From an uncultured Candidatus Poseidoniales archaeon (GTDB lineage: Archaea > Thermoplasmatota > Poseidoniia > Poseidoniales > Poseidoniaceae), in NCBI GenBank assembly GCA_964009815.1, contig CAXGJQ010000003.1, positions 1 to 32,573 on the forward strand: a stretch of DNA of 32,573 nucleotides, given 5' to 3'. Made by a program: the position numbers and the translations under genes. Positions 1 to 32,573 of the stretch are shown piece after piece; position 1 is the first letter of the stretch; every line of letters starts with the position of its first letter. The notes under the pieces are model-generated. The model was not told the DNA's origin, did not search any database, and saw only the letters and a program-made list of their open reading frames with translations.

Positions 1-116
1 CGATAGGGCAGGTTATCCACGTGTTACTGAGCAGTATGCCGAGTCCCTAAGACTCACGACTCGCATGGCTTAATCGAACTCCCAAAGCGGTCGCCTCTGG
101 CAGGATCAACCAGATT
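1..116 (-). rRNA. rrs: 16S rRNA gene, 5' end (runs off the left edge of the window)
   Basis: Reverse complement reads AATCTGGTTGATCCTGCCAGAGG...GATTAAGCCATGCGAGTCG...ACTGCTCAGTAACACGTGGATAACCTGCCC, the conserved archaeal SSU rRNA 5' segment. The exact 5' end is uncertain by 1-2 nt. Confidence 0.97.
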
Positions 117-400
117 TCTCTTGTTTCGATCCTTGGGCTACTTGTCGCATTGATTTTGATTTTATTTTGCTGACCTAAATTGATTGGCGAGAGAATAATG
201 CACTTGAGCTTCTTGCACAAATACGTCATAATCTCGATCACCTACCTGACCCCAAAGCCCGAGTAGGCCTGTTTGGGATCGCAATCGCTTCGGCTTTGCA
301 TCAGGGAGGATGGAGACGGTCATTGTCCGAAGACTCTGCCCCCAACGCCGTTCCCATACGACGCAAGCAACCAACCCACATTCAACCCCTATATCAACAT
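117..400 (-). promoter_or_regulatory. 16S rRNA promoter and 5' external transcribed spacer
   Basis: Non-coding gap between the stop at 455 and the 16S start. TATA-like TTGATATAG near 389-397 on the minus strand, several stem-loops at about 241-310 (e.g. CCCAAA..GCC/GGC..TTTGGG), and an A-rich stretch just before the mature 5' end. Confidence 0.55.
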
Positions 401-454
401 AACCGCCACAAACAAGGGCCCAAATAAACGCACTGCGAGCCAATTCAAACCATT

Positions 455-1759
455 TCAGGGATTTTTATCGCCTTCAATGTTCCAAAACGACCCCGAGGCG
501 CCCTCCAAGGGTGTTTCAGCAGCAGCAGTGGTATCTTCATGTTCCATCTGAGCGGGCGAAGCCTCTTCAATGGCGGACTGGTTTTTGGGAGCCTCTTCAA
601 GGTGTGAGCGGAAGCGCTCTTCACCAACATTCAACCCCTTCAACAACGCAAGAATGATTGATTCATGCATCCGAAGGTCGCCTCCATCATCGAAAAACAC
701 TGGGATTATCGGGCCATTCTTCCTCGACAGGCGCAGGTCAAAGCCAGGGTGCTGAGTTGTCCAACGGCGACTCGGCCCGTTTTCATCGTGTTCAACGTGC
801 TCCTGAATACGAACGGTTCGATTGAGACTGGCAGAAGAGAAATCAACATCCGCCCATGTTGTTTGGAAGGAAGGCCAACGGCCGACTCGCCTGCGAACAA
901 CCTTGCCAGCGCCTACATGAAAATAGAGCGCTCTCTTTCGCGGGTCCGCTCCGGCGAGGAGAAGAAGACTGATTGGAAGGGTTATGCACAACAACCCAAG
1001 AGGGGCTCCTCCCGTCTCATAGAAGTCCACTCCGCCTTGCATGTAGGCTTCGGATTCACCGTCTTGAATCAAAACATTGAGGCCATCAAACTTGATCATG
1101 GTAAGACGATTCATTGGGTCGCCGTATTCAACATCGTACAACCAAATACCGTCGTATGGATGCGGCTCATCCGCTGAATAATTTCGTGTGGAGTCGTCCA
1201 CGGCGGACCCGCACCAGTCGGGATTGTACTGTCCTACCCGGATGCTAAGATCGGCATATGTCCATTCATCATCGAGGTTGTCTTGTGGCAAAAACGTCAT
1301 GCATTCATACTCCCCATCAAAAATTGAACCAAGAACAAGGTAGTCCTCAACCGCTTCCCATCGGTACTCGTACACGTCTTCTTCGCTCGTTTCCCGTATG
1401 TGCTGATCGTCACTCACTTCCAAGGAGTCCAGCGGAAAAACCTCAGGACCTGTTGGCGAGACGCAATACAACTTTCCAGGAAGAAGGTCGCCAGATTCAA
1501 TCCAGCCTTCTCCACAACCCTCCTCAACGGTTTGAATGACGCCTGGAGATGCCTCTTGGAAAAGTTCACCAACCATAGCGATTGAGAACGCAACGGGAAG
1601 AATGGCGAACATGAGAAAAACGATGATGGCAATTTTTCGAGGCCCAGAAAGCCTATTTTCCTGGAAACGGACCACTGGACCTTCATTGACCACGCTGTAA
1701 CCGTGAGCCTTTCTTTCGACCCAAAACAGCGGTTCGTCTGCAGAGAACACAAAACACAA
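455..1759 (-). CDS. hypothetical 2-TM membrane protein, paralog of 1784..3475 (start uncertain, possibly GTG at 1750)
   Basis: 434-aa ORF with two hydrophobic segments flanking an acidic Cys-containing domain. Shares DQHIRE, EYRWE, WCGSAV, HPYD, TWxDVDFS, WTTxHPG and FFxDGG blocks with the upstream gene. Confidence 0.85.
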   Translation of the reverse strand: MCFVFSADEPLFWVERKAHGYSVVNEGPVVRFQENRLSGPRKIAIIVFLMFAILPVAFSIAMVGELFQEASPGVIQTVEEGCGEGWIESGDLLPGKLYCVSPTGPEVFPLDSLEVSDDQHIRETSEEDVYEYRWEAVEDYLVLGSIFDGEYECMTFLPQDNLDDEWTYADLSIRVGQYNPDWCGSAVDDSTRNYSADEPHPYDGIWLYDVEYGDPMNRLTMIKFDGLNVLIQDGESEAYMQGGVDFYETGGAPLGLLCITLPISLLLLAGADPRKRALYFHVGAGKVVRRRVGRWPSFQTTWADVDFSSASLNRTVRIQEHVEHDENGPSRRWTTQHPGFDLRLSRKNGPIIPVFFDDGGDLRMHESIILALLKGLNVGEERFRSHLEEAPKNQSAIEEASPAQMEHEDTTAAAETPLEGASGSFWNIEGDKNP

Positions 1760-1761
1760 CG

Positions 1762-1787
1762 GTAAACGGTCCTATTTGACCGTTTAC
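1762..1787 (-). terminator. hairpin between the two paralogs, terminator-like
   Basis: Perfect 10-bp inverted repeat GTAAACGGTC-n6-GACCGTTTAC overlapping the TAA stop of 1784..3475, followed on the minus strand by a T-rich run (TTGTGTTTTGTGTT). Confidence 0.45.
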
Positions 1788-3475
1788 TCGGCATCCTCGT
1801 TGCCAGAATCATCCCTGGTCCAAAATGAATCCATGGGCGGACTTTCTGTGCTCTCATCGTCCTTTGAAACGGTTGATTGAGCGGTCTCTTCTTCGGTTGG
1901 ACCATACCCCCAAGGACCGCCATTATTCATGCTAGCCGGGTGTTCCGAGGGTTCTATTTCGTCCACAGCACCTCCCTCGGCGGCTTTTTCGGCGTGGTTT
2001 TCCTTCTCTTTTTCTTTCGTCTCCTCGTCTCGCAAGGCCAAGAGATGGTCCAAGAGGCGCTGCGCTTCCTCCGTTGACCTCACGGTGGTCAAGCCAGCTC
2101 CCTCGTAGAGAGGGCGGATGTACATCGCCTTGAGCGGACGGTCACCGTGGGGTTCCAGCATGAATTCGGGGTCTTCCTCAAATTGAGGGTACTTCTCAAT
2201 GAAATTCGGGTCGGATTCATAGTACCACGTAATGATGAAATTCGCCGTGTGGTCGTCCCACTTGGAGACGCCGTTTGATTCAGCAAGGTACTGCAACGTG
2301 GGCCGTGCGTAGAGCTCCGCATTGGGATGGGAGATGCGAACGGCTTGGAACTCAAGACCTATGGCGGCCATGAAATCACTGATAACTTGGGCGTGAACAT
2401 TGACATTGCCTCCGTCTTCGAAAAACAGGAGCACCTGTTGGTGCTGCCCATACCGAATGACAATGTTCAGTCCCGGATGATTGGTCGTCCAATGTTCAGC
2501 GGGTGAGTCTTCCGTCGCAGCGGTCGAGTGTTGCTTTTCCCGGACGCTGCGAACCACGGTGGTGGCCGAGAAGTCAACATCGCTCCATGTTTTTGAAAAC
2601 GACGGGAAGGGCCCACGACGCTTTCGAATGATGGATTTAGCTCCCCGGTCAACCACAAAGACGCGCCGACGCGTGTCTGCAGCAAAGAGAAGCACGAGGG
2701 TTAGGGGGACCGAACAGATCACCATCTCGGAGGGGAAGTCTCCTTCCGCCCCCCACTCGGCACGTTCCCATTCAACGAAGCTCTTAGCGACATAGTGTCG
2801 GTGGTATGTTCGGTCCTCGGTGGTTTTGTGCGCATCCAAGAAAGTGGTCATAGCGCCGACGTCATAAGCGGCGTACATCCAAACGTCATCGTAGGGGTGA
2901 GCACCCTCTTCGTACACCCGAGAGTCTTGATTTTCAACCGCTGAACCACACCATTCGGGGTACTCAAAATCATCGGCAAAGTCCTCGACCACCCAGTTGT
3001 CCGCTAAAACAAACTCAGGGATGTAGCGATAGCAGTTGTATCGTTCCTCGCTAACGAAGCCGTACACTACCGAATCGTCAACGTCTTCCCAGCGGTATTC
3101 AGACACGTAGGTTCCGCCGTATTCCTGGTCCTCTCCGCTTTCGCGAATGTGCTGGTCCTCACTGGTTTTAAGCTCAATGGCAGCGCTGTAGGTTCCATCG
3201 AAGCAGTACGTTGGGTTGGCGCCAAGGAGGATTTCGGTTTGATATTCCCAGCACCCTGTGACACTGGGTGATTCCATCTCGGATTCACCGCCGTCTTGTA
3301 ACAAGCCAACACTGAACATAGCGGAGGAATAAGCCAGACTCAAGACGAAGATACTGGCCATCACACGCAACACGGGGCTGCCCGATGGCTCCAATCGAAT
3401 GCCTTGTTCGTCAGCGACCGTCCGATAGGCGCCGGGTTTTTTCTTGACCCAAACAATTGGATGTCCTTCCACCAT
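1784..3475 (-). CDS. hypothetical 2-TM membrane protein, paralog of 455..1759
   Basis: 563-aa ORF with the same motif blocks as the downstream gene, plus an extra ~100-aa region and an acidic low-complexity tail. Confidence 0.88.
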   Translation of the reverse strand: MVEGHPIVWVKKKPGAYRTVADEQGIRLEPSGSPVLRVMASIFVLSLAYSSAMFSVGLLQDGGESEMESPSVTGCWEYQTEILLGANPTYCFDGTYSAAIELKTSEDQHIRESGEDQEYGGTYVSEYRWEDVDDSVVYGFVSEERYNCYRYIPEFVLADNWVVEDFADDFEYPEWCGSAVENQDSRVYEEGAHPYDDVWMYAAYDVGAMTTFLDAHKTTEDRTYHRHYVAKSFVEWERAEWGAEGDFPSEMVICSVPLTLVLLFAADTRRRVFVVDRGAKSIIRKRRGPFPSFSKTWSDVDFSATTVVRSVREKQHSTAATEDSPAEHWTTNHPGLNIVIRYGQHQQVLLFFEDGGNVNVHAQVISDFMAAIGLEFQAVRISHPNAELYARPTLQYLAESNGVSKWDDHTANFIITWYYESDPNFIEKYPQFEEDPEFMLEPHGDRPLKAMYIRPLYEGAGLTTVRSTEEAQRLLDHLLALRDEETKEKEKENHAEKAAEGGAVDEIEPSEHPASMNNGGPWGYGPTEEETAQSTVSKDDESTESPPMDSFWTRDDSGNEDAE

Positions 3476-3508
3476 GAACGGAGCCCCGTTCTCTTCCTAC
3501 ATGAAGGA

Positions 3509-5440
3509 TTACTCGGCACCGAAGAACTGGCGTATCATCGGGTGCATTTCCATGGCCTGTTCCTTCTGGATTTGCTCATAGGTTCGCAGAATGATACCAA
3601 CCGCCAACAGGAGACCTGTTCCGGTCGCATTTCCAACCGTACCCAGCAAGTCAGCGCCCGCAGCCAGAAGACCGACGAAGGCACCAGAGAAGTAGGTCAC
3701 CGGTGGGATGTAGTTCTCGAGGATCTTCTCCAGAACCTTGGGGTTCTTTCGGAATCCAGGAATCTGCATGCCCGTGCGTTCAATTTGCTTCGCAACGTCC
3801 TTTGTACCCATGTTGGTGGTGTCAATCCAGAACTTCGCGAAGACCATCGAACCGACGGTCATCAAGGCGACATAGAACACCACGTGAACCATGATTTGGG
3901 TCAGTGAATGGCCGAACACGTCGCCCTGTTGGTTCAACAATGGAATCAACCAGTCGTTCACTCCGTTCACCATACTGGCGTACCATGCAAATCCACCTGA
4001 GGCCGTGGTTTGACCCGGCTCATACGTTCCGATGAAGGCTGAGGCTGATGCCCAACCGTTTTGCCCTAATATCGGCGTCTGACTCAGCGTTGGATGGCTC
4101 CAGAACAGGAGCGTGAACATGTTGATGTTGGCCAAGAGAGCCGCCATCAAAATGACTGGAATGTTCGAAGCGTAGACCAAACGGATTGGGTACTTTCCAC
4201 GGTGGCCACGGACCTTTCCGTGCGTCAATGGCAATTCCAACTTGCTTGATTCAGCGTAGGCCACGACAAGGAACACAATGATCGACGACACCAAGGCCGC
4301 CACCGGATTGACGTGGGTCAACAGCATGACTTCGAACCCGTTCGCTTGTATCATCTCGTAATTGCTTGATTCACGGAACATGTAGAAAATCATCGGAAGC
4401 GTCCCTGAGGGAGGGTTTTGGATGGAGTAAGGTGCACCGGTGGTGGTGGCAAGAGGGGAAAGCGTACCCACGAAGGTGGATTGGGCGACACCAGCTGCAA
4501 TGAACAACGAGATACCGGAACCAATGCCCCACTTGCTGACAAGTTCGTCCAGCAAGAACACAAGGTAAGAACCGGCAAACAGTTGGGCCACGATAACAAA
4601 GTTCGCCCATCCAAGGCCGTAGGCATCGATGAGCCACTCGCTTGGGTCAAGGAACCCGTAGGTTTGGGGAATGGATTCAATTGGAATCATAATGAGAACA
4701 AGGAGTTTCTGAACACCTTGGTACATGGCCTTGTCTTCGGAATTGCTGAGGTCAAGACGGATGATCTTGGCACCAGCGAACAATTGCATGATAATGGAAC
4801 CCGTAACGATAGGCCCGATACCCAAGTGCATGATGGTACCTGAAGCACCAGCCATGATGGAACGGAAACCACTGAACAAGTCAAGCGCTTGGCCAGAGAG
4901 TCCGAACAGCATGACGTTGGTCATGGCGAAGTAGATGATGAGCACAAACGTGGTGGTCCACATCTTCTCGTTGAAGCGAACGTGGCGTTCTGGTTTGGTG
5001 ATGGTTGGGTACACATCGACGAAACGGCTCAAAGCGTACAAACGGCTGCTTTGGTCGCCACTCCACATGAAACACGTCAAGATGGCAGCAGCCGCAAATC
5101 CAAGGAGCATAATGCCCACCAAGAAGAAGCCGACGCCCTCGTCGTAGCCACCCCAAGCATTGGGACGGACGTACCAGACCGCAATTGAAAGGAAAATCAA
5201 CCAGACCGTTAGTTTACCGTAGCGGCCAACAAAGGGCATGTCTTTCAAGCCAGGAGGGAGGTCTCGCTGGAAACAGAGCATACAGTAAGCCACATAGATG
5301 ACTGAAAAGACCAATCCAAAGACAGCCGCATCACGGGCTTGACCGCTACCGGACAACTCATCGGACTGCCAATAAATTAGCAGTGCGTAATAGAGCACTC
5401 CAGTCAGTGCGATGGCCCATGGAATTGGCTTGTGCTTCAT
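3509..5440 (-). CDS. secY: protein translocase subunit SecY with N-terminal membrane extension
   Basis: Motifs LGIGPIVTGSIIMQL, LDELVSKWGIGSGISLFIAAG, YPIRLVYASNIPVIL, GMQIPGFR and GTGLLLAVGI. Follows rpl15. SD AGGTGA precedes the ATG at 5440. Confidence 0.98.
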   Translation of the reverse strand: MKHKPIPWAIALTGVLYYALLIYWQSDELSGSGQARDAAVFGLVFSVIYVAYCMLCFQRDLPPGLKDMPFVGRYGKLTVWLIFLSIAVWYVRPNAWGGYDEGVGFFLVGIMLLGFAAAAILTCFMWSGDQSSRLYALSRFVDVYPTITKPERHVRFNEKMWTTTFVLIIYFAMTNVMLFGLSGQALDLFSGFRSIMAGASGTIMHLGIGPIVTGSIIMQLFAGAKIIRLDLSNSEDKAMYQGVQKLLVLIMIPIESIPQTYGFLDPSEWLIDAYGLGWANFVIVAQLFAGSYLVFLLDELVSKWGIGSGISLFIAAGVAQSTFVGTLSPLATTTGAPYSIQNPPSGTLPMIFYMFRESSNYEMIQANGFEVMLLTHVNPVAALVSSIIVFLVVAYAESSKLELPLTHGKVRGHRGKYPIRLVYASNIPVILMAALLANINMFTLLFWSHPTLSQTPILGQNGWASASAFIGTYEPGQTTASGGFAWYASMVNGVNDWLIPLLNQQGDVFGHSLTQIMVHVVFYVALMTVGSMVFAKFWIDTTNMGTKDVAKQIERTGMQIPGFRKNPKVLEKILENYIPPVTYFSGAFVGLLAAGADLLGTVGNATGTGLLLAVGIILRTYEQIQKEQAMEMHPMIRQFFGAE

Positions 5441-5460
5441 GATGAATCACCTGTTCAGGT

Positions 5461-5877
5461 TCACTCTTCTTCCCATTCTTCGTCTCCGCCTGCTTCGACG
5501 GAGCCGCCTGCGGCTTCCACCTTTTCAGCAGCGCGAGCGCTGACTTCATCGACAATAACGGTCAAGGCAGTTCGGATTTGACCACTTCCAAGGAGCTTAT
5601 CGATTCCTTTTGCGGTGAGGTTGACAGTGTCTGCACCGTTCGCCATCTCTTCGAGTTGGCTCACGTTGGCGGTGACATAGACGGTTCGCAGCGTAGGATG
5701 ACGGTTGAATCCGTGCATACCCCAATGACCAGGCATGTACTTGATGCGCGTCATGACACGGTGCTTGTTCATACCAGCATTTCCTCGGCCACCACGCTTT
5801 CCTGCGCCACGACCTGCTTTCTTTCCACGACCGTGGTAGCGGTTGCGTCCACGATGTTTGTTTGCTTTCGTACCCAT
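5461..5877 (-). CDS. rpl15: 50S ribosomal protein uL15
   Basis: RGAGKRGGRGNAG and KLLGSG motifs. Start moved to the ATG at 5877, after SD GAGGTGA. Confidence 0.96.
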   Translation of the reverse strand: MGTKANKHRGRNRYHGRGKKAGRGAGKRGGRGNAGMNKHRVMTRIKYMPGHWGMHGFNRHPTLRTVYVTANVSQLEEMANGADTVNLTAKGIDKLLGSGQIRTALTVIVDEVSARAAEKVEAAGGSVEAGGDEEWEEE

Positions 5878-5887
5878 CTTGTTCACC

Positions 5888-6358
5888 TCAAATCATTCGC
5901 TCGACCAAGTCGCCGATCGCATCGCCACGGGAGCCAAGGGCTCCACCGACGACAAAACTGCGCTTGATGCCGCCCCATCCCTTCGTTCCTCGAGGGGGGT
6001 GGAGTCGGAACACGCGCTTGAGTCCAGGGATGTCCTTGACTTGAGCCTCACCGGCGGTGATGGCTTTGGCGAATTCACTGATGTTCTTGTAGTCCGTGTG
6101 CTCGGCGACAATGGCATCCGTTAGTGGTGCATTGCCAGCCATGCGTCCTCGCTCAGAGAGCATGCGCTCGACCAGACCAGCATCGGCCTCGCCCCACGTG
6201 ATGTAGTCCTTGGCCTTCTGAAGCATGCCGCGGTATTGTGCGTTGTCGGGAATGATGACGGCGTGGTTTACACGTGTCAAGTTCATGTGGCCCATGGTTT
6301 CGCGAATCTTTCGCTCGACCTTCACATCGCTTCGTGCTCGTACAACAATAATGGTCAT
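5888..6358 (-). CDS. rpl30: 50S ribosomal protein uL30 (archaeal long form)
   Basis: GMLQKAKDYITWGE and FRLHPPRG motifs; lies between S5 and L15. Confidence 0.97.
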   Translation of the reverse strand: MTIIVVRARSDVKVERKIRETMGHMNLTRVNHAVIIPDNAQYRGMLQKAKDYITWGEADAGLVERMLSERGRMAGNAPLTDAIVAEHTDYKNISEFAKAITAGEAQVKDIPGLKRVFRLHPPRGTKGWGGIKRSFVVGGALGSRGDAIGDLVERMI

Positions 6359-7125
6359 GCATTCTTCCTCCCAGAGTGGATGTAGAGATTCTCACGCTGT
6401 GCGTTGGTGACGCGGGTCGTGTTGATGTTCTTCAACGCATTGAAGGTTGCAGCGGCGTAGTTGATGGTTGTGCGGGTCTGACCCTTGGTCCGAGAGAGCA
6501 CGTCCTCAATGCCTGCAAGTTGCAAAACGCTCTTGCCGGTTTGCCCGATGACCAACCCTTTGCCCTTAGCAGCGGGCATGAGCGTGACACGGGTGGATGC
6601 GGCACGACCGTTGACCTTGAACGGGACGGTGTTGCCTGGTCCTGGAGATGATTCCCACGAGCCGTTGCCCCGCTGAACGGAGATCAGGTTCAATTTAGCA
6701 GCCGTGATAGCCTTTCGAATGGCAGTAGCGACTTCCTTGGCCTTGGCCATACCGAGTCCGACATAGCCGTCTCGGTTGCCGACACAGGCCATCACGTTGA
6801 AACGGACACGACGACCACTGTCGGTCATGCGCTGAACCATGTTCACGTCAATGACTTCATCCTCGAGGTCGGGGATGAGTGCATCCACAATCTCAACTTC
6901 ACGGATGGGTAGTCCAGATGCCAAAGCAGCCTCATAGGAGATGATTTTGTTTGCCATGACAGCAGCACCCAAACGGGTCCGAGGCTCCCACTTTCGCAGA
7001 TTGGCGATGGGGTCGTCCTGGTTGCGGCGTCGTCGACGACGAGGGTCTGGTGTCTCTTCAGCTTCATCTGGTGCATAGGCTTGCATCAAGCCCGGCGCCA
7101 TGGTTGGAACGTTTTCTTCACTCAT
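6355..7125 (-). CDS. rps5: 30S ribosomal protein uS5
   Basis: WEPRTRLG, VQRMTDSGRR and VGNRDGYVGLG motifs. Confidence 0.98.
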   Translation of the reverse strand: MSEENVPTMAPGLMQAYAPDEAEETPDPRRRRRRNQDDPIANLRKWEPRTRLGAAVMANKIISYEAALASGLPIREVEIVDALIPDLEDEVIDVNMVQRMTDSGRRVRFNVMACVGNRDGYVGLGMAKAKEVATAIRKAITAAKLNLISVQRGNGSWESSPGPGNTVPFKVNGRAASTRVTLMPAAKGKGLVIGQTGKSVLQLAGIEDVLSRTKGQTRTTINYAAATFNALKNINTTRVTNAQRENLYIHSGRKNA

Positions 7126-7637
7126 CAGTAGGCCCCCTCAATGGTGTTCTTGGTGGTTTCAATTTCTCCAGCGATTTTGTCATCGATGTGGGCGCCATTC
7201 AAGCGGCCCTCTTCGGGATAGACGTCTTCGCTGTGTGGAATTTCAAGACCTGCATCGCTCATTCCCTTGAGGGCGGCATAAACACGGCCTCCACGGGTGT
7301 TGGCTGCAAGGCCAATGTCGAGGACAGCTTCACTGGTGCCAGCGGCGACAGCGGCCTTGCCCATAGCGAAACCAACCAGGTAGGAGGCTGGAACAGATTT
7401 GAGCGAGCGGTTGCTCGGCCAGCCGTACTTCTTGACGAGGTCGGAGCCGGTCATCGAGACGGAAACCAAGTCTCCATCTGCAGCCCACGAGACGAGCTGG
7501 CAGGTGGTGCGAGTGTTGGAAACACGTACAACGGCACGGGACTTCTCACCGCGCAGCAACTTCAAGCGGCGGCGGTAGTCGGTCAAACCGGCCTTTCGTC
7601 GGCGGAAAATCGAACGTCGATTGTTGCCTGCCATCAT
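7125..7637 (-). CDS. rpl18: 50S ribosomal protein uL18
   Basis: FRRRKAGLTDYRRRLKLL, AVLDIGL and GLEIPHS motifs. Confidence 0.97.
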   Translation of the reverse strand: MMAGNNRRSIFRRRKAGLTDYRRRLKLLRGEKSRAVVRVSNTRTTCQLVSWAADGDLVSVSMTGSDLVKKYGWPSNRSLKSVPASYLVGFAMGKAAVAAGTSEAVLDIGLAANTRGGRVYAALKGMSDAGLEIPHSEDVYPEEGRLNGAHIDDKIAGEIETTKNTIEGAY

Positions 7638-8095
7638 TCATCGCCTCCCTTGAATTCAACGCCCTCAAGCGTCATTTGAGAACGCATGTGTGCGATGGAA
7701 CGGTAGGAACCACCCTTGGCCTTCAGGTAGTACCGGCGGTACTGGGAAGGTTCAATCGTCTTGTCTTCTCGGAACTCTTTCAAGACACGGCGTTGGCTAC
7801 GAATGGTTCGCATCCAGCGGTTCTTGCGAGGGTTTCGGGCGTTGGCGGTACCTGCACGAGTCCCTTGACCCTTGCGACGTCCCTTGCGCTTCTGTTGAAG
7901 ACGGGCACGGGCACGGACACGGGAGGTCCCCTTGACCGGCTTTGCACGAATCCAGCCTTCGTCAATGAATTCACGGATATCGTCGGTCTGAACAGCTGAG
8001 GCGACTTGGTCAACGTAAAGAGGGTTGATCCAAACTCGGTTTTCTCCACACTTGAGCAGACGTGCTGCGATTCGCTTTTGATTGGTGATTTGCAT
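7634..8095 (-). CDS. rpl19e: 50S ribosomal protein eL19
   Basis: QKRIAARLLKCGENRVW, WMRTIR and YLKAKGG motifs. The ATG at 8095 overlaps the L32e stop (TGATG). Confidence 0.97.
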   Translation of the reverse strand: MQITNQKRIAARLLKCGENRVWINPLYVDQVASAVQTDDIREFIDEGWIRAKPVKGTSRVRARARLQQKRKGRRKGQGTRAGTANARNPRKNRWMRTIRSQRRVLKEFREDKTIEPSQYRRYYLKAKGGSYRSIAHMRSQMTLEGVEFKGGDE

Positions 8096-8730
8096 CAAAC
8101 ATCCCTCCGTCGGTTAAGGACACGAACTCCGAGTTCATCGGCTCGTGCGTAAATGTGCTCTCGCTTGCGACCACCAACACTGGCGCCAACTCGGGCGGCC
8201 TCTGTCTCAGGGTCAATGCTTTCGAGGTCAGCGGTGTTGTGGACCATCACTTCACGGAATCCAGAGGGGTGAAGGAAACGAGCAGCGGCGACTTTTCCGT
8301 GGCCGATTCGAACGAGCGAACCTCGGTACTTGTAGTTGCGTCGCTGTTTGTTGTCCATTCCATGAGGAGCTCGCCATCCAGAGCGAGACAATCGCTTGTA
8401 GCGGAACCACTCGGTTCGTCGGAAGGAAGGTGTCTTCTTCTTCTGAGCAGCACGAAGGGCCAAAGCCGCTTTCATGTCGTCGTCCAAAACAGGCTTTTGT
8501 TTGACCATGTATACATCGTCAGCCTCATCATCCCAATCTTCGTCATCCCATCCATCGTCATCGGATTCAGCCGCATCGGGCGCTTCATCCTCAACAACTT
8601 CATCGGCTTGACCGGCTGCTTCTTGCAGACGGGCGATGAGGTCGGATTTCTTTCCAGAGACAGGGAGGTCCTGCTCTTTGAGCAACTCCTTGAGTTGCGC
8701 AACAGTCATTGATTCGTAATCTTCTGTCAT
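8095..8730 (-). CDS. rpl32e: 50S ribosomal protein eL32 with N-terminal SAP domain and acidic linker
   Basis: C-terminal L32e motifs (PSFRRTEW, WRAPHGMDNK, HPSGFREVMVHN) and N-terminal SAP signature TVAQLKELLKEQDLPVSGKKSDLIARL. ATG at 8730 follows SD GGAGTGA. Confidence 0.95.
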   Translation of the reverse strand: MTEDYESMTVAQLKELLKEQDLPVSGKKSDLIARLQEAAGQADEVVEDEAPDAAESDDDGWDDEDWDDEADDVYMVKQKPVLDDDMKAALALRAAQKKKTPSFRRTEWFRYKRLSRSGWRAPHGMDNKQRRNYKYRGSLVRIGHGKVAAARFLHPSGFREVMVHNTADLESIDPETEAARVGASVGGRKREHIYARADELGVRVLNRRRDV

Positions 8731-8735
8731 TTCAA

Positions 8736-9278
8736 TCACTCCTTGTCAAGCAGGTAAATACCATCCTGGAAGACACGTCGGTCTCGCTTCTTTACGGTCG
8801 TGCATCGCTCAATGTTCGCAGCGGTTTGACCCACGGCTTCCTTGTCGATGCCCGACACGGTGACTTCAGTTTTGTTGGACACCTTGACAGTAACGTTGTC
8901 AAGGATGTGCGCTGTTCGTGGAACTCGCTCACCAAAGTAGTTGTTGACTTGGAAGGTGTTGCCGTTCACAGCAAGGGTCATGGGGAAGTGAGAGTAGAAG
9001 GCTTTGAGGTTGTACGTAAAGCCATCCGTGACGCCTTTCACCATGTTGTTGAGGTGGGCGTTCCAAGTTCCTGCAAGAGCTCGTTGCTTGCGACGTGGAA
9101 GGTCCACTCGCACGATGAGTCCAGCCCCGTCTTGGAAGAGTTGGATCACGTCGCTTTCAAAAGTGCGGTGAAGGGAGCCTTTCGGTCCCGTGATGGTCAC
9201 GACGCCATCTTCGCTGATGTTGGCGGAAACGCCCTCAGGGATGGTTACGGTGTGTTCGATTCTGTCGAGTTTTGCCAT
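8736..9278 (-). CDS. rpl6: 50S ribosomal protein uL6
   Basis: GPKG, YSHFPM, NYFGER and DRRVFQDGIY motifs. Confidence 0.98.
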   Translation of the reverse strand: MAKLDRIEHTVTIPEGVSANISEDGVVTITGPKGSLHRTFESDVIQLFQDGAGLIVRVDLPRRKQRALAGTWNAHLNNMVKGVTDGFTYNLKAFYSHFPMTLAVNGNTFQVNNYFGERVPRTAHILDNVTVKVSNKTEVTVSGIDKEAVGQTAANIERCTTVKKRDRRVFQDGIYLLDKE

Positions 9279-9289
9279 GTTTGTTCACC

Positions 9290-9679
9290 TCAGTACACAT
9301 AGGCCAGCAGTTTGCCGCCAATTCGAGCGTCCTTTGCATCGTAGTGATGCATCACGCCGGAGTTGGTCGTCAAGATGAGAAGGCCGAAGTCTCGGGCTGG
9401 GAGGTAACGTGTTTCCCACTTCTCATATTCTTGGCGACGTACGCTGTGTCGGGGTTTGACCGTTCCACAGCGGTTGATTGTTCCACGCAGTTCCACCACA
9501 AAGGCGTCCCCACGGCCGTTTTCGACACGTTCAATGTCGCCTACGTAGCCTGAGGTCTGCATGATATTCAGTACGTTTCCAAGCAGTTTGGACGCTGGCG
9601 TCAACTCAACGTTGAATTTGCCAGCCTGCTCGGCGTTGTAAATCTTAATTAGAGCGTCGTTCAATGGATCAAATTGCAT
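9290..9679 (-). CDS. rps8: 30S ribosomal protein uS8
   Basis: DPLNDAL, RYLPARDFG, LTTNSGVM and GGKLLAYVY motifs. Confidence 0.98.
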   Translation of the reverse strand: MQFDPLNDALIKIYNAEQAGKFNVELTPASKLLGNVLNIMQTSGYVGDIERVENGRGDAFVVELRGTINRCGTVKPRHSVRRQEYEKWETRYLPARDFGLLILTTNSGVMHHYDAKDARIGGKLLAYVY

Positions 9680-9692
9680 CTTCTTTCCCTCC

Positions 9693-9845
9693 TCAATTCA
9701 TCTTTTTGAAACCGATTTTCGGTGCCACGTCGCGGAAGCATTGGCGGCACAATCGTAGTCCATGTCGGCGAATCAAACCACGCTTTCTACCGCATCGGCG
9801 GCATCCAATGGTTCGTCCAATTCGTTCTCCGTGATCTCTTGCCAT
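9693..9845 (-). CDS. rps14: 30S ribosomal protein uS14 (zinc-binding type; absent from the ORF track)
   Basis: Hand translation [50 protein letters not shown] (50 aa), with CxxC...CRQC, at the canonical position between L5 and S8. Confidence 0.97.
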
Positions 9846-9847
9846 CT

Positions 9848-10375
9848 TTACTCCTCCAGGATTGTGATGTTGAAGTTCTCAACGAACCAAGCACGGGAAT
9901 CATCAGCCGAAACTCGGTGTTTCATCCCGACCTTGCTCTTTGCACGTCGGCGGCGGCTCACACGATGCCCTGGACGTTCCAAGACAGCCGTTATGTCCAT
10001 GCCAAAGATTCCAATATCTGGGTCATACTTTTGACCGGGGAAGTCCGTGTAATCTCGAACACCGAAGGACAGGTTGCCCTCTCGGTCAAAGTTCCACGAA
10101 GGGATGGTGTTTTCTCGACAGTCAAAAGCACTGGTAAGGAACGCCTTGATGTCTTCTTGGCTGCGCATGGTTGCCTTGCAACCAATCGGTGCACCCACAC
10201 GAACCTTGAGGTCGCGGTTCTGGATGCGGCCGAGGGTGCGCTGCGGCTTGACACCAGTGACCATCTCAAGGACGTTTTCGGCATTGACGAGGCGTTCTCC
10301 ACCTTCGCCGACACCAATGTTCACGCACACCTTGGTGATGCGGAGTTGATTCATGGGATTCATAGCAGCGCTCAT
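9848..10375 (-). CDS. rpl5: 50S ribosomal protein uL5
   Basis: [18 protein letters not shown] and [11 protein letters not shown] motifs. Confidence 0.98.
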
Positions 10376-11070
10376 TCAGCCACCTCCGTAAGAGGCATGC
10401 TAGCGTCGCCAATGGCAAACACGTTGCGAACGACCGTACCGAAGCCGTCAAACTGAACTTCGTTGGGCATACTGGAACGCTTCACGATGTATTCCTTGAC
10501 ATCGGCGGTTGAGCCAACGTGGGCACCACCGATGAGGTAGGCACGAGTGCCTTCTCCAAAGCGGATGTGCTCGAGGATTTTCTGGTCAGGCAAGTTCAAC
10601 TTCAAGGAATCGCCCGTGTTGTATTCAGCTGGGTCATCAACGATGATGTTTCGACCGTCGTGGAGGTTCAATTGGGTTCGACCGCCCTTGATGGTGGTCT
10701 TGCCTTCAATTCGACAAACCTTCCAGGAGGCTTCATCAGCGCTAATGGAGCGGTACTGGAGGCGACCGTTATGGTCAAGCACGCAGCGGTAATTTTCTTC
10801 CCCAAGGGTGAGAACGTCCATCAAACCGACGCCTCGACGGGTGTCTTTGACAATTCGACCGTCAATCTTGGCCAGTTCGTTGTGAAGAATAAATCGGACT
10901 TCACGGGCCGTTTTTGCCAAACGAAGCACGTCGCGGATCACGAGGGTGACCGGCATGCAGAGTTCGAGGGCGTGAGCACCAGGAGTTGGGCGAGTCACCC
11001 ACACCGTGGTCTTTCGTGGCAAAGGCCAGCTTCGAGGCATGGCCAAGCGCTTCAAGTGATTGCTGCTCAT
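10372..11070 (-). CDS. rps4e: 30S ribosomal protein eS4
   Basis: HLKRLAMPRSW, QLNLHDGRN and GGAHVG motifs. Start set at ATG 11070 after SD AGGAG. Confidence 0.97.
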   Translation of the reverse strand: MSSNHLKRLAMPRSWPLPRKTTVWVTRPTPGAHALELCMPVTLVIRDVLRLAKTAREVRFILHNELAKIDGRIVKDTRRGVGLMDVLTLGEENYRCVLDHNGRLQYRSISADEASWKVCRIEGKTTIKGGRTQLNLHDGRNIIVDDPAEYNTGDSLKLNLPDQKILEHIRFGEGTRAYLIGGAHVGSTADVKEYIVKRSSMPNEVQFDGFGTVVRNVFAIGDASMPLTEVAE

Positions 11071-11075
11071 CTGAT

Positions 11076-11483
11076 TCAACTCCTGTTTCCAGTCAATTTT
11101 GCGATGCGGAGGCGGTCCGACTCATCGAGTTGGGTTACCACCACATTCGAGACGTGCACTGGAACCGCCTCTTCCTTGTTATCGGCCTTGCTGGCCTTGA
11201 CACCTTCAATGTACAATCGACCCTTTTCAGAGTCGATGCGGAGCACGGCACCCGTCAACGGGTCTCCGTTGCGCTTGCCACCGTGTCGCTTGCCACCATG
11301 GGATTGATCTCCACGGTTGACCTGAACAATATCGCCCACACGAACCGTGACGGTTCGGACGCCGGCAAATCGTGCGTCTGGCTTGGCGAGTTGCAGACGA
11401 GCTGCGACACGCTTTCGCTTCTGATGCATGGGCGCATTGAAGTGCGCCTTGCGTTGCTTTCCTGGTTTCATACTCTTGACCAT
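11076..11483 (-). CDS. rpl24: 50S ribosomal protein uL24
   Basis: PGKQRKAHFNAP, KOW-like VRVGDIVQVNRG and PVHVSNV motifs. Confidence 0.96.
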   Translation of the reverse strand: MVKSMKPGKQRKAHFNAPMHQKRKRVAARLQLAKPDARFAGVRTVTVRVGDIVQVNRGDQSHGGKRHGGKRNGDPLTGAVLRIDSEKGRLYIEGVKASKADNKEEAVPVHVSNVVVTQLDESDRLRIAKLTGNRS

Positions 11484-11492
11484 GATACTCCC

Positions 11493-11891
11493 TCAGACGA
11501 TTTGCTTTGCATTGGCGGCGATACGAGGCCAGCGTTCTGCTGCCTCACGAGCAACGGGTCCCTTGATGTCGGAACCGGTGACGTCGCCTTTCTCGTTGAC
11601 GATGACACATGCGTTGTCTTCGAATTGAACCCACGTACCGTCAACACGACGGAACGGACGGCGCTGTCGGATAATGACGGCGTTGAACATTTGTCGGCGG
11701 GTATCGGGTGTACCTTTCTTGACCGAGACCTTGGCCATGTCGCCAACGCCTGCGGCTGGGTACCGTCGCATGGTACCACCGAGTTTGAGAACGTTCAGGA
11801 TTTGAACAACCTTGGCTCCGGTGTTGTCAGCAACGTGCAACCGTGCTGCGGTTGGCAGACCACGGGTTTGCTTTCCGGCGATGCCCTTCAT
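11493..11891 (-). CDS. rpl14: 50S ribosomal protein uL14
   Basis: ADNTGAK, FEDNACVIVN and IKGPVAREAAERWPRIA motifs. Confidence 0.98.
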   Translation of the reverse strand: MKGIAGKQTRGLPTAARLHVADNTGAKVVQILNVLKLGGTMRRYPAAGVGDMAKVSVKKGTPDTRRQMFNAVIIRQRRPFRRVDGTWVQFEDNACVIVNEKGDVTGSDIKGPVAREAAERWPRIAANAKQIV

Positions 11892-12226
11892 CAGACAACA
11901 CCCCCAGAGTTCTCAATGACACAAAACGAAACGGTCTTGGAGAGCGGTCGGCATTCCATGACCTTCACGTTGTCGCCAATGCTGACTTCACCGATGCACG
12001 AAGGCAGGTGAGCAGAGACAACGCTGGTGCGCTTCTCAAACCGCTCGTACTTCTTCATGTATCGAACGTTGTGTCGCTCGATGGTGATGGTTCTCTGCAT
12101 GCCAACACTTGAGACGGTTCCTTCGAGGACTTGTCCTCGGAGTCGCAAACTGCCGTAAAACGGGCAGTTCACATCACCGTCCCACTCGCCGGTGGGGTTC
12201 TTTACGTCAACGCCAATGTCTCGCAT
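11891..12226 (-). CDS. rps17: 30S ribosomal protein uS17
   Basis: CPFYGSLRLRG, KYERFEKR and ECRPLSKT motifs. Start shortened to MRDIG at 12226 to avoid overlap with rnp1. Confidence 0.97.
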   Translation of the reverse strand: MRDIGVDVKNPTGEWDGDVNCPFYGSLRLRGQVLEGTVSSVGMQRTITIERHNVRYMKKYERFEKRTSVVSAHLPSCIGEVSIGDNVKVMECRPLSKTVSFCVIENSGGVV

Positions 12227-12230
12227 CGTA

Positions 12231-12488
12231 TCATGCCTTCCTGTATGTTCGGTGGATCCTGTCTTCGGGGCGCTGACCCACCATGGCCCCTTGGATGACA
12301 ACATCGCTGTTGTCAACGGTGAATGTGATACTGGCCTTGTTCAAGACCACGCGGTGTTCTCCCTCGAGGAGAACGACGGTGTTTCGGGTTTCGTCAATGA
12401 CGATGCCCTGGCGACCGGCCAAGGTTGAATCGGTGGAGGAGGTAATGGTCATGGAACGACCGATCCAGGATTGATTGTAGATTTCCAT
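12231..12488 (-). CDS. rnp1: ribonuclease P protein subunit Rpp29
   Basis: G-x-VIDETRNT and RPEDRI motifs; canonical position between SUI1 and S17. Start MEIYNQ follows SD GAGGTG. Confidence 0.93.
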   Translation of the reverse strand: MEIYNQSWIGRSMTITSSTDSTLAGRQGIVIDETRNTVVLLEGEHRVVLNKASITFTVDNSDVVIQGAMVGQRPEDRIHRTYRKA

Positions 12489-12489
12489 T

Positions 12490-12789
12490 TCATCGCACCT
12501 CCACATTGAATCCGTTGTTTTTGAGCACTTGAGCAGCTTTCTTCTTGTGATCTCCTTGAAGTTCAATCAATCGTCCCTTTACTGTTCCACCTGCGGCACA
12601 TTTGTTCTTCAGGAGTTTTGCAAGTTGATTGATGTCAATTGCTGCGTCGTCAATGCCCTCCACTTTTGTCACAATTTTTCCATAGCGTCTTCGGTCGGTT
12701 GAGAGAATGGCTTTTTGTTGCTCTTTTGCAATTTCTTGGCAGATGCACAGTTCATTGGGTAGTCCGCAAGTATTGCAAATAGCCGCCAT
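12490..12789 (-). CDS. translation initiation factor aIF1 (SUI1 family)
   Basis: CNTCGLPNELCICQEIAKEQQ, RRYGK and IELQGDH motifs. Confidence 0.96.
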   Translation of the reverse strand: MAAICNTCGLPNELCICQEIAKEQQKAILSTDRRRYGKIVTKVEGIDDAAIDINQLAKLLKNKCAAGGTVKGRLIELQGDHKKKAAQVLKNNGFNVEVR

Positions 12790-12812
12790 TGTTCTCCATC
12801 ACCTCGTTATGT

Positions 12813-13010
12813 TCATTGATCGTTGTTCATGTGCGTCTTGAGACGCGCAATGCTTCGTCGGGTGGCCTTGTAAGCACCCATGTTGGATGGGGTGCCACCA
12901 AGTGCCTTCTCAGCACGAAGTTGGAGCAGTTCTTCCTGAAGTTCGAGAAGACGTGCTTCACGAGCCTCGGTGCTCATGGAAGAGATTTCTCGATTGGAGA
13001 CAAAACTCAC
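12813..13010 (-). CDS. rpl29: 50S ribosomal protein uL29
   Basis: 65-aa helical protein with RRSIARLKT; GTG start overlaps the S3 stop. Confidence 0.93.
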   Translation of the reverse strand: MSFVSNREISSMSTEAREARLLELQEELLQLRAEKALGGTPSNMGAYKATRRSIARLKTHMNNDQ

Positions 13011-13666
13011 TGGGAACCCTCCTCTTCTGCGGCCGCTTGTGCGGCTTGAATCTTGAGCTCTTCTTCCGAGAAGATGCTGATTTCGTGAGGCAGGCGGGTG
13101 CCCGGTCGCATGATTTCAACGGTGACACCGATGGTGCCGAGTTTCTTGACGGCGACCGAGTAGCCTTTGTCCATGTGCTGAAGAGCGGTCTCACCGCAAT
13201 ACTTCACGTGGCCACGAATGTACTTCTCTGTTCGGTTTCGAGAACCGGTCAGTTTTCCAGCCACGGTCACAATGACGCCGCGAGCACCAGCATCCATGAT
13301 GTTCTGGGCTGCGCTGTGGCAGGAGCGACGGTGGTACCATCCACGCTCAAGGGATGAGGCGATTTTCTCAGCCATCACTTGTGCGTTGAGGGTTGGGTTC
13401 TTGACTTCCTCAACCTTGAGTTTGGGGTTGGTGAGGCTGAATTCTTGGTTCAGGCGGGTTTGAAGATCGTTGATGATCTTTCCTTTTCGACCGATGACCA
13501 TACCTGGGCGTTCAGCGTGGACGGTTACTTCAGTACCGCCGGGGGTACGTCGGATGTCTAGGCCACCAAACCCAGATTTAGAGGTGTTCTTCATCAGGAA
13601 CTCGCGAACGAGCAGGCGCTCGACGTTGCGGTCAACGATGGTTCGTAGAATGCTTTGCTTACCCAT
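13007..13666 (-). CDS. rps3: 30S ribosomal protein uS3
   Basis: KH motif RPGMVIGRKG, plus GKLTGSR and KLGTIGV. Start MGKQ at 13666 after SD GAGGTGA. Confidence 0.97.
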   Translation of the reverse strand: MGKQSILRTIVDRNVERLLVREFLMKNTSKSGFGGLDIRRTPGGTEVTVHAERPGMVIGRKGKIINDLQTRLNQEFSLTNPKLKVEEVKNPTLNAQVMAEKIASSLERGWYHRRSCHSAAQNIMDAGARGVIVTVAGKLTGSRNRTEKYIRGHVKYCGETALQHMDKGYSVAVKKLGTIGVTVEIMRPGTRLPHEISIFSEEELKIQAAQAAAEEEGSQ

Positions 13667-13676
13667 AATGTTCACC

Positions 13677-14276
13677 TCAGAAGTCGTCCTCCAATTCATC
13701 GCCCATGACGTTCATGTCTTCCAAGAAGACTTCCAAGTTCACACGGTAGTGGTTGCTTGGAGTTGCACGGCCACGAGCACGTGGAATCCATCCCTTGCGG
13801 ATGGGCCCACGATGAGCAGCGATGTGCGTGATGACCATTTCATCGGCATCAATGTCTTCGTATTGGAATCGTGCGTTCTCCATGGCGCTCTCAATGAGCT
13901 TGATGATGGCTCGAGAAGCCTTCACAGGGAATCGGCCAGGGCCGATACCGCCTTTGCGGTGTCCAACCATTGAAGGGCCAGAGCGACGCTTGCGCTTGTT
14001 GCCGCTTCCCAAACGGAAGGGGACTGCGGCGGCTTTGCGGCGAACATCGGCTCGGTCGGAGTCAATGCGGAGCACTTCGTTCAAGTAAGCAACGGCTTCA
14101 CCAGCGGTCTTGTTCTTGACCGCACGGCACACTTCGAAACAGTGCTTGACGTGCATGTCAACGTTGGTAGCACGGGCGGTGGCCAATCGGTTACCTTGCA
14201 AGAGTTGGGTGTAACCGCGTTGAGGGAGTTGTCGTCGACGACTGCGTCGATCCATTTGATTTCTCTTTGCCATCAT
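13677..14276 (-). CDS. rpl22: 50S ribosomal protein uL22
   Basis: AVPF, GRFPVKAS and PRARGRAT motifs; lies between S19 and S3. Confidence 0.96.
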   Translation of the reverse strand: MMAKRNQMDRRSRRRQLPQRGYTQLLQGNRLATARATNVDMHVKHCFEVCRAVKNKTAGEAVAYLNEVLRIDSDRADVRRKAAAVPFRLGSGNKRKRRSGPSMVGHRKGGIGPGRFPVKASRAIIKLIESAMENARFQYEDIDADEMVITHIAAHRGPIRKGWIPRARGRATPSNHYRVNLEVFLEDMNVMGDELEDDF

Positions 14277-14283
14277 TTTCACC

Positions 14284-14772
14284 TCACTTCAACGGAACGT
14301 GCTTGGACGAACGGGTAGCACCAACACCCGGGCCACTGTGGGCCACGCCTCGTCGAGTCACGGCAAATTCACCAAGGTAGTGACCGATCATCTCTGGTTT
14401 GACGTCAACCTCTACGAAGTGTTGGCCGTTGTGAATAGCGATGCGGCGTCCGACAAATTGTGGAAGAATAGGCATGTCTCGGCGGTGCGTTCGAACCGTC
14501 TTGGCACTCGAGCGGAGCATACGGTTGAGGAAATGTTCGTTTTCAACGGACATACCTCGGCCAAGGCTGCGTCGCACACGGGACGGGAGAAGGCCGACGA
14601 TGTAGTCTTCTTCTCCGGTTTCGGACCACATAGGCATTTGGTTGAGTTGTTCCATGGTGAAACCACGGTAGGTGAACTCTTTCTTCACACGTGCCGAAGT
14701 GGTCGAAAGGCGCTTACGTGCCTTACGTCGGCTGGCTTTGGGGGTCATAAAGGACTTCTTTTTCTTAGCCAT
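14284..14772 (-). CDS. rps19: 30S ribosomal protein uS19
   Basis: EFTYRG, RTHRRDM, PEMIGHYLGEF and GATRSS motifs. Confidence 0.98.
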   Translation of the reverse strand: MAKKKKSFMTPKASRRKARKRLSTTSARVKKEFTYRGFTMEQLNQMPMWSETGEEDYIVGLLPSRVRRSLGRGMSVENEHFLNRMLRSSAKTVRTHRRDMPILPQFVGRRIAIHNGQHFVEVDVKPEMIGHYLGEFAVTRRGVAHSGPGVGATRSSKHVPLK

Positions 14773-14783
14773 GCATCATCACC

Positions 14784-15500
14784 TCAAATTTTCTTACCTC
14801 GTCCACGACCGGTTCGGCTTGGTGCAATCAAACCAACCTTGGCGCCCGGTGGCGTACCACGAGCAACGGAGTTGGGTCCGTGAACAGCCTGGTGGTTTCC
14901 ACCGCCGTGCGGGTGATCAACAGGGTTCATGGCCACACCAGAAACGTGTGGGTAGAGTTTACCACGGGCCTTAGCCTTGTAATAGGCTGCACCGGCCGTT
15001 CGCAGTGGCATCTCATCTCGGCCGTGGCCGGCAAGAACGCCAATGGTTGCACGGCAGCTTGCTGGAAGTTCCTTCAAGGCGCCGGAGGGCATGCGAATAC
15101 GGACCATGTCTCCAACGCGGGATTCCACGGTGCAGGAGTTGCCAGCAGACCGGGCCACTTTACCGCCGTCTCCGGGTCGGAGTTCGAGGTTGTTGATGGC
15201 CGTACCTTCAGGGATATTACCCAACTGGGTAATGTTTCCAGGTCGAAGAGCAACGTTGTCGCCAATGGCCACTTTGCTACCGATGGCGAGGCCTTCGGTG
15301 GCAGCGACCAAGGTGGTGTCGCCATCGGGCGTCTTGATGCGAGCGAGTGGAGCGCTGTGAACGGGGCTGTGAACCAGTTCAGTGACTTCACACACCACGT
15401 CTTTTTCACGTGGCATGCGATTCTTACCTGGGAAACGGTGGCTGGCCACGCGGTAGCGTGGCGACGAACCTTTGCGTTGTGCACGAATTCTCTTACCCAT
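14784..15500 (-). CDS. rpl2: 50S ribosomal protein uL2
   Basis: MGKRIRAQRKG, GVAMNPVDHPHGGGNHQ and PPGAKVG motifs. Confidence 0.98.
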   Translation of the reverse strand: MGKRIRAQRKGSSPRYRVASHRFPGKNRMPREKDVVCEVTELVHSPVHSAPLARIKTPDGDTTLVAATEGLAIGSKVAIGDNVALRPGNITQLGNIPEGTAINNLELRPGDGGKVARSAGNSCTVESRVGDMVRIRMPSGALKELPASCRATIGVLAGHGRDEMPLRTAGAAYYKAKARGKLYPHVSGVAMNPVDHPHGGGNHQAVHGPNSVARGTPPGAKVGLIAPSRTGRGRGKKI

Positions 15501-15511
15501 GATAGATCACC

Positions 15512-15769
15512 TCAGAATGCTCCTAGACGCATGGCAGCGTCTTCTGCGTCGTAGCCATCGGCCAGCTTCACCGAAGCGTGCTTGCCGTGTTTGGAGTTTC
15601 GAACGTTCACCTTGGCCACTTCGACATCAAAGATGGTCTCAACGGCTCGAGCGATTTGGGCCTTCGTTGCACTTCGGCGAACGATGAACTCAAGACGCTG
15701 CTCGGTGGTTCGGGCTTCCATGGATTTCTCAGTCAGCCATGGTTGAATGATAATGTCGTATGCGTTCAT
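15512..15769 (-). CDS. rpl23: 50S ribosomal protein uL23
   Basis: PWLTEKS, LEFIV and ATKAQI motifs. Confidence 0.97.
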   Translation of the reverse strand: MNAYDIIIQPWLTEKSMEARTTEQRLEFIVRRSATKAQIARAVETIFDVEVAKVNVRNSKHGKHASVKLADGYDAEDAAMRLGAF

Positions 15770-15778
15770 GATATCACC

Positions 15779-16660
15779 TCAGTTCATGGCCTCCAATGCC
15801 GCTTTCGTAAAGACCGTCAAGCGACCGATGTCGCCACCAGGGGCGAGGTCTTCAGCGCACAGGTCCTTGGCGGCAACGACGTCGACTCCGGGGAGGTTTC
15901 GTGCTGCTTGAGCAAGACCTGACTTTTCCTTGACGACCAAGAGGATAGACTTGGGCACCTTGTGGACACGACCACGCATGGTTGCCTTACCGGCACGAAT
16001 CTTGCGACCGCTGCGGGCACGGTCCATGTCAGGACCAAGGCCAAGACCAGCGAAGATGGCTGCAGCCTTGCGGGTTGCGGAGCCATGATTGAAGGATTCA
16101 ATGTCGTAATCGGTTGACTTTCCATCAACGATTTCAGTGTAGGTACCCAGAACGATGGGAAGGTGCTCCACGGAGTCATCGAATCGATGACCACGAGCGG
16201 AAACGGTCTCCATTGACACGGTTGCAGCCAATGCAGCGTTGCGAGCAGCATGGCGTTGCTTGGCGTTGAGTTTTCGAGACCAATCCTTCTCGACCTTTGG
16301 ACCGTGAGCTCGACGGCCACCAAGGGTGTGAGGGTTTTGGGCACCACGGCGGGAGCCGGTGCGTCGTAGAATACGGGAGACACCACGACCCTTGCCCCAC
16401 CATTCAACGGAATGCTTCATACCGGCCATTGGGCGGCGCTTTCCGACGTGAGGGCGGGAACCGTAGGGTTGACGACGGTTGGCTCGGCTGGAAGCCACGG
16501 CCAACTTGATCAGGTCTTCTCGAACTTCCGATTCAAAGGCAGACGGTAGGTCCACCTTGGAGCCGTTGGAAACTTCAACATCAAATCGAGCTGAGAGTTT
16601 GCCAGCATCCATCTCGGTCTGGGTTACCGTGTTGACGATGTCTTTGGTTGCGACCTTCAT
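15779..16660 (-). CDS. rpl4: 50S ribosomal protein uL4
   Basis: WGKGRGVSR, GGRRAHGPK, RNLPGVDV and LAPGGDIGRLTVFT motifs. Confidence 0.98.
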   Translation of the reverse strand: MKVATKDIVNTVTQTEMDAGKLSARFDVEVSNGSKVDLPSAFESEVREDLIKLAVASSRANRRQPYGSRPHVGKRRPMAGMKHSVEWWGKGRGVSRILRRTGSRRGAQNPHTLGGRRAHGPKVEKDWSRKLNAKQRHAARNAALAATVSMETVSARGHRFDDSVEHLPIVLGTYTEIVDGKSTDYDIESFNHGSATRKAAAIFAGLGLGPDMDRARSGRKIRAGKATMRGRVHKVPKSILLVVKEKSGLAQAARNLPGVDVVAAKDLCAEDLAPGGDIGRLTVFTKAALEAMN

Positions 16661-16662
16661 CT

Positions 16663-17682
16663 TCAGGCCCCCTGCTTGGATGCGGTACTCACGTACGTGA
16701 TTTCGTAGTCGTGGAGCGTCTTGTCGGAGGCTCGTGTGGCGTCGCGGAAGCGAATCAAGCGCTTGGCTGGGCCTGGAACGCTGCCTTTGACCAGAATGTA
16801 GTCGGATTTGATTTCACCATAGTGGAGGAAACCACCAGCGGGCGTGATTGAGTGGTCTTCTGGGTTGGCCACTCGTAGGATTCGCTTGTTGTACTCCGTG
16901 CGCTGGTGGTAACCGGTTTGACCGCCTTGGCGGATCGTCTTTCGGACGTACCCGTCACCAAAGGCACCCATGTTACCGTGTTGCCGGCGCTTCTTGGAGT
17001 TCTTGTGGGATTGCAACTTACCGCCGAATCGCTTGATGACACCTTGCCATCCATATCCTTTGGTGATAGCGACAATGTCGGTCATGTTGCCTTCTTCGAA
17101 GGCGTCAGCGAAGGAGTATTCCTCGCCGAGGTGTTCTTTGGACCAGTTGAGTTGGTCGTCCATGCTGCCACCCGTCAATCCCATTTCCATGACATCAGGG
17201 ACCTTGGTAGGAACGCTGGCGAGGGTGTGAGGTTGTGTGGCGACAATGAGGCGAACTTCGCAAAGGTCGGCTTGCATGAGGTTCTCCATGTGCTTGTCAG
17301 CATCGTGCTCCTTTCGCTTGGGGACACGCTTGAAGAGTTCAGGGAAGGCATCGGCGATTTGGTCGGCCTCTGCCCAGACCTCGCCACGGGCTTGCATGCC
17401 GTAGGGGGTCATTTCGTAGCCTCGAACGCCGAGAATGCGCATCTTTGGGCATTCGACGACCGTAACAGGAACTCGAACTTCCTGCCCAGCAGAGGTACTT
17501 CGGGGGTTGAAATCACGAGCCAGAATGTGGGTCATACCAGCTTTCCAGCCGGCAAATCCTTGCACTCGGACTTCGCTCGCATCGGTTGTGGGCCACGACT
17601 TGACGTGACCAAATGGGCGGTTCGCTCGCTTGCGCGGGCTGAACGCCATCGATCCACGACGTGGGTGGTTTCGCTTTGCCAT
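16663..17682 (-). CDS. rpl3: 50S ribosomal protein uL3
   Basis: PRRGSMAFSPRKRA, KAGMTH, GQTGYHQRTEYNKR and KGSVPGP motifs. SD GGAGG at 17691-17695. Confidence 0.98.
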   Translation of the reverse strand: MAKRNHPRRGSMAFSPRKRANRPFGHVKSWPTTDASEVRVQGFAGWKAGMTHILARDFNPRSTSAGQEVRVPVTVVECPKMRILGVRGYEMTPYGMQARGEVWAEADQIADAFPELFKRVPKRKEHDADKHMENLMQADLCEVRLIVATQPHTLASVPTKVPDVMEMGLTGGSMDDQLNWSKEHLGEEYSFADAFEEGNMTDIVAITKGYGWQGVIKRFGGKLQSHKNSKKRRQHGNMGAFGDGYVRKTIRQGGQTGYHQRTEYNKRILRVANPEDHSITPAGGFLHYGEIKSDYILVKGSVPGPAKRLIRFRDATRASDKTLHDYEITYVSTASKQGA

Positions 17683-17699
17683 CTCGGATTCCTCCAGGG

Positions 17700-17850
17700 T
17701 TTTCTACAGCGCAGTGGCCCCACCGTTGGGGGGCGTACGAGGGCTCATACAGCGTCGAAGCCGTGACACGGAAGCGCATTCCCACGAGCGGGGAATGTGC
17801 CAGTTGGGGTCCTCGGGGGATGGCCCAGTGTGTCTGGCTACTCACCTTTG
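17700..17850 (-). ncRNA. structured 5' leader of the rpl3 operon (candidate cis-regulatory RNA)
   Basis: Non-coding GC-rich segment with at least four hairpins and an enclosing AGCC/GACAC...GTGTC/GGCT stem, located between a TATA box and the rpl3 SD. Confidence 0.5.
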
Positions 17851-17871
17851 AGCACCCCTCCGACTTACAAC

Positions 17872-17892
17872 CCGTATATATGCGGTTCGGTT
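17872..17892 (-). promoter_or_regulatory. TATA box of the ribosomal protein operon promoter
   Basis: CATATATAC on the minus strand (TATATA at 17875-17880), the clearest TATA element in this GC-rich intergenic region. Confidence 0.55.
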
Positions 17893-18033
17893 CAGGACGC
17901 CGAGGGGATGCGTGGGACACAATGGCAGTTGAAGGCCTTCAAACCTTTCCGAAATAAAGCCGGCGGTTTGAGTTCAAGTGAACCGTCACCTCTCCACATC
18001 ATCCTTTTGAACCCTAGACCAAACCTTCCCTCC

Positions 18034-20640
18034 ATGCCTCAGGTCGTTCATCCTCTGCTCAGGGAGGGAGTGGATGCTCGAGGCTATCAACTTCGGTCGT
18101 TAGAGCGTGCTCTCTCGTTTTCAAGCCTGATGGTTATGCCCACGGGATTTGGAAAGACCGCCGTGGAATGGATGGCCATGGCCGAATTTTTACGCAACGG
18201 CTCGGAAAAAATTGTCCTCATTGCTCCGACCACAGGACTGGTTGACCAGCAACGAACCATGGCGATTGAACGCTTGAACATCGACCCTGCGCGCATTGTT
18301 GCCTACACGGGCGAGACTGGACCTGAAAAGCGGAAGACCATTTGGGACCAAGCAACGGTCGTCATGGCCACACCGCAAGTGATACGAAACGATGCGATGA
18401 GTGGAGTGATTGATCTCGCGGCGGTAGACCTGCTCATTTTCGATGAAGCCCACCACGCTACCGGGAACCACGCCTACGCCCAGGTTGGAAACCTGTATCA
18501 GCGTACCAATCCTTCCGGGCGGGTCCTCGCCGCCACCGCAAGTCCTGGCTCAAACCTTCGAAACATCAACGCTGTACGTACAAACCTCAACGCTCACAAT
18601 TTGGACTTGTGTAAGCGCACGGACCCTCTGCTCAGCGCTTACGATGTGGACATGAAGATTCACACCCATCCTCTGGATTTACCGGAATCATTGAACACGC
18701 TCATCGCCCCACTTCGGGCGCACTTCAACGAGGAAGTAGCCCATCTCCAACGGCAAGGATTTATCCCGAAAAAGGAGTACATCGGGAGCAACGACATCGA
18801 GCGAGCACAACAAAGTGCCAGCCGAGCGATTCAACAACGAGACGTTCGAGGTTATGATGCCGCGCGAAGGGTGGCTGACCTTCGACGCATGCACATTCTG
18901 ATGAACCTCATGCAAACGCAAGGAACCAAAGTTGCTCAAGCCTTCCTAAATCGAGCAGAAGAGGAGGGCAGGAGCGGTCGGAAAACCAACCGAATGCTGG
19001 CGCTTCCCGTGGTTCACCAGCTCAGGCTTGCGCTCAACGACCTTGAGGAACTTCATCCAAAAGCGGCCCTCGTCGACTCACTCGTGGTCAAGGAACTGGT
19101 TGAAAAACCAGAGGGGAAAGTCCTCATCTTTACCGAGTACAGAGACTCTGTAGCCCGCTTGGTTTCCTTGCTCAATGTCCATGACGGTGTCGAAGCAGAC
19201 GCCTTCATTGGCCAGTCCTCACGTGGAACCCAAAAAGGCATGACGCAAAAGCAACAACTTGCTCAACTCCAACGCTTCCGAAGCGGTGAAATCAATGTCC
19301 TTGTGGCCACCTCCGTAGGCGAGGAGGGGTTGGATGTACCCGCCGCAGACTTGGTGGTGCTCTACGAACCCGTACCCAGTGCAGTGCGAGCCATTCAACG
19401 CCGAGGACGAACGGCACGCCAACGGGCAGGTTCGGTTCACGTGCTCATTGCGAAGAACACCCGAGATGCCTATGTGCACCGTGCGTCAGAACGCCAAGAG
19501 GAAAACATGCATCGCTTGATGGGGCGTTTGGTACGGCAGAAACAATTGAATGAAACCTACGTTGTTAACGATCAAGCCCTCGATGCGTTTTCCATAGAGA
19601 CGGACGGAAAAACGGTCCCAGCCAAAACCTATCTTGAAGAGGATTTGGCCAAATACGCCCAACAAAAAACGGCTGATGAAAATCCTATAGAACGAAATAC
19701 TTCGAACAGAAAAAACACCGCAAGGGTTGCCCCGGACCTTCGTGCCGACCAACTTCGACCACAGGCTCAATCCACCCTCTTTGCCTTTGGACAAGAGGAG
19801 AAGGAACCCCTCCAGCGCCTTGACCACCAAGCGGTTGAAGCCGTCCTCAACGCTGCTGACCGTGAAATCGTCAACCTCAACGAGGTGGATGGAAAAGAAA
19901 ACACCATCTACATCGACCACAGAGAAGGCCGCTCAACCCTACCTGGCTACCTCCAAGGACTCGGTTTTCAAACGATGTTCACGCAACTCCCATGCGGCGA
20001 CATCCGCCTTTCAGAACGCGTGCTCATCGAGCGAAAAACGGCCAGAGATCTTCTGGAGTCGATAAAATCTGGCCGACTTCTCAACCAGTGTCGCAGTCTA
20101 AAAGCGAGCGCTCAACGTCCTCTTTTGTTGATTGAAACGGGTGGCGAATCACAGTACAGCGTCCATCCAAATGCCGTACTGGGAGCGCTCGCTCACCTCA
20201 CGCTCGACCTCGGCATCCCTGTCATGATGGTCAAGGGGCCATTGGAAGCAGCTCACTTCATCGCTGTTGCAGCCCAACGAGAGCATGATGCCTTGGAGCG
20301 ATTGCACGGATTCCTCACCACCACCGAAAAGCATGATCGTGATCTCAAAGCCTCCATTTCCGTCGCTCGCCGTGAATTGCAAAGCATCGTTGACCAACCT
20401 GAGCAGCAGCATCCATGGTTGGACAACCACGAACAACATCTTCGTCGATGCTACGAGCATGCCATTGAACCCATCGTGAGCCAGCATGAGCACCTTGCCG
20501 AGGTCTTCCTAGCAGCTTCGCCTTCACTGGGTCGGCTCTTTGCTGCTCGGGAAGAAGACTTCGTGGAGATGGCTGGATGTTCCCTTGATGAGGCATCGGC
20601 CGTCGTGGCCATCCTTCAACAGACCCTCAAGAGCCAATAA
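18034..20640 (+). CDS. hef: Hef: SF2 (FANCM/MPH1-like) helicase fused to an ERCC4/XPF nuclease
   Basis: Helicase motifs PTGFGKT, DEAH, TAS, TSVGEEGLD and QRRGRTAR; nuclease motifs IDHRE and GD...IERK..D; C-terminal HhH-like helices. Start placed at MPQVVHPLL (18034) rather than 17797. Confidence 0.94.
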   Translation: MPQVVHPLLREGVDARGYQLRSLERALSFSSLMVMPTGFGKTAVEWMAMAEFLRNGSEKIVLIAPTTGLVDQQRTMAIERLNIDPARIVAYTGETGPEKRKTIWDQATVVMATPQVIRNDAMSGVIDLAAVDLLIFDEAHHATGNHAYAQVGNLYQRTNPSGRVLAATASPGSNLRNINAVRTNLNAHNLDLCKRTDPLLSAYDVDMKIHTHPLDLPESLNTLIAPLRAHFNEEVAHLQRQGFIPKKEYIGSNDIERAQQSASRAIQQRDVRGYDAARRVADLRRMHILMNLMQTQGTKVAQAFLNRAEEEGRSGRKTNRMLALPVVHQLRLALNDLEELHPKAALVDSLVVKELVEKPEGKVLIFTEYRDSVARLVSLLNVHDGVEADAFIGQSSRGTQKGMTQKQQLAQLQRFRSGEINVLVATSVGEEGLDVPAADLVVLYEPVPSAVRAIQRRGRTARQRAGSVHVLIAKNTRDAYVHRASERQEENMHRLMGRLVRQKQLNETYVVNDQALDAFSIETDGKTVPAKTYLEEDLAKYAQQKTADENPIERNTSNRKNTARVAPDLRADQLRPQAQSTLFAFGQEEKEPLQRLDHQAVEAVLNAADREIVNLNEVDGKENTIYIDHREGRSTLPGYLQGLGFQTMFTQLPCGDIRLSERVLIERKTARDLLESIKSGRLLNQCRSLKASAQRPLLLIETGGESQYSVHPNAVLGALAHLTLDLGIPVMMVKGPLEAAHFIAVAAQREHDALERLHGFLTTTEKHDRDLKASISVARRELQSIVDQPEQQHPWLDNHEQHLRRCYEHAIEPIVSQHEHLAEVFLAASPSLGRLFAAREEDFVEMAGCSLDEASAVVAILQQTLKSQ

Positions 20641-21487
20641 GGCGGACACGGGTTCGCAATTGAGCGAGTCGGTCGGGATAAAACCCGAGAGCAAAGGCCA
20701 CGATTTCAGAGAGGTGGCACACCGGCACCGTGGTGTTCTTGCCACTGACTCGACCTGCTTTGGATTGGTATGAGTCGAGGTTGACGTGTGAAACGGTGCA
20801 TGCGCTCACGACCAGGTCGGCACCCGACTGGATGGCGTCCGAAAGAACCGCCGCCGTCATGGCAAGCGATGAGTCTTCAAGCGTGAGCATGGACGTCGAG
20901 CCAACGCTCATGCACTTCGATTCGTAATCAATGGGGGTACCGCCCAAGGCTTCGATCAATTGTTCCATGTACGTCGGCATGAACGGGTCATCGCCAGCAC
21001 AGGCACCTTCACGCTGCATGTCAGGACCGTAATAGCCTGCGATGTTCATCTTGAGAGGGTTTTTGACAGCGTCTCGCACTTTATCGAGACCAATCTCTTC
21101 AACGAGGTAGTGAAGCAAATGCCATGATTGGATTTCTCCGGTGTATTCGACCTTGGAGGTGCGGGCGACGAGGTTGTTGACGGTACTGGCGTACACAGGG
21201 TCGCGGCCCATGTCTTGGGCCGTGTTGCACATGATGGCGTGACTTGTTGCGCATGTCGTCATCACGTCAAGGCCCTGGGCTTCGGCCAGCGCAAGGTTGC
21301 GAGCGACAAGTGCATCCTGTAGTTTTGGCGTGGCTTGCTTGATGACGTTTCCACCATCACTGCTGGCACGTGGAATCTCAACCAGTTGAATGTTGAGGGC
21401 ACGGCACAGGGGCTGAATGCAATCTTCGACCTCTGCAGCACCAGCGCGGGCTACGTTTCCAGGGTAGTATGCCACCTTTGCCATCAT
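20627..21487 (-). CDS. HdrB/SdhE-like (CCG-domain fold) protein with degenerate Cys motifs
   Basis: 286 aa, collinear with HdrB/SdhE (YYPG, ARNLALAE, HLLHYL, PLKMNIAGYYG, GADLVVSAC, NLDSYQ, LALG-type end), but both CCG motifs are replaced. Own SD GAGGTGA; 6 bp after the upstream gene. Confidence 0.85.
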   Translation of the reverse strand: MMAKVAYYPGNVARAGAAEVEDCIQPLCRALNIQLVEIPRASSDGGNVIKQATPKLQDALVARNLALAEAQGLDVMTTCATSHAIMCNTAQDMGRDPVYASTVNNLVARTSKVEYTGEIQSWHLLHYLVEEIGLDKVRDAVKNPLKMNIAGYYGPDMQREGACAGDDPFMPTYMEQLIEALGGTPIDYESKCMSVGSTSMLTLEDSSLAMTAAVLSDAIQSGADLVVSACTVSHVNLDSYQSKAGRVSGKNTTVPVCHLSEIVAFALGFYPDRLAQLRTRVRLIGS

Positions 21488-21493
21488 TTCACC

Positions 21494-23464
21494 TCAGAAC
21501 CGTTGGTCAATTTCATTGAAGAGGCTGACGACCTCGTGGTAATTCTGAACACGGCTGTTGAACATCTTGGGAATTCGTCCAAGACCGGCGGGTGGAACAA
21601 GCAACGCTTGCAAACCACGGATTGGCGGGCCACCGTTTCGTGTGAAGGCCAAGGCCATGCGAGCAGATACGCCGCTGAAGACGTTGCCGATCAAGCCCAA
21701 GGGGCCAAGCACCTGGCGGTAGAGGGTGGTTTCGTTCACATTACCAGACCACTTGACACTGCGACCGTACCACTTGACAAGGCGGCCGGATTTTCCTGCG
21801 TATCGGGACTGGTTGAGGAGCACACCTCGGGCTTCATTGAGGGCCCGTGCAGCCAAGCGACCGTCTTCGCCATAGCGCATGAGGCTGGCGTGGTCAGCTT
21901 CAGACCATACGCCGTCTTTTTCCTGCAACGAGTTCAAAATGCCGCGACGCTGCTTTTCTGAAGTACGTGGGTCAAGGACGCGGAGCCATTGTTGGAAATG
22001 CACGCCTGGACCCTCGTAATGTTGGTCGTGAGGGAGGGAATCCGACATGGCTTGAATGAGGTGGAAGGACAGCACGTCGCCGGCTTGGTGAAGCGCGGTT
22101 GCTGCAGCCGAATCCATCGTGCCCATGGCCTGTCCGGAAGGAAGGCGTTCTCCCTCCCTGGGGTCGGTTCGAATCCAAGGTTCAGCACGGCTGCGGTGGC
22201 TTTCGTAGCGGCTGGTGTCGACCACAAGGTCGCGCACGACAGGGTGGCCCGGGAGGGGTTCGATACGAACACGCCCGCCGTCTTTTGCCAAATCTGCGAT
22301 TCGAGCACAGTCGGCGAGGACAATGCGCCCATTGACTCGGACACCGGTGGTGGGCGTCCCAGCCGAGCTGCCTCGGCGGAAGGCAAGACTGCCGTCGACA
22401 TCCTGTTGCATCGTCATCAAGAGGTCTTGGACGGTTGCGTGGCCAGGAACACTGCACGTCAAGGTATCCCACCCTGAGTCGGCGGCCTCAGGACAGTACC
22501 GGAACACCTCGAGAGTGATGGTCATGGCTTCCTTTGCGATGATGCCCGGTGCGAAGTCGCCTTCAACGACATCGTCATCGTCGCCAGCACCAAATGCCTT
22601 CATCTCCTCAAGAAGTTCAACTTGAAGCGTTCCTGATTCATCAACACAGGCGAGAAGCGGGAGGGCTTCTTCGACCCAAATCTTCCAAGGTGGTTCGAAA
22701 TCAACATCGCATTCCTGGATGGGGTGAGCTTCTGTTCCGCCAAGCGCTACGAGTTTGTTGTTCCAGTCATGACCCGCCTTGCAGAATTCGTCGTAGGCGG
22801 TGTCGCCGATGGCGCACACCGAGAAGTGAGTCGAGCCGAGGGCAGGGCCGTTGGCATTGATGGCGTTCCACATAGCATCAGCGTTGTCCGGCATTTCGCC
22901 TTCGCCCCAAGTTGAGGTGATGATCATGACACGCTTCATCGTCGCCAGTCGGGCGGGGTCCAAACCGTCCATGTCGACAATGTTCGGCTCGAGCCCGTAA
23001 TTGGCTGCGAGTTTGGCCGTCTTTTCAGCGAGTCCAGCGGCATTGCCAGTTTGAGAGCCAAACAGGATATTGATGGAGCGGTCGCCAGCGAAAACAGCAT
23101 TCAACGCTTCTGAGACACCTGCGGCGGGCGCTACAGACGCAGCCGCAACCGGTGCAGCGGCCTCTACGGCGGCAGGAGCGGCTTCTACAGCCTCATCAGC
23201 GGCCCCATCGGAGACCAGTTCGTACTTGATGACTTCAACTGGACAAGCTTCGGCCGCTTCAATGATGATATCGCCGAGTTCGGCCCCGATTCCATCCACC
23301 AGGAGCGAACCAGCGACGTTGCGGTCAACGACGCCATCGGTGCGTACGGCTGCAAGAATTTCCGAACTCTCGTCGGTCACCACGAAGACTTCGGGACAGA
23401 TGTCCTGGCAAGCATCGCAGGTGATACAGTCTTCGTCAATCCATACTTTTGCGACGACTGCCAT
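21494..23464 (-). CDS. ferredoxin-flavodoxin-SdhB/FrdB-like fusion protein
   Basis: aa 1-83 single-cluster ferredoxin (CITCDAC..CP...ACP); Ala/Pro linker; aa ~129-271 flavodoxin (GSQTGNA, TSTWGEGE, GDTAYDEFC); aa ~314-656 SdhB-like (FRY, LAFR, VNG, IEPLPGHPVVRDLVVD, GP, DPR, GVW) lacking cluster cysteines. Confidence 0.88.
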   Translation of the reverse strand: MAVVAKVWIDEDCITCDACQDICPEVFVVTDESSEILAAVRTDGVVDRNVAGSLLVDGIGAELGDIIIEAAEACPVEVIKYELVSDGAADEAVEAAPAAVEAAAPVAAASVAPAAGVSEALNAVFAGDRSINILFGSQTGNAAGLAEKTAKLAANYGLEPNIVDMDGLDPARLATMKRVMIITSTWGEGEMPDNADAMWNAINANGPALGSTHFSVCAIGDTAYDEFCKAGHDWNNKLVALGGTEAHPIQECDVDFEPPWKIWVEEALPLLACVDESGTLQVELLEEMKAFGAGDDDDVVEGDFAPGIIAKEAMTITLEVFRYCPEAADSGWDTLTCSVPGHATVQDLLMTMQQDVDGSLAFRRGSSAGTPTTGVRVNGRIVLADCARIADLAKDGGRVRIEPLPGHPVVRDLVVDTSRYESHRSRAEPWIRTDPREGERLPSGQAMGTMDSAAATALHQAGDVLSFHLIQAMSDSLPHDQHYEGPGVHFQQWLRVLDPRTSEKQRRGILNSLQEKDGVWSEADHASLMRYGEDGRLAARALNEARGVLLNQSRYAGKSGRLVKWYGRSVKWSGNVNETTLYRQVLGPLGLIGNVFSGVSARMALAFTRNGGPPIRGLQALLVPPAGLGRIPKMFNSRVQNYHEVVSLFNEIDQRF

Positions 23465-23601
23465 TGGAAGACCTCATGCTCACGCTCTGTGAGTATTCTT
23501 TGCCAGCCTTCAATGGCCTTTGAAGGTTATTATCAAACCACGAGCCAAAAAGGCTTACTGTGGTTCGTTTTTTGCCACTTTTTTTAGCATTGTGAAAGAC
23601 A

Positions 23602-25224
23602 TCACATATGGAAGTCGCCCATGTCGCCCATGCCTTCACCCATGGGGACACCCTTTGACGAAATCACATCGTCGATGCGCAAAATCATGATGGCGGTTTC
23701 CGTCGCCGATTGAATGGCCTGTTCAACCACACGTAGTGGTTCAACAACGTTGCCTTCCTTCATGTCAACCACGCCGCCTTCATACACGTTGATGCCAGCG
23801 TGACCCTGACCATCGGCATGGGCCTTGCGCAGTTCAATCAGCGTAGTGACGGGGTCGAGGCCAGCGTTTTCTGCCAGCGTGCGTGGAATGATTTCAAGGG
23901 CAGAGGCAAACGCTTCAATGGCCATTTGCTCTCGGCCGCCAACGGTTTCAGCGTACGTTCGCAAGTCGCGGGAAAGGGCAGCAAGTACGCTGCCGCCTCC
24001 AGTCAACACAGCTCCATCTTCCCAAGCGACCGAGACAACACCAACAGCGTCGTCGAAGGCTCGTCGAATCTCGTCGACCACGTGCTCAGTTCCTCCGCGC
24101 AGGAGGACAGAGACTGACTTGGCTTCAGGGCAGCCGGTGATGAAGGTCATATCGGAGTCGCCGATTTTCTTCTCCTCAACACGGGAGGCCTCACCAAGGT
24201 CATCCCCACTCATGTCTTCGAGGTTGGTGATGATGGTCCCGCCAGTGGCCTTTGCAAGGGCTTCCATGTCGGATTTCTTTGCTCGGCGGATGGCGAAAAT
24301 ACCTTTCTTGGAAAGGTAGTGTTGAGCGAGTTCGTCAATGCCTTTTTGGCAAACAAGAACGTTGGCACCTGCCTTTTCAATCGTATTCACGAGGTTTCGA
24401 ATGTAGTTTTCTTCTTCCTCGAGGAACAAGGCAAGTTGGTTCGGGTCGGTGATCTGAATCTTGGCGTCAACTTCGGTCTTCTTGACTTCAATGGCCGAAT
24501 TAACAAGGGCAATCTTAGCACCAGACACGCTCCGAGGCATGCCCGCATGCACGCGTTCTTTGTCCAGAAGAATGCCATCGATGAGGGAGGAATCTTTGAT
24601 GGAACCACCTTGACGCTTCTCAACCTTGATGTCGGAAAGGTCAACCATTCGGTCGCCGTCTTCAACCACGCCAACAGCGTTCACAGCACGAACACAAATG
24701 TCGGCCATGAAGGATTTGACAGCGCCGGCAGACTTGCCGGTGAGGGCGGTCTTGGCCACCTCTTGGAGAACAGAATCCTCATTTTCAGTAGAGATTCCGT
24801 GGCTTTCCATCAAGTCAATCGCTCGCTCAGCAGCAAGGCGGAAACCTTCGCAAATAACCGTCGGGTGAACGTTTTGTTCAATGAGGTCTTCACTTCGCTT
24901 GAGCAATTCACCGGAGAGAATGACCGCCGAGGTCGTTCCGTCAAAGCAATGTTGCTCCTGGGTTTTGGCAACTTCGATGATCATTTTTGCCGCTGGGTGC
25001 TCAATGTCCATCTCTTTGAGGATGGTGGCACCATCGTTGGTGATGACGACATCGCCCATTGAGTCGACCAGCATTTTGTCCATGCCTTTTGGACCAAGGG
25101 TGGAGCGGACGGCGTCAGCAACCGCCTTGGCGGCAGCGATGTTGTTGGATTGGGCCGTTCGGCCTCGTGTTCGTTGGGTGCCGTCTTTCAAAATGAAGAT
25201 GGGTGCTTGTCCGTTTCCATACAT
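23602..25224 (-). CDS. ths: thermosome subunit (group II chaperonin)
   Basis: STLGPKGMDKMLVD, ITNDGATIL, LRGGTEH and ILRIDDVI motifs, with a GM-rich tail. Start MYGNGQ at 25224 after SD GGAGGG. Confidence 0.98.
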   Translation of the reverse strand: MYGNGQAPIFILKDGTQRTRGRTAQSNNIAAAKAVADAVRSTLGPKGMDKMLVDSMGDVVITNDGATILKEMDIEHPAAKMIIEVAKTQEQHCFDGTTSAVILSGELLKRSEDLIEQNVHPTVICEGFRLAAERAIDLMESHGISTENEDSVLQEVAKTALTGKSAGAVKSFMADICVRAVNAVGVVEDGDRMVDLSDIKVEKRQGGSIKDSSLIDGILLDKERVHAGMPRSVSGAKIALVNSAIEVKKTEVDAKIQITDPNQLALFLEEEENYIRNLVNTIEKAGANVLVCQKGIDELAQHYLSKKGIFAIRRAKKSDMEALAKATGGTIITNLEDMSGDDLGEASRVEEKKIGDSDMTFITGCPEAKSVSVLLRGGTEHVVDEIRRAFDDAVGVVSVAWEDGAVLTGGGSVLAALSRDLRTYAETVGGREQMAIEAFASALEIIPRTLAENAGLDPVTTLIELRKAHADGQGHAGINVYEGGVVDMKEGNVVEPLRVVEQAIQSATETAIMILRIDDVISSKGVPMGEGMGDMGDFHM

Positions 25225-25304
25225 ACTGTTGCCCTCCGGCATGGTTGGCGAGGTTGCCACCGACTTGAACCCTACGCTTCGTCAGCGTCGTGCAAAAACA
25301 TGCC

Positions 25305-28300
25305 TCAAGGTTGGTTTTGTTCCAGCCATTGGTGCCCGTAGTGCTTCCACTGCTCCATGGTCCAACCAGCGGGCAAGCCACCTGCTGGGAGTGGAGGCGT
25401 GTTGTCTTCAGCCGCAGGCGCTGGCATCTCTGGTGCAGGAGCGGGTGCAGCCGCTGAGGCTGGCGAGGGCATTGAGGTTGGAATCGAAGGAGCAGCCGCG
25501 ACGGCACCGTATGTAGCCGCCAAACTGTCTTCGTAGCCATCTTCGCCCCAGTTAGCGTACTCGTCTTCCTCTTCCTCGGTGTTGAGAATGGAGAGGAGTA
25601 CAATCACGCCGCCGACGAGGATCAAGATGAATACACCCCAAAGGGCGATGACCTCAAGTTGGAAACCGGATTCATCCGACGTAGCCTCGACGTTGGAATC
25701 CAAGCGAACGAGGGTGACCTCCAACACTGCGTTAGCGGCATCGCTCACCGTTTCTGAGCGAGCCCAGACGGTCAGGTTCACCGTGAGTGAGTCGCCGTTG
25801 AGGTTCTTGAGTGAGGTTTCGGTGACATCAACCGTGATGGTGATTTCTTTGGTTTCCCCGGTGGCCAAAGTGAAGTCTTTGTCCAGTCGGGCAATGGACG
25901 AACTGAACCAATTGTTTCCTTCGCTTGCATCGAGGTCCATCACGACACGCTGACCTGTTGTGTATTGATTGACAATACGAACGGTCACCTCGTACTCGCC
26001 TTCCTCAACCACTTCGAGCGGCGGGATGGCGAAGATACGGAGCCAATCCTGTGAGCCAACCAAATAGACGGCCTCCCCTGTGGCACTGATGCTGCCGTCT
26101 GAGGTGCTGGTGGCAATGACTTGGAGGGGCAGGCTTCCTTCGGTGCCCTCCACAAAGGAAAATTCAACCGAAACGTTGTAGCTTGCTCCGATGTCAATTT
26201 CTGGCGTGTTGCCGCTGATGAGGTTGGTGAAAGCGGCGTTCATGCCAGTTGGTGCGTTCAACGTCATGGCAAAGCTGTCTGGATTGTTTCCATCGTTGCG
26301 GACTTCAAAGGACATCGTTTGGGGAAGGTCGCCCGGAATGTAGGATTGACCTGTTTCTTCATCGGAAACAAAGACGGCGGCCGTTTCAAGGATCTCAATG
26401 ATGAGTTCAATGGAGTCATACACCGTTTCGTCGTCTACGCTTGTCGCCGTGACGGTCACAGAATAGAATCCGGGGCTAAGTCCGATGGGCATGGCCAGTT
26501 GGACCACAATTGTGGACTCGCCATCCCATGCATCCAAAACTGGAGACTGGTCTGACGGGAGCGAGGCTTGCAAGCGCCAGTTGCTTTGACCGATGCTCAG
26601 ATTGTATTGCTCATCGTCGTTGCCAAGGTTGAACAGGTCAAGGTAGAGGGCTTTGGAAATGCCATTGGCAGCGCCGGAGAAGGTGTTTTCTTCAGCCACA
26701 ATTTCCACATGACGGAGAACTGGGACCTCGATGTTTCGAACCAACACATCCGTACCAAAGAGTGCCGTGCTGCATGACGGGCAAGTAGCACGGAGGTTGA
26801 AGGAGACCGTCCCAGGATTGGCCAATTCAGGTGAGGAGAGGTTCAACACCAAATCCACACGTTCACCCTTGTAGAGCGTGAGGGGGTTGGATTGAATGAC
26901 TCCAGTGTCGTTCTGAATGAGTCCAACCCAACCAGAATTGTCGGAAAAGGTCGTAGCGAGGTTGAACGCAGCATCTCGGTTTCCTGTGTTTTGAAGTCGG
27001 AAATTCACCAGCCCATAATCATCGGGCCCTATGGTCGCTGCGAAGAGCGGGACGGTAGAGGTCAACGCCACGCTGAACTGTTCGCTGACAGCCAAATCCA
27101 TGCCGATGCGGGCTTTTTCTCCAAGTTGAGCACTGCTGGCATCGGTGAGCCAGAGGTTCCAATCTTGTTGTTGCACCTCGGCCCCTGCGGGGACGGTCAA
27201 GTTGGCCCAAAACTCGATCGTTTTACCGGCACCGAGCGGTGGCATGATGACGTTTGTTCCGTGGCTGCTGCTGCCTTCAATGTCCATTCGGATGATGGGG
27301 AAAGGCACCATCCATGAGTCGTTGGTGACGTTGGTCTGAAGACGGATGGTGGCTGGGGCGTAGCCGTTATTGGTCAAGGTACAGTAGAGGTTCGCCATTT
27401 GATTTGGAGCGACGGTGTAGCCGTTAAGCGGGTTGTCGCACTGCATGTCGACGGTGTAGTCGGTGACACGGCTAACACCAAAGTGAACGAAATCATCAAC
27501 GTGGAAACCTTCGCTGGCGACACTGCTGTCAGAAGTGAACAAGACACTGAACGTGTAGGAACTGCCACCGAGGAACACCTCTGGGTTGGCGAGGTTGGGA
27601 ATTTGTTCCCACGTCACTTGTGGGTCCCACGAGAGGTTGGTCCACTGGCCTGGAGCAGCGCTGGGGTTTCCTTGGGAGATGTCCCATGAGACGGATTCAA
27701 AATTATCTTGAAGATTGCCTGAGCCTCGCCAAAGTTCCATGGAGACCGAATCGCCAGCCGCCATGCTCCCCCATGCTTGGAGGTGGAACTGGCTGGAAAC
27801 GAATTCGTTGGAGTAGAACAAAATTCGGCAGATACCCACGCCGTAGACGTTCTGGGTCAGTCCGGTGTCGGGTGCGTCGGTATCGCACGTGTTGGAGGTG
27901 GCAACACGAGCATGAACGAGCCTCGTTGCTTCGGCGTTTGAGGGGTAGTTACTTCCCGGGGAAGAATGACGCCAGTGATCGTTTCCTTTGGCACTGCTCG
28001 TGGACTCCGTTTGCCAGGAACCCTGAGACTGTGCATCTCCTCCTGCAGCCGGGTACTTGCCCGAGAAGAAGGTTGGATTGCCGTTGACCGCTGGGGATTC
28101 CATCGAAAGGGCATTCACGGCGACTGGGACGGTCTTGTCGCGCTGGTCATTGGTGTTCTTGTCGTCGTCGGCAAAGTTCACGGTGGCACGAATGATGAGA
28201 CCGCCGGACAAATCGTTGGTCGTGGTGTTAAGGATGGAGTGAGCAGCCGAAGGCGTCCATTCGATGACCTGGTTGAAGGATTGGCCTCCTGTCAGCGGAT

Positions 28301-28643
28301 TGGTGGTAAAATCAAACGATTCCATCACGAAACCAACGGGGTGAACAATGTCCACAGAAACCGGTGCAGCATCGCCGATACCTGAGGCCCCAAAGCGCTG
28401 CACTGAAACCGTAATCTCAATCTCATCGTCCTGGAAGATGTAATCCATGACCGTCCCGTCGGATTGCACCCATTGGTCGGCAGGAGCCGTGGCGTTTCCA
28501 ACCGTGATGGATTTCACGGTGAAATCGTCGTTTGTTCCGCCGCGCCCGGAGGCGGCTTCGGCAGGAACGACCAAATTCATAGCAAGCGTTTGCATCAAGA
28601 GCAGCATAACAATGGTGAAGGGCATCATTCGGCGCATGGACAT
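25305..28643 (-). CDS. large secreted, C-terminally anchored surface protein with tandem Ig-like (CARDB/NEW3-like) repeats
   Basis: Signal peptide ending AEA; a Trp-rich beta domain ending FTSDSSVASEGFHVDD; repeated N-x-G-N modules (NNGY, NTGN, NLGN, NDGN); a TM helix; an acidic and Pro/Ala linker; terminal GLPAGWTMEQWKHYG. Start is 28643 or 28637. Confidence 0.88.
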   Translation of the reverse strand: MSMRRMMPFTIVMLLLMQTLAMNLVVPAEAASGRGGTNDDFTVKSITVGNATAPADQWVQSDGTVMDYIFQDDEIEITVSVQRFGASGIGDAAPVSVDIVHPVGFVMESFDFTTNPLTGGQSFNQVIEWTPSAAHSILNTTTNDLSGGLIIRATVNFADDDKNTNDQRDKTVPVAVNALSMESPAVNGNPTFFSGKYPAAGGDAQSQGSWQTESTSSAKGNDHWRHSSPGSNYPSNAEATRLVHARVATSNTCDTDAPDTGLTQNVYGVGICRILFYSNEFVSSQFHLQAWGSMAAGDSVSMELWRGSGNLQDNFESVSWDISQGNPSAAPGQWTNLSWDPQVTWEQIPNLANPEVFLGGSSYTFSVLFTSDSSVASEGFHVDDFVHFGVSRVTDYTVDMQCDNPLNGYTVAPNQMANLYCTLTNNGYAPATIRLQTNVTNDSWMVPFPIIRMDIEGSSSHGTNVIMPPLGAGKTIEFWANLTVPAGAEVQQQDWNLWLTDASSAQLGEKARIGMDLAVSEQFSVALTSTVPLFAATIGPDDYGLVNFRLQNTGNRDAAFNLATTFSDNSGWVGLIQNDTGVIQSNPLTLYKGERVDLVLNLSSPELANPGTVSFNLRATCPSCSTALFGTDVLVRNIEVPVLRHVEIVAEENTFSGAANGISKALYLDLFNLGNDDEQYNLSIGQSNWRLQASLPSDQSPVLDAWDGESTIVVQLAMPIGLSPGFYSVTVTATSVDDETVYDSIELIIEILETAAVFVSDEETGQSYIPGDLPQTMSFEVRNDGNNPDSFAMTLNAPTGMNAAFTNLISGNTPEIDIGASYNVSVEFSFVEGTEGSLPLQVIATSTSDGSISATGEAVYLVGSQDWLRIFAIPPLEVVEEGEYEVTVRIVNQYTTGQRVVMDLDASEGNNWFSSSIARLDKDFTLATGETKEITITVDVTETSLKNLNGDSLTVNLTVWARSETVSDAANAVLEVTLVRLDSNVEATSDESGFQLEVIALWGVFILILVGGVIVLLSILNTEEEEDEYANWGEDGYEDSLAATYGAVAAAPSIPTSMPSPASAAAPAPAPEMPAPAAEDNTPPLPAGGLPAGWTMEQWKHYGHQWLEQNQP

Positions 28644-28714
28644 CAGCAAACTTGCCCAACACGATTGAGCATAAGAAGGTCGCCTTCTGATGGGCTATGC
28701 AAACAGGCCAAAAA

Positions 28715-29965
28715 TCATGGTTTGTCAGAGGATTCTACATCAAATCCTCGAATCACCGGCTCGTTATGCGAGGGCGGCTGGGTTGCCTCAGTGGGTGGTG
28801 AAGCAGAAGGGCTCGAAAGGAGAGCATCAATGTCCAAATCATCAACCATCGAAGGGCTATCTTGGACCGACTCCGGTGGAGATTGGGGTTGTTGAACCGC
28901 GGGAATCATCACGTGTTGAATCATGGCAGGTGCGTAGGTGGGAGCGGCTTGGGTTGATTGGGACTGAGCCACTTCAGCGGCCAATTGATTCAACCCTGCA
29001 GAGAGTGAATCCAACTGTTCCTGCGTATCCTCGTCGATTCGAGACGAGCTGGGACGCATCCATGCCGGTGGTTCACCTGCGCCCCCTCCAAGAACCGCCA
29101 AGGTGGTAAAGGCCGCCATTGGCATGACGGCCAGCGCCGTAATGAGATTCAAAAACGAGGTCTCAGGAGTCGTACCTGCCGAAATCAGCGACTCAAACAA
29201 TTGCTTCTCAAAGGCAATGTTGAGGGCCACATCTTCGCCAAGGACACGCTGAACAATGTAGGATGAGAGTTGACCCATCGACCATAGCAAGAAGATAGGA
29301 AAGGCCCAAGAGATCCTTAACGTATTTCCTAGGAATTTTCTTCCGAGGGAAGCCAGCGTAATGTAGCGGCGGGCAAATCCCGGGAAAATTCGAATGGAGA
29401 TGTAAAGGCACATCACGTACAAAAGCAACGCCATTTCGAGCTGTCGGTTTTGATGGACCACACCTTCTGGAAACAATAACACCAACGAAAGAGGAATGGT
29501 CGCCAGCATGACCTGAAATGGAATGGCCAGCAAAACAAGAGAACCCCGTATGGTCCAAAGAGCATGGCCTGAAGCAAACCGGTCGTAAACCAGCGTCGAG
29601 AGTTGCCCATGAGCGGAAGAGGCGTAGTTTTGTCGTGCCGTAAATTGGTGGACCTTACTCCCTTTGTGACGAGTCAACCCTAAGGCGAGTCGCCATCCAC
29701 CTGCATCGATGACTCGAATCGGTGTGAAGCCACCCATGCCGAGGGCGAGCAAAAGGGCCAGCATGCCGTAAAACAAGGAAGCCATCCCTATCCATGGAAT
29801 CATGTCCACTTCGATGGTCAGTCGGAAATCGCCTCCGCTGGCTGAAAAACCAAGCAAATACGTCAGGGCAAAAGCCGCCATGGGCGTGAGGAAAATTTGA
29901 CCGAGCAATTGCCCTGTCAAACCGACACGGGCAAGCAAAGACCCTACAGCAGGCCGGTCTTCCAT
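28715..29965 (-). CDS. hypothetical multi-pass membrane protein
   Basis: About six hydrophobic segments and a low-complexity Q/P/S/D tail. Start set at MEDRP (29965) to avoid overlap with the upstream gene. Confidence 0.82.
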   Translation of the reverse strand: MEDRPAVGSLLARVGLTGQLLGQIFLTPMAAFALTYLLGFSASGGDFRLTIEVDMIPWIGMASLFYGMLALLLALGMGGFTPIRVIDAGGWRLALGLTRHKGSKVHQFTARQNYASSAHGQLSTLVYDRFASGHALWTIRGSLVLLAIPFQVMLATIPLSLVLLFPEGVVHQNRQLEMALLLYVMCLYISIRIFPGFARRYITLASLGRKFLGNTLRISWAFPIFLLWSMGQLSSYIVQRVLGEDVALNIAFEKQLFESLISAGTTPETSFLNLITALAVMPMAAFTTLAVLGGGAGEPPAWMRPSSSRIDEDTQEQLDSLSAGLNQLAAEVAQSQSTQAAPTYAPAMIQHVMIPAVQQPQSPPESVQDSPSMVDDLDIDALLSSPSASPPTEATQPPSHNEPVIRGFDVESSDKP

Positions 29966-30023
29966 GGGCTTGAGCGAACGCCGACTTTTCTCAAAGGTTG
30001 CCCTTGTAAACCTCGCCAAAGGT

Positions 30024-30623
30024 CTATTCTTCCTCCACAAGCGGTTCTTGGAGGGGTTCAGCCAGAGGATAGCCATCGGTCATGAGAAGGCGAAAGAAAC
30101 CTGCAATTCGCCCATCGGAGCGAGGGCGCCCGAGGTCGGGGCGAGCGGTTCGAGAAAGCACAGCGTCGCATGTTGAACATGAAATGCTCTGCAGCCCCCA
30201 CATTGGCTGAGGGACACTGCAACAGGGTTCGGTACGCGACCGGTTCATGACCGATTGCAACTCCACAGCAAGCTTGTTGCTCCAAGGTGCAGGACGCCCT
30301 GCGACAAGCAATTGCAGGCGTGAAAGCATCATCCAACTCGACGACACCCAAAGGCCGAATCCAAAAACGGCTGAGCCCCAACGCAAACTCGCCGCCCCGA
30401 AGGCGAGGACGAGGGCGCCGAGAACAAAACTCAACCAATAGAAGGAACGCATGTGAAGAACGCGCTGGGTCAAGTAAGGCGAAAGCGGAACGGGATCCGG
30501 GTGAGGCGGAAATCGACGATTAAATCCTCGAGCACGGGTCATCCACAACGTAGGCAAACGCGGTCCGACGTGTCCGATGCTGGCTCCTAAGGTGAACAAC
30601 GCCAAGGTTCCAACGACCGACAC
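30024..30623 (-). CDS. hypothetical membrane protein with CC-x13-CxxC motif
   Basis: 199 aa with three hydrophobic segments, then PCCSVPQPMWGLQSISCSTC. GTG start with SD-like GAGG, 10 bp after the aminotransferase stop. Confidence 0.8.
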   Translation of the reverse strand: MSVVGTLALFTLGASIGHVGPRLPTLWMTRARGFNRRFPPHPDPVPLSPYLTQRVLHMRSFYWLSFVLGALVLAFGAASLRWGSAVFGFGLWVSSSWMMLSRLQLLVAGRPAPWSNKLAVELQSVMNRSRTEPCCSVPQPMWGLQSISCSTCDAVLSRTARPDLGRPRSDGRIAGFFRLLMTDGYPLAEPLQEPLVEEE

Positions 30624-30633
30624 GAACCTCGCC

Positions 30634-31782
30634 TCATGCTTGTTGCAGGCGGTTCAGGGTCGCCTCGACCTTATCCATGCCTCGAATGATGTCCTCTTGA
30701 CTGATGGTGTATGCAAATCGAAGATGACCCTCGCCGGAGGGACCAAACGCACTCCCTGGGGAGCACAGCACGCCATCCCTCAACAATTCCATGGCGACTT
30801 CTTCGGAAGACATCCCAGGCACATCCACTTTGGGGAAGACATAGATGGCCCCTTTGGGGCGGTGACATTGCACACCGGGCATGGCGTTCAACCGGTCGAC
30901 GATGAGGTTGCATCGCTTCTGGAATTCAGTCGCCATCATCGATGGGTAATCGTCGGCTTTCTCCATGGCTTCAAGGACGGCGTATTGCATCGCATCGTTG
31001 GAACACGCAGAGATGTAGTATTGGATTTTAATCACCTGCTTCATGGCTTCAAGATTGGTTGAAATGATGTAGCCAATGCGCCAACCGGTCATCGCAAAGG
31101 TCTTGGAAAAGGAATTGACCACCATCACCTTGTCATAGCCAGTCCCCATGAACGAGACGTGGTCTTCTTCAAACACAATGCGGTCGTAGACTTCGTCGGA
31201 GATGATCCATAAATCATGCTTCTTTGCAAAGGCGAGAAGGTCATCTCGCTGTTGCTCGTCGAGCGTTCCCCCGGTAGGATTGCTTGGGAAATTGTAGAGG
31301 ATGGCCACCGTGTGTTCGTCCACCATCTCCTCAAGGTCAGCCACCTGGGGGATGAATTCATGCTCGAACAAACACGGGTAATATTTCGCTTCCCCGCCAA
31401 CAAGGGTTGCATCCGGACCGTAGAGTGGAAAGTAAGGTTCGGGCAGGAGGATGTTTTGTCCGGGATTGATGAGGGTCATGAAGAGGTTGAGCAGCGCATT
31501 GGTACCCGACATTGTCATGCAAACATTGTTTTCATCCATGCCGGTTTGATACGCCGACCACGAGGCGGCGATTTTCTCTCGCAGAGCGGGCAATCCAGCG
31601 GTGGTGGTGTATTTGTTACGGCCATCGAGCATGGCTTGGTAAAAGGCTTCAATGGCTACCTTTGGAGGTTGAAAATCAGGCTCACCAAGTCCAAACGAGA
31701 TGACATCGTCTCCCGCCAAATCGAACATCTTGCGTACGCCGGTTGGCTGAATCGCAAGAGCACGGTCGCTGAAGGTGCCCAT
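30634..31782 (-). CDS. PLP-dependent aminotransferase class I/II (aspartate aminotransferase-like)
   Basis: GEPDF, PSNPTG, SDEVY, the PLP-lysine motif SFSKTFAMTGWRIG, PGSAFG and HLRFAY. Start MGTFSDRA at 31782. Confidence 0.95.
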   Translation of the reverse strand: MGTFSDRALAIQPTGVRKMFDLAGDDVISFGLGEPDFQPPKVAIEAFYQAMLDGRNKYTTTAGLPALREKIAASWSAYQTGMDENNVCMTMSGTNALLNLFMTLINPGQNILLPEPYFPLYGPDATLVGGEAKYYPCLFEHEFIPQVADLEEMVDEHTVAILYNFPSNPTGGTLDEQQRDDLLAFAKKHDLWIISDEVYDRIVFEEDHVSFMGTGYDKVMVVNSFSKTFAMTGWRIGYIISTNLEAMKQVIKIQYYISACSNDAMQYAVLEAMEKADDYPSMMATEFQKRCNLIVDRLNAMPGVQCHRPKGAIYVFPKVDVPGMSSEEVAMELLRDGVLCSPGSAFGPSGEGHLRFAYTISQEDIIRGMDKVEATLNRLQQA

Positions 31783-31816
31783 AGCGTGGCCACATCCGCC
31801 TTGCATTTCAATGCAA

Positions 31817-32572
31817 TTACGATTTAGGGGGTTTGGACTTCCCCTTTGGTTCAACTTCCGGAGGCGTGTCAACATTCAACAGAACCGCATCTGTAATTTG
31901 GGGTTCTGTCAACGAATGGAGGTGAGAGGGCGGGTCAATGCGAGCTCCTTGAACCAACAAACCGATGAGGATTACCACGACCAAAAGCAGGCTCAAGGAA
32001 ATCAGGTCAACGCCGAGTCCAGCCATGCCGTCATTGTCCGCACCCGTTCCCATAACGGTGCTGAACACCGGTAGTGAAGGAGCGCCTTGGTCGTTAAGGC
32101 CTCGGATTTCAATCGTCTGGTTACCTTTGTCAAGAAGGGCTGGATTGAGGGCGACGACCCATTCAAAGCGTTCCAGTGCTGCTAAACCACCTTCGGTTGT
32201 TTCGTAGGTCGCTTCCGTCCAAGCACCGTCGTTGATGCGGAATTCTACGCTTGCTATCGAACCGGCCTGACCCCAAGCCATGCCTCTTACCTCGTAAAGA
32301 CCAGTGGAGGAATTCATGCTGGAATTGGTTATGTGAACTTGAGAAAACACATCAACCGTGCCAGTCAGGTTCTGTTCGGCCAAGTACATTGAGAGATGAA
32401 CGGCCTTGTAAGCGTCCACCATGCCCCAGCCAAAGTCTCGATTCCAAAACGGGTCAACCGCCGCATTTGATGGCTCGCCACGTCGCTCAGCGGTGAGCTT
32501 GAGGATTTCCTTCATCTCGGCGGTTGTGAGGTCGGGGTTGGCTTCGATCATCATGGCGAGGATGCCCGAAAC
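31817..32572 (-). CDS. S8 family (subtilisin-like) serine protease, C-terminal part with Ig-like domain and membrane anchor (5' end outside the window)
   Basis: Frame is open to the edge. VSGILAMMIEANPDLT...EILKLTA and FGWGMVDAYKAV match the subtilase segment after the catalytic Ser, followed by a VEFRINDGAW Ig-like domain and a TM helix. The catalytic triad is not visible. Confidence 0.85.
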   Translation of the reverse strand, partial: VSGILAMMIEANPDLTTAEMKEILKLTAERRGEPSNAAVDPFWNRDFGWGMVDAYKAVHLSMYLAEQNLTGTVDVFSQVHITNSSMNSSTGLYEVRGMAWGQAGSIASVEFRINDGAWTEATYETTEGGLAALERFEWVVALNPALLDKGNQTIEIRGLNDQGAPSLPVFSTVMGTGADNDGMAGLGVDLISLSLLLVVVILIGLLVQGARIDPPSHLHSLTEPQITDAVLLNVDTPPEVEPKGKSKPPKS

Positions 32573-32573
32573 G

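What the first reader, a model, noticed from the sequence alone, without database searches (positions are those of the whole stretch)
20627..23464. Two-gene module: Fe-S-stripped SdhB/SdhE scaffold carrying intact ferredoxin and flavodoxin
Seen: two tightly coupled genes (6 bp apart, SD intact, no frameshift). Gene 1 has a ferredoxin and a flavodoxin with ligand motifs intact, fused to an SdhB-like body. Gene 2 is HdrB/SdhE-like. Both respiratory-type parts keep their structural motifs but have lost cluster cysteines in parallel. Established: SdhB plus a CCG-domain subunit (SdhE/HdrB-like) builds type-E succinate:quinone oxidoreductases (Sulfolobales SdhABEF, Campylobacter MfrABE, and a similar pairing in cyanobacteria). 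No flavoprotein (sdhA) gene is adjacent here. Inference: this is a repurposed pseudo-subunit pair. It may hetero-oligomerise with an active Sdh complex encoded elsewhere, or sit on the membrane alone, and tether two low-potential carriers on flexible linkers. I know of no described system with this architecture. It is the best candidate in the window.
Basis: partly seen in the sequence, partly recalled or inferred. Interest (0 to 1): 0.88.

Follow-up and report, generated by a model that had tools for sequence, protein, structure and literature searches.

The report
Cluster-less complex II relic with tethered carriers
Marine Group II archaea all keep and express a gene pair descended from two iron-sulfur subunits of succinate dehydrogenase that has lost its internal iron-sulfur wire and instead carries a ferredoxin and a flavodoxin on flexible tethers, an undescribed and possibly iron-saving way to build an electron-transfer module.

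Summary
Gene 1 (21494-23464, minus strand, 656 aa) reads ferredoxin, linker, flavodoxin, linker, SdhB-like body. Gene 2 (20627-21487, 286 aa) is HdrB/SdhE-like and starts 6 nt after gene 1's stop.

The body has none of the 11 SdhB cluster cysteines. Gene 2 keeps 2 of the 10 CCG cysteines.

This is not decay:
- Gene 1 was found in 151 of 151 genomes of the order.
- Gene 2 lies directly downstream in 49 of 50 loci examined.
- dN/dS is about 0.03-0.08.
- Metatranscriptome contigs span the junction between the two genes.
- The two proteins are predicted to bind (ipSAE 0.88, best control 0.00).

The closest cysteine-intact relatives are long-form SdhB and SdhE in type-E sdhA-sdhB-sdhE operons.

New points:
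- The N-terminal CCG motif of gene 2 is fully intact in 8 of 22 genera, so cluster loss was stepwise.
- The carrier domains vary between lineages (Fd-Fld, Fld-Fld, Fld only, Fd-Fd, Fd only).
- Every genus examined also has an orphan SdhA paralog that lacks the catalytic residues, a candidate third subunit. Its binding was not tested.

Function remains inferred: most likely a redox-inert platform holding swinging carrier domains.

The parts
23210..23464 (-). Gene 1, aa 1-85: single-cluster [4Fe-4S] ferredoxin domain (CxxCxxC...CP)
   Evidence: Pfam Fer4_13 at aa 9-80, 35.8 bits against cut-off 24.5. C13, C16, C19 and C74-P75 are invariant in 16 orthologs. pLDDT 66-85.
23087..23209 (-). Gene 1, aa 86-126: Ala/Pro/Glu-rich linker 1
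   Evidence: pLDDT 25-27 over aa 87-115. Length and sequence vary in the alignment. Composition read from the sequence.
22586..23086 (-). Gene 1, aa 127-293: flavodoxin (FMN) domain of the CysJ/CPR/MioC kind
   Evidence: Pfam Flavodoxin_1 1e-23. Best solved relatives are FMN domains of sulfite reductase, NOS and CPR. The FMN loops are invariant. pLDDT 79-93.
22529..22585 (-). Gene 1, aa 294-312: acidic linker 2
   Evidence: pLDDT below 50 over aa 295-309.
22190..22528 (-). Gene 1, aa 313-425: SdhB N-terminal (2Fe-2S type) fold without its four cysteines
   Evidence: Pfam Fer2_3 8e-13. Foldseek matches SdhB chains at E 1e-10. 0 of 4 ligand columns hold Cys.
21902..22189 (-). Gene 1, aa 426-521: SdhB C-terminal (two-cluster) helical domain without its seven cysteines. 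An invariant Ser and an invariant Glu stand at two former ligand positions.
   Evidence: NCBIfam SdhB models match up to aa 521. These residues lie in the predicted interface with gene 2's product.
21494..21901 (-). Gene 1, aa 522-656 plus the stop codon: conserved C-terminal extension shared with long-form (type-E-like) SdhB. It is predicted to clamp the gene 2 product.
   Evidence: Profile hits to cysteine-intact 300-325 aa SdhB proteins reach profile positions 285-298 of 349. Interface residues 234-294 and 330-346 in body numbering. pLDDT is low when gene 1 is modelled alone.
21488..21499 (-). Gene junction: stop codon, 6 nt, start codon, with a GAGGTGA Shine-Dalgarno-like string
   Evidence: Read directly from the sequence. 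RNA-library contigs bridge the junction in 4 of 4 runs laid.
20627..21487 (-). Gene 2 (286 aa): HdrB/SdhE-like protein with two CCG-type halves. It keeps 2 of 10 motif cysteines (C79, C230).
   Evidence: Predicted partner of the gene 1 body.
23465..23601 (-). 137-nt spacer between the thermosome gene and gene 1. It holds an oligo-T run, an AT-rich TATA-like string and a GAGGT string 8 nt before the ATG. It is a possible separate promoter (inference only).
   Evidence: Read directly from the sequence. Not tested.

Best explanation
The two genes encode a heterodimer, here called B'E'. It descends from the iron-sulfur subunit (long-form SdhB) and the CCG subunit (SdhE/HdrB-like) of a type-E succinate:quinone oxidoreductase.

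In the Marine Group II order (Poseidoniales) the fixed Fe-S relay inside this pair has been removed. All three SdhB clusters are gone in every ortholog examined. The C-terminal CCG site is gone in every ortholog. The N-terminal CCG site survives in only some genera.

The folded core is kept as a platform. The redox cofactors now sit on one or two small carrier domains fused to B' through disordered linkers. In this window these are a [4Fe-4S] ferredoxin and an FMN flavodoxin.

Inferred mechanism. The core is itself redox-inert. It docks to a partner, and perhaps peripherally to the membrane. It holds the carrier domains so that they swing between a donor and an acceptor, as the FMN domain does in cytochrome P450 reductase or CysJ. 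This replaces about 11 to 20 protein-bound iron atoms with one cluster and a flavin, or with flavin alone in the Fld-only lineages.

A likely third subunit is the orphan SdhA paralog lacking the catalytic residues (A'). It appears to keep the FAD-binding motifs, and its FAD could exchange electrons with the tethered FMN.

Shown here: descent, cysteine loss, conservation, presence in RNA libraries, predicted B'-E' binding, disordered tethers. Inferred: the swinging-arm mechanism, the iron-sparing rationale and the A' partnership.
For: Conservation:
- Gene 1 was found in 151 of 151 genomes sampled from the order, in 22 of 22 genera.
- Gene 2 lies directly downstream on the same strand in 49 of 50 loci. 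The fiftieth is cut by a contig end.
- dN/dS against 7 congeners is 0.038-0.064 for gene 1 and, in the 5 of those 7 comparisons where dS could be computed, 0.026-0.075 for gene 2. No domain of gene 1 exceeds 0.14.

Descent:
- A profile search of 1.84 billion representative proteins found full-length cysteine-free relatives. After a score gap came 300-325 aa cysteine-intact SdhB proteins that share the extension.
- sdhA-sdhB-sdhE operons occur in other Thermoplasmatota.
- Foldseek matches the body model to SdhB chains at E 1e-10 over about 250 columns.

Binding:
- ipSAE was 0.88, 0.90 and 0.88 in three runs. The best of 3 controls was 0.00. This mark was reached by 58 of 80 solved complexes and 2 of 110 mismatched pairs. 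The runs share at least 78% of their contacts, and the partner's pLDDT is at least 87.
- The interface uses the former cluster loops of both proteins and the extension.

Tethers:
- pLDDT is 25-27 for aa 87-115 and below 50 for aa 295-309, between well-folded Fd and Fld domains.

Carrier modularity:
- Fd-Fld in the window; Fld-Fld; Fld only; Fd-Fd and Fd only.

Stepwise cluster loss:
- The N-terminal CCG motif is complete in 9 of 25 orthologs (8 of 22 genera). It keeps 2 of 5 cysteines in 9 orthologs and 1 of 5 in 7. The C-terminal motif keeps 1 of 5 in 25 of 25.

RNA:
- Metatranscriptome contigs at least 99% identical, from 4 runs in 3 studies, cover both genes. They bridge the junction in 4 of 4 runs.

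A':
- It is a 539-aa SdhA paralog, 31% identical to the genome's canonical SdhA.
- It lacks the covalent-FAD His, the catalytic Arg and the substrate-binding Arg in all 21 orthologs aligned.
- It keeps the GxGxxA/G and GLYAAG FAD motifs.
- It was found in 146 of 151 genomes of the order. In the phylum sample it occurs at ortholog level only in that order. The body profile has the same distribution.

A 2-oxoacid:ferredoxin oxidoreductase, which would need such a carrier, is encoded in the genome.
Against: - No donor, acceptor or substrate is identified, and nothing here measures a cofactor.
- The N-terminal CCG cluster site persists in 8 of 22 genera. C79, C230 and H234 of E' are invariant. The core may therefore not be redox-inert everywhere.
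- The B'-E' complex score may reflect memory of solved HdrB-HdrC or SdhB-type complexes (caveat printed).
- The single-chain models are only of moderate confidence (mean pLDDT 68 and 66).
- The A' link rests only on shared phyletic range and parallel loss of key residues. A' is never adjacent to the pair in the genomes where both positions are known on one contig (G003, G027). No fused form was found (weak evidence).
- dS is saturated (1.5-2.8), so the dN/dS values are approximate.
- Iron sparing is an argument from ecology and was not tested.
- A stand-alone flavodoxin also exists in the genome, so the tethered carriers are not the only ones.
Confidence: 0.45

Rival explanations
1. The core is still an enzyme. 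E' keeps a catalytic site fed directly by the tethered flavodoxin. The site would be the N-terminal non-cubane cluster where it survives, and elsewhere a cysteine pair or small metal site built from the invariant C79, C230 and H234. It would reduce a disulfide (the HdrB chemistry) or a quinone (the role proposed for SdhE). The complex would then be a ferredoxin/flavodoxin-dependent reductase, not a passive platform.
For: - C79, C230 and H234, plus Y240-Q241 and other residues of E', are invariant in 19 orthologs.
- The first Cys of each CxxC is kept in 25 of 25 orthologs, while its neighbours are lost.
- The N-terminal CCG motif is complete in 8 of 22 genera.
- SdhE is thought to hold the quinone site and to bind a [4Fe-4S] cluster and a zinc site (PMC2754724: abstract and Introduction read).
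- The flavodoxin is the domain next to the body in every Poseidoniales locus examined.
Against: - The only complete cluster site is dispensable in 14 of 22 genera.
- The C-terminal CCG motif was identified by mutagenesis as the cluster site in HdrB (as cited in the Introduction of PMC2754724). That motif is degenerate in all 25 orthologs.
- C230 and H234 are not among the confidently placed interface residues.
- No coordinates were available to test whether C79 and C230 lie close together.
- Two relatives (P0250, P0251) place a ferredoxin, not a flavodoxin, next to the body.
Confidence: 0.25
2. B'E' are pseudo-subunits that join the active succinate dehydrogenase (SdhC-SdhA-SdhB, encoded on contig C4) and lend it two low-potential carriers.
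For: An intact sdhC (272 aa), sdhA (617 aa) and sdhB (256 aa, all cluster cysteines present) set exists in the same genome. B' keeps the SdhB structural motifs.
Against: - The active enzyme has its own SdhB and a hydrophobic anchor of another type, so the B and anchor positions are already filled.
- B' and E' descend from a different (type-E) lineage. B' is about 25-26% identical to type-E SdhB.
- A dedicated SdhA paralog lacking the catalytic residues exists.
- No test of binding to SdhA was run.
Confidence: 0.08
3. A non-electron-transfer role. The core acts as a structural, assembly or regulatory protein, and the carrier domains serve as redox or iron sensors rather than as a relay. One example would be a chaperone-like factor for Fe-S or flavin enzymes.
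For: - All catalytic and relay features of the ancestral subunits are gone.
- The locus sits among housekeeping genes (thermosome, Hef, ribosomal protein operon) in conserved synteny across the order.
Against: - The synteny is order-wide for the whole region, so it carries little functional signal.
- The cofactor-binding residues of both carrier domains are invariant.
- Carriers are swapped for other carriers, never for unrelated domains. This fits a need for electron transfer itself.
Confidence: 0.1
4. Recently decayed pseudogenes or an assembly artefact.
For: None beyond the missing cysteines.
Against: - Open frames are intact in 151 of 151 genomes down to about 40% identity.
- dN/dS is about 0.03-0.08.
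- The replacement residues are themselves invariant: Ser and Glu in B' (30 of 30 each), and in E' Ser 25 of 25 at one former ligand column, Val 24 of 25 and Ser 24 of 25 at two others.
- RNA-library contigs cover both genes.
Confidence: 0.01

Closest known systems
Type-E succinate:quinone oxidoreductase (SdhABEF of Sulfolobus/Acidianus), the related MfrABE of Campylobacter/Wolinella, and thiol:fumarate reductase TfrAB
   Same: - SdhB with a C-terminal extension, followed by a two-CCG-domain subunit encoded directly downstream.
- No membrane-spanning anchor.
- The body's best NCBIfam hits among long-form models are PRK12576, PRK12577 and MFR SdhB. Gene 2 hits HdrB and MFR SdhE.
- Operons of this kind exist in the same phylum.
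   Different: - 0 of 11 SdhB cluster cysteines and 2 of 10 CCG cysteines are present here.
- All curated family cut-offs are missed.
- No sdhA gene is adjacent.
- Ferredoxin and flavodoxin domains are fused to the N-terminus.
- No SdhF-type gene was seen beside the pair.
Heterodisulfide reductase HdrB-HdrC (solved structures 5odc, 8rvv, 9sfi)
   Same: - Gene 2 aligns with HdrB over its full length at E about 1e-28 to 1e-31.
- By recalled knowledge of the Hdr structures, the ferredoxin-like domain of B' should meet E' as HdrC meets HdrB. The predicted interface uses the former cluster loops.
   Different: - Both non-cubane cluster sites are degenerate in this genus.
- No HdrA gene is present at the locus.
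- The organism is an aerobic heterotroph lineage and not a methanogen (recalled, not from a call).
Diflavin reductases and their relatives (CysJ, cytochrome P450 reductase, NOS reductase domain)
   Same: - The flavodoxin domain's nearest solved relatives are the FMN domains of these enzymes.
- They are the textbook case of an FMN domain that swings on a hinge between a donor flavin and an acceptor. This is the analogy for the proposed mechanism.
   Different: - No FNR-like FAD/NADPH domain is fused here.
- The platform is a complex II relic.
- The analogy concerns how it may work. It is not a claim of family membership.
CCG-domain proteins with one degenerate CCG motif
   Same: Degeneration of one CCG domain is known. 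The Introduction of PMC2754724 notes proteins in which the N-terminal CCG domain has lost conserved cysteines.
   Different: Here the C-terminal motif is degenerate in all orthologs. The N-terminal motif is degenerate as well in 14 of 22 genera, which leaves no complete motif.

Membership tests
SdhB, succinate dehydrogenase/fumarate reductase iron-sulfur subunit (long form, PRK12576/PRK12577 kind) | Two-domain SdhB fold: a plant-ferredoxin-like N-domain plus a helical two-cluster C-domain | tested here: met
   Pfam Fer2_3 8e-13. Foldseek top 30 hits are SdhB/FrdB chains, with E down to 1e-10, about 250 aligned columns and TM about 0.5 normalised by target length. The model has mean pLDDT 68.
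SdhB, succinate dehydrogenase/fumarate reductase iron-sulfur subunit (long form, PRK12576/PRK12577 kind) | Eleven cysteines that ligate the [2Fe-2S], [4Fe-4S] and third clusters | tested here: not met
   0 of 11 in the window. 2 of 330 cells across 30 relatives.
SdhB, succinate dehydrogenase/fumarate reductase iron-sulfur subunit (long form, PRK12576/PRK12577 kind) | Score above the curated family cut-off | tested here: not met
   PRK05950 74.4 bits against 228. PRK12576 71.9 against 344. TIGR00384 59.2 against 88.
SdhB, succinate dehydrogenase/fumarate reductase iron-sulfur subunit (long form, PRK12576/PRK12577 kind) | Encoded beside, and working with, a catalytic SdhA flavoprotein | tested here: not met
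   The neighbours are a thermosome and Hef, in conserved synteny. Whether it binds any SdhA-family protein was not tested.
SdhE/HdrB (two CCG domains, PF02754) | Full-length homology to HdrB/SdhE | tested here: met
   phmmer against solved HdrB chains gives E 6e-31 to 8e-28 over residues 4-275. TIGR03288 7e-38 and NF042965 4e-31.
SdhE/HdrB (two CCG domains, PF02754) | The CXnCCGXmCXXC motif present twice (10 cysteines) | tested here: not met
   2 of 10 in the window. In relatives the N-terminal motif is complete in 9 of 25 and the C-terminal motif in 0 of 25.
SdhE/HdrB (two CCG domains, PF02754) | Score above the curated family cut-off | tested here: not met
   TIGR03288 130.5 bits against 345. 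NF042965 108.5 against 500. The Pfam CCG domain is just over its cut-off, at 22.0 against 20.6.
Flavodoxin (PF00258) | Domain score above cut-off, and intact FMN phosphate and ring-binding loops | tested here: met
   84.4 bits against 25. The loops are invariant in 16 orthologs. FMN binding itself cannot be tested with these tools.
Single-cluster [4Fe-4S] ferredoxin (PF13370) | CxxCxxC...CP ligand set and domain score above cut-off | tested here: met
   35.8 bits against 24.5. C13, C16, C19 and C74-P75 are invariant. C23 is variable, as expected for a non-ligand.
Diflavin reductase (CysJ/CPR) | FMN domain fused to an FNR-like FAD/NAD(P)H domain | tested here: not met
   Only the FMN part matches (cysJ model positions 57-203 of 597). 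It is therefore not a member. The resemblance is functional only.

The most novel reading that the evidence does not exclude
Poseidoniales carry a complete 'ghost complex II'. All three subunits of an ancestral type-E succinate dehydrogenase survive as A', B' and E', with their catalytic residues and Fe-S relay removed. They have been rebuilt into a flavin-based electron machine (FAD in A', FMN on a tether, and an optional ferredoxin cluster). This machine would re-oxidise the ferredoxin or flavodoxin made by 2-oxoacid oxidoreductases and pass the electrons into the respiratory chain. The route could be a quinone site in E', or it could serve as the missing input module of the NuoEFG-less complex I. 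In this genome NuoD was found and NuoF was not (85% complete). It would be an iron-minimised respiratory module specific to the most abundant planktonic archaea.
Probability: 0.12. Interest if true: 0.9.

Novelty: new variant of a known kind. Interest (0 to 1): 0.72.

Why it matters
Marine Group II archaea are among the most abundant archaea in the surface ocean and are uncultured (recalled, not from a call). Their energy metabolism is therefore known only from gene lists, in which these genes are labelled 'flavodoxin domain-containing protein', 'SdhB-like' or 'HdrB' (source names).

The present analysis shows these labels are misleading. The pair cannot work as an Fe-S relay.

It is a rare, clean case of a respiratory Fe-S module that lost every internal cluster yet stayed under strong selection for the whole history of an order. 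The intermediate states are still alive in different genera: one cluster site kept, ferredoxin replaced by flavodoxin, flavin only.

That makes two questions testable. How can a fixed Fe-S wire be replaced by tethered carriers? Did iron scarcity drive that change?

It also flags a third orphan subunit (A') and would change metabolic reconstructions that count these genes as a second succinate dehydrogenase or as a heterodisulfide reductase.

Tried and rejected
1. Decay or pseudogene: rejected.

2. A second Fer2_3 hit on contig C70 as a possible paralog: it is the small subunit of a molybdenum hydroxylase (Fer2_2 plus a MoCoBD neighbour). It is unrelated.

3. CCG-domain hits on C46 and C35 (942- and 703-aa frames): these are cysteine-bearing large fusion proteins. 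I did not follow them, and they lie outside the finding.

4. Conserved neighbours as a functional clue: the whole region (large surface protein, thermosome, pair, Hef) is syntenic across the order. Synteny therefore says nothing specific.

5. Origin of A' by phylogeny: A' is monophyletic on a long stem. Its sister group is unresolved and a long-branch warning was given. No conclusion.

6. Rosetta-stone fusions of A': none among proteins of 945-2695 aa at E <= 1e-20. The tool itself calls this weak evidence.

7. ESM Atlas look-alikes of gene 2: only HdrB/CCG clusters, and no structure held. Nothing new.

8. Bacterial-type promoter and terminator scan: not applicable to an archaeon and uninformative.

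9. RNA cover. No contig of X1, X2 or X5 covers 23406-23572, between gene 1 and the thermosome gene. This is noted only as a possible hint of separate transcription, not as evidence. Depth figures from contigs were not used to rank genes.

10. Literature. Searches found no paper describing this architecture.
   - In PMC11237513 I read only the passages holding my search terms. None of them mentions this fusion.
   - For PMC2754724 I read the abstract and the Introduction.
   - Supplementary tables of Marine Group II pangenome papers were not seen and may list these genes.
   - The claim 'not described' rests on these four searches only.

12. Rows left out.
   - One search prints 35 of the 50 loci. 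L010-L024, close relatives, were skipped for brevity.
   - One search uses 7 congeners that I chose out of the 16 same-genus loci.
   - The 20 diverse loci and the 20 were chosen by me, one or two per genus, from the lists.

Full report
**What is there**

On the minus strand lie two ORFs. Gene 1 is at 21494..23464 (656 aa) and gene 2 at 20627..21487 (286 aa). Gene 1's stop codon and gene 2's ATG are separated by GGTGAA, and a GAGGTGA string overlaps the stop.

Gene 1 has four recognisable parts:
- A Fer4_13 single-cluster ferredoxin (aa 9-80).
- A Flavodoxin_1 domain (aa 133-254).
- A Fer2_3 SdhB N-domain (aa 317-420).
- NCBIfam SdhB models that extend the match to aa 521, far below their cut-offs.

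Gene 2 matches HdrB (TIGR03288, 7e-38) and the MFR SdhE anchor (4e-31), again below cut-off. It aligns with solved HdrB chains over residues 4-275 at E 6e-31 to 8e-28.

The neighbours are a Hef-type helicase/nuclease (17797..20640, plus strand) and a thermosome subunit (23602..25260, minus strand). Further along the window are SecY and a ribosomal protein operon. Sources that hold near-identical proteins name them as from Candidatus Poseidonia or Poseidoniales.

**Cysteine loss, counted**

I aligned 30 relatives of the body with 9 cysteine-intact SdhB references. The references were the genome's own canonical SdhB, three type-E SdhB from other Thermoplasmatota, and five long-form SdhB from the representative search.
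- Eleven columns hold Cys in 9 of 9 references.
- The window's protein has Cys at none of these columns.
- All 30 relatives together have Cys in 2 of 330 cells.
- Two former ligand positions are now an invariant Ser and an invariant Glu (30 of 30 each).

For gene 2, ten columns hold Cys in 3 of 3 type-E SdhE references. The window keeps two, C79 and C230, which are the first Cys of each CxxC.

Across 25 orthologs from 22 genera:
- The C-terminal motif keeps only that one Cys in 25 of 25.
- The N-terminal motif is complete in 9 of 25. These are 8 genera spread over all three families of the order.
- The N-terminal motif keeps 2 of 5 cysteines in 9 orthologs and 1 of 5 in 7 orthologs. The window's genus is in the last group.

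The SdhB clusters and the C-terminal CCG site were therefore lost before the order diversified. The N-terminal CCG site was lost later, and apparently more than once.

The carrier domains, by contrast, keep their ligands. In 16 full-length orthologs, C13, C16, C19 and C74-P75 of the ferredoxin are invariant, as are the three FMN loops of the flavodoxin.

**Not decay**

- Gene 1 was found in 151 of 151 genomes sampled from the order. That covers 58 of 58 high-quality genomes, 22 of 22 genera, and families at 74/74, 2/2 and 74/74. Identity goes down to about 40%.
- Gene 2 follows directly on the same strand in 49 of 50 loci examined. The fiftieth ends at a contig edge.
- Nei-Gojobori dN/dS against seven congeners is 0.038-0.064 for gene 1. 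For gene 2 it is 0.026-0.075 in the five of seven comparisons where dS could be computed. Every domain of gene 1 is at or below 0.14 where dS could be computed. dS is saturated (1.5-2.8), so these are rough values.
- Metatranscriptome contigs at least 99% identical, from four runs in three studies, cover both genes. They bridge the gene junction in 4 of 4 runs. Contigs cannot prove a single transcript, and DNA carry-over cannot be excluded.

**Descent**

I searched 1.84 billion representative proteins with a profile of the body (24 orthologs).
- 1796 hits reached E <= 1e-3 and 29 reached E <= 1e-30.
- The top hits are full-length cysteine-free relatives and their fragments.
- After a gap, at E about 1e-29, come 300-325 aa SdhB proteins with all clusters. 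They match the profile up to positions 285-298 of 349, so they share most of the C-terminal extension.
- NCBIfam places these among PRK12576, PRK12577 and MFR-type SdhB.

In a sample of 301 genomes of the phylum:
- The full-length body occurs only in the order's families (42/42 and 21/21).
- It was not found in 0 of 8 genomes of the sister family in the same class.
- Elsewhere only ordinary SdhB-level matches appear.

The best of those outside matches lie in sdhA-sdhB(302-316 aa)-sdhE(291-312 aa) operons. This is the type-E arrangement described in PMC2754724, of which I read the abstract and the Introduction.

An AlphaFold2 model of the body (mean pLDDT 68) matches SdhB/FrdB chains in the PDB as its first 30 Foldseek hits, with E down to 1e-10.

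**The two proteins as a pair**

Complex prediction used my own alignments of the body and of gene 2.
- ipSAE was 0.88, 0.90 and 0.88 in three runs, and the best of three controls was 0.00.
- This mark was reached by 58 of 80 solved complexes and by 2 of 110 mismatched pairs.
- The runs agree in at least 78% of their contacts, and the partner's pLDDT is at least 87.
- The tool warns that such a pass may come from likeness to solved complexes. HdrB-HdrC is an obvious candidate.

The confidently placed interface uses these parts:
- In B': the former third-cluster region (including the invariant Ser-Asp and Glu-x-Asp) and the C-terminal extension.
- In E': the two former CC(G) loops and the position of the first Cys of the second motif.

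The surfaces that once passed electrons from cluster to cluster are thus now protein-protein contacts. When gene 1 is modelled alone, the extension has low confidence. This fits a segment that folds onto E'.

**Tethers and modular carriers**

In the full-length model the ferredoxin (pLDDT 66-85) and the flavodoxin (79-93) are folded. Residues 87-115 have pLDDT 25-27 and residues 295-309 are below 50. Linker 1 is Ala/Pro/Glu-rich and linker 2 is acidic.

The N-terminal part differs between lineages:

| Form | Where seen |
|---|---|
| Fd-Fld | the window and most genera |
| Fld-Fld | several genera of family f3 and part of genus g2 |
| Fld only | 557 and 567 aa, starting about 90 nt (G011) and 30 nt (G135) after the thermosome gene, so there is no room for a lost domain |
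| Fd-Fd and Fd only | two representative proteins of unknown source |

Fld-only or Fld-Fld forms occur in genera whose sampled E' has an incomplete N-terminal motif (g12, g20, g21 and g22 within the same loci; for g14 and g21 the Fld-only genomes are not the ones whose E' I read). Where these go together, the whole complex would hold no Fe-S cluster at all.

Neither protein has a hydropathy peak typical of a membrane helix. The maximum 19-residue Kyte-Doolittle mean is 1.5 for gene 1 and 1.27 for gene 2.

**A third relic**

The genome encodes three SdhA-family proteins:
- The canonical SdhA, beside sdhC and sdhB on contig C4.
- An L-aspartate oxidase, above the TIGR00551 cut-off.
- An orphan of 539 aa on contig C1 (P0391). 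It is 31% identical to the canonical SdhA and lies below every curated cut-off.

In the orphan and in 20 orthologs from 20 further genera:
- The histidine that carries covalent FAD is missing.
- The catalytic arginine of the RGEGG motif is missing.
- The substrate arginine of the HGANRLG motif is missing.
- The N-terminal GxGxxA/G and the GLYAAG FAD motifs remain.
- Six genera also lack the C-terminal domain.

Its distribution matches that of the body:
- It was found in 146 of 151 genomes of the order at E <= 1e-40. The five genomes without a match are 84-94% complete.
- In the phylum sample, ortholog-level matches occur only in the order (42/42 and 20/21, sister family 0/8). Elsewhere only canonical SdhA matches appear, at E 1e-32 to 1e-45.

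Same range plus parallel loss of key residues makes it a natural candidate for the flavoprotein of the relic. Against this:
- It is not adjacent to the pair.
- No fusion was found.
- Its origin is unresolved in a tree.
- Binding was not tested.

**How it most likely works**

Shown:
- A conserved, expressed B'E' pair of type-E descent, without its Fe-S relay.
- Intact ligand motifs only in the tethered carrier domains.
- Predicted B'-E' contact through the former cluster surfaces.
- Disordered tethers.
- Interchangeable carriers.

Inferred:
- The core is a redox-inert platform.
- The carriers are swinging arms that shuttle electrons between a partner donor and acceptor, as in diflavin reductases. 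The FMN domains of those enzymes are the flavodoxin's nearest solved relatives.
- A' may supply an FAD.
- The change saves iron.

The genome has a 2-oxoacid:ferredoxin oxidoreductase that needs such an acceptor. It has a NuoD-type complex I subunit, and no NuoF was found in this 85%-complete assembly. It also has a stand-alone flavodoxin. These facts set the scene but prove no link.

The main rival is that E' is still catalytic. Its invariant C79, C230 and H234 and the surviving N-terminal cluster site in 8 genera point that way. The dispensability of that site in 14 genera points against it.

**Verdict**

Docking to the active Sdh is not supported.

I rate the finding a new variant of a known kind. 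All domains belong to known families. But a cluster-free SdhB/SdhE core with tethered carriers, fixed across an entire abundant archaeal order, was not found in four literature searches, and no source gives it more than a generic name.

Noticed in passing
G000 contig C1:51800-53416 (locus L060:961-2580, minus strand); outside the window: An orphan 539-aa SdhA paralog (P0391). It lacks the covalent-FAD His, the catalytic Arg and the substrate Arg, but keeps the FAD-binding motifs. It is conserved in 146 of 151 genomes of the order. At ortholog level it was not found outside the order in the phylum sample.
   Followed up: partly
Loci L047-L050, L101 (Fld-Fld); L103, L105 (Fld only); proteins P0250, P0251: The carrier part of gene 1 differs between lineages: ferredoxin replaced by a second flavodoxin, no second carrier at all, two ferredoxins, or one ferredoxin without a flavodoxin. 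The number of independent swaps was not counted on a tree.
   Followed up: partly
window 25305-28649 (minus strand): A 1114-aa ORF with a hydrophobic N-terminus, a hydrophobic segment near the C-terminus and a Pro/Ala-rich acidic tail. It looks like a large surface protein. A homolog lies upstream of the thermosome gene in 19 of the 20 diverse loci (cluster 4).
   Followed up: no
window 8095-8739 (minus strand): Ribosomal protein L32e carries an N-terminal SAP domain (Pfam). Separately, one cysteine-intact long-form SdhB from the representative search (P0301, 424 aa) has an N-terminal stretch that matches the start of an L32e model (NF009401, 1.4e-6). This suggests the same small DNA-binding-type module is fused to unrelated proteins.
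   Followed up: no
window 455-1759 and 1784-3475 (minus strand): Two long ORFs (434 and 563 aa) next to secY have no Pfam match at E <= 0.001.
   Followed up: no
G000 whole genome: A NuoD-type complex I subunit is present (contig C7). No NuoF (PF01512) was found in this 85%-complete assembly. One 2-oxoacid:ferredoxin oxidoreductase (contig C25) and one stand-alone flavodoxin (contig C179) are present.
   Followed up: no
Matches in family f3 genomes (for example G023, G011, G027): Many A' matches in family f3 are reported with one to three in-frame stop codons near residues 480-500 of the query. In the loci I read, the gene simply ends there, giving a shorter C-terminus, and the tool reads through the stop. 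I did not check every case for real frameshifts.
   Followed up: partly
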